Shown here: positions 1-64,000 of the stretch, piece by piece
Numbering within the stretch: the first letter of the stretch is position 1
Layout of the letters: each line of letters opens with the position of its first letter
From: Leptonemataceae bacterium
Lineage (GTDB): Bacteria; Spirochaetota; Leptospiria; Leptospirales; Leptonemataceae
NCBI GenBank assembly: GCA_965227295.1
Contig: OZ245742.1
Coordinates: 5,632,001 to 5,696,000 of the forward strand
Direction: 5' to 3'
DNA length: 64,000 bases
The notes under the pieces: generated by a model
What the model was told of the DNA's origin: nothing
What the model saw: only the letters and a program-made list of their open reading frames with translations
Database searches by the model: none
Position numbers and translations under genes: made by a program

Positions 1-3
1 AGC

Positions 4-624
4 GTGAAGGCGGAACAAAAGATCAGCGATCTCGCCGGCAACTTCACCGGCACGTTGCTGGACAATAATCAGTTCGGCACCGCCGTCGCCGCGCCCGGGG
101 ACATAGACGGCGACGGCGTCATGGATCTGATCAGCGGCGCGTTTCAGGATGCCGACGGCGGCACCGGCCGCGGCGCCGTGTGGGTCTTGTTCATGAACGC
201 GAACGGCACCGTGAAATCGCAGCAAAAGATCAGCAGTCTGGCCGGGAACTTCACCGGCGTGCTGGACAACGGCACGCGCTTCGGCATCGAGGTAGCGGGC
301 AACGGCGACCTGGACGGGGACGGCGTGCCGGACATCGTGGTCGGCGCGGACGGGGACGACGACGGCGGCACGTTTCGCGGCGCGACGTGGACGCTTTTCT
401 TGAACTCTAACGGCACGGTAAAATCGTATCAAAAGATCAGCTCCACGATCGGTGGATTCGCCGGCCCGCTGGTCGACGGCGATCAGTTCGGAAAGTCCGC
501 GGCGGTATTGCGAGACTTCAACGGCGACTTCGTACCGGACCTGGTGGTCGGCGCGGACCTTGACGCCGACGGCGGTCCCGGCCGCGGGGCGATCTGGATC
601 TTATTCCTGGAAGCCGCACTATGA
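4..624 (+). CDS. FG-GAP (integrin-alpha-like) repeat protein, C-terminal part; runs off the window start
   Basis: Three repeats of FG..V/A...GD(I/L/F)DGDG(V)PD(L/I)VVGA....G...GA(V/T/I)W.LF. Confidence 0.85.
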   Translation: MKAEQKISDLAGNFTGTLLDNNQFGTAVAAPGDIDGDGVMDLISGAFQDADGGTGRGAVWVLFMNANGTVKSQQKISSLAGNFTGVLDNGTRFGIEVAGNGDLDGDGVPDIVVGADGDDDGGTFRGATWTLFLNSNGTVKSYQKISSTIGGFAGPLVDGDQFGKSAAVLRDFNGDFVPDLVVGADLDADGGPGRGAIWILFLEAAL

Positions 625-1451
625 TTTCGATTTTTCGTAACGATCTATTCAAAGACCGCATTGCCCTTGTGACCGGGGGCGGTTCCGGCATCGGCCTGCG
701 CATTGCAAAAGAACTCGTGAGCCTCGGCGCGAAGGTCTGGATCACCGGCCGCGATGAAGCGAAACTCGAACGCGCCGCGGAAACGCTGATTGCCGGCGGC
801 GCGGCGGAAGCCCGGGTCCGCTTGTGCACCATGAACATCCGCGACCACGACAGCGTGGACAACGGCATCGACACGATCGTCCGGGAAGATCAAAAAATAG
901 ATCTATTGATTAACAACGCCGGCGGTCAGTTCCCCGCGCCGGCCGAGAAGATTTCGCCGAAGGGCTGGAAGGCCGTCATCGAAACGAATCTCACCGGTAC
1001 GTTTCACGTTGCGCAGTCCGTCTTCGCGGTATCGATGAAGGAAAACGGCGGCGCGATTGTGAACGTGATCATGGAGATGTGGCAGGGTTTTCCGTTGATG
1101 GCCCACAGCGGCGCCGCCCGGGCCGGCGTGGACAATCTTACAAAAAGCCTCGCCGCGGAATGGGGGCCGTTCGGTGTGCGCGTGAACGCCGTGGCCCCTG
1201 GAGTGATTGAATCGAGCGGCCTCGATACCTATGACCCCGAGTTTCGCCAGAAAGTCTTTGCCATGCGCATGTTCAACACCACTTCGCGGCTCGGCACGGA
1301 GGCCGAGGTGGCCGCGGGTACGATCTTTCTGCTCAGCGACGGCGCTTCGTTCATTACCGGCGAAACGTTGCGCATTGACGGAGGGGGTTCGTTGTATCGT
1401 CCGTTTCACCCGCCCGTGGAACACGACAAACTTCCGCCGTTTGACAGTTAA
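621..1451 (+). CDS. SDR family oxidoreductase (trans-2-enoyl-CoA / 2,4-dienoyl-CoA reductase-like)
   Basis: TGGGSGIG, NNAGGQF, HSGAARAG, GETLRIDGG motifs; 4-bp overlap with upstream gene. Confidence 0.9.
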   Translation: MISIFRNDLFKDRIALVTGGGSGIGLRIAKELVSLGAKVWITGRDEAKLERAAETLIAGGAAEARVRLCTMNIRDHDSVDNGIDTIVREDQKIDLLINNAGGQFPAPAEKISPKGWKAVIETNLTGTFHVAQSVFAVSMKENGGAIVNVIMEMWQGFPLMAHSGAARAGVDNLTKSLAAEWGPFGVRVNAVAPGVIESSGLDTYDPEFRQKVFAMRMFNTTSRLGTEAEVAAGTIFLLSDGASFITGETLRIDGGGSLYRPFHPPVEHDKLPPFDS

Positions 1452-1465
1452 GCGTGTTATGCTTG

Positions 1466-1584
1466 CTTCGCGTGAGGGATCGGAAGGGTCGCGAAGCGAG
1501 TCTTTGCGCAGCAAAGACCGAAGCCGAAGGCGAAGCCCTGGAGAGCCCGCCCCCGCGCGTAGCGCGGGGGCACGCCCAAAAAAA
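1466..1584. repeat. Multi-hairpin intergenic palindromic element (REP-like), copy 1
   Basis: Starts CTTCGCGTGAGGGAT, ends CCCCCGCGC-GTA-GCGCGGGGG..CGCCCAAAAAA; same termini at 62795-62911. Confidence 0.8.
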
Positions 1585-1633
1585 GACTTCGCAATCACCA
1601 CAGTTCTCCGCATTTGACTCCTGAGTCGTTTTC

Positions 1634-2443
1634 ATGCTTTCCGTTAACATCAACAAGGTCGCCACGCTTCGAAACACCCGCCCGCTCGATTTCCCGAACG
1701 TAGTGCGCAGTGCCGTGGCGTCGCTCGACGCCGGCGCTTACGGTGTCACGGTTCATCCGCGCCCCGATGAACGCCACATCCGCCCCGGCGACGTGCGGGA
1801 CCTGGCGCGATTGTTTCAAGACGCGAAATACAAACACGCCGAGTTCAACATCGAAGGCAATCCCCTGGACGATTCCGGGATGTTCCTGGCACTCGTACAC
1901 GAGGTGTCACCGCATCAATGCACGCTGGTTCCCGATTTGCCGGACCAGGCGACGTCGGACCACGGCTGGAATCTAACTTCTGACGGCGATAAGTTAAAGC
2001 CGATCATCGCGCGCCTGAACGAGCGCGGAATACGCGTGAGCCTCTTTATGGACGCGGACAATATCGACGGCCTGCGCCTCGTCCCGGAAACCGGCGCCGC
2101 GCGCATCGAACTCTACACCGAACCTTACGCGGCAGCCTTTGCCGAAGCCTTCGCCACGCAAGACGGCCTGACCGCCGCGGTAATCGACGCAGGCAAACGC
2201 GCGGAGTTCGAACGCGTGCTGCGAAGCTTCTCCAAAGCGGCGCGCCTCGCCGGCGAACTCGGCCTGGGCATCAACGCCGGCCACGATCTGAATCTGGAGA
2301 ACCTGGGGCCGTTCTTAGAGAACGTACCGAACGTGCTCGAAGTCAGCATCGGCCACGCGCTCATTGCCGAGGCGGTGTTCCGGGGATTGAAGGCGACCGT
2401 GCATGCTTATCTTGACGTGATCGCGAACGTGAAGAAAGAATGA
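1634..2443 (+). CDS. pdxJ: Pyridoxine 5'-phosphate synthase
   Basis: LSVNINKVATLRN, VHPRPDERHI, RIELYT, NAGHDL, SIGHAL. Confidence 0.95.
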   Translation: MLSVNINKVATLRNTRPLDFPNVVRSAVASLDAGAYGVTVHPRPDERHIRPGDVRDLARLFQDAKYKHAEFNIEGNPLDDSGMFLALVHEVSPHQCTLVPDLPDQATSDHGWNLTSDGDKLKPIIARLNERGIRVSLFMDADNIDGLRLVPETGAARIELYTEPYAAAFAEAFATQDGLTAAVIDAGKRAEFERVLRSFSKAARLAGELGLGINAGHDLNLENLGPFLENVPNVLEVSIGHALIAEAVFRGLKATVHAYLDVIANVKKE

Positions 2444-2444
2444 A

Positions 2445-2579
2445 ACTCCGAGGATCGAGGGACCGAGGTTTTTGGAAGAAGGCGAATCATTGAAAAGATT
2501 AAGAAGCCTTTCATAACCTGCACGCGCGCAAACTATACTCGCCTCCACCTTCTTCCCTCGGAACCTCGCTCCTCGGAGT
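2445..2579. repeat. Short element with ~24-bp terminal inverted repeats (ACTCCGAGG family), copy 1
   Basis: ACTCCGAGGATCGAGGGACCGAGG ... CCTCGGAACCTCGCTCCTCGGAGT; related ends at 42186 and 53842. Confidence 0.8.
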
Positions 2580-2601
2580 AGACACAACAGGACACCCTCG
2601 C

Positions 2602-3072
2602 ATGCCCAAACCCGTTACCCCTCTCGCCGCCGCCGACGCGATCATTGAGATCGGCGATAAAATCGTGCTCATTGAACGCGGAAACGAACCGCCGGGGTTC
2701 GCGATTCCGGGCGGCTTCATGGACCTCGGCGAAAGCGCCGAGCAGGCCGCGGCGCGCGAAGCGAAAGAGGAGACCGGGCTGGATGTGGAGCTCGTGGATT
2801 TACTCTATGTGTACTCGGATCCGCGCCGGGACCCGCGCAGCCCCGTGATCACCTGCACGTTCATTACACGCGCCGAGGGCGAACCCCGCGGCATGGACGA
2901 CGCAAAGCGCGCCATGCTCGTGGACGCCTTCGATCTTCCCGCGGACATCGCGAACAACCTCGCCTTCGATCACGCCTGGATCCTCGACGACTACCGGCAC
3001 TTCAAACGTACCGGCGAACGTCCCTCGCCGCGATTGATCCTGGACCGCCTGCAACGCCCGCTGAATTCTTAA
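2602..3072 (+). CDS. NUDIX hydrolase (ADP-ribose pyrophosphatase-like)
   Basis: Nudix box GGFMDLGESAEQAAAREAKEETGL; LAFDH. Confidence 0.92.
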   Translation: MPKPVTPLAAADAIIEIGDKIVLIERGNEPPGFAIPGGFMDLGESAEQAAAREAKEETGLDVELVDLLYVYSDPRRDPRSPVITCTFITRAEGEPRGMDDAKRAMLVDAFDLPADIANNLAFDHAWILDDYRHFKRTGERPSPRLILDRLQRPLNS

Positions 3073-3115
3073 AGATCGCGCGGCTTTTTTACATTTCGTT
3101 ATTCGATGTTTCGAC

Positions 3116-4183
3116 TCAACCGATGTTCCGAAAAAAGAAACCGAACGTCGCCGCCAGTCGGAACGCCTCGGGAATCATGCCGAGCTTCAGCCCGGAGTCG
3201 CCGTGGGAAATCAAATGCGTGAGGCACAACCGGTTCGCGACGCCGAGTTGATTCAGGCGTTCGTGCAACAGCTCCGACTCCGACGGGGGAATGACGTCGT
3301 CCTCACGGCCATGGACCAGGGCCACCGGAGCCATGCCGGCGACGAGTTTCTCCGCGCACTCCATCTCGGCGATCCATTCCTCCAGGGCCGGGTGCACCGA
3401 AATCTTGTTCTCCCAGAGCTCCACACGATAGTCGGCGTCGTTCCGCAAACGATCAAACAGCGCGCGGTCCTTCGGCTTGAGCGCATGGTAGGCGGCGGGC
3501 AATTCCTGTTCCTCCGGCGCCCGGCGCAGGCCGTTATCAAGAATTGCGACTTTTAGAGCATCTTTGACGGCTTTGTTTTTCCCCGCGCCGTACTCGGCGA
3601 AGTTCCACAGTGCAATCAACTTGCCGTACTCGTCCAGCTCCGTGGAACGAAAGAAGTGATCGAAGATGGTGCGCACGTTCGCGTAGGCGCCGATGGTAAC
3701 CACCGAAGAGATTTGTTCGCGGATGCCGTCCAGGGCGGCCGCACGGAGACAGACCGACCCCGAGAACGACGGCCCGAGCAACGCGATCCTCCCGTCCGGA
3801 CAGAGCTCGCGGTCCCGCAGGGCGGCGTGCACGACGTCCCCGCAATCCTGCCAGGTTCCGGGGTGAATCTCCTGATTCGAAATCGCCGGGAAGTGCGGGG
3901 CGAGACACGTAAAACCCACTTCCGCCAGGGCCCGGGCCAGGTTGATGATGCGCTGGTCCCGATTGCCGCGGATGGTCATGCCGTGGACGATGAGAATCGT
4001 ACCCAGGCGCGGCGACGGCGAACCGGCCCGGCGATAGAGATCGGCTTCGTACACGGTGTCGCGCGACCGGCCCTGGCCGTAGACCCGCGGTACGGTGAAG
4101 CGGATGGGACTGACGGTGGAATTCGGAAAACGCTCGAAGTTGAGCTTCAGCATGAAGGACAGCGCGGTTCCGAATCTTTGCAT
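3116..4183 (-). CDS. Alpha/beta hydrolase fold protein (start uncertain; ORF extends to 4225)
   Basis: VHG, GPSFSG nucleophile elbow, HGREDDVIP, C-terminal His. Confidence 0.75.
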   Translation of the reverse strand: MQRFGTALSFMLKLNFERFPNSTVSPIRFTVPRVYGQGRSRDTVYEADLYRRAGSPSPRLGTILIVHGMTIRGNRDQRIINLARALAEVGFTCLAPHFPAISNQEIHPGTWQDCGDVVHAALRDRELCPDGRIALLGPSFSGSVCLRAAALDGIREQISSVVTIGAYANVRTIFDHFFRSTELDEYGKLIALWNFAEYGAGKNKAVKDALKVAILDNGLRRAPEEQELPAAYHALKPKDRALFDRLRNDADYRVELWENKISVHPALEEWIAEMECAEKLVAGMAPVALVHGREDDVIPPSESELLHERLNQLGVANRLCLTHLISHGDSGLKLGMIPEAFRLAATFGFFFRNIG

Positions 4184-4301
4184 CGTGTGATGGTTTTCCG
4201 GTCCTGCGGACGAGGCGGCAACCAATTTACGCTCTTGACATCGTCGCCGCGCCGCACGCTCATCTTACTACGGCGTCTTCCCGTGCCGCCGCACGCAGCG
4301 C

Positions 4302-5339
4302 ATGAACAAACTCGAACGCATCGCCACGCTCTATCTTACGTTTCTCAGCAACCCCGGCGGCCTTTCGTTTGCAAAAATCCGTGAACACCTGCCCGGCGCC
4401 TACGGCAGCGGCAACGACGATGACCGCGAGGCCGCCCGGCGCAAGTTCGAACGGGACAAAGACGAACTCCGCGGCCTCGGCCTGGAACTGCGTTACTACG
4501 CCGTGAACGATACGTTGCCCGACGGCAGCCGTTCCAGGGAAGCCGTCTACGTGGCCGCGGAAGAGATGCAACAGCTTCCGGAGCTGAACCTCACCGAAGA
4601 CGAAGTACGCATGCTGGCCTCTCTGTTGCTCGGCGCAATTTCCGATCCCGACGCACAGCGGTCGCGCCGGCGCGAGCTGCTGCGTTCGGCCGCGTTCAAG
4701 TTATTGTATGGTTATCCGGCCCTGGCCCAGTCCGTTGCCGAAGCTCCGCCTGCAAACGACGCCGACATTTCCGAAGATGCCCAGGACAACACGGACCGCC
4801 TGGCACGAATCCACGAGGCCCTCTCCCGGCGACGGTTGCTTACGATCGAATACACCGATAAGACCGGCCGCACGGAGAGCCGGAACGTCGCGGGCCGCGG
4901 CCTCATCTCGCATCGCGGTCGCTGGTCTCTCGTTGCGTACTGCCGGCGCGCCCGGGACATTCGCATGTTCTACGTCGATCGCATCGCGTCGCTGAACATG
5001 AGCGATGAAGGCTACGCCCCCGATCCTTCGTTCGACATTCAACGATACTCGCTGCATCCCCTCGCGATCTACGTCGAACCCGCGCGCCCGGTCCGCCTGG
5101 AGATCGCGGAAGATCGCGAAGAGGCGTTCCTGGATTTCTTGAACGGCGTGCCGGAGTCGCTGCACGTCCGCCGGGAAGACGAGCGGATGTACTTCCAGAC
5201 CACGAATCCCACGGCGCTCTTCTCCTGGATGCTGCGCCATCCCGGCGTCGTTACGAAACTCGGTCCGCCGGAACTACGAGAACGCCTGGCCGCGCACCGG
5301 GAAACGATCCGGCGGCGCTACGCCGCTCTGCAAACATAA
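4302..5339 (+). CDS. HTH-WYL-WCX transcriptional regulator, PafB-like
   Basis: RRKFERDKDELRGLG winged HTH; WYL region GRWSLVAYCRRARDIRMFYVDRI; C-terminal GPPELRE. Confidence 0.85.
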   Translation: MNKLERIATLYLTFLSNPGGLSFAKIREHLPGAYGSGNDDDREAARRKFERDKDELRGLGLELRYYAVNDTLPDGSRSREAVYVAAEEMQQLPELNLTEDEVRMLASLLLGAISDPDAQRSRRRELLRSAAFKLLYGYPALAQSVAEAPPANDADISEDAQDNTDRLARIHEALSRRRLLTIEYTDKTGRTESRNVAGRGLISHRGRWSLVAYCRRARDIRMFYVDRIASLNMSDEGYAPDPSFDIQRYSLHPLAIYVEPARPVRLEIAEDREEAFLDFLNGVPESLHVRREDERMYFQTTNPTALFSWMLRHPGVVTKLGPPELRERLAAHRETIRRRYAALQT

Positions 5340-5353
5340 TCTCACTGTAATTT

Positions 5354-6352
5354 ATGCCTGAGAACAAAGACGTCAGCAAAGCCGGCCGGGACCTGCGCAA
5401 GATCTTTTCGCTGGTACCGCTCATCCATCGCAACCAGGGTATCTCCCTGGAACGCCTGCGTGAGCTGTCGGGCTACGCCGATCGCAAGAGTCTGCGCGCG
5501 GCCCTTGAACGTTTGATGATGTTCGGGGTCCCGCCGTTTTCGCCGTCGGACTTTATTACCGTCTACATCAACGAAGAAGACTGCGTGTTCCTGGATTTTC
5601 CCCTGGGACTGGAACGTCCCCTGGCGTTGACACCGGGAGAGTGGTCCGCCGTCCAGGAGGTGCTCACCGAAGAACTGCAATTCCGCCGTGCCGGCGATCC
5701 CGCCGACGACCGGCTGCGCGAGTTGCTCGCCCGGGTCGCCGTGATTCCGGTGGAGATGGACCCGGCGGATATCTTTCGCAGCAAGCGCGCGTTAGTCGAA
5801 GAGGCCATGGCCGACTCGCTGCAACTGGAGTTTCGCTATCGTACCTTAAGCTCGCGCGAACCGGAGATCCGTCGCCTGGATCCCTGGGCCCTGTTTCAGC
5901 ACAACGGGGCCAACTATCTCATCGGCTACTGCCATACCCGAACGGCGCCGCGTTTCTTTCACCTGGAACGCATGGATCAGATCGAACTCCTGGACGCCCC
6001 GCAATCGCAGCCGCCGCCGGATAATCTACGTGAACTCATGCAGCGTTCGCCCATCTTTCAGAGCGAGCCGGTCGGTTTCTCGGTGGAGCTGGCCTTCGCC
6101 CCGGGCATGCGCGCCGCCCTGGAGCGGGAGTTTAAAATTTTTAACATAATGCCGCTAAATGTTAGCGAAAGCGCGGATTCCGACGAGGAGTTCGCCGGCT
6201 GGCTGCGCGCGACGTGCAAGGTTCCGGAGAGCCTGTGGTTCCGCGCAAGCCTGCGCGGCCTGGGCGCGAACGTGGTGATCCTGTCACCGGAACATCTGCG
6301 GGATTCGTTTTTACAAGAGCTGGATGAGTTTGAGATGCCGGGGGAGTTGTGA
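5354..6352 (+). CDS. HTH-WYL-WCX transcriptional regulator, PafC-like
   Basis: LVPLIH...LMMFGVPPFSPSDFI, RPLALTPGE, RRLDPW...NYLIGYCH...RFFHLERM, ILSPEHLR. Confidence 0.85.
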   Translation: MPENKDVSKAGRDLRKIFSLVPLIHRNQGISLERLRELSGYADRKSLRAALERLMMFGVPPFSPSDFITVYINEEDCVFLDFPLGLERPLALTPGEWSAVQEVLTEELQFRRAGDPADDRLRELLARVAVIPVEMDPADIFRSKRALVEEAMADSLQLEFRYRTLSSREPEIRRLDPWALFQHNGANYLIGYCHTRTAPRFFHLERMDQIELLDAPQSQPPPDNLRELMQRSPIFQSEPVGFSVELAFAPGMRAALEREFKIFNIMPLNVSESADSDEEFAGWLRATCKVPESLWFRASLRGLGANVVILSPEHLRDSFLQELDEFEMPGEL

Positions 6353-6496
6353 GCCCGCTCACATAGTCCAGGCCGGCGCCGATCGGCGGCAGGAAAAGAG
6401 TTGCCCGGCCATAAGGTTCTCGTAGAATCCCCTTAACAGGCTGCCTGCCCTCCGCCGGGATTACCTTTATTTCTTTATGAAATAGAGCCACAGTAT

Positions 6497-7708
6497 ATGC
6501 TATACGTTTCCATCGTCATCGCCCTGGTATTCGGCGCAACGATCGTCTTTCATCTGGCGTATCTCCGGGCGGCCGTACGCAACGTACTCCGCCGTCAACG
6601 GGCCTACACCCCGGCGCCGCTCATACGTGAAAACCTGGACGGCCCGGTGCACGTCTTCCTGCCCATCCGCCGGCCGGATGCCCGGTCCCGGCGAACCATC
6701 GAAGCCCTGCTCCAACAAACGTTGCGCCCGGATCGCATCGTCGTCATTGTCGAGGCGGGCCCCGACGCCCGGGTCGCCTGGCTCCAGGAACTCTGTCGTT
6801 CTCACGAACGACTCAGTCTCATTGTCGCGACCCAGGCGGAACACTGCGGCCAGAAAAATCGGAACCTGCTTACGGGTATCGCCGCGTATCCGGACGCGCG
6901 GTACTACGCCTTCTGCGACGCGGACACACAGCCGGGCCCGTACTGGCTCGCCGACCACTTAGCGCGTTTACTGCGTGACCCCGCGCTGGACCTCGTAAGT
7001 ACGCATCAGTGGGTCCGCCGCCAACCGGGAACCGGAAACTTCTACTATACTTCGCTCCACGCTATGATGATCGCCCTGGGTTCGCATCCCACCCTGAAGC
7101 GCTCCGGGGTCTGGGGCGGTTCGTTCGTCATTCGTGCGGAACGCTGGCGGGACGAGCGGGTTCCGGAGCTGTGGTCGGCGGCGGTCTCCACGGATGTCGT
7201 GCTGCAGCACCTCATCAATCGCGGGCGGTTGCGCACGCACTACGCCCCGGAACTCGTCGTGGACGGAGAATCGCCAGGGCTTTCCTTTTTCGCGACGGCA
7301 GGCTGGTTCGTCCGGCAAATGACCTGCGTAAAACTCTACACGCCGGAAGTCTGGCTTCCATTAACTTTTGTTCACATGATTCTAACCGTGGCATACCTCG
7401 CTCTGCCCGCGGCCCCGCTGCTGCATCTTCTTGTTCCGGCGGCGGCCGGGCCGGTCTACGCCGCCGCGATTCCCGGCCTCGTGCACCTGGTGTGCATTCC
7501 GTTGATTCGCCGGGTACGCCGTAGCGGCAGCGAGTCGTACCTGGCCTGGTTGCCGCGCTGTTACCTGCCCATCATGATGGGCGGAATCATCTTTACGATT
7601 ACGGCGTTCACGTACTCGGTTCGCTGGGGCGGTCGCACGTATCGCATGAAACCCGGCGGCGACGTCATCGAAATCAAATTTACCGAAACCCGACAGGAGG
7701 CCGCCTGA
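6497..7708 (+). CDS. Membrane glycosyltransferase, GT2/GT21 (ceramide glucosyltransferase-like)
   Basis: N-terminal TM, GQKNRNL, FCDAD (DxD), WGGS, C-terminal TMs and VRWGGRTY. Confidence 0.8.
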   Translation: MLYVSIVIALVFGATIVFHLAYLRAAVRNVLRRQRAYTPAPLIRENLDGPVHVFLPIRRPDARSRRTIEALLQQTLRPDRIVVIVEAGPDARVAWLQELCRSHERLSLIVATQAEHCGQKNRNLLTGIAAYPDARYYAFCDADTQPGPYWLADHLARLLRDPALDLVSTHQWVRRQPGTGNFYYTSLHAMMIALGSHPTLKRSGVWGGSFVIRAERWRDERVPELWSAAVSTDVVLQHLINRGRLRTHYAPELVVDGESPGLSFFATAGWFVRQMTCVKLYTPEVWLPLTFVHMILTVAYLALPAAPLLHLLVPAAAGPVYAAAIPGLVHLVCIPLIRRVRRSGSESYLAWLPRCYLPIMMGGIIFTITAFTYSVRWGGRTYRMKPGGDVIEIKFTETRQEAA

Positions 7709-7711
7709 GCC

Positions 7712-8605
7712 ATGAGCAACGATCTTACCGTAAACCCCGTGCCGGACCGTAAAGGTTACGTCGTATTCTTTATTCTGATTTTCTTTCTCATGGCTTACGC
7801 CTCGTTCCTGACCTGGGACGTGGTCACCCGGGGACACGGCAGCCTGTACACGGTCGTCCTGAAGTACGGTTCGATTCTGCTCACGTTCCTGCTCACGCTC
7901 ATGATCGGCAAAGACGATCACGACGTTCGCGATCGCACGCTGCTGCAACTGGCGTTTCTGTTCTCGGCCACCGGCGATTTCTTTTTGATCATCATGACCT
8001 GGTTCTTTTCGGCCCAGAGCGGCACCTGGTTTCTGTGCGGCATGGCCGCGTTTTTCTGCACGCAGATCATGCTGATCATTCGCCACAGCCGCGACTTCGT
8101 ATGGAACCGCATCGAGATCATCTCGGCGATCATCATCTACGGTTTCGTCGCGAGCATCATGATCAGCCTGCTGCCGTACATCGAAACGTCGCTGATCCTG
8201 CCGATCCTGATCTACGCCGTGGCGCTGACCACGAGTCTCTGGATGGGCATCGGCACTTTGTGGCGCCCGTACTATCGCATGACCATCGCCGTGATGATCG
8301 CCATCGGCGTGAGTTGTTTTTTTATGTGCGACCTGAACGTCGTGCTCGGCGAGATTTTCACACCGGACGCGCAGCAGATCATCCGGGAGAAGTTCGGCCT
8401 GGACCTGGTCCTCCCGCATACGATCCCGGACGTGGACATCCAGGTCCGCAAACCCCTGGCGTTGCCCGAGGGACTGGTCGCGCTCTTCGGCATCATCATG
8501 TGGGTCTTTTACTTACCGGCACAGGTGCTGCTTTCGACGAGCGGATACAAGTTGAAGTTCCTGCGCAGCATCGTCCCGGCCCTGCCGCCCTCGCCGCCGC
8601 GGTGA
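7712..8605 (+). CDS. YhhN / lysoplasmalogenase-like multi-pass membrane protein
   Basis: FSATGDFFL, FLCGMAAFFCTQ, FFMCD, FYLPAQ; about 8 hydrophobic segments. Confidence 0.7.
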   Translation: MSNDLTVNPVPDRKGYVVFFILIFFLMAYASFLTWDVVTRGHGSLYTVVLKYGSILLTFLLTLMIGKDDHDVRDRTLLQLAFLFSATGDFFLIIMTWFFSAQSGTWFLCGMAAFFCTQIMLIIRHSRDFVWNRIEIISAIIIYGFVASIMISLLPYIETSLILPILIYAVALTTSLWMGIGTLWRPYYRMTIAVMIAIGVSCFFMCDLNVVLGEIFTPDAQQIIREKFGLDLVLPHTIPDVDIQVRKPLALPEGLVALFGIIMWVFYLPAQVLLSTSGYKLKFLRSIVPALPPSPPR

Positions 8606-8609
8606 AACT

Positions 8610-8890
8610 GTAGTTCAAGAGCTGCAGTTCGCGGCGTTGGCCGTGAAAAACGTAAGTTAAGTTGAGAGATGATTAAGGGAATAGTTTTGCTACGGCTCTT
8701 CGGAGTTGCGGATTTTCGTTTTGCAGGCGAACGATGACTTCGGCCCGGACGCGGATTAGCAACTCAGCTTCGGGAAGAGTAACTCCAATTCGTTCCGGGT
8801 CGAAGTAAAACAATCGCCACCCGACAACCTATCCACATCTCCCGCCAGTCGTACCCATAAAATTATTCCTACAAACTCCCGGCCACTCAC
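8610..8890 (-). repeat. Degenerate copy of the long repeat unit
   Basis: Collinear reverse-complement matches to unit blocks: GTAGTTCAAGAGCTGCAGTTCGCGGCG, GCTACGGC..GATTTTCGTTTTGC, CCCGGACGCGG..ACTCAGCT, CCAGTCGTACCCATAAAA. Confidence 0.8.
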
Positions 8891-8894
8891 CCTT

Positions 8895-10295
8895 CTATTC
8901 GGGGCGTGCTCGAACTACGGCAGCGGCGGTGGTTTCATCTACGATAAAGCGGTGTTTCCCCGATGCAAGCACGGAGTGCTTGAGCACGCTCCCGGGCACG
9001 TCGTAACCGAGAACGCGGCGCAGGGCCTGTTGCACGTACACCACGGCGTCGCCGGCCTTTGCGTTGGCGTTACGAAACTGCAACGTGAAGCGCAGGCCGG
9101 CCTCACTTCTAATAAACTGACCGCGCAGAATTTGATTATCGAAGACCTTGTTCGCTTCTTGCAGCAGATCACGAAGCAACGATGCGAAAATCTTGTGGCC
9201 GCGCACATCGGTGACGAAGTCTTCCGCGCGCCCGTCGATACGCCGGATCTTCTTACCGGAAATGCCGCAGCGACAATGTTCAAAAACCACCTCGCCCCGA
9301 TCTCCCGTATCGTAACGGATTAACGGCAGATCGTAAGCGAGTAGCGTCGTCACGAGCATGTGACCGTACTCGCTCTGTTCGAGGAGAATCCGATCCTCCA
9401 GGACGTGCAGGCCGTTCCGCTCGGAGCACTCCACCGCGATCGTCGCCAGCTCGGACGAGCCGTACGATTGAAAGACCACGGTACCGAAGCCTTCTTCCAA
9501 CAACGCACGCACATCCTCGGACAGCACCTCACCGGTTACGTGAATGTGATGCGGCGAATGGAGAATCTTGCGATTCTTGCGCCTGGCGTAACCGACGAGT
9601 TCGGCCAGATACGCCGGCATGCCGTGGATGCTGTCCGGTCGCGCGTGTTCGATGGTACGCAGGATCGACTCGGCACTGTGATCGTCCAGGCGCTGAAATA
9701 GAATGAAGAACATGCCGCCCGGCCTTAGAATGCGTTCAATGCCGTCGAAGCGATAGTGCATATCCGCCTGGCCGAGATACAGAAAGCTGTCCCCGGGACG
9801 CCAGCCGAAGAAACGCTCCACCGCCACCTGCTGGCGCAGACGACGCTCCACCTCGGCCCGCGTCACCCAGAACGGCACCGGATCCCCGCTGGTCCCGCCG
9901 CTGGCGAAACGAAACCGAAAGCCGCCCCGGAGCACGACCCGCAGGCGCGTTAACATCGAGGTCTTAATTGTTAGTTCCGGTAAATTATGAGCATCCCCGG
10001 GCACCAGCTCCGGCCCGTGCTGTTTGAGGCCGTGGCGATCCAGGGGACGGACCTCCGCGGCGAAACGTTCCAGGAGATCCGCGTCGCCCTGCAACAGAGT
10101 ATCGAAGCGGCCGCGATACAAAGGAACGCGCTCGTTGCAGGCTTCCAGTAATCGACGCAGTCGCTGCCGGACGTCCGAATTTTCGCCGGAGCCTTCCGGA
10201 AACAACCGGTCGGAAAGCACCCGGCGGATCAACAGGCGCAGGAGCAACCCCAGCCAGAGTTTGCGCAACCATCGTCGCATCAACGAGAAGCTCAC
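8895..10295 (-). CDS. Phenylacetate-CoA ligase (PaaK)-like adenylate-forming protein
   Basis: SGGTSGDP, TGEVL, YGSSE, PLIRYDTGD, GRAED. Confidence 0.85.
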   Translation of the reverse strand: MSFSLMRRWLRKLWLGLLLRLLIRRVLSDRLFPEGSGENSDVRQRLRRLLEACNERVPLYRGRFDTLLQGDADLLERFAAEVRPLDRHGLKQHGPELVPGDAHNLPELTIKTSMLTRLRVVLRGGFRFRFASGGTSGDPVPFWVTRAEVERRLRQQVAVERFFGWRPGDSFLYLGQADMHYRFDGIERILRPGGMFFILFQRLDDHSAESILRTIEHARPDSIHGMPAYLAELVGYARRKNRKILHSPHHIHVTGEVLSEDVRALLEEGFGTVVFQSYGSSELATIAVECSERNGLHVLEDRILLEQSEYGHMLVTTLLAYDLPLIRYDTGDRGEVVFEHCRCGISGKKIRRIDGRAEDFVTDVRGHKIFASLLRDLLQEANKVFDNQILRGQFIRSEAGLRFTLQFRNANAKAGDAVVYVQQALRRVLGYDVPGSVLKHSVLASGKHRFIVDETTAAAVVRARPE

Positions 10296-11359
10296 GCCGA
10301 AACGACGGCCGGCCCGCGCCGACGACCGAAGCCGATCACCTCACGCACGATCTCCCAGGGATGCTGCGTATAGTACGAACTCGTGTAGCGGCAGTTGGCC
10401 AGGCAGTCCTTCTCGCAATCGCCGAGTTTTTCGTCGCGCATCTGCATGAGCTGTTTGTGATCGAAACGATCCAGCTCGAAGATCGTAAACTCTTCCGAGG
10501 ACGGCGCGAGACCGCAGAACCGCACGGCCCCGTCCACGTCCACGGCGATGCTGTCTTTGCCGGCGAAGCACTTCCAGTCTAAAGTGCCGCGCACAAACTT
10601 CTTAATATCGTGAAAGTACTGCACGGGTTCGATGATGTTGTAGCCCGACGCCCGCATCTCCGCCACCTCGTCCAGCACGTCGAAGAGGCGCTGCTGTTCT
10701 TCGTCGCTGTGAAAGAACAACGCCTCGTCCTGCTTCGCGTCCGGCGCCAGATCGCGAATGATGAATCCCATGGACGTCGGCACGTCGAACTCCGCCATGG
10801 CGCGCAATGTGTCGGTAACCTGATCGATGTTCTTGTTACTGATGACCAGGTTCGCCGTCGTTTCCATGCCGTAACGTTCCCGGGCGTCCAGGAGCGTGCG
10901 CATCACGCCTTTTTCACGATTTACGGTTTTCTTCGAAGCGCGGGTGTCGGTGAGCGAATCCACGGAGAGATTGACGAAGTCCAGGCCGGCCTCGGCCAGT
11001 TCGTTGACGTACTCCGGCGTAAGGCGCAGGCCGTTCGTTGAAAGATGTGTGACCATGCGCCGCTCGTGCGCGTAGCGAATCAAACGCACCAGGTCCTCGC
11101 GCAACGTCGGCTCGCCGCCGAAGAACGCGAGCAGGCGAACCCCCAGGGCGTGCAGCTTGTCGATGATGGCCCGCAACTCTTCCTCGCTGCGATCGTTGCT
11201 TTCCTGTTTCACGACGAAGCAGTACTGACAGCGCATGTTGCACAGCCGGGTGACATAGAGATGCGTCCACAGCGGCGCCGGTTTGAACAGGGTACGCGCA
11301 TAGGCCGGTAACATGATGCTTAAGGTACGCAGGGCTCTCTTTTTGCTACGGAATCGCAT
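10292..11359 (-). CDS. Radical SAM protein with C-terminal SPASM/twitch-like Cys cluster
   Basis: CNMRCQYC, GGEPTLR, STNG, CFAG...FC...CEKDCLANC. Confidence 0.9.
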   Translation of the reverse strand: MRFRSKKRALRTLSIMLPAYARTLFKPAPLWTHLYVTRLCNMRCQYCFVVKQESNDRSEEELRAIIDKLHALGVRLLAFFGGEPTLREDLVRLIRYAHERRMVTHLSTNGLRLTPEYVNELAEAGLDFVNLSVDSLTDTRASKKTVNREKGVMRTLLDARERYGMETTANLVISNKNIDQVTDTLRAMAEFDVPTSMGFIIRDLAPDAKQDEALFFHSDEEQQRLFDVLDEVAEMRASGYNIIEPVQYFHDIKKFVRGTLDWKCFAGKDSIAVDVDGAVRFCGLAPSSEEFTIFELDRFDHKQLMQMRDEKLGDCEKDCLANCRYTSSYYTQHPWEIVREVIGFGRRRGPAVVSA

Positions 11360-11435
11360 GAATCATTAAACCTCAGTCGGGAGAAGCTAAGGCATTAGTG
11401 AGATTTTGCAAGAATAAAAACGGGAAAAAAGAAAC

Positions 11436-12329
11436 TCAGCCCGGCCGCCGCCAGAAAACGGCATGCTCGTCGATCCAGTGCATCTCCGTCGTAATTTCGG
11501 AGCGATCTCGAAAGTCGTCCACCGCGCGGCGGCAACCGTCGAGGGAACCGTAGTCGTCGACGACGACAAAGCCGCCGGGACTCACTCGCTCGTAGGCGTG
11601 GGTCAGGACGGCCAGGGTCGCTTCGTAGTAGTCCACGTCCAGGCGTAGGAGCGCCAGGTTTTCGATGGGCGCAGCGGGCATGCTTTCGTGGACCAGGCCG
11701 GGTAAAAAACGCAAACGTTCGTCGAAGAGGCCGAAGCGTCGCGCGTTCTCTTCGATGGCGGCCATGGACGTCATCTCGGTGAGCTCCTCGACGAGCTCCG
11801 GATAACGCGAAAGAAAAATTATGAAGTTCATCAGATCGCCCTCGATGACCTCGGGCACGGGAAACACGCCGCGTTTCAACACAAAGCGCGTAAAACGTTC
11901 CGGCGCGAGCCAGGCGAAGTACGAGGCCGCGCGCCCGAAGAGTTTCAACAACGCATTCAATCGCACCGGCCCGCCGAACAAATCCGCGAGCCACACCGTA
12001 CGATCTTCGAGACCGTACTGTCGCAGCACGGCCTTGAGAAAGATCCCGACCCCGCCGCGCCACACGCCGGTTTCGAGGAAGTCCCCGGGAATGCCTTCGT
12101 CACGAATCACGGCGACGCAATCTTCCAGGCTTTCCAGGCGTTTCCAGCCGACCATGGTGAGACCCCGGCGCGGCACGTCGAGACCCAACGTCCGCCGCCG
12201 ATGATCGTACGGGGCGTGGCGCACGTAACGGCCGTGACCGTCTCGCGCCCAGATCGTATCTTCTTCAAAGAGGGAACCGGTCAGGATCTGCTTGAGCAGA
12301 TGCAGATACGGATCTAAACTTACACGCAT
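11436..12329 (-). CDS. TylF/MycF/NovP-family O-methyltransferase
   Basis: TMVG, IPGDFLETGVWRGG, ALLRLDVDYYE, VSPGGFVVVDDY, CRRAVDDFR. Confidence 0.92.
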   Translation of the reverse strand: MRVSLDPYLHLLKQILTGSLFEEDTIWARDGHGRYVRHAPYDHRRRTLGLDVPRRGLTMVGWKRLESLEDCVAVIRDEGIPGDFLETGVWRGGVGIFLKAVLRQYGLEDRTVWLADLFGGPVRLNALLKLFGRAASYFAWLAPERFTRFVLKRGVFPVPEVIEGDLMNFIIFLSRYPELVEELTEMTSMAAIEENARRFGLFDERLRFLPGLVHESMPAAPIENLALLRLDVDYYEATLAVLTHAYERVSPGGFVVVDDYGSLDGCRRAVDDFRDRSEITTEMHWIDEHAVFWRRPG

Positions 12330-12330
12330 A

Positions 12331-15300
12331 TCATTCTACGTCGATTACGACGATGGCGATGTCGTCACCGATGCTCGCGGTACCGCCGCACCATTCAATG
12401 ACGTCCGCGAGCAAACGATCCGTGAAGTCCGCGGCGGAGAGGTTCGCGTGTTCGAGCATCTTTTCCTGGATGCGCTCTTCACCGAACTCTTCGAAGTTCG
12501 CAGCGGCGGCCTCGGTCACCCCGTCGGTGTACAGAACGATGCGATCCCCCGGCGCCAGGTCCAATTCCTGGACGGCAAAACGCGGGCCGGGCAGAATCCC
12601 CAGGGGCACGCCCTTCGGACGCACGACCTCGATGGTCTTCGAAGACGCGCGACGCAAGAACATGGGCGGGTGACCGGCGTTCGCGGTCCAGAGCTTGCGC
12701 AGCTTCGTATCGATCTTAACGTGACAGGCCGTAACAAAACTGCTGCCGGCCTGGCCGGAGAACGCGCGATTCAAATTCGCCAGAAACTCCCCGGGGTCGG
12801 GCTGGCGCTGACGCTCGAAGGCGAACGCCAGGTGCACGGCGGATACCAGCAAGGCCGCGGGGATGCCGTGGCCGGCGACGTCCGCGACCAGGACTTCGAA
12901 CAGCGTACCGTCCGTGTGAAAGTCATAGTAATCCCCGCCGACGCTTTCCATGGCCTGGTACAGGGCCCCCACTTTAAGACCCGGTACGATCGGCGCCGAA
13001 CGCGGAATCAATGACTGCTGGATTTGTCGGGCCTTTTCCAGGTCGCCTTCGATGGCGGCGAGATGTGACTGCGTTTGGGCCGCACGTTTGAGTTCCAGCA
13101 TGTTCGCCACACGCGCGCTGAGCTCCCGCGCATCGAAGGGTTTCACCAGATAATCATTCGCCCCGCTCTCGAGGCCCGTCACGATATCGATCACGCGGTT
13201 CTTCGCCGTAAGCATGATGATGGGCAGCTCCGACGGAGACGACTTCTCGCGAATGAATCGGCAGACCTCGTAACCGGACAGCCCCGGCATCATCACGTCG
13301 AGTAAGATGACGTCGAGTTCGTGTTGCTCGACTTTCTCAAGAGCGGCACGGCCGCTGTCCGCCTCGATTACCTGTAGCGACAGCATGCGCAGTTGATTGC
13401 GCAACACACGACGGTTGATGGAGTCGTCGTCCACCACCAACACTGAGTACGGTGTACCGTTGGACGCCGGTATCTCCACGGGAGCATCATTCTCGACGGT
13501 GCCCGAATCAATGAGATCCTCGATGAGATGCGCCCGCCGCTGCACCTCGGTCCAGGCCGGGGCTTCGGCTTCGCCGTGACTCACGGGCAACGTAAAATAA
13601 ACGGTGGTCCCGCGGCCGGGCGACGACTTCATTCGAATCTCGCCGCCGTGCAGTTCCACCAGCTGTTTGCTGATGGACAGGCCGAGGCCGGTACCCCCGT
13701 ACTCCCTGGAGATGGCGCCGTCGCCCTGGGTAAACGAATCAAAGACCAGGGCCTGGCGATCTTCGGGGATGCCGATGCCGGTATCTTCCACACTGATTTC
13801 TACAAAGCCCGGGGCGGTCCCATCATCCTGCGCATCCACCACGCGGGCACTCACCGTCACCGCCCCCGCTTTCGTAAACTTAATCGCGTTGCCGATTAAG
13901 TTATGAAGCACTTGTTCCAGGCGATCCTCGTCGGCGTCCACCGGCGGCACCGGCTCGTCGTCGTGACGCAGTTCGATGGGACGATCGCCGATGATATGCT
14001 GCGAGAGCGCCAGCACCACGCCGATGACCGCATGCACGTCCACCGCCTTGCGGCGCAGGATCAGATCGTCGTGACGAATGCGCGAGAAGTCGAGCAGGTC
14101 GTTGACTAGATTCGAAAGCCGCCGACCGCTGGAGGCGATCAACTGTAGATTCTCCGTGGCCTCGTGCTTTAACTCACCGGCCGCGCCCTGTATCAACGAA
14201 TCGGCGAGGCCGATGATTCCGTTCAACGGCGTCCGCAGTTCGTGCGAGGTGTTCGCCAGGAACTGGTCTTTGAGTTGGTCGAGGCGCGAGAGGCGCTCGT
14301 TCTGTCGGGTGATTTCCTGATTCAGACGATCCTGATCCGCCGACAATCGCTCCACTTCATTGTGTGCGTTTACGAAGTGATCGATCTGCACCAGCGTAAG
14401 GCCGCCGAGCATCGTGGGAATGGCGAGGGGTGCAAGGAACATCCACGGCAGTTGAAAGACCGCGACGATGACGTCGTTCAAAGTCATGGCGCTCACCAGG
14501 GCAACGACGAGAATCAACAACACGCTCACCGTTTCGACGCGTTCGCGGCGCGCGTTGATGACCCAGATCATGTGCAGGGCCTGGAAACCCACGATGCCCG
14601 GCAGAAATCCCACGCGCACGGCGGCGAAACTTTCGCGATCCATGGCGGTGCAGTGCGCGAGCACCGCCACGAGGACGAAGCCGAGAGCGAAACGCGTCGG
14701 CCAGACGGAGTGTCGTTCCAGAAAGTCGCGAAAGAACAGCGTCGTAAAACCGTAGAAGATGTACAGCGCGCTCCAGTCGATCTTCTGAAACCACAGCGCG
14801 TTAAAGAACGGCATGTCCGAAAGAAAGGGCAGACCCCAGGCGAAGTTGTTGATGCTGTAAATAAAAAAGAAGACCAGCGCCAGGGAGTAGTGCAGATAAA
14901 AGACGACCCGACGTCGCTTCAGGTACATCAGCAGGAAGATGAACGCCGCGGCCAGCGCGAACAGCGCCGTGATCATGTGCAGCGTCATGTGCTGCATGGT
15001 CGCGAGGCCGGCCAGGTGTTCCATCGCCCGGCGCGGACCGATGAACGGCACGTCTTCCAGGCCCGGCGAGGCGTAGCCGGGATAGATGACGAGCAACAGT
15101 TCGTTGCCCGCATCCTTAAGCAAGGGCCGCGACGCCGGATACACCCGCGGAATGTTCCAGGGGTCCGTGGGCTCCGGCGGAAAACGCCCGGTCTCCCCGA
15201 TGAGGCGGCCGTTGAGATACGTACGGTCGCAGGCGTTGACCCGGCCCAGGTAGAACGAAAGAATCGGCTCCGTCAGAAATTCGGGCGGCAGGTCAAATTT

Positions 15301-15633
15301 TGTACGCAGAACAACGTAGGTCGAACGATCGGGAAGCAGCGGCCCGAGGGCGGCATAGGGTTGCGGCAGCGACTCGAACGCCAATCCCCGAATGTCGGCC
15401 AGGTTGTCGGGCTCCCGGGTGAGAGCGTACTCCCACGGTCCGTCCAGCGGCCGTCCCTCCTCGGGAGCCGGCTCACTGCAACCGGACAGGAAGAGAATCA
15501 CCAGGACAAGCACCCCGGCGTGGAGACGGTCCCAGGAAAACAGTGCTACCGCGTGTCTCCGGTCTGTGGGGATGAGGTCGATGCCGAATCGGAGCATGAA
15601 CTGGCCGCTGCTGACGAAACCGGAATCTGCCAA
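12331..15633 (-). CDS. Hybrid sensor: extracellular jelly-roll domain, 7TM, histidine kinase, receiver, SpoIIE/PP2C phosphatase (start uncertain)
   Basis: FLANTSHELRTPL, NAIKFT, GGTGLGL, LLDVMMP, GGDYYD, DVAGHG, LYTDG, DDIA. Confidence 0.9.
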   Translation of the reverse strand: MADSGFVSSGQFMLRFGIDLIPTDRRHAVALFSWDRLHAGVLVLVILFLSGCSEPAPEEGRPLDGPWEYALTREPDNLADIRGLAFESLPQPYAALGPLLPDRSTYVVLRTKFDLPPEFLTEPILSFYLGRVNACDRTYLNGRLIGETGRFPPEPTDPWNIPRVYPASRPLLKDAGNELLLVIYPGYASPGLEDVPFIGPRRAMEHLAGLATMQHMTLHMITALFALAAAFIFLLMYLKRRRVVFYLHYSLALVFFFIYSINNFAWGLPFLSDMPFFNALWFQKIDWSALYIFYGFTTLFFRDFLERHSVWPTRFALGFVLVAVLAHCTAMDRESFAAVRVGFLPGIVGFQALHMIWVINARRERVETVSVLLILVVALVSAMTLNDVIVAVFQLPWMFLAPLAIPTMLGGLTLVQIDHFVNAHNEVERLSADQDRLNQEITRQNERLSRLDQLKDQFLANTSHELRTPLNGIIGLADSLIQGAAGELKHEATENLQLIASSGRRLSNLVNDLLDFSRIRHDDLILRRKAVDVHAVIGVVLALSQHIIGDRPIELRHDDEPVPPVDADEDRLEQVLHNLIGNAIKFTKAGAVTVSARVVDAQDDGTAPGFVEISVEDTGIGIPEDRQALVFDSFTQGDGAISREYGGTGLGLSISKQLVELHGGEIRMKSSPGRGTTVYFTLPVSHGEAEAPAWTEVQRRAHLIEDLIDSGTVENDAPVEIPASNGTPYSVLVVDDDSINRRVLRNQLRMLSLQVIEADSGRAALEKVEQHELDVILLDVMMPGLSGYEVCRFIREKSSPSELPIIMLTAKNRVIDIVTGLESGANDYLVKPFDARELSARVANMLELKRAAQTQSHLAAIEGDLEKARQIQQSLIPRSAPIVPGLKVGALYQAMESVGGDYYDFHTDGTLFEVLVADVAGHGIPAALLVSAVHLAFAFERQRQPDPGEFLANLNRAFSGQAGSSFVTACHVKIDTKLRKLWTANAGHPPMFLRRASSKTIEVVRPKGVPLGILPGPRFAVQELDLAPGDRIVLYTDGVTEAAAANFEEFGEERIQEKMLEHANLSAADFTDRLLADVIEWCGGTASIGDDIAIVVIDVE

Positions 15634-15703
15634 CCGTTTGTTCGACGGTCAAGAGTATTTCCGGATTGCCGCACCGTATCTCCGCGCGAAACCGGGGCAG
15701 GAC

Positions 15704-15922
15704 ATGCGTCGCCTCAAGAATCATACGGCATTTTCGGCGACCGTCGCCGCCGGCATGCTGGTGCTTTCGTCGGCGGCCCGGTCGGCGCCTCCGCCTACCG
15801 GAACGGAAACAGCATCGCCCGGCTGCTCAACTTCGCCGAAGCAAATCAACCACGGTGTGGTCGAGAAACATCCGGAGAAACTTGCTGCATTCTATCATTT
15901 TCTGACAGATCAGAGTTGTTGA
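15704..15922 (+). CDS. Possible small secreted protein (72 aa)
   Basis: ATG after GGCAGGAC; basic N-terminus, hydrophobic stretch and A-x-A-like site (MRRLKN..VAAGMLVLSSAARSA). Confidence 0.3.
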   Translation: MRRLKNHTAFSATVAAGMLVLSSAARSAPPPTGTETASPGCSTSPKQINHGVVEKHPEKLAAFYHFLTDQSC

Positions 15923-16227
15923 TTGAGAAGGACCGTGCGACTTGCCTGGCACAGAGCGCGGGGACACCGTGCCCGCCGCGTTCTGAATACACGGTGATTT
16001 GCCCGCAACCGGCGCTTTTCCCGGTTGTCAGGGCGTATCTGCCTAAAAAACTGGCATTATCTCCGGATTTTACCGACATTTTGTGACGCGGTGCCATGGC
16101 CCGCGCCTGCCCCGACGCCGATCACTCGTTCCCTGAAACGATTCCCGGCCGTTTTCTTCTATACTAACAGTACGGCCGGAACCAATGATACGGCCGACGG
16201 CATTCTTTCCGGACCCGAGGATTTTCT

Positions 16228-19962
<3,735 letters not shown>

Positions 19963-20146
19963 AGACACACCTGCCCGCCCCCTGTGGGTGGACTCCTCTT
20001 CGGGGGTGGGCGGAATTCAGGCTATCTTCTCAGGCGACGGCGCGCCAGAAGCGGCGAATCATATTCTAAAAAAGATGCGCTGTCCAGCCGAAAAATGTCA
20101 CACCCCTGTGTCATACTAAGCTGGGAAAACCTGCATCAACCCGCCC

Positions 20147-20824
20147 ATGCTTGCATCACACCGGCACAAGAATCTGCTCATTCTACACGGAATGTTCGGC
20201 CTTTACGCGCCGATCGTACTGGTTCTCTTCCCGGCCCCCGGTCACGGCGACATCATTTTGTTCGGGACCTGGACCGTCTTGCATGGGTTCCTTCTGGCGA
20301 CGCTCTACTGGCCGTTTCGCCGACGCTTCCCGGGAATTTGCGCCGTGCTTGCGGCCGTGTGTGCGATGGTCTTCGTGCCCGCAACCCTGCCGATCGTGAA
20401 CGCCATCTTTTCAATCAATGCGGCGATCCTGGCCGCTTATATCTTCACTGCCATCTATCTCTTTCGCGCGGACGTCGGACTCCTGCGGGGCGCGTTGGTT
20501 GTGTTCGTCGGAGTGATGGTAGTCGGTCCGACCCTTGCGGTAAGCTATACTCGCTGGCAAAACCGTTTGCGGTACCATCTTACCGAAACCTGCGCCCGCG
20601 AGCAGTTAGCGGAACTGCGGGGCCTCTATCCCCGGGGGACTCGCATGTCATTGATTCAGAAACAGGAAACGAACACGCGAATCTTTCGCGACGGAGGTCC
20701 GGAGATGCTCATCATCCCTCGCGCTGGAGCCTGCCCGAAAAGCGGGCGGCCCTACTGCGGTTTTCATGCAACGCTCTGGCGCAAGCGACTGGTAAGGATT
20801 GAGGATGGGGCTCCCTGCCACTGA
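20147..20824 (+). CDS. Hypothetical membrane protein
   Basis: About 5 hydrophobic helices followed by a small soluble Cys-containing domain. Confidence 0.6.
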   Translation: MLASHRHKNLLILHGMFGLYAPIVLVLFPAPGHGDIILFGTWTVLHGFLLATLYWPFRRRFPGICAVLAAVCAMVFVPATLPIVNAIFSINAAILAAYIFTAIYLFRADVGLLRGALVVFVGVMVVGPTLAVSYTRWQNRLRYHLTETCAREQLAELRGLYPRGTRMSLIQKQETNTRIFRDGGPEMLIIPRAGACPKSGRPYCGFHATLWRKRLVRIEDGAPCH

Positions 20825-20850
20825 AGGACAGACGGCGCGGGGCAAGTGAG

Positions 20851-20880
20851 AAAAACCGGCGGACCACACGGCCCGCCGGT
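20851..20880 (-). terminator. Rho-independent terminator of the RRM gene
   Basis: Minus strand ACCGGCGGGCC-GTGT-GGTCCGCCGGT followed by a T run, 8 bp after the stop. Confidence 0.6.
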
Positions 20881-20888
20881 CGTGCAAA

Positions 20889-21143
20889 TCAGTAACGATT
20901 CGCTTTCGGACGTGCTTCGTTGACCACGAGATTGCGGCCGTTGAAATCGGTGTCGGCCAGAGCGTCGATTGCCGCCAGGGCCTCATTTTTGTTCGGCATT
21001 TCCACGAAGCCGAAACCACGGGAACGGCCGGTTTCACGGTCGCTGATGATTTTCGCGGACTTCACTTCACCGTGAGCGCGAAAGAGCTCTTCGAGTGCAC
21101 CTTCGTCGGTGGTGAAGGGCAGGTTACCTACATACAGATTCAT
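20889..21143 (-). CDS. RRM-domain RNA-binding protein
   Basis: RNP2 LYVGNL and RNP1 RGFGFVEM; VNEARP. Confidence 0.95.
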   Translation of the reverse strand: MNLYVGNLPFTTDEGALEELFRAHGEVKSAKIISDRETGRSRGFGFVEMPNKNEALAAIDALADTDFNGRNLVVNEARPKANRY

Positions 21144-21379
21144 TCTAATCTTCCAAATACAGTGATTCGCAATGTCTTCTACGAACGATGTTGGAACGGG
21201 GGACAGGAACGGGGAAAAAGGAAGGCTGGGTCAAACTCAGACGTCCGGGGTTCTGCTACCGGGATGATACCGCCATCGGCGCGGAAGTCAAAAAGATGCG
21301 TGAGGACAGAGGACCCCGGGAGCCGTGGAATGGCAAGCGAAAATATTCAGTGGAATGAAGCCGGCTCATCGCCTTCGTG

Positions 21380-22384
21380 CTATACAAGTTCTCGTCCGCG
21401 TAACCATGTTTCCGTCCGCCGAAAGCCCTCGTCCAGGCTCACGGCCGGCTTGTAGCCCAGCAATCGCCGCGCTTTTTCAATGGAATACGGATGCGGCCGC
21501 CGAATGAAATCCACGCCCGCCGGCAGCGCCAGGTGCTTCCGGCCTAACAGCGATTCAACGGCATTTACCGCGCGGATGGCGTTCTTGATCAAAAACGCCG
21601 GCACGCGGCGGGGCTTGCCGACACCGGCCAGGTCGGCCAGACGATCGTAAAACTCGCCCCAGGTCGTTTCGCAGCCGTCGGTGACATTGAAGGCCTCACC
21701 GAACGCGCGCTCCGGTTTGTCGAACATGGCCAGGAAGATCGCGTCGATGAGATTGTCGATGTAAACGTGATTGATGGTGCCGTTCCCGCCGTCCACCAGC
21801 GAAAACAGGCCGCTCCGCATGAGCTCCAGCGGACGCACGATCCAGGGCTCGGAGCCGGGGCCGTAGACGTCGCCGGGGCGAATGATGATCACGCCGAACT
21901 TCTCGGGTTCGTTCAATTTCAGCACGGCGGCTTCGCTTTCGATCTTCGTCGTACAGTACGGATTGTCTTCACCCCGGAACGGCCCGTCCTCGGTGATGTA
22001 CTTCGGAAAATCGAAGCCGTAGACCATCACACTGGAAAGATGCGTGAAGATCTTTGCGCCGGCGTTGCGGGCCGAGGTTGCCGCACGAACGGCACCTTCC
22101 ACGTTCACCCGGCGAAACAAATCGAAGTCGGTCCCCTCGCTGACGATCGCCGCCGTATGCAAAACGCAGTCGGCCCCGCGCATGGTATCGTTCAGCAGTG
22201 CATCGTTGAAAAGATCGCCGACGAGAACCTCGGCGCCGACGGCCTCCGCGCGCTTTGCGTTTTCGCGGTTCAGCTCCAGACCGCGCACGTGATAGCCGCG
22301 TTCCAGGGCCCGCTCCGTTGCGCGCAGGCCGATGAAGCCGCCCACCCCGGTTATCGCAAGAGTCTGTTTCTTTTTCCTGGCCAT
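21380..22384 (-). CDS. NAD-dependent epimerase/dehydratase (3-beta-HSD-like extended SDR)
   Basis: TGVGGFIG, YCTTK (YxxxK), RPGDVYGPG. Confidence 0.9.
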   Translation of the reverse strand: MARKKKQTLAITGVGGFIGLRATERALERGYHVRGLELNRENAKRAEAVGAEVLVGDLFNDALLNDTMRGADCVLHTAAIVSEGTDFDLFRRVNVEGAVRAATSARNAGAKIFTHLSSVMVYGFDFPKYITEDGPFRGEDNPYCTTKIESEAAVLKLNEPEKFGVIIIRPGDVYGPGSEPWIVRPLELMRSGLFSLVDGGNGTINHVYIDNLIDAIFLAMFDKPERAFGEAFNVTDGCETTWGEFYDRLADLAGVGKPRRVPAFLIKNAIRAVNAVESLLGRKHLALPAGVDFIRRPHPYSIEKARRLLGYKPAVSLDEGFRRTETWLRGRELV

Positions 22385-22410
22385 AGCTCAGTCACCACCG
22401 CGAGCGCAAA

Positions 22411-23583
22411 CTATACCGCAAGATAACGTTGCGTGAGCGCAACCCAGTAGGCGGCTCCGGTGCTCAAGATCTCGTCGTTGAAATCGAAGCGCGGATGGTG
22501 CAGTCCCGGCCGATCGCCGGCGCCGAGCTTCACGTAACAGCCCGGCCTGGCTTCGAGCATGAACGCAAAGTCCTCGCTGCCCATGCTCGGCGGATAATCG
22601 CGCACCAGGCGTTCTTCGCCGAAAGCCGCCGCCACCGTCTCCGCGGCGAACCGCGCTTCCTCCGCGCTGTTGATCGTCGGCGGATACACTCGACGGTAAA
22701 CGATCTCCGCGCTGGCCCCGGCCGCCGCGCAAGTTCCACTCACAATGCGCCGCAGCTCCGCCTCGGTCCGCTCGCGGACTGCCGGTTGCAGGGTACGCAC
22801 CGTGCCCTTAAGACTAACTTCACCTGGAATAACATTAAACGCCGTACCGCCGTGCACCTGGGTCACCGAAACCACCGCCGATTCCAGCGGATCGCCGCGG
22901 CTCACGATCGTTTGCAGCGCGTTGATCAACTGCGCGGCGACGACTACGGGGTCGACCGTTTGATGCGGCATGGCCGCGTGACCGCCGCGGCCGGTAATCG
23001 TAATTTCGAAGTTATCGTACGCGGCCATCACCGGCCCCGGCTGTACGGCGATCGTGCCGGCTTCGAGCCCCGGCCAGTTATGCAGGCCGAAGACCGCGTC
23101 CACGGGAAAACGATCGAACAATCCGTCTTCGACCATGGCGCGCCCGCCGGCCAGGCCTTCCTCCGCCGGCTGAAAAATGAAGCGCACGCTTCCGCTCCAG
23201 CCGTCTCGATGCTTTGCCAGATGATGGGCCGCGCCGAGCAGCATGGCCGTGTGTCCGTCGTGACCGCAGGCGTGCATCACGCCGTCGTGCTTCGAACGAT
23301 GCGCGAACGTGTTCTCTTCCTGCAACGGCAACGCGTCCAGGTCCGCGCGCAGTCCGATCGCCCGTTTGCCGTCGCCGTTGCGCAGAGTACCGACCACGCC
23401 CGTGCCGCCGATGCCGGTGACGATCTCCATGTCCGGCGACGCTTCGGCGAGACGCCGGGCTACGACGTCCGCCGTGCGTTGTTCTTCAAAGGCCAGCTCC
23501 GGGTACGCGTGGATGTCCCGACGCCAGGCTTGCATGGACTCGTTGAGATCGTTATCGATTACGGACTGAGGAACCATTTGCAT
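22411..23583 (-). CDS. M20 family amidohydrolase (hippurate hydrolase-like)
   Basis: LRADLDAL, MHACGHDGH, FQPAEE, GSEDF, LHHPRFDFND. Confidence 0.93.
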   Translation of the reverse strand: MQMVPQSVIDNDLNESMQAWRRDIHAYPELAFEEQRTADVVARRLAEASPDMEIVTGIGGTGVVGTLRNGDGKRAIGLRADLDALPLQEENTFAHRSKHDGVMHACGHDGHTAMLLGAAHHLAKHRDGWSGSVRFIFQPAEEGLAGGRAMVEDGLFDRFPVDAVFGLHNWPGLEAGTIAVQPGPVMAAYDNFEITITGRGGHAAMPHQTVDPVVVAAQLINALQTIVSRGDPLESAVVSVTQVHGGTAFNVIPGEVSLKGTVRTLQPAVRERTEAELRRIVSGTCAAAGASAEIVYRRVYPPTINSAEEARFAAETVAAAFGEERLVRDYPPSMGSEDFAFMLEARPGCYVKLGAGDRPGLHHPRFDFNDEILSTGAAYWVALTQRYLAV

Positions 23584-23676
23584 TAACTAAATATGAAGTA
23601 ATGTTTGCCTGGGCGCCTCGCCGCTGAAGTAGCGACGCGCCTTGCGCGTCGCCGCGCTTCCGCACGGGGCAGCCGG

Positions 23677-24513
23677 CTAAATTCGCTGATTCAACCAATC
23701 ATACATATCCGCGTACACCTTCTCGCGGTCCACCTCGTTGATGATCTCGTGGAACATGCCTTCGTACGGAACCCACTGCTTGTCCTCGGAACTCGCGCCC
23801 TCATAGAAGCGTCGCGATGCTGCCGGGTTGACGATCTTATCGTCCATGCCCTGCATCACCAAAAGCGGCAGTCGCACTTCGCCGGCACGCTCCAACGCTA
23901 TCTTCTGATTCTTCAACGTTTCGGAAAACCAGCGCGCGGTACCCGTCGTGAAAACCATGGGATCGTCGGCGTACTTACGGACCTGTTCCGCATCGTGGCT
24001 GATGTGCTCCGGCGGAATGTTCGTGGGAAAGGACAGCCCCGGCAAAATCGCCGAGAGAAACTTCACGATGCCCACCAGAATCGGCGAAACGGGCGAACCC
24101 ACTTCCAGGAACGGCCCGCTGAACACGGCCGCGCGAAAGTCGTAGTCCTTGCCTTCTTCCTGAAGAAAGCGCGCGGCGATAAGGCCGCCGTTGGAATGCG
24201 AGCCCAGAATCACCGGCACGTCCGGGAAATTCTTACGCGCCCAGTTGACAAGCACCCGTGCGTCGTCGAGGAAACGGGCGAAGGATTTCGTATGCCCGCG
24301 TTTGCCCTGGGACTCCCCGTGTCCCCGAAGATCGATGGCCGCGACGGCGATGCCTTTCGCCGCCATCCATTCGCCGAAGTGTTTGTAGCGCGCCCGGTGT
24401 TCGGCGAAGCCGTGAAGCCAGGGCATGACCGCCCGGACCTTTGAGTCCGACCACGCCGTGCCTTCGAGCCCCGTCCCGTCGGCTGAGATTAAGTGAAAAT
24501 GCTCTTCCTGCAT
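23677..24513 (-). CDS. Lysophospholipase / monoacylglycerol lipase-like alpha/beta hydrolase
   Basis: HGFAEH, DLRGHGES, SHSNGG, QGMDDKIV, FHEIINE; start moved to ATG 24513 to avoid overlap with the divergent gene. Confidence 0.88.
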   Translation of the reverse strand: MQEEHFHLISADGTGLEGTAWSDSKVRAVMPWLHGFAEHRARYKHFGEWMAAKGIAVAAIDLRGHGESQGKRGHTKSFARFLDDARVLVNWARKNFPDVPVILGSHSNGGLIAARFLQEEGKDYDFRAAVFSGPFLEVGSPVSPILVGIVKFLSAILPGLSFPTNIPPEHISHDAEQVRKYADDPMVFTTGTARWFSETLKNQKIALERAGEVRLPLLVMQGMDDKIVNPAASRRFYEGASSEDKQWVPYEGMFHEIINEVDREKVYADMYDWLNQRI

Positions 24514-24609
24514 CCTTCTCGATGAACGGCCGACCGATGCCGGGCAACTAAAAAAAATCCTCTGATTCCTGCTGGCGCCGCAACGCCGCCTGCATGATCC
24601 TGTCGTTCC

Positions 24610-25785
24610 ATGAAAGTCGCCGTAGTCCACGACTGGCTCACCGGTATGCGCGGAGGCGAAGCGGTACTGGAGGCCGTGCTCGAACTCTTCCCGGACGCCG
24701 ATCTCTACACCCTCCTTCACAATCGCGGCAGCGTCAGCGCCAGGATCGAAGACCGGCGTGTCATTACATCGTTCGTGGATCGCCTGCCGTTCAAGGCGAC
24801 GAAGTACCGCTGGTATTTGCCGCTCTTTCCCACGGCCATCGAACTCTTCGATTTCCACGGCTACGACCTCATCGTATCAAGCTCCCACTGCGTCGCCCGC
24901 GGCGTGTTGCCTCCCCCCGGGGTCCCGCATCTCTGTTACTTTCACAGTCCCATGCGCTACGTCTGGGATATGTACCACGACTACTTTCCCGCGAAGGGCC
25001 TGGCCAATCGTTTCGTAATTCCTTTCTTCGCCAACTACCTGCGCATGTGGGATTCGGCGGCGCGGGATCGCGTGGACACCCACGTCTGCAACAGCGCCTT
25101 TGTCGCCGAACGCATCCGGCGCTACTACGGCCGCGAAGCGGTGGTGATCCCGCCGCCCTGTCTCAACGAAACGGAAGCGAAGTCCATCACACTACCGCCT
25201 CCGAACACACGCGAGGATTTCTATCTCGTGGTGAGCGCCTTCGTTCCGTACAAACGCATCGACCTGGCCGTTGCGGCCTGCCTGAATGAAGGACGCCGCC
25301 TCGTCGTGGTCGGCAAAGGGCCCGAGGAAAAACGCCTGCGTCGCCTGGCCGGTGAGAGTGATCTCATCGACTTTCGCGGCGGTGTCACCCGTTCCGAAAT
25401 CGAAGACCTGTATGCGCGCGCGAACGCCCTGCTCTTTCCCGGCGAGGAAGACTTCGGCATCGTTCCCGTAGAGGCTCAGGCCCGCGGCTGTCCGGTAATC
25501 GCTTACGAATCGGGCGGGGCGCTGGAAACGGTGATCGCCGGGAAGACCGGCGTTTTCTTCGACGAACAAAGCGCGGAGGCTCTCGGCACGGCGATGCGCC
25601 GGCATGAGGATCAACGCTCGAAGTACCGGCCCGCGGATTTTCGGCGCAACGCGGCCGCTTTTACAAAAGAAAGCTTTCAACGAAAGATGCGCGCGGAAAT
25701 CGACGCCCTGCTGAAAGAGTACGCGGCTCGCAAGGGCCGTCGATCGGCCCCACGCGGTGTCAAAGGTAGCGGAAAGGCCCGGTAA
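24610..25785 (+). CDS. Glycosyltransferase family 4
   Basis: HDWLTGMRGGE, HSPMRYVWD, EDFGIVPVEAQARG. Confidence 0.93.
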   Translation: MKVAVVHDWLTGMRGGEAVLEAVLELFPDADLYTLLHNRGSVSARIEDRRVITSFVDRLPFKATKYRWYLPLFPTAIELFDFHGYDLIVSSSHCVARGVLPPPGVPHLCYFHSPMRYVWDMYHDYFPAKGLANRFVIPFFANYLRMWDSAARDRVDTHVCNSAFVAERIRRYYGREAVVIPPPCLNETEAKSITLPPPNTREDFYLVVSAFVPYKRIDLAVAACLNEGRRLVVVGKGPEEKRLRRLAGESDLIDFRGGVTRSEIEDLYARANALLFPGEEDFGIVPVEAQARGCPVIAYESGGALETVIAGKTGVFFDEQSAEALGTAMRRHEDQRSKYRPADFRRNAAAFTKESFQRKMRAEIDALLKEYAARKGRRSAPRGVKGSGKAR

Positions 25786-25832
25786 AAACTATTGATTCGC
25801 AAGGCGCACACCGACACAGTATCCGCATTCCG

Positions 25833-26876
25833 ATGAAAATCATCTATCTCACCGACATTCACGACGCATTGAAGGAACTCAAGGTCCTCCTCAAGACCAC
25901 CGAGGCGGACCTCTACCTTCTGTCGGGAGATATTCTCTACAAAGCCTTTTACGACGACGATAAAGTCTATGAATTCGTCTGCCTCCAGGAGGACTTCTGG
26001 AACCTGGCGGAGAAAATCGGCAAAAAGAAGATCGCCCCCTTCGACCTCGCGGCGGATATCCTCCGTTTTCCCGATCGCTACAACGGCAACGCGGAACTTC
26101 AGGAGAAGGCCACCGAGTACCGACAGCTTTTCGAGAAAGCCGCCAAGAACATGAAGGAAAAATACGCCACGATCGAGGATCTCATTGAAAAGTTTTCCAA
26201 CGCCGAGAGTGTGATGCTGCCGGGAAACTACGACATCGATCTACGCTACACCGCCCTGCGGGATCGCGACATGCATCAGAAAAGCCGCAACATGCGCGGC
26301 CTGAAGTTCTCCGGTTACGGCGGCGCCCCCATCGCCACGTCGGGCATTCCGGAAAAGCTGTCCGTGGTCTATCACGAGTCCACGAAGGACGGCCGGCTTT
26401 ATTCGGAGCCCGAGGATTTCTTCGAGGAGCAGCAACCGGACGTCCTCTTACTGCACAATCCCTGCTACGGTTTCTTTGATCGTGTCCCGAGCGTCGGCCA
26501 CGTCGGTTCCCAGGGCATCCGTTCCTTTCTGGACCGCCACGACCCGAAGCTCGTACTGTCCGGCCACGTACACGAGGACTACGGCGTGGCGTTGCGCCAG
26601 GGCACGGTCTACTGCAATCCGTCGAACTTCGGCGGGGTGGACTCCCCCTACGGCTGGCAGGCCGGTGGAGCCTACGCCGAGATCTACTTCGAGAATTCCG
26701 CGGTGAACCAGGTGAACATTATGCGACTGGTGGAAGATCAGCACGTCAAACTCATGGAAGTTCGTCGCGACAGCGAAAACAAACTTGTGGGACATAAACT
26801 CTCCGAAAACCAGGGGCACGCTCACATCGATCTGAACGCCATTGTCCGCGACGCCGCCGGCACCGTCGTATCATGA
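25833..26876 (+). CDS. Calcineurin-like metallophosphoesterase
   Basis: TDIH, SGD, PGNYD, LHNP, SGHVHE. Confidence 0.9.
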   Translation: MKIIYLTDIHDALKELKVLLKTTEADLYLLSGDILYKAFYDDDKVYEFVCLQEDFWNLAEKIGKKKIAPFDLAADILRFPDRYNGNAELQEKATEYRQLFEKAAKNMKEKYATIEDLIEKFSNAESVMLPGNYDIDLRYTALRDRDMHQKSRNMRGLKFSGYGGAPIATSGIPEKLSVVYHESTKDGRLYSEPEDFFEEQQPDVLLLHNPCYGFFDRVPSVGHVGSQGIRSFLDRHDPKLVLSGHVHEDYGVALRQGTVYCNPSNFGGVDSPYGWQAGGAYAEIYFENSAVNQVNIMRLVEDQHVKLMEVRRDSENKLVGHKLSENQGHAHIDLNAIVRDAAGTVVS

Positions 26877-27556
26877 GACCGCCTTTCGCCGACCACCCGC
26901 TCATTCGCGAATTCAACGAGCTGAAGCGCTGGTTCCGCAAACATGAGACCAGCGTATCCCGGTCACGCCTGAAAGAGTTCCGTTCGTACGTGCGCAAGAT
27001 CCAGGCCGCGGGTACCGACGTCGCCTTCGACTTCGTGGGTTCTCTGAACTTCGGCCAATCCCTGGATACCTCCGACGCCGACGTCGTCATCTACGTACGC
27101 TGTCCCGAAAAATGCACGAAACGCTGTCCGGACGGCTGTGATACGCGCGCGAACGTGAAAGCGGAGATGCTATCCATACTGAAGTACGACGTCCAGGTCA
27201 TTGACAGCATTAATCTTACGTCGTTGGACCGGGCCCTGGAACGCGGCAAACCGGCGAATCTCCTGCTGCGCTTCGCCTTCTATCGCTCCATTTGCCGGCT
27301 GGTGAACGCTCAATTGATGCGACCATATCACAGCCGCCTGCTGGCCAATCGCGAACTGCTTTCGACCATGCAGCCGCAGCTCGCCGAACTCTTTGACGGT
27401 CTGTGCGCCACGTCCGGCCACCAATTGTCCTTTCGCAAGTACCAGGAACGGTTGGGCGAAACCGGCATCCGTCTCCCCGGCGTCCTGCGCGCTATTTTGC
27501 GCCGGCACCAGGAAGAAGGGAACCTGTATCCGCTGGAAGGAGCATCCTCAGATTAG
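26873..27556 (+). CDS. Hypothetical protein with Pol-beta-like nucleotidyltransferase motif
   Basis: FVGSLNFGQ....SDADVVIY (hGS..DxD), later VQVID; Cys cluster CPEKCTKRCPDGC; ATGA overlap with upstream gene. Confidence 0.65.
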   Translation: MRPPFADHPLIREFNELKRWFRKHETSVSRSRLKEFRSYVRKIQAAGTDVAFDFVGSLNFGQSLDTSDADVVIYVRCPEKCTKRCPDGCDTRANVKAEMLSILKYDVQVIDSINLTSLDRALERGKPANLLLRFAFYRSICRLVNAQLMRPYHSRLLANRELLSTMQPQLAELFDGLCATSGHQLSFRKYQERLGETGIRLPGVLRAILRRHQEEGNLYPLEGASSD

Positions 27557-27586
27557 AGGATCCCCTCGTCGACGGACGGCTGTTTC

Positions 27587-28081
27587 TTAGCCGCTGCGGC
27601 GACGACGAGTTTCCGGCGGGGCCACTCTCGTGAGGATCGGCTCCGACTTGCTTTCGTACCCCAGTTCTACGCTGCGACGGAGAATGCGAAAGTACCACCA
27701 GAGCAATTCCATGAGACTGTCCTTGCCCAGTTCCCGGTAGAGATCCTCCGCCGCGGACTTGAGGTCCGGATGGAGGAACATGTTGTGGATGGGACTTTCG
27801 TCCGAGTACTCGTCCGAGCGAATGAGATCGCAGGGATCCACCTCGTAATACTTTGCACAGGCGAACAGCGTGCGCAAAGGAATCTCGACCTTTCCCCGTT
27901 CCATTCGAGAGAGGTAACTGGCATCCAACTTAACGCCGTACCGCTCCCGAATGATCTTCGCGACGGACATGGATTCTCCGCGAGCTTCTCTTAACCTGCG
28001 AAGTCTTTCACCTACGCGACTTGTGTCTATTCCCGAATTCATCATGATTATACTCTGAACATTAATGCAGAATGGCCTCAA
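27587..28081 (-). CDS. XRE-family HTH regulator, paralogue 1 (real start probably near 28046)
   Basis: VGERLRRLREARG..SYLSRMERGK.EIPL. Confidence 0.85.
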   Translation of the reverse strand: MRPFCINVQSIIMMNSGIDTSRVGERLRRLREARGESMSVAKIIRERYGVKLDASYLSRMERGKVEIPLRTLFACAKYYEVDPCDLIRSDEYSDESPIHNMFLHPDLKSAAEDLYRELGKDSLMELLWWYFRILRRSVELGYESKSEPILTRVAPPETRRRRSG

Positions 28082-28285
28082 CTATATTCCTGTGTAGTAG
28101 GCCTTTCTGAAGGGTCTCGCACTTAAAAAAGTTAAACATTGTAAAATTATTACACTGACTGTCATTAATTTTTGAATATGCTGAAACAAGCTTTGCATCC
28201 AGCCTATCAAACCGTACCATGAGACGAAATCCATTTCTTCTCGTTCAAACAAAAAATTCTAGCAACTTTAGAAATAACCTTAAGC

Positions 28286-28696
28286 TTATTGCCCCGCGGG
28301 TGCGGAGTCATCGCCGAGGTCGAGGGTACGATTTACGAAGCGAAAGTACATCCACAAAAGCTCAATGAGATGATCTTTGCCCAACCGCTCGTGTAGAGAT
28401 TGCAACACAGCCTTGACATCCGGCTGCAAAAATAGATACTGCGCCGGATCCGGGTCCGAAAAGTCCTCAAGATAAACGAGATCTCGAGGGTCCGCGTCGT
28501 AATAACGCGCGAGAGCGAATAACGTGCGCAGAGGAATCTCCGCTTTGCCGCGCTCCATGCGCGAAAGATAGCTTGGATCAAGCTTAACTCCGTAGCGTTC
28601 TCGTATTGTCTTCGCCACGGACATGCTTTCTCCGCGAGCTTCTCTTAAACGACGCAGGCGTTCTCCCACGCGCGCCGTATCGTCCGGACCGTTCAT
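28286..28696 (-). CDS. XRE-family HTH regulator, paralogue 2
   Basis: HTH nearly identical to that of 27587-28081. Confidence 0.88.
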   Translation of the reverse strand: MNGPDDTARVGERLRRLREARGESMSVAKTIRERYGVKLDPSYLSRMERGKAEIPLRTLFALARYYDADPRDLVYLEDFSDPDPAQYLFLQPDVKAVLQSLHERLGKDHLIELLWMYFRFVNRTLDLGDDSAPAGQ

Positions 28697-28917
28697 GGCT
28701 GAAAGAATGAGCAGCCCCGGACTTCACTCAACTAAATTTTTGTTTAGTATATCATTTTCTTGTGGATAACTGCTATTCTTGAATCTCCCGCGTAATAATA
28801 TTACCGACCCCAGGGAAGGCCCCTGAACAATTTGACATACTTACCGCCGCCGTCTCCGAACAGCCGACCCGCATCGCACAAATTGATGAGGTCCGATTAA
28901 AATGTGACAGACCCGTT

Positions 28918-30255
28918 TCAGGCATTCGCGTCCTCGCTCCGGCCTTCCGTCCGTCCGCGCATCCAGCGCATCAAGAGGACATCCAGACCCCAAACGCTCA
29001 AACCCAACACCGTCGCCGTCACCAGGGACTCCACCGGCAACCAGATGAACAGCCCGCCGATGAGACCGAGAAAGCAGCCGAGATATTGAATATATTGAAG
29101 CTGATCAGACGTCGAACGCCACAGCAGTTGCTCCAGGCGGACCTCGTCGAAGCGCTGGAGATTTTCGATGATCACATTCTGGACATTCACCTGGTTCACG
29201 AGAAAGACCACGGCGCCCAGTGCGTACTCCTCGATCACTCCGCTCTGTTCTTCAATGGCGCCCGGAATGCTGCGTAAGAATTCAGCGAGTTTCTCCTCGT
29301 GGCGGTCCATGCGGAACGTGAGGTTTTCTATGATCTCTTCCAGGCGGCCGGAAATCTCCTGTTCGCCGGCCACGGCCTTGTAGAGGCGCAGCAGCCCGCC
29401 CTCGACAAAGCCGACGTTCTCGAAGTCCAGGCCGCGGACGAAATCTCGCGCTCGCTGCTGAAACTCCGGCGATTTCAGGAACTGATTCACGTAGTGCTGC
29501 CCCAGCTCCACGATATCGGCGCGGAATTCGTCGCTGACCACCAGGGCGCGCAGGGAACTCGTCACCTTCTCCCGGTGTTTGGCGATCAGCCCGCTGCGGC
29601 GGATTTGATCGAGGATGAGTTCCGAGTTGATGATCTCCTTCGAGATCTGCACGCCCAGGCGGTAGACAATGCGGTCCTTCCGCGAGGGGATGAGCCCCTG
29701 GCCAAGCAACGGTCGCTTTTCGCGCGGGTAAAAGAGCATCTTAATTGCGAGCCAGTTCGTGAAAAAACCCACCAGGCCGGTGACGGTGATCATGCGCAGC
29801 ATGCCTTCCAGATTCACGGCCTCCGAACGCCACGGAAGCACCAGGCTGCCGTCGAAATCCCAGAACAACGAACCGGCAAAACCCGCGGCGCATACATACG
29901 GCAGGAGCCGCAGCAAGAGCAGTACGAACGAAAAGCGATCCTCGCCGGGAGGCGGCGGCAGGGGCTCCGGTTCCGGCGGCGGAGCCAGGCGGGTGCCCCA
30001 TTTCTGCACGAACTGGATCAGGCGTTCGCCGGTGAGCGGGGCCCCCCCGGGATATCCGCCCGGAGGATACTTCGGTCCGGCCTCCTGATCGGCCGCGGAA
30101 TCACCGGCAGTCCCGCTCTCGTTCGCCGGGTTTTCCTTCGCCGCAGGATCGTGCTCCGGCGCCGACGCATCGGTCGACTCCGGATCGGGCTGGGGCTGCT
30201 GCTCGGACTGATTCATCATGGTTTCATGTAATGTATCGTGATCTTCATATCGCAA
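28918..30255 (-). CDS. DUF445-family membrane protein
   Basis: VGFFTNWLAIKMLFYP..QGLIPSRK; C-terminal LQYIQYLGCFLGLIGG. Confidence 0.85.
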   Translation of the reverse strand: MRYEDHDTLHETMMNQSEQQPQPDPESTDASAPEHDPAAKENPANESGTAGDSAADQEAGPKYPPGGYPGGAPLTGERLIQFVQKWGTRLAPPPEPEPLPPPPGEDRFSFVLLLLRLLPYVCAAGFAGSLFWDFDGSLVLPWRSEAVNLEGMLRMITVTGLVGFFTNWLAIKMLFYPREKRPLLGQGLIPSRKDRIVYRLGVQISKEIINSELILDQIRRSGLIAKHREKVTSSLRALVVSDEFRADIVELGQHYVNQFLKSPEFQQRARDFVRGLDFENVGFVEGGLLRLYKAVAGEQEISGRLEEIIENLTFRMDRHEEKLAEFLRSIPGAIEEQSGVIEEYALGAVVFLVNQVNVQNVIIENLQRFDEVRLEQLLWRSTSDQLQYIQYLGCFLGLIGGLFIWLPVESLVTATVLGLSVWGLDVLLMRWMRGRTEGRSEDANA

Positions 30256-30270
30256 AGATCACACTTAGTC

Positions 30271-31851
30271 TCACAGAATAAAACGGCTCAAGTCCGTATC
30301 CTGTACAATATCTTTCAAACGTTCCTGCACGAAAGCGCGGTTGACGGAAATGCGGCGTTGATCGTCGGGCAGATCCGGTGCTTCGAAGCTGACATCTTCC
30401 AGCAGGCGTTCCATAAGGGTATGCAGTCGCCGCGCGCCGATGTTCTCGGTCTCTTCGTTGACCTTGTATGCGAAGTTGGCCAGTTCGTCCACGCCGTCAT
30501 CGGTGAAGTCCAGCTCCACATCGTCCACAGCCAACAACGCCTTCGACTGGCGAACCAGGGAGTTCTTCGGTCCGGTGAGGATTTGCCGGAACTCGGCCTC
30601 GGTAAGTTTTTCCAGTTCCACGCGAATCGGAAAACGTCCCTGAAGTTCGGGGATCAGATCCGACGGCTTCGAGGTATGAAAGGCGCCCGCCGCAATAAAC
30701 AACACATGATCGGTTTTGATGGGACCGTGGCGCGTGTTCACCGTGGCCCCTTCCACGATGGGCAACAGGTCGCGCTGCACGCCCTCGCGCGAGACGTCCG
30801 GCCCGCTGGAACCGCCCCCCATGGATCCGCGCCCGGCGATCTTGTCGAGTTCGTCGATGAATACGATGCCCATTTGTTCGGCGCGACGCAGGGCTTCGGT
30901 CTGCACCTTGTCCGGATCCACCAGGCGTTCCAGTTCTTCTTCGAGCAGAATCTTGCGCGCATCCTCCACCGAAACCCGCCGACGCTTCTGGCGCTTCGGC
31001 ATAAGATCGCCGAGCATGTTCTGCACCTGCATGTCGAGGTCTTCCATGTTCGGCCCGCCGGCCATGACCTGCACGAGCGGCGACGATTGGGACTGGGTCT
31101 GGATTTCCACTTCGCGTTCTTCCAGTTCGCCGCGGTCCAGCTTTCCGCCGAGGAGATCCCGGGCCTTCGAACGACGCTCGGCCTCCGGCGAATCTTCCGA
31201 CTCCGCCTCCGCGGATGCGTCCGGCTCGCTTGCGGCTTCGCTCACCGGCGGCGTGTTGCCCTGCAATGCCGCCTGCACCTGCTCTCCGATCGAAGAGAGA
31301 TCCATGGATCCCGGAAAGAAGGCCGCATTTCCGCCGCCGCTCGCGACCGCGTTTGCGTTGCCGCCGCTCGAACTCGACGGTAACAGCAAATCAAGTAAAC
31401 GTTCGCGCACATTACGCTTAGCCTGATCTTCGACTTTTTTACGGAACTCTTTACGGACGAGGTTGATCGATGTCGCCACCAGGTCGCGAATCATGGATTC
31501 CACATCGCGACCGACGTAGCCGACCTCGGTGTACTTCGTGGCCTCCACTTTTACGAAGGGCGCGCCTGTGAGCCGGGAAAGTCGCCGGGCGATTTCGGTC
31601 TTCCCGCAGCCGGTGGGACCGATCATGATAATGTTCTTCGGATAGATTTCGTCGCGGATGTCTTCGGCCACCAGGCGCCGACGTACGCGATTGCGCACCG
31701 CCAGGGCCACGGCTTTCTTCGCATCCTTCTGCCCGACGATGTAACGATCCAGTTCGCTGACCACCTGGCGCGGCGTCATCTCGTCGATGTCGATGCGCTC
31801 GCTGTCTTCGTCGGGAGGCGGGGCGTTTTGCAATTCGGAAGATGTACTCAT
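30271..31851 (-). CDS. hslU: ATP-dependent protease ATPase subunit HslU
   Basis: [40 protein letters not shown] at 31851. Confidence 0.97.
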
Positions 31852-31879
31852 GTTGTTTGAAAATCGGTAACGGCCGTGT

Positions 31880-32422
31880 TCAGCCCAGTTCATCCACGAC
31901 CAGGTTTGTGTTCGTGAATACGCAGATTTCACCGGCGATGGTGAGCGCCTTTTCGACGATCTCCCGCGCGGAGAGCTCGGTGTGCGCGAGCAGCGCCCGG
32001 GCGGCGGCCAGGGCGTAATTGCCGCCGGAGCCCACCGCCAGGATGCCGTCGTCCGGCGCAATGACGTCACCGGTACCCGAGACGAGAAACATTTCCTTGG
32101 GATCGGCGACAATCAGCATGGCTTCCAGACGGCGCAGCATGCGATCCGTGCGCCAGTCCCGGGCGAGCTCCACCGCGGCCCGGCCGAGGCTGCCCTGGTA
32201 CTGTTCTACTTTTTTCTCGAAGAGTTCGAACAATGTGAAGGCGTCCGCGGCGGAACCGGCGAATCCGGCCAGGATGTCGCGGCCGCTCACCCGGCGGACC
32301 TTGTGAGCACCGCCCTTCATGACGGTATTGCCCATGCTGACCTGGCCGTCGCCGGCCATGGCGGTCTTTCCGTTTCGGTGAACTGCCAGAATAGTAGTGG
32401 ATTTAAATTCGGGGTAGGCCAT
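31880..32422 (-). CDS. hslV: ATP-dependent protease subunit HslV
   Basis: TTILAV, GDGQVS, AGSAADA, WRTDR, GSGGNYA; ATG at 32422. Confidence 0.97.
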
Positions 32423-32524
32423 AAACAAAAGCGCAGCCGTAGCGGTGGCGCGGATTTGTAAAAGATTTTCGCGCCACGCCCTCAGGCATTCAAATTTCCG
32501 TTTCGATCGGCGTCCAGCGTTATC

Positions 32525-33094
32525 ATGCCAACCGAGTGTCCTCGTCCCTACAACCGGGTGCCTGCCCTCCTTTTTGTCGCAGGCACGCTGTTTGCGCCCG
32601 CCTGCGTCGCCGTGGAATCCCAGCCCCGCGCCCTGCTTCCGGTGCCGCGCTGGACGAACACGAGCATGCATCTGCCGCCGGAGTCCACCGGCAGTGTCCG
32701 TGAGTACACGAACGAATTGCGCCGACTCGCGGTCCCGGCCCTGGAGATCGGGCTTATTCTGGGCGTGCTTTTTTTGATCGCGGCAACCCGCACCCGGCGT
32801 CTGGTGCGCGAGTATCTCTTTCTCCAACGACGCGAGGCCTATCTCGACAATCGTTTTCGCCAGCGTGCGCAGGCGGCGGTCCGTTTTACCCGGCGACTCT
32901 ACGAGGCTGTCCTGCGCATCGAGGCCTGGTGCCGACAGCCCGGACGGCGACTGCGGACGGGCGCCCCGGGCATGCCGGAGGACGATCTCTCTCCCGCCGA
33001 GTTCGATGCCCGCCTCCGTGAGGCCGCGGCCGCTCCGGTACAACGCCTGCGCGATGTTCGCATCGAAGACGAAACGGAGCATGCCGACGAATGA
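32525..33094 (+). CDS. Hypothetical membrane-anchored protein
   Basis: Signal/lipoprotein-like N-terminus, one TM, charged helical tail; 4-bp overlap with next gene. Confidence 0.55.
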
Positions 33095-34893
33095 CGGCCG
33101 GTCCGGGGAAACCGCGGCCGGACCTGCCGGCGTGCTCTGCTCTCCTGGGAGTCCTGATCGCCGCCCTTTTCGCGGGGGCCTGCGTGCCTGTGAGCACCAT
33201 GAACGGTGCTCCGTCTACGAACGTCTCCCTGGACCTGCGTCGCGCCGAGTGGTACATCGCCTTCGAAGACAGCCGACGCTTCCTGGACCCAAATATCGAC
33301 GCGAGTACCTCCCGGCGCTGGCAGCGCATTGAGGTGCCGTCGAACTGGATGCGGCTCCGCGATCATCCGGGGGTGGCCTGGTACCGTACGCGCATCAGCC
33401 TGCCGCCGGAGCTCGAGGGTCGACCACTGGGCCTGTTCATCCGAAACATCTTCAACGCCGACGAAGCTTTCTGGGATGGACGGCCCATCGGGAACACCGG
33501 CGTCGTAGACAACTACGACACTCACGGCTATTACCTCCCCCGGGCCTATTCCATTCCCGCCGAACTCACCGGCCCGGGCAGCCACGTCCTGGCCATTCGC
33601 GTACGCGGTCACTTTCCCGACGCCGGCGGCATCCGCGACGGCCCGGTCTTTCTGAGCACGGCCGAGGATGCCGCGCGCCGGTTGGTGCGCCTCGAACAAC
33701 AGAGTCTGCTCTTTGTGTTGATCTTCGGGCTCACGGGTACCTTTTTCGTCTGGCTGCACGCCGTGGCCGGTCGGCCCCGGGGCGCCTTTTCGTTCGGCGC
33801 GGCCAACATATTTGCCGCCCTCCTGGAGCTCGGCCGCGCCCCGCTGACCCAGGAACTCGTCGGTGACTTCCTGGTTGCCCGCGGCATTGTCTATCTCGGG
33901 ACCTACGGTTTCGGTGCGGCCTCGCTGGCGTTCTGGTCGGCCTACTTTCGCGTGGCAACGACCCCGGTCCACGTCGTCTACTACGGCTTTAGTTCGTTGG
34001 TGATGGCGGCGTGTGTTCTGAGTCCGGACGTGATCCTGTGGCGGGAGCTGCAATCGCTGTGGTTCTATATTTCGCTGACGCTCTCTCTGGCCGTGATCTT
34101 TCTTTTGTTCCGGCATATCTGGTTCCGGCACCGCGACGCGCTCTGGCTGGGCGTGGCCTTCGGCGTCTGTATGGCCGGCGCCATCCAACAATGGCTCGTG
34201 GTTCAGGACGTCTTCGACGGGCCGCGACTCTTTCCGTACGGCTTTCTCTGCATGGATCTGATCGTCGCCGTGATCCTGTACCGGAGTTTGTACCAACACT
34301 TCCGCGAGGTGCGGCGACGCGTCGAACTGCTGGACCACATCGATCGCCAGCGCGGCCGGTTCTTTGAAAACGTGGCGATCAGTTGCCTGCCCCTGGCCGA
34401 TCGCCTCCGACGTTCCACCGAGGCCCTGCCTCCTCCCCGCGGAGAACCGGACGCGCCGGACCGCAGGTACGCCGACGTCGAAGCCGACGCCGTAGCCCTC
34501 CGCCGGGCCCTGGGTCGCATGAGCACCGTGGCCCGCATGCACGCCGGCGACTTCGACGAAGCGCCCGGCGTGGAACCGGCGGTGCTCGCCCGCCGCAGTC
34601 CGCAACTCCGCGTCGAAGGCGAACCGGGCCATGTGCGCATCGTCGGCTCGCCGGAACTTTTGGAACGCCTGGTGGAAACCCTGGCCGATTGTTCCCGGGA
34701 CGGCCTGGTGTATCTGCGGATGGAAGAGCGGACCTTTTTGTTTTCCGTGCGGACGCCAGACGGCTTCTTCGGAGACTCGAATCGTCTCATCGATTTCACC
34801 CTGGTTCGCGAAGCGGTCCGCCACCTCGGCGGCAAAGAACCGGCTCTTCGCAAAGATACACTCACCGTACGTTTACGCGCGGCGAAGAAGTAG
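33091..34893 (+). CDS. Jelly-roll plus 7TM sensor-like protein with degenerate kinase-like tail
   Basis: [30 protein letters not shown] (similar to N-domain of 12331-15633), 7 hydrophobic helices, no H-box His. Confidence 0.75.
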
Positions 34894-34931
34894 GAACCCC
34901 GGAAAGTTTTATTTGCTCCGTAACTCGCAAC

Positions 34932-36859
34932 CGCCCCGAATCGTGATGTAAGTGCAGGCCAGTGTACATTAATGCTTTTATGGGTACGGCTGGTTCCAGC
35001 TGACGCGCGGAGGTTATGCCGGGGAACGTGGTACGGCGGACCGGAACGGCGTCTTCGCCGCAAGAAACGCTGCGATAGCTGAGTCTTGCAATTTACCTCA
35101 TGGTTCTCACAGCAACAGTCACGAACCGCAGTCCTTGAATTACCGGAAACGCTCGGGTAATTCGCACACGCCCCGAATTGTGACGTAAGTGGCGGTCAGT
35201 GTACATTAATACTTTTTTGGGTACAACTGGTTCCAGGCGACCACGGAGGTCATGCCGGGGAACGTGGTACGGCGCACCGGAACGGCGTCTTCGTCGTAAA
35301 GATCCATCCCGCGAATCCGCACCCCGGAGCCCCGCTCTATCCGCGGGGCGGAGCGGGTGCGGGTTCGCGATAGCTGAGTCGCAAACCGACGTCCGGGTCG
35401 AACGCAGCATTCTTAACAAAACGAAAATCCACAACATTTCTGAAGTCGGACAGGCCCCGGCTTATCCCTTAATCTCGCCGAAGCGAGATTAAGGCTCCCG
35501 CTCAGCCGTAGCCAAAAAAGGCATTTCACGGTTGCGCAACTTACCTTATGCTTCTCACAGCAACAGTCACGAACCGCAGTCCTTGAACTACCGGAAACGC
35601 TCGGGTAATTCGCACACGCCCCGAATTGTGATGTAAGTAGCGGTCAGTGTACATTAATACTTTCATGGGTACAACTGGTTCCAGGCGACCACGGAGGTCA
35701 TGCCGGGGAACGTGGTACGGCGCACCGGAACGGCGTCTTCGTCGTAAAGATCCATCCCGCGAATCCGCACCCCGGAGCCCCGCTCTATCCGCGGGGCGGA
35801 GCGGGTGCGGGTTCGCGATAGCTGAGTCGCAAACCGACGTCCGGGTCGAACGCAGCATCCGTGAGCAAAACGAAAATCCACAACATTTCTGAAGTCGGAC
35901 AGGCCCCGGCTTATCCCTTAATCTCGCCGAAGCGAGATTAAGGCTCCCGCTCAGCCGTAGCCAAAAAAGGCCTTTCACGGTTGCGCAATTTACCTTATGC
36001 TTCTCACAGCAACAGTCACGAACCGCAGTCCTTGAATTACCGGAAACGCTCGGGTAATTCGCACACGCCCCGAATTGTGATGTAAGTAGCGGTCAGTGTA
36101 CATTAATACTTTCATGGGTACAACTGGTTCCAGGCGACCACGGAGGTCATGCCGGGGAACGTGGCAAGGCGCACCGGAACGGCGTCTTCGTCGTAAAGAT
36201 CCATCCCGCGAATCCGCACCCCGGAGCCCCGCTCTATCCGCGGGGCGGAGCGGGTGCGGGTTCGCGATAGCTGAGTCGCAAACCGACGTCCGGGTCGAAC
36301 GCAGCATTCTTAACAAAACGAAAATCCACAACTCCCGCTCAGCCGTAGCCAAAAAAGGCATTTCACGGTTGCGCAACTTACCTTATGCTTCTCACAGCAA
36401 CAGTCACGAACCGCAGTCCTTGAACTACCGGAAACGCTCGGGTAATTCGCACACGCCCCGAATCGTTGTGTAAGTGGCGGTCAGTGTACATTAATACTTT
36501 TATGGGTACGGCTGGTTCCAGCTGACGCGCGGAGGTTATGCCGGGGAACGTGGTACGGCGGACCGGAACGGCGTCTTCGTCGTAAGGAACGCTGCGATAG
36601 CTGAGTCGCAAACCGACGTCCGGGTCGAACGCAGCATTCTTAACAAAACGAAAATCCACAACATTTCTGAAGTCGGACAGGCCCCGGCTTATCCCTTAAT
36701 CTCGCCGAAGCGAGATTAAGGCTCCCGCAAAGCTGTAGCCAAAAAAGCCCCTTCACAGTTCCGCGACTTACTTCATGTTTCTCACGGCAATCGCAAGGAA
36801 CCGCAGCTCTTGAATTACCGGAAATTCTCTGTCGTTCGAACACGCCGAACGGCTGGTTC
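34932..36859 (+). repeat. Tandem array 1 of a non-coding ~390-450 bp modular repeat
   Basis: 152-bp core at 34932-35083, then units starting TTAC at 35093, 35541, 35990, 36378 and a partial unit at 36768 (periods 448, 449, 388, 390). Confidence 0.97.
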
Positions 36860-36908
36860 GCGGCCCATGTGTTGATTGACCGGAATGTTCGCACGGCGAA
36901 ACTCGGCC

Positions 36909-37997
36909 ATGGCCTTCGCCTTTCATTCGGTCGTCCTCGAACGGGCCTCGGGTTTATGGAAGCACCACGACCTGGCCCTGGGCATCGAAGGCATCGACAC
37001 CCAGCATGCCTGGCTGGTGGCGGTGATCCTGGAACTGGAGTGGGTCCTGAATCGCGAGAGCGAAGGCGCGGACCAGTACATCGCCATGTTGATCCAGCAT
37101 GCGAAGAGCTACGCCGCGGAACACTTTAACGTCGAAGAAGAACTCTTTCGCCGCCTGCATTACTCGGACGAAGAGCACCACGTGCGCAGCCACCGGAACT
37201 TCATCCAGGCCGTGGAAAAGGTGGCGCCGGGTTCGTATGATCGCGCCGGGGCGAACAAGCTGTACCGACTGCTGCGCATGTGGCTGGTGCATCACATCTT
37301 GCAGGAAGACCGCGGCTACGCGGAGTACTTTAAGAAGCGCCGGCTCCTGGACGACGCCAACAAATTGTTCGAGGAAATCGATCAGGAAAAACACGTCCTG
37401 GACGACTATCGCCGCCAGGTCTTCAAAACTATTTCCGGTTCGGCGCGGAACATCGAGGTCACCACGCCCGAAATCCAGGCGGAGATCGCTTCCATCTGGA
37501 AACGCCTGAACCTGCAGATCCAGGTCCCGCTGATCGACATCCAGCACCTGTGGTTGATCAAACTCGTCGTGGATATGGACCAGGCCATGCGCGATTCGAA
37601 GCTCACCCGGGACGCGGTGCTCGCGCATACGATCGCCGAGGCCTCGGAGTACATCGACGTGCACTTCCGCACCGAGGAGCAGTTGATGGACATCATCGAG
37701 TATCCGGACAAAGCCCGGCACCAGGCGACCCATCGCAAGTTCGTGGAGTTCGTACAGCAGCGCCGCAAGGAACTGGAGAGCGGCAACACCCGGGCGGCCA
37801 TGACCCTGGTCAACGATCTGCGGCAGTGGCTGACGAATCACATTGCCCTGGACGACAAAACCCTGGCCGAACACTACCGCAACCACCGCGAGGCGGCCCT
37901 GGCGTTTTCGAAAGAAAAAATCGTTTCCGGCGAAGCGCACGTCCGCCGCAATCAGATTAACTTATACCAGATTATTGTTAAGAAGCAGGCCGTATGA
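36909..37997 (+). CDS. Tandem two-domain bacteriohemerythrin (start uncertain, 36876-36909)
   Basis: Two sets of IDxQH, HFxxEE, HxxxH, WLxxHIxxxD. Confidence 0.92.
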   Translation: MAFAFHSVVLERASGLWKHHDLALGIEGIDTQHAWLVAVILELEWVLNRESEGADQYIAMLIQHAKSYAAEHFNVEEELFRRLHYSDEEHHVRSHRNFIQAVEKVAPGSYDRAGANKLYRLLRMWLVHHILQEDRGYAEYFKKRRLLDDANKLFEEIDQEKHVLDDYRRQVFKTISGSARNIEVTTPEIQAEIASIWKRLNLQIQVPLIDIQHLWLIKLVVDMDQAMRDSKLTRDAVLAHTIAEASEYIDVHFRTEEQLMDIIEYPDKARHQATHRKFVEFVQQRRKELESGNTRAAMTLVNDLRQWLTNHIALDDKTLAEHYRNHREAALAFSKEKIVSGEAHVRRNQINLYQIIVKKQAV

Positions 37998-38722
37998 TCG
38001 CGTTGATGATCGCACTCGTTGCCTGGGGGGCCGGACTCACGGCCCTGGCCGGAGGCGCGGCGGCGTTATGGCGGCACAAACCGGGCGGCCGCGAGGCGAG
38101 CGACATTCAACTGCGCCTCCTGCACGGCATCGTCGCCTTCGGCGGCGGCGTGTTACTCGCGGCGGTAGCCTTCGCGCTTTTGCCGGAAAGCATGGATCTG
38201 CTTCCGGGCTACGTGCTCGCCCCCGCGTTCCTGGCCGGCGGCGTAATTTTTGCGCTCTTCGATGCGTGGCAGGCGCGCCACGGCAAAACCAAAAACACCG
38301 CGCAGTTCCCGGCGATGCTCATGGACTTCGTTCCCGAAGCGGTTTCCCTCGGCGCGGTCTTCGGCCACGATCGTCGCCAGGGCATTCTGCTCGCGGCTTT
38401 CATCGCCCTCCAGAATTTTCCCGAGGGTTTCAATTCCATGCGCGAGATGCTGGTATCCGGCACGGCACCGGGCCGTGTACTGCGGCGCCTGGCGCTCGTG
38501 AGCCTGCTCGGCCCCGCCGCGGCACTGGCCGGGCACTTCTTTCTACAGGAATTGCCGTACGTTACCGCGACGTTGATGGTCTTCGCATCCGGCGGGATTC
38601 TGTATTTGATCTTTCAGGACATCGCCCCGCAATCACGACTCCCGCGACACTGGAGCCCCACCCTGGGCGCCGTGCTGGGTTTTCTGCTGGGCATGATCGG
38701 GCATAAGTTTCTTTCACCGTGA
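37994..38722 (+). CDS. ZIP (GufA-like) divalent metal transporter
   Basis: AFGGGVLL, MDFVPE, QNFPEG, ASGGILYL. Confidence 0.88.
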   Translation: MIALMIALVAWGAGLTALAGGAAALWRHKPGGREASDIQLRLLHGIVAFGGGVLLAAVAFALLPESMDLLPGYVLAPAFLAGGVIFALFDAWQARHGKTKNTAQFPAMLMDFVPEAVSLGAVFGHDRRQGILLAAFIALQNFPEGFNSMREMLVSGTAPGRVLRRLALVSLLGPAAALAGHFFLQELPYVTATLMVFASGGILYLIFQDIAPQSRLPRHWSPTLGAVLGFLLGMIGHKFLSP

Positions 38723-38788
38723 GTTAGTTCGCGTAAGATTTTTTCGCGGTTCGCCTGTTTTCGCTAACTATTTGCCGCCGCAAGCTAT

Positions 38789-39706
38789 GTGCGGAATTTT
38801 TTGGATTGCGCGGGCACGTACTTCGAATATGCCGTACGCATGCGCAGTCGATTGGCCGCGGCCGGCCTGGTTTTGGTTTTTTGCATGTTGCCCGGGCCCG
38901 GCCTCGCGTGCCTGGCCCTGCCGGCCACGACGTCCATCAACACCGTCGACGTGGAACGGCCCGTCGATGCGCTCGATCGCAGCGCGGATAGTACGGGCAA
39001 CTGTCTCGGCGGCGCTCCGGCAACGACGGCTCCCCGCGGCCACAATCCGCTGCTCTTCGTCTCGCGCGAGGGCTACTCGCTCGGCTACTCCGGCTTTATG
39101 CGCTCGGCCCTGTGGGTCTGCGAAATCATCGAGGCCAACGAACTCACCGGCGACGCGAAACGCAAGAATCGCTTCAAGGCGGATCCGCTCATTCCGGGAC
39201 AGTGGCAGTCACAGCTCTCCGACTACAAATATTCCGGCTTCGACCGCGGACACCTGGCCGCCGCCGGTAATTACAAGCACGATCAGGAGTTAAACAACGA
39301 GTCGTTCTATCTTTCGAACATGGCGCCGCAGGTTCCGGGCTTCAATCAACAGATCTGGCGGGAGCTGGAAGAACTGAGCCGCGAGTACGTCGACGAGTTC
39401 GACACGGGCATCTACGTGATTACCGGCGGCTTCTTAGAGGATCATCGCGAACTCCGAAGCATCGGCGCCAACAAGGTCGTGGTGCCCTCGCATTTCTACA
39501 AGATTCTTGTGCGCGAAAGTTACGGTGAACATACGAGTCTCGCCTTTGTTCTGGAGAATCGCAAGCACCGCCGGCCGTTCCATTTCGCGGCCTTCCTCGT
39601 GAGCATCGACTCGATCGAAGCACGCACGGGGCAGGATTTTTTTCCGCGGATGCCGGCGACGGAACAACGGCAACTGGAAGGCGCGGCCGCGGCGGGCTTG
39701 TGGTGA
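38789..39706 (+). CDS. Secreted DNA/RNA non-specific endonuclease (NucA/EndoG family; start possibly 38840)
   Basis: DRGHL, FYLSNMAPQ, FNQQIWRELE, VPSHFYK; signal-like N-terminus. Confidence 0.92.
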   Translation: MRNFLDCAGTYFEYAVRMRSRLAAAGLVLVFCMLPGPGLACLALPATTSINTVDVERPVDALDRSADSTGNCLGGAPATTAPRGHNPLLFVSREGYSLGYSGFMRSALWVCEIIEANELTGDAKRKNRFKADPLIPGQWQSQLSDYKYSGFDRGHLAAAGNYKHDQELNNESFYLSNMAPQVPGFNQQIWRELEELSREYVDEFDTGIYVITGGFLEDHRELRSIGANKVVVPSHFYKILVRESYGEHTSLAFVLENRKHRRPFHFAAFLVSIDSIEARTGQDFFPRMPATEQRQLEGAAAAGLW

Positions 39707-40744
39707 TCAGCGCCCGTGCGGGTGGCAGTTCCGCAAGGTATCGCGCAGGCGATCTTTCGAAACGTGGGTGTAGACCTGGGTCGTCGAGAGCGAGGCGTGA
39801 CCGAGCAACTCCTGCACCGCGCGAATGTCCGCTCCGGCGTTGAGCAGGTCCGTGGCGAAGCTGTGGCGAAACTTGTGCGGGCTCACGTTACGGTGAATCA
39901 TGAGGCGCCGCTGAATCATGCGCAGAATGTGTCGCGCCCCGCGATCGCTTAACCTCTCGCCGCGAGCATTTAAGAACAAGGCTTCGTCGCGGGCCGCGGC
40001 CCCGCGCACCTGCAGGTATTCACGTACCGCCTCACGCGCGGCGTCGCCGAAAAAAACGATGCGGTCTTTGCGCCCCTTGCCGGTGATCTTGAGTTCCCGC
40101 GGCGCGCGAACCAGCTGATCCGCCGTGAGCGAGAGCAGTTCGCTGATCCGCATGCCGGAGGAGTACAACATTTCGCACAGCGCCCGGTTACGGCGTTGCA
40201 GAAACACCCGGCGCTCCGGGTTTACCGTGCCCGTTTCGGCATGCGCCGCCGGATCATCGTCTTCCAGCAGATGCCCCAGATCGGCCGGGGTCAGAACCAC
40301 CGGCAACGGCCGGCTGAACTTCGGCGCGTTGAGTTCCGCCGCGGGATTATCGCCGACGAGTTTCTCCCGGCGCTCCAGATCCCTGTAGTAACTTTTAATG
40401 GCCGAAAGTTTGCGTGCTTGAGAACGCGCTCCGAGTTTTCGCCGTTTGCTGCGGCCGGCAACGCTGTTGGCCTCGGCGCGGCCGCCGCCAAAACGCGCGC
40501 CGGTGCGTTCGGCGAAGTAGGTGCGCAGTTCTTTCGGAGTAATGCGCTCCGGTTCGCCGGCGTTCTTTGCGAGATAGACGAAGAACTCCCAGAGATCCTT
40601 GAGATACGCACGCAGGCTGTGCGGCGAAAGATCGCGCTGGTAGGCGAGCGTGTCGTGAAACGTGCTCAGCTCGGCCTGGAGATCCGGGCGGGCGTCCAGT
40701 TGTTCCCAGGCGCCGACGGGGAGATGGGTGGCGGCTTCGGGCAT
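39707..40744 (-). CDS. xerC: Tyrosine recombinase XerC
   Basis: LYSSGMRISE, GKGRKDR, HKFRHSFAT, LGHASLSTTQVYT; same strand as downstream hslVU. Confidence 0.85.
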   Translation of the reverse strand: MPEAATHLPVGAWEQLDARPDLQAELSTFHDTLAYQRDLSPHSLRAYLKDLWEFFVYLAKNAGEPERITPKELRTYFAERTGARFGGGRAEANSVAGRSKRRKLGARSQARKLSAIKSYYRDLERREKLVGDNPAAELNAPKFSRPLPVVLTPADLGHLLEDDDPAAHAETGTVNPERRVFLQRRNRALCEMLYSSGMRISELLSLTADQLVRAPRELKITGKGRKDRIVFFGDAAREAVREYLQVRGAAARDEALFLNARGERLSDRGARHILRMIQRRLMIHRNVSPHKFRHSFATDLLNAGADIRAVQELLGHASLSTTQVYTHVSKDRLRDTLRNCHPHGR

Positions 40745-40785
40745 GATTTGATTATCGGAAGATTTTTACAGGAGGTAGAGAGGGT

Positions 40786-40937
40786 CTCAGCTATCGCAGC
40801 GTTTCTTACGGCGAAGACGCCGTTCCGGTCCGCCGTACCACGTTCCCCGGCATAACCTCCGCGCGCCAGCTGGAACCAGCCGTACCCATACAAAGCTTAA
40901 TGTACACTGGCCGCCACTTACATCACGATTCGGGGCG
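40786..40937 (-). repeat. Solo 152-bp core of the long repeat, inverted
   Basis: Reverse complement of 34932-35083 with few differences and the same ends. Confidence 0.95.
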
Positions 40938-41004
40938 TGCACAAACAACCCGTCACCAATCGCTAACACAAGAAATCAACACGATCCTGTTGTCCCGGTC
41001 GCCC

Positions 41005-42174
41005 TTATTCCCCGCCGCTCCGAAACTCCGCCACCGAATCCACGCTGCCCTTCAAATGCTCGGTGGTATCCGTGTAGAATCGCACCATCTTCGCCCGCGC
41101 GCTCGCGGGTAACTGGAGCGGCATGCCCGCATTATTCTGTAAGTACTCGTTCACCGGCAGCACAAAATACTTCCGCCCCGCCTGCCCGCGTTCCACATAA
41201 ACCCACACGGGCTCGTAAGAAATATCGCGAAACACCACTTTTTGATCCGATTGCTCGTCCGGGTTGCGTTCGATGGTGAACTGGAAGATCTTGCCGCCGT
41301 CGGTGTAGCGCCGTTGCTGATTCGATACGAAGTTGCCCAGGCTGAACGCGATCAAACGATCGGCGGTGCGGCCGAATTTGTCGGTAACGTTCGTGCGTAC
41401 ACCGAACGGTTGCAGCACGTGCGGGTGCCCGCCGATGACGATGTCGGCGCCGTGTTCGATGGCGAAGTCCGTCCACTTCTTCTGGTAGGCATCCGGCTGC
41501 CGCAGGTACTCGCCGCCGTAATGGTAGATCACAATGATGGCATCGGCGTTCGTGCGGCGCGCGGCGGCCAGGTCGTAGACGATGCGTTGTTCGTCGATGA
41601 GGTTCACCACGGTACCGCGCGGAACTTTGATGCCGTTGGTACCGTACGTAAAATTCAAGAACGCCAGGCGCAGGCCGTTCTTTTCAACGACGAGCACGCG
41701 CCGATCTTCTTTGTCCTGCACGCTGCGATACGATCCCAGGTGCGCGAACCCCAAACGTTCCACGACCTCGATGGTACGCAGCATGCCGGACTTGCCCTTG
41801 TCGAGGGTGTGATTGTTCGCGAGCGTGAGCACGTCGATGCCCGCATCCTTTAAGGCGACCGCCAGGGAATCCGGCGCGCCGAACGTCGGGTAGCCGCTGT
41901 ATTTTTTGCGGTCCCCCGGCAGCGTCGTTTCGAGATTGGCAATGGCCAGATCGGCGCGGCTCAGATACGGGGCCACCGGTTCGAAGGTATGCGCGAATTC
42001 GTAGCGTTTCGTCTGCGCGTTCCAGGCGGCGCTCAGTTGCGGGGCATGGCACATCACATCGCCGACAACGGCCATGCTCACGCGATCCGGGCGCTCGTCG
42101 GAGCCGTTCAGGGCAAACGTACACCCGGCGGCGGTTAAGAGAATCGCGAGACTGTACTTTACGAAACGTTTCAT
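41005..42174 (-). CDS. CapA/PGA_cap family metallophosphatase-fold protein
   Basis: VGDVM, ANLET, LANNHTLD, HYGGEY, GGHPHVLQ, SLGNF; ATG at 42174 gives a signal peptide. Confidence 0.92.
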   Translation of the reverse strand: MKRFVKYSLAILLTAAGCTFALNGSDERPDRVSMAVVGDVMCHAPQLSAAWNAQTKRYEFAHTFEPVAPYLSRADLAIANLETTLPGDRKKYSGYPTFGAPDSLAVALKDAGIDVLTLANNHTLDKGKSGMLRTIEVVERLGFAHLGSYRSVQDKEDRRVLVVEKNGLRLAFLNFTYGTNGIKVPRGTVVNLIDEQRIVYDLAAARRTNADAIIVIYHYGGEYLRQPDAYQKKWTDFAIEHGADIVIGGHPHVLQPFGVRTNVTDKFGRTADRLIAFSLGNFVSNQQRRYTDGGKIFQFTIERNPDEQSDQKVVFRDISYEPVWVYVERGQAGRKYFVLPVNEYLQNNAGMPLQLPASARAKMVRFYTDTTEHLKGSVDSVAEFRSGGE

Positions 42175-42185
42175 AAGAATGTATG

Positions 42186-42323
42186 ACTCCGAGGACCGAG
42201 GTACCGAGATAGAAGATGAGAGCATCCGTATGAAGAGCACTGACAGGCTAAGACGACTATTTTTAACAAGCTCGCCCATCCAAACTCTTTCTTTTTATTC
42301 CTCGGTCCCTCAGTCCTCGGAGT
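42186..42323. repeat. ACTCCGAGG inverted-repeat element, copy 2
   Basis: ACTCCGAGGACCGAGGTACCGAG ... CTCGGTCCCTCAGTCCTCGGAGT. Confidence 0.8.
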
Positions 42324-42333
42324 AAAAAAGTTT

Positions 42334-43395
42334 TCACTGCTTGCCCGCGGTCTCCAGTTGCCCCGGCGTTTGTTCCTGGATCGAGAGGCCCTGCTCCAGT
42401 TTGCGGTTGTGTCGGATCATGTCCAGCACGCGGAAGCCGCCGTCTTTGCGCATCCAGGCCTGGTAGACCAGCAGCGGCTGGATGTTGTAGTGAAACGGGA
42501 AGTCGTCCGGAAACTTTTCGCCCTCGGGATATCCCAGCGTGTGCTTCGTGCCGGTGGTCGTCGTGCGAATGATGAGACTCTTTTCGTCGGCCGGCAATGC
42601 CAGCATGTTCGCTTTCATCGGATCCGGGAAGCGCATGTACTCCTCGGCGTTGGACGTGTAGACCAGGCGCACCGGGACCTGCATGCGCCGCGCCGACATG
42701 GCGATGTTTTGCATGGTCACACTGCCTTTCAAATCTCCCGGCACCGCCTGGATGCGATTGTCCAGGATCATGGTGCGGATGTATTGATAGTCCGCGGGAT
42801 TGTTGGAGAACGTGGACAGACCGAAGCGTTTGCTCATCATGTCCAGTTCGCGCAGACGTTCGGGCACGTCGTTCCAGTTGCGATGCGCCACCTTCCAGGC
42901 GTTGCGAATGCGATAGAAATCCGGCTCGCCGCCGAAGCGTTTTTCCAGGAGCTCGAAGCTGCTCTTGCGATTCTTGCGCTGCCAGAGCTCTTTGTACTCC
43001 GCGTAGGTCGGCGCCTGGCGAATGAAGAACATGTGAATGCGATTCACGTCCACGGAAACGTAGTCGAAGTCCATGAGCCAGGCATACTCACTCTTCGCCC
43101 AGGCGATGAACGTGAAGTTTTGATCGGTGCCGACGCCGATGTAACCGCCGCCCAGGTTTTGAATGTGCGGCGCGAACAGATCGATGCGACGTTCGTTGGA
43201 CGACGGATAGTGATCGGCGTGGAGGTTGCGGTCCTCGGGCAGCGAATCCACCGCGGACAAGACGAAGTGCCGGGCGCGCTCGCGTTTGTCCGGGCCGGTC
43301 TCACAGGCGCTCAGCGCAAGCACGAAGATCAGGGGAATCCACACCGTCCAGCGGTGGTACGAACGACGGCGGTGGAAGACAGGACGAGGAAGCAT
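42334..43395 (-). CDS. Uncharacterised lipoprotein (resembles Leptospira LIC_10091-type family)
   Basis: Lipobox LSAC; YPSSNE, GGYIGVGTDQN, YTSNAEEY; family recalled from memory. Confidence 0.65.
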   Translation of the reverse strand: MLPRPVFHRRRSYHRWTVWIPLIFVLALSACETGPDKRERARHFVLSAVDSLPEDRNLHADHYPSSNERRIDLFAPHIQNLGGGYIGVGTDQNFTFIAWAKSEYAWLMDFDYVSVDVNRIHMFFIRQAPTYAEYKELWQRKNRKSSFELLEKRFGGEPDFYRIRNAWKVAHRNWNDVPERLRELDMMSKRFGLSTFSNNPADYQYIRTMILDNRIQAVPGDLKGSVTMQNIAMSARRMQVPVRLVYTSNAEEYMRFPDPMKANMLALPADEKSLIIRTTTTGTKHTLGYPEGEKFPDDFPFHYNIQPLLVYQAWMRKDGGFRVLDMIRHNRKLEQGLSIQEQTPGQLETAGKQ

Positions 43396-43494
43396 TGCAG
43401 GGCCAGAATTCCGACCGCCTGGCGCGAGGGCAATTGGAATCCGACCGCTGTTTTCTCATTTACACGCATCCGTGCGATTGCACGCTGGCCGGTC

Positions 43495-44808
43495 ATGACG
43501 GAACCGAATCTGAAGCAGCAGTACGCCCCGCTGCGCTCGAAAATCATACTGGCATTCAAAGGCATGACCATGGGCATCGCCGATGCCATCCCCGGCGTGT
43601 CCGGCGGCACCATCGCGCTCATCAGCGGCATCTATGATCACCTCATTCATGCCATCTCGTCCGTGGGGCCGTCCCACGCTCTCGCCGCGCTGCAACTGCT
43701 GATCTTCTGCTGGCACGGCGAACGGCGGCGCCGCGCCCTGGAACGCCTGAGCGAGATCGAGTGGTCGTTTCTGATTCCGCTGCTCATCGGCATTCTGTGC
43801 GCGCTGGTGTTCATGCTCTTTTTCATTCCGTTCATCCTGGAACACTACGCTTACTTCGCCTACGCGTTCTTCTTCGGACTCATCGTGTTCTCCATCAGCA
43901 TCCCGTTTCGCATGATGAATCGGCGCCCGCTGGAATTCGTGCTCATCGTGGTGGCGGCCGTCGTCGTCTTTTTCGTGGTGGGCCTGTCCCGCATCGCCGA
44001 CGCTACGATCACCCTCAAACCCGTGACGGGTCTCACCGAAGACACGGAAATGCCGCCGCCGCTGCAGCCCATCTCAGTCGACGCGAAGGGCGAGTGGCAC
44101 CTGGGTGTGCCCGCGACCGGCGCGGTCTACGCCGGCACGATCACCGCGTCCGGCGGCGACTCCCTCGGTACGTTCAGCGTCTCCGTCACGCCTCGCGGCG
44201 ACACGGAACCGGCCGTAGAGTTCATGGATGTAGAGTTAAAGAACGTCGAGGTCTCCTTCGAGGAAGTGGAGGGCCTTGCCGCAGACGGCAGCCTCGACCT
44301 CAAGATGCGCCTGTCCGAGGCCGGCAGCCGGGGATTTCTGTACGTGCTCTTCAGCGGCGCCCTGGCCATCTGCGCCATGATCCTGCCCGGCATCTCCGGC
44401 GCCTACATCCTGGTAATTTTAGGTGAGTACAAGTTAATCGCCTCGGCGGGGCGGGACCTGGTCAAGGGGGGGATCGACACGCTGCGCTCCGGCAGTCTGG
44501 ACCCCATGCTGATCGACAACGGCCTGGTGGTCCTGGCCTTCGTGCTGGGCGTGCTGATCGGCATTCTGTCGTTCGTGCGGCTGCTGCGCTTCTTTCTCGA
44601 TCGTTACCACTCGCTGACCATGGCGGTGCTCACGGGACTGATGATCGGCTCGTTGCGCGGCATCTGGCCGGTGCAGCATTTGCACGGCGAGGAACTGAGC
44701 ACCGGCTACATCATCGGCGGCGTCGCCCTGGCCATCGGCGGCGGCATTGCCATCTTCGCGCTGGAGCAGATCAGTAAAAAGCTGCAGGACCCGGAGCCGC
44801 CGGTTTGA
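43495..44808 (+). CDS. DUF368 family membrane protein (undecaprenyl-phosphate translocase-like) with central insertion
   Basis: MGIADAIPGVSGGTIA and AMILPGISGA repeats; GLMIGSL; ATG at 43495. Confidence 0.9.
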   Translation: MTEPNLKQQYAPLRSKIILAFKGMTMGIADAIPGVSGGTIALISGIYDHLIHAISSVGPSHALAALQLLIFCWHGERRRRALERLSEIEWSFLIPLLIGILCALVFMLFFIPFILEHYAYFAYAFFFGLIVFSISIPFRMMNRRPLEFVLIVVAAVVVFFVVGLSRIADATITLKPVTGLTEDTEMPPPLQPISVDAKGEWHLGVPATGAVYAGTITASGGDSLGTFSVSVTPRGDTEPAVEFMDVELKNVEVSFEEVEGLAADGSLDLKMRLSEAGSRGFLYVLFSGALAICAMILPGISGAYILVILGEYKLIASAGRDLVKGGIDTLRSGSLDPMLIDNGLVVLAFVLGVLIGILSFVRLLRFFLDRYHSLTMAVLTGLMIGSLRGIWPVQHLHGEELSTGYIIGGVALAIGGGIAIFALEQISKKLQDPEPPV

Positions 44809-44814
44809 TCTTTT

Positions 44815-44925
44815 GCCACAGAGGCACAGAGTTTTAAAGAAGTGGGGTTTAGACGAAAGAACGGTGGCGAGCAAAAACCAGCAACCCATCACACCTGAAA
44901 ACTCTTCCTCTGTGTTCTCTGTGGC
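44815..44925. repeat. Intergenic inverted-repeat element (CACAGAG-type)
   Basis: GCCACAGAGGCACAGAG ... CTCTGTGTTCTCTGTGGC. Confidence 0.7.
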
Positions 44926-44937
44926 CAATAGCTCCCC

Positions 44938-46362
44938 ATGCCCTCCCGCGATCACATCAACGACCTCCGCCCGCTGATCACCGAGGGCTCACTGCACGTC
45001 CGCGGGGACGGCTCTTACGATGACGACGCCTTTCTCGCGTTCGGTACCGATCGCAGCAAACAGTTCGCGCCGGACTTTCACGTACTGGTCTTTCCCGGCT
45101 CCACCGCGGAGACCGCGCGGCTGGTAAAGTTTTGCAACGAACGTAAACTGAACATCGTGCCGTCCGGCGGACGAACGGGACTCGCGGGCGGCGCCGTGGC
45201 CACACGCGATGAAATCGTCGTTTCGTTCGCAAAGATGAATCGCATTACCGGCTTCGATCCGCACCTGCCCGCGCTGCTTCTGGAAGCGGGGGTCATTACG
45301 AAGATCGCGCAAAACGACGCCGCAGAACGCGGGTACCTCTTTCCCCTGGACCTGGCCGCGGCGGGTTCTTCGTTCGTCGGCGGCAACGTCGCCACAAACG
45401 CCGGCGGCCTGCGCGTCATTCGCCTGGGCATGCTGCGCGATTACGTCGCCGGTATGACCGTGGTCACCGGAGCCGGAGAGATCTTAACTTTCCCCGGTAC
45501 AATCTTAAAAAACAACACCGGCGTCGACCTCAAACAACTCTTCATCGGCAGCGAGGGCACCCTGGGCCTCATTACCGAACTTACGATTCGCCTGGCCCCG
45601 CGTCCGCGCGCGGCGTCCACCGCGCTCTTCGCTGTTCCCGGCGGGCCGGCGGCCGCGCTGGAATTTCTGGGCGCACTGCGCAAGCACGGCATCGCGCCGT
45701 TCGCCTTCGAGTTCTTCGACGCCGCTTCGGTGGACGCCGTGCGCAAACATCTCGATCTTGCGGAGCCGTTTGGGGAACAGTATGATTGGTACGTCCTGGT
45801 GGAATGGGACGCCGCCGAAACCGACGACGACGCCCTGCTGGAACTCTTTCAATCGCTGACGGACGACGGCATTCTCGCGGGCGTGCGCCTCGCGCTGAAC
45901 TCGGCGCAGGTGAACGAACTCTGGAAGTACCGCGAGGGCATCAGCGAATCGCTGTCCCTGGGTTACACCGTGCGCAAGCACGATCTTTCCATCCCCCTCG
46001 CGGAGATCGACGGCTTCGTGCGCACGGCCCGGGCGTTGCTGGCCCCGCACGCGGAGAACGTCCGCGGCGTGTTCTTCGGCCATCTCGGCGACGGCAACGT
46101 GCATCTGAATTTGATCAAGGCGCGGGATGATCTCGCGGACGAGGATTTTCACGAACGTTGCCGGGACCTGGAAGCTTCCCTCTACGAAATCACGGCGAAG
46201 CTGCGGGGATCGGTGAGCGCGGAACACGGCATCGGCCTGCTGAAGAAGGAGCAGCTGCATCACAGCCGTTCGCCGGAAGAGCTGCGCCTGATGCGCGCAC
46301 TGAAGCAGGTCTTCGATCCCGCCGGCGTGCTGAATCCCGGAAAAATCCTGCAAGATGTGTGA
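44938..46362 (+). CDS. FAD-linked oxidoreductase (D-2-hydroxyacid dehydrogenase / GlcD-like)
   Basis: GGRTGLAGG, GGNVATNAGG, GSEGTLG, GHLGDGNVH, SAEHGIG, LNPGK. Confidence 0.92.
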   Translation: MPSRDHINDLRPLITEGSLHVRGDGSYDDDAFLAFGTDRSKQFAPDFHVLVFPGSTAETARLVKFCNERKLNIVPSGGRTGLAGGAVATRDEIVVSFAKMNRITGFDPHLPALLLEAGVITKIAQNDAAERGYLFPLDLAAAGSSFVGGNVATNAGGLRVIRLGMLRDYVAGMTVVTGAGEILTFPGTILKNNTGVDLKQLFIGSEGTLGLITELTIRLAPRPRAASTALFAVPGGPAAALEFLGALRKHGIAPFAFEFFDAASVDAVRKHLDLAEPFGEQYDWYVLVEWDAAETDDDALLELFQSLTDDGILAGVRLALNSAQVNELWKYREGISESLSLGYTVRKHDLSIPLAEIDGFVRTARALLAPHAENVRGVFFGHLGDGNVHLNLIKARDDLADEDFHERCRDLEASLYEITAKLRGSVSAEHGIGLLKKEQLHHSRSPEELRLMRALKQVFDPAGVLNPGKILQDV

Positions 46363-46504
46363 GACATATTCCGTAGCAGCCACGCGACGCGGCTTCGCCG
46401 TACGACCGCTTTTCGCGGTCATTTTTTATTGCGCTTTTCCGTATGCCTGCGCAGACTGCGCGCCTGTGCTGGATCGTGACGTAAGCCCCGGGGCGGAAGC
46501 GCCC

Positions 46505-47263
46505 GTGAAGCGCATCCCCCTCGACGAACTCGAAAAAACCGTCCGTGAACTTGTCCATGAGGAGCGCATCCTCTCGTTCAAGACCTACATCCTCAGCGAT
46601 CGCGGCGAAGCCATCCTGAAAATCATCGCCACGTCCATCCTGGAAAAGTACGGCCGCATGGATCTCATGGACATCGTCTACACGGCGGCCAAAGAGCTCC
46701 TCATCAACGCCACGAAGGCGAACCTGAAGCGCGTCGTCTTTCACGAGGCCGGCCTGAACCCGGAGGATCTGTCCGAGTATCAGCGCGGCATGGAGCTCTT
46801 CCGGGATCGATTGCAGGGTGCTCGCATCGAGGATTTCCGCGAGGAATTCAAGAATCAGAATTTCCCGGTGGTCGCCACGTTTTACTACAACCAGGACGTG
46901 ATGCACATTAAAGTGAAAAACATGTTCACGCTCCTGCCCTACGAAGAAGGGCGCATCCGCAAGAAGTTCGAAGCCGCCGAATCGTTCAAGTCACTGCTGG
47001 ACTTCTACACCGAGTTCGGCGACGACAGCGAGGGCGCGGGCCTCGGCCTCACCATGGTGGGCATTCTGCTGGACGAGAGCGGCATCGACAAACATGCCTT
47101 CACGGTTTACTCCAACGAATTCAACGAAACCGCCGCCCGCCTGGAAATTCCGCTCAGCGAGGCCTACGTTCCCAAGCGCAAGCACTTCGAAAAGGAACTC
47201 CAGGAAACCGGCGCGGAACGCGAAGAACTCCGCCGCGTTTACGCGCATAAGTCGTTTTTTTGA
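46505..47263 (+). CDS. Stand-alone GHKL/HATPase-like protein (start uncertain; GTG 46505)
   Basis: N-box-like KELLINATKA and G2-like EGAGLGL. Confidence 0.65.
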   Translation: MKRIPLDELEKTVRELVHEERILSFKTYILSDRGEAILKIIATSILEKYGRMDLMDIVYTAAKELLINATKANLKRVVFHEAGLNPEDLSEYQRGMELFRDRLQGARIEDFREEFKNQNFPVVATFYYNQDVMHIKVKNMFTLLPYEEGRIRKKFEAAESFKSLLDFYTEFGDDSEGAGLGLTMVGILLDESGIDKHAFTVYSNEFNETAARLEIPLSEAYVPKRKHFEKELQETGAEREELRRVYAHKSFF

Positions 47264-47294
47264 TTCGCGGCTCTTCGCGGCACACCGCGCCGTC

Positions 47295-48263
47295 CTACGG
47301 CTCATCCACCGCCACAATCTTCGAAGCGAACATCGGCTCGACGGGCATCTGTAATTCAAAGTCCACGCTGAGATCCGGAACGTTATAGAAACGAATCACG
47401 CCGGTTTCGCCGTTTTTCATGACCAGGTGGCGGCCTAAACGCAGCCCGATGGATCCGGTATACAAACCCGGCACGGATTTCCAATCGCCGGAGGGCATGG
47501 TCTTCACCGTGCGACCGCTGACGGCATCCACGAGGCGCAGGCTTTTCCAATCGTCCACCGCGACGTAGCGGGAGTGTTCCCACACGCGAAAGAGGTTTTC
47601 GGTAAAGTTCGAGTAGGATGGTACACTGAAGCGGCCCAGGCTGCGGATCTTGCCGGATTGAACATCCACGCATTCAACATTAAAGAAGGCTTCGCCCGTG
47701 GAACTTAACCGCTCGCGGTGCAGGTAGACGATGTGCGTGCCGTTGTTAATGAACGACGGATAGAAGATCCACTCCCGCGAAACGAGCTGCTTCGGTTTCG
47801 CGTTTTTCGCCGCGCCCTTGTAGTAGAGTACCGTCGGGCCGCCCTTGTTGATTTGATAGGGCTGATTCTGATAGTGCCCGCTGCCGTCCGGAAGATACCG
47901 AAACTGCTTGAACGGCCGTTTGTGCGGCTGCCACACGCCGATGCGTTTGTTCCCGCGATACTCGTAGACGGCCTCGCTGGCTTCGCGCTCATCCGCACGT
48001 AATTCGATGCCGTTCTTCAGGCGCCGCGCCAGGGCGAAGCCGCCCGGCGGTTTCACAAGCTTGCGGTTCTTGAGATCGAAGTCGAAGTAACGCACGTCCA
48101 CGACGTCGTTCTCGTTAATGAAGCCTTCCACAACGTAGAAATCCCGCTCGCCGGTTTGATAGATGTCCAGCTCCGCATCGAAGGCGTCGCTCCCATGAGT
48201 GAAGGGCCGCCACTCCCCGCTCTCGAAAAAGAAGATCTTCTGGCCGAACTGCGCCACAATCAA
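47295..48263 (-). CDS. Hypothetical beta-rich protein (possibly propeller-like); 5' end unclear
   Basis: 322-aa ORF filling the gap, aromatic/beta-strand rich, no clear ATG start. Confidence 0.6.
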   Translation of the reverse strand: MIVAQFGQKIFFFESGEWRPFTHGSDAFDAELDIYQTGERDFYVVEGFINENDVVDVRYFDFDLKNRKLVKPPGGFALARRLKNGIELRADEREASEAVYEYRGNKRIGVWQPHKRPFKQFRYLPDGSGHYQNQPYQINKGGPTVLYYKGAAKNAKPKQLVSREWIFYPSFINNGTHIVYLHRERLSSTGEAFFNVECVDVQSGKIRSLGRFSVPSYSNFTENLFRVWEHSRYVAVDDWKSLRLVDAVSGRTVKTMPSGDWKSVPGLYTGSIGLRLGRHLVMKNGETGVIRFYNVPDLSVDFELQMPVEPMFASKIVAVDEP

Positions 48264-48470
48264 AGGAACCGAGCCGGACGGCGCATCGTCCTCTTCCTGA
48301 ACGTCTTCGTGCTCGTCGAATAATTGTCAGGCTTTTGTGTCGATCATTAGCGTTGCGTGAGGGCCGTGTTTGCGGAACGTCAGGCAAATTCATCAATATG
48401 CAGAAGGAGTAAGAAGTCCGTGAAGAGATCGTAAATTATACCCCGGACAGTCATTTTTAGACATACCCTG

Positions 48471-48479
48471 TGGTATAAT
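48471..48479 (+). promoter_or_regulatory. Extended -10 promoter element
   Basis: TGGTATAAT (TGnTATAAT) 20 bp upstream of ATG 48499, followed by AGAGG RBS. Confidence 0.5.
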
Positions 48480-48498
48480 AGGCTCAGAGGTTAAAAAG

Positions 48499-49794
48499 AT
48501 GAAACGTTTTGCAGCCATCCTGATTGTACTGAGCCTGGGACTCACTCAGCCCGCCTGTTCCGGCGGCGGCGGTGACGACGGCATGATGTTTCTGCTGCTC
48601 GGTCTGCTGTTGATGCCGCAGCCGGCAGCCGAACTTGCCGTCTCGCCGGGCAACGAAGAAAGTACGAGCGAGAGCGCGGCCGGCGACGCGGTCGTGGAGA
48701 GCAACGACACGCCGTACAGCCCCGAGGAAGACGGCAGCTTCCAGTTCAACAGCGACCGCCCGTTGCCGCTGGAACTTACCGTAGAAGACGAAAACGGCCC
48801 GGTGCCCGGCGCCGTAATCACTGTCGAGAGCGATGCGGAAGATCTGCTCTTCGAGGGCGTGAGCGATAGCGCCGGCCAGGTCTCCACCGTTCTGAATCTC
48901 ACTCCGGAAGTGGAAAGCGTCTCCGTGTCCGTAAGTTCCGGCGAACAAATGTTAGAGGAGTTTTCGATCGACAACGTCGCGGAGCTGGCCTCCGTGGATC
49001 GTGAGATCGTATTCCCCGGCGACGCCGGCGGCAATCAGCCGGCCCCGGACTCCGACGGCGACGGCATGCCCGATTCCCGGGACCGCTTCCCGTACGACGC
49101 CGAACGCGCGACGGTCCTCGTCCACGCCCCGTTTTTGATCGCTTACGAGGACCTGTATCCGAATCAGGGCGACGCCGATCTCAACGACTACGTGATCCTG
49201 GCGCAGTTTACCGAGGAACTGGACGCGAGCGGGGCCCGCGTTAAGAGCGTGCGCGCCTCCGTGCAGCACGTCGCCCGGGGTGCCGGCTACAAACATACGT
49301 TGAACGTCAGCTTAGACGCCGACGCGACGATTGAGTACGCCTTTGACGGCGCTGAGCCGAACGAGTACGCTGTCCCGGCCGGCACGACCTTCGAGCTGCT
49401 GCCCGCGAGCAACACCACCATCGCTCAGTCGAACAGCAACGCCGGCGGGACCTACGCGCCCGGCAAAGGCGCGACGTTTACCATCACCTTCGCCGCCCCC
49501 GTCGGCCGCGCGCAACTCGGCCTCCCGCCGTACGATCTCTACGCCTTCGTCATCAACACGAACCGCAGCATTCATTTGCCCGGCCGCGCCCTGCGGGAAG
49601 ACGGCAGTGATCCGTATCTGGACGCCGACGGTTTTCCCTGGGCGGTTAAGCTCCCCGCGGAGTGGCGCTGGCCGCTGGAACGGGTGCGTGTGCAGGATGC
49701 GTATCCGGAGTTTGCGGAATGGGCCGCTTCGTTCGGTCGCACGGCGAAAGACTGGTACCTGCGTCCGGACGAGAGCCGGGTCTTCGCCCGCTGA
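48499..49794 (+). CDS. LruC/DUF4842-domain lipoprotein
   Basis: Signal plus Cys; DSDGDG; AYEDLYPNQGDADLNDYV; FPWA..WRWPLE..AYPEFAEW. Confidence 0.85.
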   Translation: MKRFAAILIVLSLGLTQPACSGGGGDDGMMFLLLGLLLMPQPAAELAVSPGNEESTSESAAGDAVVESNDTPYSPEEDGSFQFNSDRPLPLELTVEDENGPVPGAVITVESDAEDLLFEGVSDSAGQVSTVLNLTPEVESVSVSVSSGEQMLEEFSIDNVAELASVDREIVFPGDAGGNQPAPDSDGDGMPDSRDRFPYDAERATVLVHAPFLIAYEDLYPNQGDADLNDYVILAQFTEELDASGARVKSVRASVQHVARGAGYKHTLNVSLDADATIEYAFDGAEPNEYAVPAGTTFELLPASNTTIAQSNSNAGGTYAPGKGATFTITFAAPVGRAQLGLPPYDLYAFVINTNRSIHLPGRALREDGSDPYLDADGFPWAVKLPAEWRWPLERVRVQDAYPEFAEWAASFGRTAKDWYLRPDESRVFAR

Positions 49795-49835
49795 GAAGTG
49801 TTTGCCTGATGCGCGGGTGAGTATGATCTTTCATC

Positions 49836-50636
49836 ATGCTCGCCCGCATCTTCCCGCGCAGTCACGGCACCGTCTATGATGCGATCGTCTTTCTCGGCGG
49901 GTTCGTGTTGCCGTACCTCGCCGCCCTGGCCGGCGCAAGCATGCCGTCGCTGGACTTCTTCGGCGAAGAAAACAAAGACTCGTTCTGGATCTTCGGCGTG
50001 CTGCAAACCACCGCCGTGCTCGTGCAAATCCCCGGCGCCTGGCTGAAGCGCGCCGCGTTGCACACGCGCATCCACGCCGACGAAGCAAGCATGCAACGCG
50101 CGGCGGCGGGACAGAATCTCCTTTACTTCCTCCTGATCCTCCACTGGACCTTCGGTTTCGCCATGCTCGCCATGGCCCTCACGGCCGTTCCCGGTATGAC
50201 TGCGGAGTGGGCACTTCCCATCGCCCTCGGCACAAGCACGCTCACGACCTGGATCGTCGGCGCAACAGCGATTACCGGCGAAGGCCGATCCGGGTCTACG
50301 GAAGCGACTCCGGAGCAGCGCCGGGGCCTGGTCCGCCGCGAAGCGATCGGCGACGCGTTCTTGATTGCCGGCGCGCTGATCCTGGTGCACATCTGGTGGG
50401 TTCCGCTGATAAACGAGGTCGCTGCCGGTGACGGCCACATCCAGCGCGAAGCAGGCAACAGTCTCGGCGGACTCATCGCCTACACCCTGGTTATGTTCGT
50501 GCCCTTTCTCATGTTCTACATTCTCCCGCGGCTGCTGTTTTTCGTGGAGGACGCGCGGCACCCCGGCACCTGGATTCGCTTTTTGATTCTCTACGTCTTC
50601 GCGGCCTGGCAAATGTTTACGGGCTCCGCGTTGTAA
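49836..50636 (+). CDS. Hypothetical multi-pass membrane protein
   Basis: About 7 hydrophobic segments; FYILPRLLFFVED. Confidence 0.7.
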   Translation: MLARIFPRSHGTVYDAIVFLGGFVLPYLAALAGASMPSLDFFGEENKDSFWIFGVLQTTAVLVQIPGAWLKRAALHTRIHADEASMQRAAAGQNLLYFLLILHWTFGFAMLAMALTAVPGMTAEWALPIALGTSTLTTWIVGATAITGEGRSGSTEATPEQRRGLVRREAIGDAFLIAGALILVHIWWVPLINEVAAGDGHIQREAGNSLGGLIAYTLVMFVPFLMFYILPRLLFFVEDARHPGTWIRFLILYVFAAWQMFTGSAL

Positions 50637-50687
50637 TGTCCCAGGTTTTTGAGTTGCGGTTGCAAGTCCGCCGTTTCCACTACGGAC

Positions 50688-52355
50688 ATGAGCAGCTTTA
50701 AAGAAAGCTTCATGCTCCCGAAGCTCCCTCCTTACGATCCCATCGAACTCCGCAAACAGCCCTTCACCGAACAGGCGCGCCAGGCCTGCGCCGCCTGGGC
50801 CCTGGAGGGCTACGGTTCTCCGCCGTCGGTCTACCTAGTCTACGCCCTGAAGGTCGTCGGTTACATCGCCGGCTGGATCGCGTTCTGCGGGTTCACGCCC
50901 GGCCTCGGATCCTGGACCTCCATCGATTGGTGGCTGCATCCGGTGGCGTTCCAGAAGGCCATTGCCTGGAGCATGCTCTTTGAAGTGCTCGGCCTCGGTT
51001 GCGGCAGCGGCCCGCTGACCGGTCGTTATCTGCCGCCCCTCGGCGGTTTTCTGTATTTTCTACGCCCCGGCACCACGAAGCTGCCGTTCTTTCCGGGCGT
51101 ACCGCTCATCGGCACCATCCGCCGCACGGTCCTCGACGCCGGCCTCTATCTCGCGCTGATCATCTTCAGTGTGCTGGCCCTCATTCATCCGCAGCCCGGC
51201 TACGCCCAGTGGCTGCCGCTGTTCATACTGGTACCGCTGCTCGGCCTGCTCGATAAAACCATCTTCCTCGCCGCGCGCGCCGAACACTACTGGGTCACGA
51301 TCACGGTCTTCGCCTTCGCGCAAAACTGGATCGCCGGGGCCATGGTGGTGCAACTCGCGCTCTGGTTCTACGCCGGCCTCTCGAAGTTGAATCATCACTT
51401 CCCCACCGTCGTCTGTGTGATGGCCTCCAACGGCCCGTTCACGCCCTGGCAGTGGTTCCGCAAGAAGATGTACCGGGACTACCCGAACGACCTCAATCCC
51501 TCGGACGCGGCCGTCATAAAGTCCCGCATCGGCACGGCCCTGGAGTTCAGCGTGCCCATCGTCATGTTGATCGGCCTCTTCAGCGGTTCGTATACGATCA
51601 TCATCGCCGGCCTGGTGTTGATGTTGATGCTGCACAGCTACATTACTTCCAACGTGCCCATGGGTGTGCCCATCGAGTGGAACTTCATGGTGGTCTACGC
51701 CGGTTTCTTTTTGTTCGGCGCCAACTCGCACATCATGCCGCTCGCCGTGGGCAACGTGCCCCTGGCGATCTTTCTCGTCGTAGTTTCCGTGATCCTGCCG
51801 TTCGTCGGCAACATCATCCCGGAACGTTTTTCGTTTCTCCTTGCCATGCGTTACTACGCCGGCAACTGGCCCATGGGCGTGTGGCTGTTCAAGGGTGACG
51901 CCCACAAGAAACTCGATCGTCTCAAGAAGTCGTCGCCCTGGGTCCTCGACCAGTTGAACATGTTGTATCCGGAGAAGATCGGTCGCGCGGTGGCCTCGAA
52001 GCTCATGGCGTTCCGGCTCATGCACCTGCACGGCCGCGCCCTGCCCGGTCTCGTGGACAAGGCCGTGGGCGATCGTTTCACCGACTATACCTGGATGGAC
52101 GGCGAGGTGGTCTGCGGCCTGGTGCTGGGCTACAACTTCGGCGAAGGCCATCTGCACAAAGAGCAGATGATCGAGGCCATGCAGCAGCAGTGCGAGTTCG
52201 AAGAAGGCGAGGTGCGCGTCATTTTGATGGAACCGCAATCGCTCTTTGGTTATACTCAGGAGTACCGCATCGTCGACGCGAAGACGGGCCTCATGGAAAA
52301 GGGCCGCGTCGACATGCGCCCACTGCGCACGACGCAGCCCTGGCAACATGCCTGA
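50688..52355 (+). CDS. DUF3556-family membrane protein
   Basis: LGLGCGSGPLTGRY.PP.GG..YFLRPGT, SKLNHHFP, MGVPIEWN, MRYYAGNW. Confidence 0.8.
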   Translation: MSSFKESFMLPKLPPYDPIELRKQPFTEQARQACAAWALEGYGSPPSVYLVYALKVVGYIAGWIAFCGFTPGLGSWTSIDWWLHPVAFQKAIAWSMLFEVLGLGCGSGPLTGRYLPPLGGFLYFLRPGTTKLPFFPGVPLIGTIRRTVLDAGLYLALIIFSVLALIHPQPGYAQWLPLFILVPLLGLLDKTIFLAARAEHYWVTITVFAFAQNWIAGAMVVQLALWFYAGLSKLNHHFPTVVCVMASNGPFTPWQWFRKKMYRDYPNDLNPSDAAVIKSRIGTALEFSVPIVMLIGLFSGSYTIIIAGLVLMLMLHSYITSNVPMGVPIEWNFMVVYAGFFLFGANSHIMPLAVGNVPLAIFLVVVSVILPFVGNIIPERFSFLLAMRYYAGNWPMGVWLFKGDAHKKLDRLKKSSPWVLDQLNMLYPEKIGRAVASKLMAFRLMHLHGRALPGLVDKAVGDRFTDYTWMDGEVVCGLVLGYNFGEGHLHKEQMIEAMQQQCEFEEGEVRVILMEPQSLFGYTQEYRIVDAKTGLMEKGRVDMRPLRTTQPWQHA

Positions 52356-53841
52356 GAACGCGAAAGATTTTTCTACTAATAGTTACGGATTCTCCGCTAA
52401 CGAGTACGACGCCGTCATCATCGGCTCCGGGCCGAACGGCCTGGCCGCGGCGGCGGTGCTCACGGATGCCGGCGCCCGGGTGCTCGTCCTGGAAATGGCC
52501 GACGAGTTCGGCGGCGGCACGCGCACCGCGGAACTCACGCTCCCGGGATTTCACCACGACGTCTGCTCCGCCGCCCATCCCATGGGCATCCTCTCGCCGT
52601 ACTTAAAGACGCTGCCCCTGGAACGTTACGGACTGCGCTGGATCCAACCTCCGGTTTCGGTGGCCCATCCTCTCGCCGACGAACCCGCGGTGCTGATGCA
52701 TCTTTCCATCGAAGAAACCGCGGCGAACCTGGACCCGGAAGACGCGCGCGCCTACGAAAAACTCTATCGATCGTTCGTCCGCCACGGCGAAGATCTCTTG
52801 AGCGATGCCCTGGGTCCGTTGAATCGATTTCCGGCGCGGCCGCTGCAGATGATGCGCTTCGGCCTCCTGGGCCTGCGTTCGGCGGCGGGCCTCGCGAAGT
52901 CCCGCTTTCGCGGCCAACGCGCCCGGGCCCTCTTCGCCGGCTGCGCCGCGCACTCGATCCTGCCGCTTTCGTCGCCGCTCTCGGCGGCCCTGGGCCTGGT
53001 ATTTACGGTGACGGGGCACCTGGCGCGCTGGCCGGTGGCCGCCGGCGGCTCCCGGAACATTACTAAGGCACTTTCAGCATACATTAGCGACCGCGGCGGA
53101 GAACTCCGGGCCGGCGTGCGGGTCCGCAGCCTGGAAGATCTTCCGCCGGCGAAGGCCGTGCTCTTCGACACGTCTCCGGCCGAACTCCTGAACATCGCTA
53201 AAGATGCGCTGCCCGCAGGTTACGTAAAAAAACTCCGGCGGTATCGCTACGGGCCGGGCGTCTTCAAACTGGACTGGGCTCTCGACGGCCCGATTCCCTG
53301 GAAAGACGAGCGCTGCCTGCAGGCATCCACGGTGCACGTCGGCGGCACGCTGGACGAGATTGCCGCGGCCGAGTTCGAGGTGGGCGCCGGGCGCCACGCC
53401 GAACGACCGTACGTGCTGGCCGTCCAACAATCGCAATTCGATGACAGCCGCGCACCGGCCGGCAAACATACCGGCTACGCCTACATTCACGTGCCGGGGG
53501 GATCGACTCTGGATCAGAGCGATGTGCTGGAGTCGCAGATCGAACGTTTCGCCCCGGGTTTTCGGGATCGCATCCTGGCGCGCCGGGCCATGCACGCCAT
53601 GGACTTCGAGGCCTACAATCCGAACTACATCGGCGGCGCCATCACCGGCGGTGTCGCCGATCTGCCCCAGGCCTTTCTACGACCGGTCGCCCGCTTCGAT
53701 CCTTACAGTACACCGAACAAACATTTGTACATCTGTTCGGCGGCCACGCCGCCCGGCGGCGGCGTGCACGGCATGTGCGGATACTTCGCCGCGCAGAGTG
53801 TACTGAAGCGGCTTCGGAAGCTTTCCATAAAACGGTTTTGA
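52348..53841 (+). CDS. Phytoene dehydrogenase-like FAD oxidoreductase
   Basis: GSGPNGL, HDVCSAAHP, CSAATPPGGGVHGMCG; ATG at 52348. Confidence 0.9.
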   Translation: MPENAKDFSTNSYGFSANEYDAVIIGSGPNGLAAAAVLTDAGARVLVLEMADEFGGGTRTAELTLPGFHHDVCSAAHPMGILSPYLKTLPLERYGLRWIQPPVSVAHPLADEPAVLMHLSIEETAANLDPEDARAYEKLYRSFVRHGEDLLSDALGPLNRFPARPLQMMRFGLLGLRSAAGLAKSRFRGQRARALFAGCAAHSILPLSSPLSAALGLVFTVTGHLARWPVAAGGSRNITKALSAYISDRGGELRAGVRVRSLEDLPPAKAVLFDTSPAELLNIAKDALPAGYVKKLRRYRYGPGVFKLDWALDGPIPWKDERCLQASTVHVGGTLDEIAAAEFEVGAGRHAERPYVLAVQQSQFDDSRAPAGKHTGYAYIHVPGGSTLDQSDVLESQIERFAPGFRDRILARRAMHAMDFEAYNPNYIGGAITGGVADLPQAFLRPVARFDPYSTPNKHLYICSAATPPGGGVHGMCGYFAAQSVLKRLRKLSIKRF

Positions 53842-53915
53842 ACTCCGAGGACCGAGGTTCCGAGGAAAAGAGGAGGTTGCCACCACACTCTCATTCTTCC
53901 CTCGATCCTCGGAGT
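53842..53915. repeat. ACTCCGAGG inverted-repeat element, copy 3 (short)
   Basis: ACTCCGAGGACCGAGGTTCCGAGG ... CCTCGATCCTCGGAGT between convergent genes. Confidence 0.8.
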
Positions 53916-53927
53916 CAATCTTCCTTT

Positions 53928-55547
53928 TCAGGCCGCGCCGGCCGCCGCGTTTTTTGCGGCCTTGAGGACCTTCATGAATCCGATGCCGTCCGGGATGGCC
54001 CCTAATGTCGCCATAGCGCCCATTAAGGCGCCGGCGACGCCGGGGCTGCTGACGTCGGCGCCGGTAAGATACAGTCCCTCCACCGGCGTCGCGGCCTGGC
54101 ACCAGGGCGCCACGTCGGAACGAAAGCGCTCGCGCACTGCCGGCACGCCGTAGATCGAACCGCGCGGATGGCCGGTGAAGTACGAAACGGTGAGCGGTGT
54201 CGACAACTCGCGGTATTCGATGAGATCGGCAAAGCCCGGATACTTGCCGTTGATGTAGGCGACCAGGTCATCGGCGATCTTCGTCTTGAAGGCCTCGTAG
54301 TCTTCGCCGCGACGTTTCCAGGTCGTTTCTTTCCATTTCGCGAACGGTTCGTACGGCGTGAGTGCGATGATTTCCGCCGTGTGTCCTTTGGCCTCCGGGT
54401 TTTTCAGTGAGGGAAACGAAAGATACGCGCCGCCGAGAGCGCCCGTGCCTTCGAGCCAGCCCTCGGCGCCGCCGAAGTTTTGGTCATGATTGTAGCTTTC
54501 GTAAATCCAGTGGTTTTCTCCCGCGAACCCCAGGGACCGCGGATCGTCTTTCAAGCCGCAGTAGAGTGTCACCGAGGCCGTCACCGGCATGTTCTTGTAG
54601 AATTCGTTCAGTTCGTTCTTGAACGGAACCGCCGCGCTTTCCGGCAGCAGCCGGTTGTAGGTTACGTGAGCGCCCGCGTTCGAGATGATCAACGGTGCGC
54701 GAAATTCCATGACGTCCGCTTCGCCCTTACGCGCCGTTAACTTGCGCGCACGAACACCTACGGCCTTGCCGTTTTCAACGAGGATCTCCTCCACCTCGTG
54801 AGACAACAACACCTGACCGCCCTTTTCTTCGAGGACGGGCTTCACGGCCTTCGCAATCGAGCCGGCGCCGCCCGTGGGATAATAACCGCCGTTGAGATAA
54901 TGCGCGACGACACTGGCGTGGATCATGAACGAACTCTTTGACGGTGGAATGCCGTAGTCGCCCCACTGAGATTGCAAGAGCGCGCGCAACTGCGGGTTCC
55001 GGAAGTTTTTGTCGAAGTACTGCTGCACCGTGATGTCCGCCGTATCGAAGCCGCTGATATTCAACTGCGATTTGACTTTGTCGACGAAGGGCTCGGATGA
55101 TTTCATGTTGTGCCGGCCGAACCAGGCGTTGGTCTTGCGCACGTCTTCGAAGTAAGCCTCGACGGCCTCGCGTTCGTCCGGGAATTTTTCGATGACCGCG
55201 GCCTTGTAACGATCCTCGCCCGTGGGCACGGCGAACGTGAAGTCCGGGTACACGAACTTTTCGAAGTGATCCGGCATGGGGTTCCAGCCGATGTTTCCGC
55301 GACCGATGATGTCAAAGAGCGTGCGCAGTACCGAGGCTTTGCCCATGTCGCCGATGTAATGGATGCCCACGTCCCAGCTCCATTTTTGTTTGCGGCCGAA
55401 CTCGTGGGTAAAACCGCCCATTACATAGTGCCGCTCCAGCATGAGCACGCGTTTGTCGCGGAACTGGGCGAGAATCGAAGCGGCGGCCATGGCCCCCATG
55501 CCGCTGCCGATGAAGATTACGTCGTAATTGTTTTCGTTCTGAGTCAT
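53928..55547 (-). CDS. Phytoene desaturase family protein (retinol saturase-like)
   Basis: GSGMG, GGFTHEF..WDVGIHY, YLSFPSLK, STPLT, GLYLTGAD; GGAGGAG RBS before ATG 55547. Confidence 0.9.
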   Translation of the reverse strand: MTQNENNYDVIFIGSGMGAMAAASILAQFRDKRVLMLERHYVMGGFTHEFGRKQKWSWDVGIHYIGDMGKASVLRTLFDIIGRGNIGWNPMPDHFEKFVYPDFTFAVPTGEDRYKAAVIEKFPDEREAVEAYFEDVRKTNAWFGRHNMKSSEPFVDKVKSQLNISGFDTADITVQQYFDKNFRNPQLRALLQSQWGDYGIPPSKSSFMIHASVVAHYLNGGYYPTGGAGSIAKAVKPVLEEKGGQVLLSHEVEEILVENGKAVGVRARKLTARKGEADVMEFRAPLIISNAGAHVTYNRLLPESAAVPFKNELNEFYKNMPVTASVTLYCGLKDDPRSLGFAGENHWIYESYNHDQNFGGAEGWLEGTGALGGAYLSFPSLKNPEAKGHTAEIIALTPYEPFAKWKETTWKRRGEDYEAFKTKIADDLVAYINGKYPGFADLIEYRELSTPLTVSYFTGHPRGSIYGVPAVRERFRSDVAPWCQAATPVEGLYLTGADVSSPGVAGALMGAMATLGAIPDGIGFMKVLKAAKNAAAGAA

Positions 55548-55565
55548 GATCACTCCTCCGCCGGC

Positions 55566-55638
55566 CGGAGCCGGGAATGTTGCCAACGGTAACATTCCCG
55601 GCTCCGAAAGCAAGCAAAAAAGTTACCAGTGGAAACAT
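55566..55638. promoter_or_regulatory. Putative double TetR operator inside a 19-bp-arm palindrome
   Basis: ATGTTGCCAACGGTAACAT (55577-55595) and AAGTTACCAGTGGAAACAT (55620-55638) between divergent genes. Confidence 0.65.
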
Positions 55639-55702
55639 CCGTTTTTCTTCGCGGCCGCGGGAATTTCCTTGTCCCGTTCCGGCGACCGTGCTCGACTGGC
55701 CC

Positions 55703-56347
55703 GTGGCCCGGAGCGCATCACAGGCGGCCTCTAAGAAAGAGGCGCGTCCCTATCATGTCGGCGACCTGCGCGCGAAGTTGATCGCCGCGGGCCTGGACCT
55801 GGTCCGTACGGACGGCGGGGAACGCGAGCTGAGTCTGCGCCGGGTGGCCCGGGCGGCCGGCGTCACCCATACGGCGGCGTATCGTCACTTCGACGACCGC
55901 GACGCGCTGATCGCCGCCATGGCCGAAGAAGGCTACCGCAAGTTCTACGAGTACCAGAGCGAGCGCCTGGTCGACGCGGGCGAGGACTTCGGCGAACGCT
56001 TTCGCAGCTTAGGTTACGCTTACGTAAGCTTTACGATCGAGAATCCCGAGTACGCCCGGCTCATGTTCGGCCGCGGGGGCATCGACTTCAAGGCCTATCC
56101 GGCGCTCGTCGCCGCGGCCACCCGCACGTTCCGGCGGCTACAGGAAATCATCCGCCTGGGTCAGCGTGTGGGTTTGATCAAGGGCGGGCGCAGCAAGGAG
56201 AAAACGCTCGCGGCCTGGTCCATGGTGCACGGACTGTCCATGTTGATCCTGGACGGCCAGATCAGCCTGCGCGGCGGAGCGGACGACCCGGCGACGGAGG
56301 CCCTGGTTACGTCGGTGATCGGTTTTGTTTATTCGGGAATGCAGTAA
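55703..56347 (+). CDS. TetR family regulator (WHG-type C-domain); start uncertain
   Basis: YHVGDLR, LSLRRVARAAGVTHTAAYRHF, WSMVHGL. Confidence 0.9.
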   Translation: MARSASQAASKKEARPYHVGDLRAKLIAAGLDLVRTDGGERELSLRRVARAAGVTHTAAYRHFDDRDALIAAMAEEGYRKFYEYQSERLVDAGEDFGERFRSLGYAYVSFTIENPEYARLMFGRGGIDFKAYPALVAAATRTFRRLQEIIRLGQRVGLIKGGRSKEKTLAAWSMVHGLSMLILDGQISLRGGADDPATEALVTSVIGFVYSGMQ

Positions 56348-56364
56348 CGACGCGGGCTTAAGGC

Positions 56365-57105
56365 GTGTACAATCCGGTCCAGAAAGGCATAGAAAAATCG
56401 GTGCGCTCCGTGCGTTACACCGAGGTGGAGCCGCCGGTAGATCTTTCCACCTTCGTCCATCGTTTCTGGGAGATCAGATCGGAACGAAAGTTAAACGAGG
56501 ACTTTGTGTTTCATGTCCTGCCCGACGCCTGCATCCACCTGGTCTTTAACCTGACCGCTCCGGGAACCGCCGGGCTTACGGCATTGCGCACCGGCGCTGA
56601 AGAACTGAATCTCGGCAGAAGCTTTCACTTTGTCGGCGCGAGATTTCTGCCGGGCATCTGGCGGGGCGGCCGTAGTGAGATCGTTCGCGGCGTCGTTGAT
56701 TCTCCGTATGCGGGGAACCTGCCGTTGATTGAGGTGAGCCGTGAACTCGCGCGTAAAAGTTTTTCGGCAATGCAGCCCGTCTTATCGAATCTGGTCCGGC
56801 AGTTGATCGCGCAAAAATTGCTCACTGATGACGAAGTCACAACCTGTCTACTGGCGAATCTCGACGAGATCGATTCGGTGAGCGACATGGCGAATGCGGT
56901 GGGCATGTCGGCGCGCCAGTTACAGCGGGTCATCCGACAAACAACAGGATTCAGTCCCCACGATCTTCTGAAAGTACTGCGCCTGCAGAAGTCGTTCGTG
57001 CGGAACTACCTGGATTTTTACGCGGACCAATCTCACTATATTCATTCGTTTCGCAGAATCACCGGCTACACTCCGAAAAAGTACGCCGGCAAATTCGGTG
57101 TCTGA
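56365..57105 (+). CDS. AraC-family regulator with DUF6597-like N-domain
   Basis: VLPDAC, GARFLPG, MSARQLQR, YADQSHYIHSFRRITGYTP. Confidence 0.88.
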   Translation: MYNPVQKGIEKSVRSVRYTEVEPPVDLSTFVHRFWEIRSERKLNEDFVFHVLPDACIHLVFNLTAPGTAGLTALRTGAEELNLGRSFHFVGARFLPGIWRGGRSEIVRGVVDSPYAGNLPLIEVSRELARKSFSAMQPVLSNLVRQLIAQKLLTDDEVTTCLLANLDEIDSVSDMANAVGMSARQLQRVIRQTTGFSPHDLLKVLRLQKSFVRNYLDFYADQSHYIHSFRRITGYTPKKYAGKFGV

Positions 57106-57174
57106 TTTATACAATACAGCCGGGCCGGAATCGGTTACTCTCCACGTTATATTTTACGTCGAGAGGAATTGGAG

Positions 57175-57549
57175 ATGAGGAAGGCGGGTTTTTTCGATAT
57201 TTATGTAGAGGAAATGGATCGGGCACAGAAGTTCTACGAAGCGGTACTGGATACGAAGCTTCAGAAAATGGACGACCCGAACGACAGCAGCGTGGAAATG
57301 CGCATGTTTGCCGATGATTTCCAGTCCCACGGCGCGGGCGGCGCTCTGGTGAAGATGGACGCCGCCAGGCCGGGCCCCGGCGGAACGATGATCTACTTTA
57401 CGTGTGAAGACTGTTCCGTGGAAGAAGGCCGCGTCGAGAAAGCCGGCGGCAAGATTATCCGGCCGAAATTCCCCATCGGAGAACACGGCTTTGTCTCACT
57501 CGCCGCCGATACCGAGGGCAACATGATCGGCTTGCATTCGATGAAGTAG
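57175..57549 (+). CDS. VOC (glyoxalase/bleomycin resistance) family protein
   Basis: FDIYVEEMDRAQKFY, GGALVK, DTEGNMIGLHS. Confidence 0.92.
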   Translation: MRKAGFFDIYVEEMDRAQKFYEAVLDTKLQKMDDPNDSSVEMRMFADDFQSHGAGGALVKMDAARPGPGGTMIYFTCEDCSVEEGRVEKAGGKIIRPKFPIGEHGFVSLAADTEGNMIGLHSMK

Positions 57550-57584
57550 GTCGAGGCGCGATCCGGAACAATTACGGCATTCTC

Positions 57585-57834
57585 ACCGCAGAGGTGCGGA
57601 GGGCGCGAAGTGGAGGATGGTTTGCGGGATTGAATGCTAACGCTGATTGGTGATGACGCGCGCGAGCGCGTCCAGTGCGGTTGCCGAAGATGTATCTTCT
57701 TTCACGATGCCGGTGGGCCTTTAACGCTTCGATTTCCGCATCGCCGCGCCCAAATCCGCGACGAAAACTCTCGACCTCGAAAAGAATTTTTGACACTTCA
57801 CTCAAACTCTCCGCACCCTTCGCGCCTCCGCGGT
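57585..57834. repeat. Intergenic inverted-repeat element (CGCAGAG-type)
   Basis: ACCGCAGAGGTGCGGAGGGCGCGAAG ... CTCCGCACCCTTCGCGCCTCCGCGGT; extra related arm at 57870-57895. Confidence 0.65.
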
Positions 57835-57904
57835 AAAGACGTAACGATCGTACCCGCCGAGACACAAAACTCAGTGTCCTCGGCGCCTCGGTGGTTTATA
57901 AAAC

Positions 57905-59314
57905 CTACCGCACGTCCTTCACATGAAAGTGCAAATCCACCGGCAAGATCTTCGGGAACAGCGTGATCATGATCGTCCCGGCGACGTACATCCACAGCCC
58001 GAATAATCCCGACACCGCAAACATGGACGAGTGAAAGTCCCCCATGCGATCCTGTAAGAGAATCGCGATGGTCATGGCCAGGGCGGCGTTCTGTAGTCCC
58101 GTTTCCAATGCGATGGCGCGGGTTTGAAAGTTATCGACGCGCAGGATCTTCGCGACCACGAGGCTGAAGACCATGGCCGAGAGCGTCAGCGTAAGTACCA
58201 CCGCGTAGAAACTAAGGCCGTAGCGGTCGAAGTCCAGGAAGTGGTGCAGGTTGTTCAGGATGCCCGTAATGATCAAGAACAGCAGCGCGAACACGCCCAG
58301 GCCCGAAAAGTATTTCTCGGACGCCTTCGCGAAGTTCTCGAAGCGCGCGCGAATGCCGAGGCCCACGAGCAGCGGCACGATCACCAATACCAGTATCTGC
58401 ACGATGACGTCTTTCACCGGGATCTCGACGTTGGGTACTCCGGCGGCGTAGAGTTGCAGCAAGAGCGGCGTGAATACGAGCGAGAGAATCGTGGATACGC
58501 CGGTCATGGAAACCGAGAGCGCCAAATCGCCCTTCGCCCAGTAGGTCATGAGATTCGAAGTCACGCCGCCGGGCGACGCCGAAACAAGAATGAGGCCGAT
58601 GAAAATAAACGGATAGCTCTCCGGATAACCGGCGGCGCTGCCCAGGAGATACGCGAGGAACGGCAGCAATCCGAACTGGCACAGCGGCCCCACGATCATG
58701 GCGCGAGGTTTGATGGCCACCATGGCGAAGTCGCGCACGGTGAGCGTCATGCCCATGCCCATCATCACGAAAAAGAGCATGAGCACGATGAAGATAAAAA
58801 ACAAACGATCGATGAAGCCGCGTTCGGGCACGGACTCGAGGCGCGCGAAGTGCCAGAGTTCGCCGTCCACCGTGGCGGTGCCGGCGCGCACGTTGAACTT
58901 CATTTTGTTTTTGATTTTATCGGCGATGCCGGCGTAGGGCGAGTCGCTTTCGGCGGCCAGGGCGGAAGCGTCCTCCGGAATGGAGAGGATGTAGATGTCA
59001 TCGTCGAGGGAGCGCACGAGATAGAGTCCGCGCACCGCGATGCCGGCGTCCGTGTGCACATCGAGGCGGCGCAGGTTGCCGGTGAACTCCAGGGCTTCGG
59101 CGTTTTCGTAATTGTAGTCCCGCGCCGCGTCGGACAACTTCGCGAACAACACCGCGGCATCGAGGCTGCGCTGCATCTTCAGCAGGCGTTCGTACTGTTC
59201 CTCTCCGGAGACCTCTTGCGGTTGTGCCGGTTCGTCTTGCGCTCGCAGGACCGCCGTGCTGACGACTGCCGCCGCCACGGCGATGATGAGAATGTTGTTT
59301 TTATGTTTTCGCAT
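57905..59314 (-). CDS. Bile acid:sodium symporter (BASS) family transporter with N-terminal soluble extension
   Basis: MMGMGMTL, QFGLLP, PGGVTSN, GDLALSV, ETGLQN; signal peptide plus ~150-aa extra domain. Confidence 0.9.
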   Translation of the reverse strand: MRKHKNNILIIAVAAAVVSTAVLRAQDEPAQPQEVSGEEQYERLLKMQRSLDAAVLFAKLSDAARDYNYENAEALEFTGNLRRLDVHTDAGIAVRGLYLVRSLDDDIYILSIPEDASALAAESDSPYAGIADKIKNKMKFNVRAGTATVDGELWHFARLESVPERGFIDRLFFIFIVLMLFFVMMGMGMTLTVRDFAMVAIKPRAMIVGPLCQFGLLPFLAYLLGSAAGYPESYPFIFIGLILVSASPGGVTSNLMTYWAKGDLALSVSMTGVSTILSLVFTPLLLQLYAAGVPNVEIPVKDVIVQILVLVIVPLLVGLGIRARFENFAKASEKYFSGLGVFALLFLIITGILNNLHHFLDFDRYGLSFYAVVLTLTLSAMVFSLVVAKILRVDNFQTRAIALETGLQNAALAMTIAILLQDRMGDFHSSMFAVSGLFGLWMYVAGTIMITLFPKILPVDLHFHVKDVR

Positions 59315-59442
59315 GAAGGACTCCTATCATAGGAGTGGCACCCCGCCCGTGCGCCGCAAGCGAATTTCCGGGGATCCTGCCGCGATTTCGATATGTCCCC
59401 CTTCCCGACTTCCATCGACTTGCGGACAGCAAAATGAATCCA

Positions 59443-60735
59443 TTCATGTTTCTCACGGCAACGCAACGAACCGCAGCTCTTGAACTACCGGAAACGCACG
59501 GGTTTTTCGCACACGCCCTGAATTGTGGTGTAAGTGAAGGCCAGTGTACATTAAGGCTTTTATGGGTACAGCTGGTTCCAGCTGACGCGCGGAGGTCATG
59601 CCGGGGAAATGTGGGGTGCGCACCGGAACGGCGTCTTCGTCGTAAGAAATGCTGCGATAGCTGAGTCGCCAACCGACGTCCGGGTCGAACGCAGTATTCT
59701 TAGCAAAACGAAAATCCACAACTCCCGCAAAGCCGTAGCCAAAAAAACCACTGCACGATACGGCAACCGCAACGAGTCGCAGTTCTTGAATTACCGGAAA
59801 CTCTCGGGTGATTCGCATACGCCCCGAATCGTGGTGTAAGTGGCGGCCAGTTTGTATTAAGCCTTGTATGGGTACGGCTGGTTCCAGCAGATGAACGGAG
59901 GTCATGCCGGGGAATGTGGTAAGGCGCACCGGAACGGCGTCTTCGTCGTAAGGAACGCTGCGATAGCTGAGTCGCAAACCCGCGTCCGGGTCGAACGCAG
60001 CATTTTTTGCGAAACGAAACTCCACAACGTTTCTGAAGGCGGACATGTCCCGGCCTATCCCTCAATCTCGCCGAAGCGAGATTGAGGCTCCCGCTCAGCC
60101 GTAGCCAAAAAAACCACTGCACGATACGGCAACTTACTTCACGTTTCTCACCGCAACCGCAACGAGTCGCAGTTCTTGAATTACCGGAAACTCTCGGGTG
60201 ATTCGCATACGCCCCGAATCGTGGTGTAAGTGGCGGCCAGTTTGTATTAAGCCTTGTATGGGTACGGCTGGTTCCAGCAGATGAACGGAGGTCATGTCGG
60301 GGAATGTGGTAAGGCGCACCGGAACGGCGTCTTCGCCGCAAGAAACGCTACTGTAGCTGAGTCGCAAACCCGCGTCCGGGTCGAACGCAGCATTTTTTGC
60401 GAAACGAAACTCCACAACGTTTCTGAAGGCGGACATGTCCCGGCCTATCCCTCAATCTCGCCGAAGCGAGATTGAGGCTCCCGCTCAGCCGTAGCCAAAA
60501 AAATCCCTTCACCATTGCGCAACTTACCTTGTGTGTCTCACGGCAAACGCCGCGAACCGCAGCTCTTGAACTACCGGAAACGCGCGGGTTATTCGCACAC
60601 GCCCCGAATCGTGAAGTAAGTGAAGGCCAGTGTACATTAAGGCTTTTATGGGTACAGCTGGTTCCAGCTGACGCGCGGAGGTCGTGCCGGGGAACGTGGT
60701 ACGGCGGACCGGAACGGCGTCTTCGTCGTAAGAAA
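59443..60735 (+). repeat. Tandem array 2 of the long modular repeat
   Basis: Units starting near 59443 and 59761, at 60134, and a partial unit at 60524 (390-bp period); clearly homologous to array 1. Confidence 0.97.
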
Positions 60736-60749
60736 ACTTCGGCTACACC

Positions 60750-62702
60750 TCAGTACCCGTTGTTCGCGTATTGAAACATCGTCACGCCGGTAACAAAGCC
60801 GGGAATGAAGTTATCGTACCCGACAAGCCCGGTCTTCACTTTCACCAGGGCGCCGTGGCCCTGGTACGCGCCGATGTTCGGCGTGTGAATGCAACGTTCG
60901 TTCGACTCACAGAGGGCGTCGTCGTCACCGACAAAGTCGTCTAAGATCTCCGTAGCGCACTTTAAGAACGTTTGCGTGCTGCCGTCGGAGTTCGTGTGCG
61001 TGAGGGCGTCGGCGCCCGTGGGCATGGGGCAACGAGCGCGCAAGAGCGTATCGTCGGAACGCAGGGCGTAGTCGTAAATGCGGCAGGTCCCGCTGGCACA
61101 GGGCGCACGAATGGAGGTATCGATGAGCGACGTGCCGTCGCGGCCCCAGGTGCGATAGATGTGTTCGAAGTCCGTCCAGCCGAAATTTGTAATCGAAGCG
61201 AAGGACTGCGCGCCGCTTGCATCGGCCACGTTGACGCTGTCGTCGGCGGTAAGGCGCCCGACGAAACTGGAGCCGATCTCAGGCCCCACCGTGAACGTCG
61301 CGTCGGATGATCCCTGGTTGCCGCAGCCGTCCTGGAGACCCGAGGACGGACTGCTCACTGAACTGCAATCGGTCGTGGCGTTTTGCCCGACGATCACCTC
61401 GCCGGTGAATCGATTCCCCGTCGCCCCGGTGCCCATGTCGATGCCGATCGCGCCGGTGTTTGCGGCGGCGATGTTGCTGATGGTATTGTTGGTATTCCCA
61501 TCAAAAGAAAAACCGGACGAGACCTGATTGTTCGTCGCCACGGCCGAGACCACGATGTTCTGCGCTCCGGTGCCGGTGTTCAGCCCGTCGCCGCCGGCGT
61601 TGGAGACGGTCATGTTCGTGTAGACGGTATCTTTGAACACGCTGCCGCCGAAGGATACCGACGGACTCGAAGTTACGAGCACCCCGGTGAATACGTTGCT
61701 GATGCCGCCGGTTCCGAGGGCACCCAGGCCCGTCGAGTGGATCACCGAATCACTGACGACGTTGTATGAGCCGTCGTTCGTGTTCACGCCGACGGTTCCG
61801 GGTCTTCCGGCGCGCAGGTAGCGAATGCGATTATTGGAACTGCCGTTACTGAACACGAGGCCGTTGTTCGGTGATCCGGTAATGCGCACATTGTTAACAG
61901 TTACGAAATGCGAGTTATCGAGATCGATGGAGTTGTCGGCGGCGGCGGAGTTCAGGAGGCCGCCTTCGATCCAGGCATAGCGCGCACCGATGACGTCGAT
62001 GAGGTCCACGAAACCACCGGTGCCCAGCAGTTGCGTTCCGGAGCGCATGAGCAACGTAACGTTGTCGTTGGTGATGACGTAGACGTTGGAGGTATCCGCC
62101 GTCATTGCGTAGATGAAACCGGAACTGAGCTCTCCCGCCGCGGCGCCGTTGTTGTCGACGACGATGGGCGTGCTCCACCACACGGACTCCTCGGTTTGCG
62201 CCGGCAGCCAGGTTCCGTACTGAACCGTAATGGAATTCGAACGAAACGTAAGCGAACTATAATCGATGAGATCTTCGAGACCCTTCTCCGGTTGAAATCC
62301 GGCCAGCACGGCCTTGAGGCCTTCCGAAGTAGAGACGCAGCGCCATTGAAAGACGCCGAGGTTGTCGCTGATCTCCACGTCCGTACACGACGGCGGTCCG
62401 CTGATGGAAAACGTGCGCAGAAAGCCCGCGCGGAAGCACTGGTTTTGTGACGGATCACCGCTGCCCGGACAGGCGGCACCCGTGGCGCTGAGGGTGTCGA
62501 CGCCGTCGTTGCGCAGCCAGTCCGCCCAGTTCGCGGCGCCGCTGTACGGCGTCGTTACCGTACCGACGGCGGGCTTGAGTTGCACCAGGAGCAACAGACT
62601 TGCCGGATCGCAGCTGAGGTCGCCGCCGACGCACTCGGAGTCGATGGCCTGGCAGGCGGGGAAGGCCGCCGCAAAGATCGCGATGCAGAACAATGTGCGC
62701 AT
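60750..62702 (-). CDS. Lipoprotein with parallel beta-helix repeats and Cys-rich termini
   Basis: Signal plus Cys (FPAC), N/G/S/T-rich repeats, C-terminal DDDALCESNERCIHTPNIGAYQG. Confidence 0.75.
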   Translation of the reverse strand: MRTLFCIAIFAAAFPACQAIDSECVGGDLSCDPASLLLLVQLKPAVGTVTTPYSGAANWADWLRNDGVDTLSATGAACPGSGDPSQNQCFRAGFLRTFSISGPPSCTDVEISDNLGVFQWRCVSTSEGLKAVLAGFQPEKGLEDLIDYSSLTFRSNSITVQYGTWLPAQTEESVWWSTPIVVDNNGAAAGELSSGFIYAMTADTSNVYVITNDNVTLLMRSGTQLLGTGGFVDLIDVIGARYAWIEGGLLNSAAADNSIDLDNSHFVTVNNVRITGSPNNGLVFSNGSSNNRIRYLRAGRPGTVGVNTNDGSYNVVSDSVIHSTGLGALGTGGISNVFTGVLVTSSPSVSFGGSVFKDTVYTNMTVSNAGGDGLNTGTGAQNIVVSAVATNNQVSSGFSFDGNTNNTISNIAAANTGAIGIDMGTGATGNRFTGEVIVGQNATTDCSSVSSPSSGLQDGCGNQGSSDATFTVGPEIGSSFVGRLTADDSVNVADASGAQSFASITNFGWTDFEHIYRTWGRDGTSLIDTSIRAPCASGTCRIYDYALRSDDTLLRARCPMPTGADALTHTNSDGSTQTFLKCATEILDDFVGDDDALCESNERCIHTPNIGAYQGHGALVKVKTGLVGYDNFIPGFVTGVTMFQYANNGY

Positions 62703-62794
62703 GAGCGATTATCGAACGGCGGGTGAAGTTGTAAAGGGGAATACGCAAGGCCCCGGAACACACTAAGTTCTCTTCTCATGATGTTAGCCCGCAT

Positions 62795-62911
62795 CTTCGC
62801 GTGAGGGATTGAAAGGGTGGCGCGCAGCGCCAGTCCGGAGCGCGAAGCGCGGAGGACCGCAGCGATAGCGGAGCCCTGCCCCCGCGCACCGCGCGGGGGC
62901 CGCCCAAAAAA
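62795..62911. repeat. Multi-hairpin intergenic palindromic element (REP-like), copy 2
   Basis: Same termini as 1466-1584 but different internal hairpins. Confidence 0.8.
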
Positions 62912-62979
62912 CCCCGGTTCGGCTTGACACTCACCCACCCCGCGCAATATTTCCGCATCATTTTCGAACAGGAGCCGGC

Positions 62980-63933
62980 ATGAACGAACCCATTCAGAAC
63001 TTCGATCAGGTCCTCGCAAAAATCAAAGATTACCCCACACAAAGAATATGTGTGGCCTCCGGCATCGACGAACAAACGTTGATCGCCGTTACGGAAGCGC
63101 GGGATCGCGGCATCGCCACTTCGGTGCTGGTCGGCGACGAAAACATTATGCGTGAGAACGCCGAGAAAACCGGCGTGGATCTGAAAGACATCGAGATCAT
63201 CGACGTAAAGGGCGATCCGTCGCTGGCGGCGAAACGCGCGGTACAGGAAGTCAGCGAAGGCCGCGCGCAAATCTACATGAAAGGCTACATCCACTCGGAC
63301 GATTTTTTGCGCACGGTCATCGGCCGGGACGCGGGCCTGCGCACCGAGAACATTCTGAATCACGTGTTCATCCTGGACGCGAAACATCTCGGGCGTTTGT
63401 TGTTCATCACCGACGGCGCCATGAACATCGCGCCGGACCTGGAAGATAAAGCGCGCATCGTGGCGAACACCGTGGCGCTCGCGCAATTGTTTAACATTGA
63501 ACGACCGAAGGTTGCGGTACTCTCGGCCGTCGAAGTCATCAACCCGAAGATCGAGTCCACCCTGGAAGCCGCGGCCCTCGCGAAGATGAGCGATCGCAAT
63601 CAGTTTCACGGCGGCATCGTGGACGGCCCGTTCGCGTTGGACAACGCCATCTCCGAAGAAGCCGCCCGGTACAAAAAGATCGGCGGCGAGGTCGCGGGCA
63701 AGGCCGACATCATTCTCGTGCCGGAGATCATTACCGGAAACGCGCTGGCGAAATCGTTCGCGCACATCGCCGGCGGCCTCAGCGCGGGTCTGCTCTTCGG
63801 CGCAAGCGCCCCGGTGGTCCTGCCCTCGCGCTCGGACCCCATGGAATGCAAACTCATGGGCATCGCCTGCGCGGTTTTTGCCGCGGGCTCCCACGCCGAG
63901 AAGAGAGTGAAGATCGGCAAGGTGCATTTCTAA
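62980..63933 (+). CDS. Phosphate butyryl/acetyltransferase (PTA_PTB family)
   Basis: MKG, TDGAMNIAP, LSAVE, DGPFALDNA, GNALAK, PVVLPSRSD. Confidence 0.92.
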   Translation: MNEPIQNFDQVLAKIKDYPTQRICVASGIDEQTLIAVTEARDRGIATSVLVGDENIMRENAEKTGVDLKDIEIIDVKGDPSLAAKRAVQEVSEGRAQIYMKGYIHSDDFLRTVIGRDAGLRTENILNHVFILDAKHLGRLLFITDGAMNIAPDLEDKARIVANTVALAQLFNIERPKVAVLSAVEVINPKIESTLEAAALAKMSDRNQFHGGIVDGPFALDNAISEEAARYKKIGGEVAGKADIILVPEIITGNALAKSFAHIAGGLSAGLLFGASAPVVLPSRSDPMECKLMGIACAVFAAGSHAEKRVKIGKVHF

Positions 63934-64000
63934 ATGCGAGAAATTCTGGTCGTTAACTGCGGATCGTCCTCACTTAAGGTCGACGTCTTTTCGTACGATC
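63934..64000 (+). CDS. ackA: Acetate kinase, N-terminus (truncated by window end)
   Basis: MREILVVNCGSSSLK immediately after the phosphate acyltransferase stop. Confidence 0.8.
   Translation, partial: MREILVVNCGSSSLKVDVFSYD

Follow-up and report, generated by a model that had tools for sequence, protein, structure and literature searches.

Head-to-tail copies of a long non-coding sequence lie between genes at several places in a 64,000-nt stretch of the chromosome of a Leptonemataceae bacterium (hereafter the window). These copies raise the question of what kind of repeat they represent. A sequence-only reading of the window had offered two possibilities: arrayed structured RNAs, or a non-autonomous element that amplifies in tandem and disperses by means of an enzyme encoded elsewhere. 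Our analysis confirms that the long modular repeat family is real and larger than first noted. It is best read as lineage-specific, non-coding, mosaic, satellite-like DNA akin to BIME/REP clusters, with a unit of 331 nt. All locus coordinates below are positions in the window, that is, the genome coordinate minus 5,632,000.

A 331-nt unit at about 110 loci

Profile searches of the closed 5.94 Mb genome returned 338-347 matches at 109-112 loci (~110), instead of the four loci counted before. The family takes up 70-75 kb, or 1.2% of the genome, and its loci are distributed evenly along the chromosome, with 7-11 per 500-kb bin. The base unit measures 331 nt. The length of ~390-450 bp given earlier was thus too large for the unit itself, but forms of 390 and 449 nt do exist and correspond to the base unit plus one or both of two optional 59-nt hairpin modules (H1 and H2). 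As had been stated, the arrays hold no spacers: the units abut strictly head to tail, and the whole 331 nt is conserved, unlike the short repeats and unique spacers of CRISPR arrays. The number of units per locus ranges from <1 to ~7, and the array ends are ragged.

Within the window, the profile search outlines four loci totaling 3,752 nt (3.75 kb; Table 1). The coordinates and the total of ~3.6 kb reported earlier are therefore correct. Tandem Repeats Finder detects array 1 at 35088-36332 (period 449, 2.8 copies, 97% matches) and array 2 at 59455-60028 (period 306) and 59763-60735 (period 390, 2.5 copies, 91%). Comparison of repeats within the window gives 9 in-register copies over the two arrays, an inverted solo core at 40786-40974 that is 95% complementary to 34932-35083, and a weak inverted copy at 8610-8925.

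Table 1. Positions of the repeat loci and of their modules in the window.
Feature	Position	Strand	Description
Array 1	34897..36846	+	First piece a partial core, straight after the stop codon (34891-34893) of a 600-aa gene
Array 1, unit	35047-35494	+	449 nt
Array 1, unit	35495-35943	+	449 nt
Array 1, unit	35944-36331	+	388 nt, without H2
Array 1, unit	36332-36721	+	390 nt, without H1
Array 1, last piece	36722-36846	+	Partial unit, more diverged
Array 2	59443..60736	+	~3.9 units, periods 306 and 390
Solo core	40783..40972	-	Module B, unit positions ~88-277
Single old-type whole unit	8608..8925	-	Unit positions 104 to 99
E1, example	36496..36576	+	Diverged E copy within module B, unit positions ~165-245; one of ~190
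E2, example	36276..36358	-	E copy across the unit junction; one of 179
H1, optional hairpin module	35300..35366	+	After the core, ~60 nt
H1, other copies in array 1	centered at 35774-35802 and 36223-36251		
H2, optional 59-nt module	36663..36721	+	Perfect hairpin CCCTTAATCTCGC/GCGAGATTAAGG, tetraloop-like loop
H2, further copies	35436-35494; 35885-35943		

Array 1 lies 4 nt past one gene and 30 nt ahead of the next, an ORF that begins at 36876. Array 2 is located between the start of a 469-aa SBF transporter gene (57905-59314, minus) and the stop codon of a 650-aa gene (60750-62702, minus), within 14 nt of the latter. The solo core separates a PGA_cap gene (41005-42279, minus) from a XerC/D-like gene (39707-40744, minus); this spacer is 260 nt long with the core, compared to 63 and ~87 nt in two congeners. 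The single old-type unit lies between convergent genes (7712-8605, plus, and 8895-10295, minus), and its E1 element (see below) retains the genus-type box GGGTACGACTGGCGGGAG. No paralogy was found for the two genes that flank the large arrays of the window. A tRNA-like origin of the unit was rejected, as ARAGORN detected no tRNA-like sequence in the window.

It is exceedingly improbable that the arrays result from collapsed or mis-joined repeats in the assembly. About 110 loci with diverged, locus-specific units lie on a single closed contig, and short-read contigs from two runs of one study match the assembly with 0 differences across each of the two junctions between array 1 and its flanks. 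In these runs (X1 and X2), 706 and 484 repeat-derived contig pieces, respectively, map at array 1 (34500-37300); this read support comes from contigs only, and the summed depth there is no copy number. A further run under this species label (X3) gave nothing from the interval. The point in favor of an artefact is that no independent read or contig spans the whole array, and the length of array 1 is therefore that of the closed assembly.

Units are mosaics of shared variant blocks

The variation among units is nearly all shared and reshuffled. Variants present in at most two copies amount to 0.47% per site and shared variants to 15.3% per site; all block combinations occur, with linkage mostly reaching ~10 nt. 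The units are mosaics put together from variant blocks common to the family. An origin of the shared variants in CpG or deamination hot spots was rejected, given a ts/tv of 1.05 and CpG columns that make up 21% of the columns and hold 16% of the variation.

Neighboring units had been described as more alike than units of different arrays. This is clearly seen in the window, where the units of array 1 are 97% identical among themselves and 62-84% identical to those of array 2, but it holds only weakly genome-wide, with a mean identity of 0.87 within arrays and 0.81 between them. Among 254 between-array tracts at ≥90% identity, 239 are under 250 nt and a single one exceeds 500 nt (720 nt, 90.4%). 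Transposition of whole arrays as blocks was rejected, since only 6 of these tracts are longer than one unit. The best between-array core identity is 97.8%; no near-identical full unit is common to two loci, and therefore no recent transposition event is visible.

Each unit contains two inverted copies of an older element

The sequence-only reading overlooked the internal architecture of the unit, which holds two inverted derivatives of an older element of ~80 nt. Each unit is made of two inverted, diverged copies (E1 and E2) of this two-box element, called E here, and of conserved linkers. E1 is in forward orientation (unit positions 165-245) and E2 in reverse (283-331 plus 1-29), and the two alternate every 331 nt. 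In this genome, 182 of 184 matches to E lie inside arrays, 179 of them E2-oriented.

E2 can be aligned end to end with the solo E elements of congeners, which number at least 14 in G001 and at least 23 in G002 (115 scored of ~3,205 and 2,686 first-look candidates). Seven congener loci, taken with flanks of ~1.5 kb, hold one E per 2-3 kb locus, the exception being a weak second match (E-value 0.06) in one of them (L107). Among the other 37 relatives, 36 are without any E and one has a marginal match. The composite unit was found by BLAST in 0 of the 40 relatives, with the sole exception of a 25-nt match in G001 (E-value 5.4e-4), and the core profile gave one weak match among them, in G002 (E-value 6.7e-4). 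Neither GTDB contigs (one genome per species) nor viral contigs contain the unit; in metagenome contigs, one search pattern gave 0 matches and the other only 21 chance 21-mers. No description of the repeat family was found in the literature searched. Within these searches and that of Rfam (see below), the family is indeed undescribed, as had been suspected. The expansion of the composite unit appears to be confined to one species among the genomes searched, and the solo E of congeners is its probable ancestor.

The two optional modules differ from E in being hairpins. In H1, an internal CGGAG/CGGAG loop separates a basal stem of 13 bp from an apical stem of 6 bp. The module is present in 42 of ~340 units, capping the 3' end of 19 arrays and standing internally in 22 cases. 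Its basal stem covaries: 227 of 260 cells are paired, whereas shuffles average 195 and 0 of 1000 attain the observed count. Pairing thus constrains at least one of the modules. H2 occurs in 12 copies genome-wide among the ~340 units, all within arrays, and its insertion point is the exact unit junction, in the middle of E2. No hairpin was found in element E itself, for which the consensus fold of 30 copies reaches -0.41 kcal/mol with 3 pairs and 0 covarying (-0.39 on the reverse strand; mean z -0.09). The A-module and the B-module contain mutually complementary stretches of 17 nt and 14 nt. An RNA helix between these modules was rejected, as the complementarity is uncompensated and the paired fraction equals expectation; we read it as a trace of the E1/E2 inverted duplication.

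Coding potential and RNA structure

The earlier observation that no frame is kept across units is borne out by the unit consensus, in which stop codons interrupt all six frames and a period-3 signal is absent (331 = 3 x 110 + 1). A 15-codon frame behind a GGAGG box was rejected because its third positions are invariant.

The proposal of arrayed structured RNAs is unsupported, because the unit folds like shuffled sequence and shows no covariation except in H1. Rfam 15 gave 0 matches at gathering score across the 64-kb window and, at E-values up to 1, only two chance matches (E-value 0.9), both on the H2 hairpin; five congener loci with E gave 0 matches at E-values up to 1. The whole unit has fold z-scores of +0.28 and -0.34; in five sub-regions, with both strands considered, they range from -0.70 to +0.87. 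The consensus-fold energies over 159 core copies are -5 and -2 kcal/mol, and paired fractions in the unit equal the independence expectation. Of the 40 pairs with the highest mutual information, 37 are at most 15 nt apart, and most reflect local haplotype linkage.

An alternative without need for stable structure is that the arrays are non-coding RNA genes or long 3'-UTR RNAs, which would act as sponge or antisense through single-stranded boxes and carry H1 and H2 as protective or terminating stem-loops. Where the upstream gene is co-oriented, 54 of 76 arrays begin 0-20 nt past its stop codon and would be co-transcribed. The covarying stem of H1 and the perfect hairpin of H2 with its tetraloop-like loop are consistent with such RNAs, and the little structure of module B would leave the boxes accessible. 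We nevertheless consider this alternative improbable. Covariation and excess stability are absent from both the 331-nt unit and the 30 copies of E, Rfam adds nothing beyond the two chance matches, and the hairpin modules are limited to the minority of units given above. Moreover, no promoter-like site was found, and in tandem-gene spacers the arrays are antisense to the upstream gene in 30 cases versus sense in 23.

Placement relative to genes

Under the crude gene calls made for this analysis, which define all gene positions used here, every copy is intergenic, in agreement with what had been stated. Arrays are present in 51 of 837 convergent spacers, 54 of 2884 tandem spacers and 7 of 837 divergent spacers. 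Like REPs, which are extragenic with a preference for gene 3' ends, they abut stop codons: the median distances from array to stop codon are 8 and 25 nt, and those to the start codon 146 and 100 nt. Targeting of stop codons was rejected, since this abutment is no tighter than native spacing, convergent spacers without arrays having a median of 32 nt and the residual spacer with arrays one of 42 nt.

This placement could also reflect a host-serving cis element at gene ends, with boxes recognized by a DNA-binding protein (for instance a topoisomerase, a nucleoid protein or a roadblock/termination factor) and arrays that serve as insulators or terminators at the meeting points of transcription units. 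Similar host roles have been proposed for REP/BIME in enterobacteria. We regard a host role as possible, if rather unlikely. The strong enrichment in convergent spacers and the proximity to stop codons speak for it, but even among convergent spacers only the 51 mentioned hold an array. Native convergent spacers are short and array 1 contains only one terminator-like site, so something else may end transcription; no sigma-70 promoter was found in this array. Arrays are oriented without regard to the flanking gene, a pattern compatible with a site acting at the DNA level, and the folding of module B is, if anything, below that of shuffled sequence (z +0.5 to +0.9). The covarying H1, which caps the 3' end of some arrays, is likewise compatible with a host role.

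The boxes themselves give evidence in both directions. Strongly conserved blocks of 10-20 nt (CTGGTTCCAG, ACCGGAACGGCGTCTTC, GCCGTAGCC and others) hardly vary, not even in old solo copies, whereas neighboring positions vary by 25-30%. However, copy-specific mutations are not depleted in them: rare variants amount to 0.71% in the 85 most conserved columns and to 0.32-0.46% elsewhere, which argues against selection at each locus. In addition, the expansion is seen in one species, whereas congeners cope with solo E and nearly all further relatives lack E, and neither the variable number of units per locus nor the ragged ends would be expected of such an element.

Array ends and mobilizing enzymes

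A search for RAYT or Y1 HUH transposases (PF01797) gave 0 matches in the closed genome and was positive in 6 of 14 control genomes; a search for Y2 transposases gave 0 matches in the genome and none in the control genomes either. One repeat unit carries an inserted IS481-like element with a 7-bp duplication, which is what dispensable DNA would lead one to expect. Setting aside the array with this insertion, 11 multi-copy IS and intron loci (IS481-like, IS1595, IS5/IS1182, IS3 and group II introns) share with a unit dimer only chance matches of at most 12 nt.

The left boundary of the arrays is fairly constant (TTCG[A/C]NCACGCCCC), and the right ends fall at several phases. No target-site duplication flanks the ragged array ends, and, as had been noted, they lack a consistent terminal inverted repeat. 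MITEs, with terminal inverted repeats, target-site duplications and a full-length IS bearing the same ends, differ from the family in these features. A candidate terminal inverted repeat, GGTAGTTC[G/A]AG, occurs in some junction variants and was rejected because the 3' ends are too ragged. The statement that no transposase is nearby needs qualification, as the XerC/XerD-type tyrosine recombinase gene lies 42 nt from the solo core. Yet a congener without the core at this site also has a tyrosine-recombinase-like gene after the same neighbor gene, and the XerC/D-type gene is therefore no evidence for a local transposase. Single-strand transposition was rejected on the basis of array orientation relative to replication, which stands at only 69 of 112 loci; in IS200/IS605-type elements, this bias is well above such a value.

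Head-to-tail arrays that lack target-site duplications would be explained by integrated multimers of small circles. A tyrosine recombinase would insert 331-nt circles at a resident E or core copy, or the circles would be amplified by a rolling-circle mechanism. The strict head-to-tail order without spacers is consistent with such a route, as is the commonest form of array, a whole number of units that starts near unit position 105-120. Landing sites could be provided by solo cores and by solo pieces with E2, a XerC/D-type recombinase gene is present, and H1 is similar to the subterminal hairpin of rolling-circle elements. This origin is very improbable all the same. The arrays end at several phases, with no single crossover site, and the E2-to-E2 form expected from integration at a solo E is seen in only ~11 of 112 loci. 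Adjacent units usually differ in haplotype and hence are not copies of a single circle. As for enzymes, no HUH enzyme was found (the control of the Y2 search being silent), and the neighborhood of the Xer-type gene is common to a congener without arrays.

Origin and spread of the family

With slightly more than even confidence, we propose that the family is a selfish, non-autonomous mosaic repeat of BIME/REP-cluster type, which grows and mixes by recombination. A non-autonomous element that amplifies in tandem and is dispersed by an enzyme encoded elsewhere, the second possibility raised by the sequence-only reading, is thus the best-supported one, although the enzyme and an insertion signature were not found. 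The composite unit would have originated a single time in this lineage, its later multiplication being that of selfish DNA. Unequal homologous recombination, gene conversion or replication slippage between units could make arrays longer or shorter and let them swap segments, and either a trans-acting enzyme or ectopic recombination may found new loci. Copies would survive only where they are harmless, behind stop codons and away from promoters. The boxes CTGGTTCCAG, ACCGGAACGGCGTCTTC and GCCGTAGCC would be cis sites for propagation and not for a host function at each locus, but a host function would also explain why such blocks are nearly invariant in old solo copies.

Comparison with known systems

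The family resembles REP/BIME of enterobacteria and REPINs of Pseudomonas in being extragenic and located at gene 3' ends and between convergent genes. It also shares with them a species- or genus-specific sequence, hundreds of copies, and the coexistence of solo and clustered forms. As in BIMEs, the clusters consist of a basic element in alternating orientation with conserved linkers, here E1 forward and E2 reverse. REPs are imperfect palindromes of 20-40 nt, and BIME clusters have a period of ~100 nt or less; element E, in contrast, spans ~80 nt and is no such short palindrome, since it forms no hairpin, and the period is 331 nt. MIRUs of mycobacteria have units of 40-100 bp with small frames coupled to flanking genes. 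The family is like these minisatellites in that one unit is repeated head to tail at many intergenic loci, some of them intra-operon (array 1 is an example), and unlike them in its 331-nt unit, its stops in all frames and its mosaic of modules.

The REPINs of Pseudomonas are described as RAYT-associated (PMC3116915). Unlike these, E1 and E2 are weakly complementary and uncompensated, so that no REPIN-type long hairpin is formed, and the genome contains no RAYT/Y1 transposase gene. That a REP-cluster-like architecture can arise without palindromes or RAYT means that expansions of this type must also be open to other enzymes. BrickBuilt of Porphyromonas gingivalis, a minisatellite inside a MITE, has a 23-nt unit, small inverted-repeat ends and 19 copies (PMC4596501). 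It is similarly species-restricted, always intergenic, free of spacers and modular (with a "leader" and "tail"), with tens of genomic copies, whereas here the unit is 331 nt long, consistent inverted ends are lacking and there are ~110 loci. A survey of 613 prokaryotes assigns to species-specific repeats ~1% of a typical genome, with ~11% in tandem and 13-14% non-coding short interspersed (PMC3372372). Our family broadly resembles this class, but here a single family with a long unit makes up the whole 1.2%, and no comparable family is described in the portion of that survey that we used.

Dispersed intergenic repeats are widespread in bacteria, and their machinery and function are known for few families. 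The present family is a favorable case for study, with a long information-rich unit, ~340 copies in one closed genome and a probable ancestor visible in congeners. The frequency spectrum of its variants separates propagation-constrained sites from free sites. A practical consequence is that short-read assemblies of this organism will break at the arrays, as in the two runs examined; the arrays should also be useful as strain-typing markers.

In eukaryotic satellite DNA, units of ~330 nt are arranged head to tail in long heterochromatic blocks, with mosaicism of monomers by unequal exchange. The family has in common with it a unit of ~330 nt, a mosaic, population-like variation and a rapid lineage-specific expansion from a low-copy ancestor. 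It differs in forming ~110 very short arrays of 1-7 units behind stop codons, in gene-dense DNA of a bacterial chromosome. A bolder and doubtful reading is that it represents a bacterial "satellite DNA" with its own propagation route. Its 331-nt inverted-pair unit would derive from the genus-wide, 80-nt, two-box, non-hairpin E without any RAYT, and would be spread by a new recombinase or box-binding protein, for example through circular or multimeric intermediates, with arrays doubling as protein-binding punctuation where converging transcription units end. If this were true, the family would represent a new class of prokaryotic repeat dynamics, beyond a long BIME.

Arrays in the window and across the genome

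The sequence-only reading had placed a long repeat at four loci totalling about 3.6 kb, and both its coordinates and its total were right: the four extents obtained by profile search sum to 3,752 nt. In a repeat search, nine copies from both window arrays share one register. The source genome is closed (5,938,550 bp), and BLAST of one unit against it returned 324 matches at 109 loci, 69,660 bp in total (1.17%). A search with a profile of 73 full-length units gave 347 matches at E ≤ 1e-3 and 338 at E ≤ 1e-5, at 112 loci spread evenly over the chromosome (7-11 per 500 kb). That the arrays are an assembly artefact is hardly credible; two short-read runs of a single study yield contigs that cross from unique DNA into array 1 at either end with 0 differences, and only the length of the array rests on the closed assembly, since these contigs break inside the repeat.

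Other repeats were also seen (see table). The 207-nt repeats look like tandem repeats within a putative gene running off the window start, and part of the 219-nt repeats falls in the window's sole low-GC kilobase (28001-29000, GC 0.48 vs about 0.60 elsewhere).

Features of the repeat family and of other repeats (C1, contig of this genome; L numbers, extracted loci)
Feature	Position	Description
Array 1	window 34897-36846	Tandem Repeats Finder: 35088-36332, period 449, 2.8 copies, 97% matches
Array 2	window 59443-60736	Tandem Repeats Finder: 59455-60735, periods 306 and 390, 85-91% matches
Solo core	window 40783-40972	inverted copy (40786-40974 in repeat search); 152-nt arm 95% complementary to 34932-35083
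Old-type unit	window 8608-8925	weak inverted copy (8610-8925 in repeat search)
H1	after core	~60-nt hairpin, substitutes for 7 nt
H2	exactly at unit junction	59-nt insertion with perfect hairpin
E1	unit 165-245	3' half of core; forward copy of E, more diverged
E2	unit 283-331 + 1-29	reverse complement of unit junction
E box 1		GCTACGGCTG.GCGGGAGATGCGG
E middle	between box 1 and box 2	variable, ~35 nt
E box 2		TCGGCCCGGACG
IS481-like element	C1:1034814-1035975 (L063:515-1676)	1,162 bp, 6 genomic copies
Group II intron family	3742300-3744600 (L070)	RT/maturase (RVT_1 + GIIM)
Group II intron family	2020300-2022700 (L071)	RT/maturase (RVT_1 + GIIM)
219-nt direct repeats	window 27800-28672	two, 72% identical, 654 nt apart
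207-nt direct repeats	window 1-609	three, 61-84% identical, GACGG(C/G)GAC-rich
Repeated or duplicated region	C1:4549710-4555374	large; repeated or duplicated internally; 96 self-matches; unrelated to arrays
Contig ends	1-12567, 5915634-5938550	repeated or duplicated 12-23-kb stretches; several self-matches; unrelated to arrays

Modular anatomy and variation of the units

The most common unit length is 331 nt, and the units of 390 and 449 nt in the window carry one or both of the optional modules H1 and H2. By BLAST, 45 loci have H1 and 12 have H2, each of them inside an array or next to one; a stricter H1 pattern found 42 copies, 41 of them in arrays. A side match of an H1 pattern search was a second, unrelated small family with about six dispersed copies in this genome (rows starting TTTTTTTGGGCGT), a GC-rich hairpin GGGCGTGCCCCCGCGCTACGCGCGGGG...CTCCGGGCTCCGC. 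That the unit is modular follows from the array ends, which group at a handful of unit positions (~105-120, 230-270, 55-90, 250-262, 288-296 and 331). About 20 loci carry a solo core (unit ~100-260). The core has a fairly constant left boundary, TTCG(A/C)NCACGCCCC, often straight after TAG, TAA or TGA. Right ends of arrays are ragged, comparison of array boundaries revealed no flanking duplication, and integrated small circles appear a very improbable source of the arrays.

Mean unit identity differs only slightly within and between arrays (0.87 vs 0.81), and the closest relative of a core lies in its own array in only 50 of 149 cases. Variant blocks are seen in every combination, and 239 of the 254 between-array tracts of at least 90% identity are shorter than 250 nt. 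The units are read as a well-mixed, recombining population, in which array 1 (97%) stands out as a local amplification of unusually recent date. Per site, variants confined to one or two copies make up 0.47% and shared variants 15.3%; a CpG effect behind the shared variation was ruled out (ts/tv 1.05). The 85 most conserved columns show no shortage of such rare variants (0.71% vs 0.32-0.46% elsewhere). We infer that a locus tolerates changes in the conserved boxes but that these do not spread, which fits a constraint on propagation and not a local host function; that the repeat acts in cis for the host or forms a protein-binding array is a possible but rather doubtful reading.

Coding and RNA readings

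A protein-coding unit was rejected, as stops interrupt all six frames of the consensus and a length of 331 nt is not divisible by 3; the variation among units carries no period-3 signal. A known RNA was likewise rejected: no Rfam family reached gathering score in the window, and the two matches on the H2 hairpin (E 0.9) are due to chance. Nor was a structured RNA detectable: the unit folds no more stably than dinucleotide shuffles (z +0.28 and -0.34), five sub-regions likewise lack extra fold stability on both strands (mean z -0.70 to +0.87, 40 copies), and the core consensus of 159 distinct copies folds at -5.2 and -2.3 kcal/mol. The two best internal complementarities of the unit pair at exactly the frequency predicted by independence, and the top 40 mutual-information pairs are mostly neighbour-column links (37 at most 15 nt apart). 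H1 is the exception: its 13-bp basal stem still pairs across several double changes, with 227 of 260 cells paired vs a shuffle mean of 195 and none of 1000 shuffles as high (39 copies, 20 distinct arm pairs). An unstructured RNA seems improbable; the search of array 1 found no sigma-70-like promoter and a single terminator-like site.

A genus-wide element within the unit

The core profile has a weak match in one congener (E 4.5e-06 on unfiltered rescoring of a few loci). A 16-base pattern from this match has 2 and 3 sites in two congeners, vs 0 for a control pattern, and these sites led to element E, about 80 nt long with two conserved boxes. Over its full length, E2 aligns with the elements of the congeners, and E1 retains the genus-type box in the old-type copy. 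The inverted relation of E1 and E2 accounts for the uncompensated complementarity within the unit.

The E profile finds at least 14 copies in one congener (G001) and at least 23 in the other (G002), with 115 first-look candidates scored per genome, out of about 3,205 and 2,686, respectively. Among 37 other relatives searched by profile, E is absent from 36, with a marginal match in one. It stands solo in seven congener loci with flanks of about 1.5 kb, save for a weak second match (E 0.06) at L107, and one of 20 short congener loci (L132) has a weak second match. In the source genome, 182 of 184 matches lie inside arrays, 179 of them in E2 orientation. E as a hairpin was rejected (consensus fold -0.41 kcal/mol, 3 invariant pairs, 30 copies), and a search with E matched no Rfam family.

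Behind the PGA_cap gene, whose protein is 66% identical to its congener counterpart, the spacer to the next gene measures 63 and about 87 nt in two congeners and 260 nt here, where it contains a solo core. The next gene in G001 shows tyrosine-recombinase-like motifs in alignment, and the solo core of the source genome adjoins an XerC/D-like recombinase gene. In G001 (C2:4454395-4457200; L034, L059), the homologue of the 600-aa gene next to array 1 converges directly on the recombinase-like gene across a 55-nt spacer; in the source genome (window 34897-39706), array 1 and three genes (hemerythrin-domain, ZIP transporter, non-specific endonuclease) separate the two.

Mobilising machinery and genomic placement

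No Y1/RAYT transposase was found in the genome, control searches being positive; a Y2 search gave no match, and neither did its controls. The mobile elements present are IS481-like, IS1595, IS5/IS1182, IS3 and group II introns, and none of the multi-copy loci examined shares its ends with the unit. One copy of the IS481-like element, whose 356-aa transposase has HTH and rve domains, is inserted inside a repeat unit at a GCCGTAGCC motif, with 7 bp (CGTAGCC) apparently duplicated on both sides. The two group II intron families each lie in multi-copy repeats of about 2 kb, with no link to the arrays seen.

On our own codon-usage-based gene calls (4,559 genes, 87% coding), arrays occupy 51 of 837 convergent, 54 of 2,884 tandem and 7 of 837 divergent spacers. 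By array orientation, the flanking pairs of the 112 loci are convergent in 53 cases, tandem-sense in 23, tandem-antisense in 30 and divergent in 6, and the arrays show just a slight bias in orientation with respect to replication (69 of 112). Arrays adjoin stop codons, at a median of 8 nt on the 5' side (54 of 76 between -30 and +20 nt) and of 25 nt on the 3' side (41 of 83), and keep their distance from start codons, with medians of 146 and 100 nt. The closeness to stop codons requires no targeting of them: the median convergent spacer is 32 nt where arrays are absent, and gene pairs with an array between them retain 42 nt of residual spacer. Convergent spacers in this genome are very short by these crude gene calls (median 32 nt, lower quartile 7 nt), leaving little room for classical hairpin terminators.

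Taken together, these observations modestly favor a selfish, non-autonomous mosaic repeat. The unit would have been assembled in the source lineage from an inverted pair of the genus-wide E and expanded to about 340 units, which recombination would keep in flux and which would persist behind gene ends.

Comparison with known repeat families

The family works most like REP clusters and BIMEs, but two of their defining features, the palindrome and RAYT, are missing. It differs from MITEs in having no inverted ends, duplication or parent IS, and from MIRU-type minisatellites in unit length and the absence of a frame. A full-text literature search found nothing comparable, the nearest being a survey of species-specific repeats (PMC3372372) and BrickBuilt (PMC4596501). 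This family is distinguished by a long unit, a core that is not palindromic, and the occurrence of E solo in congeners vs in arrays here.
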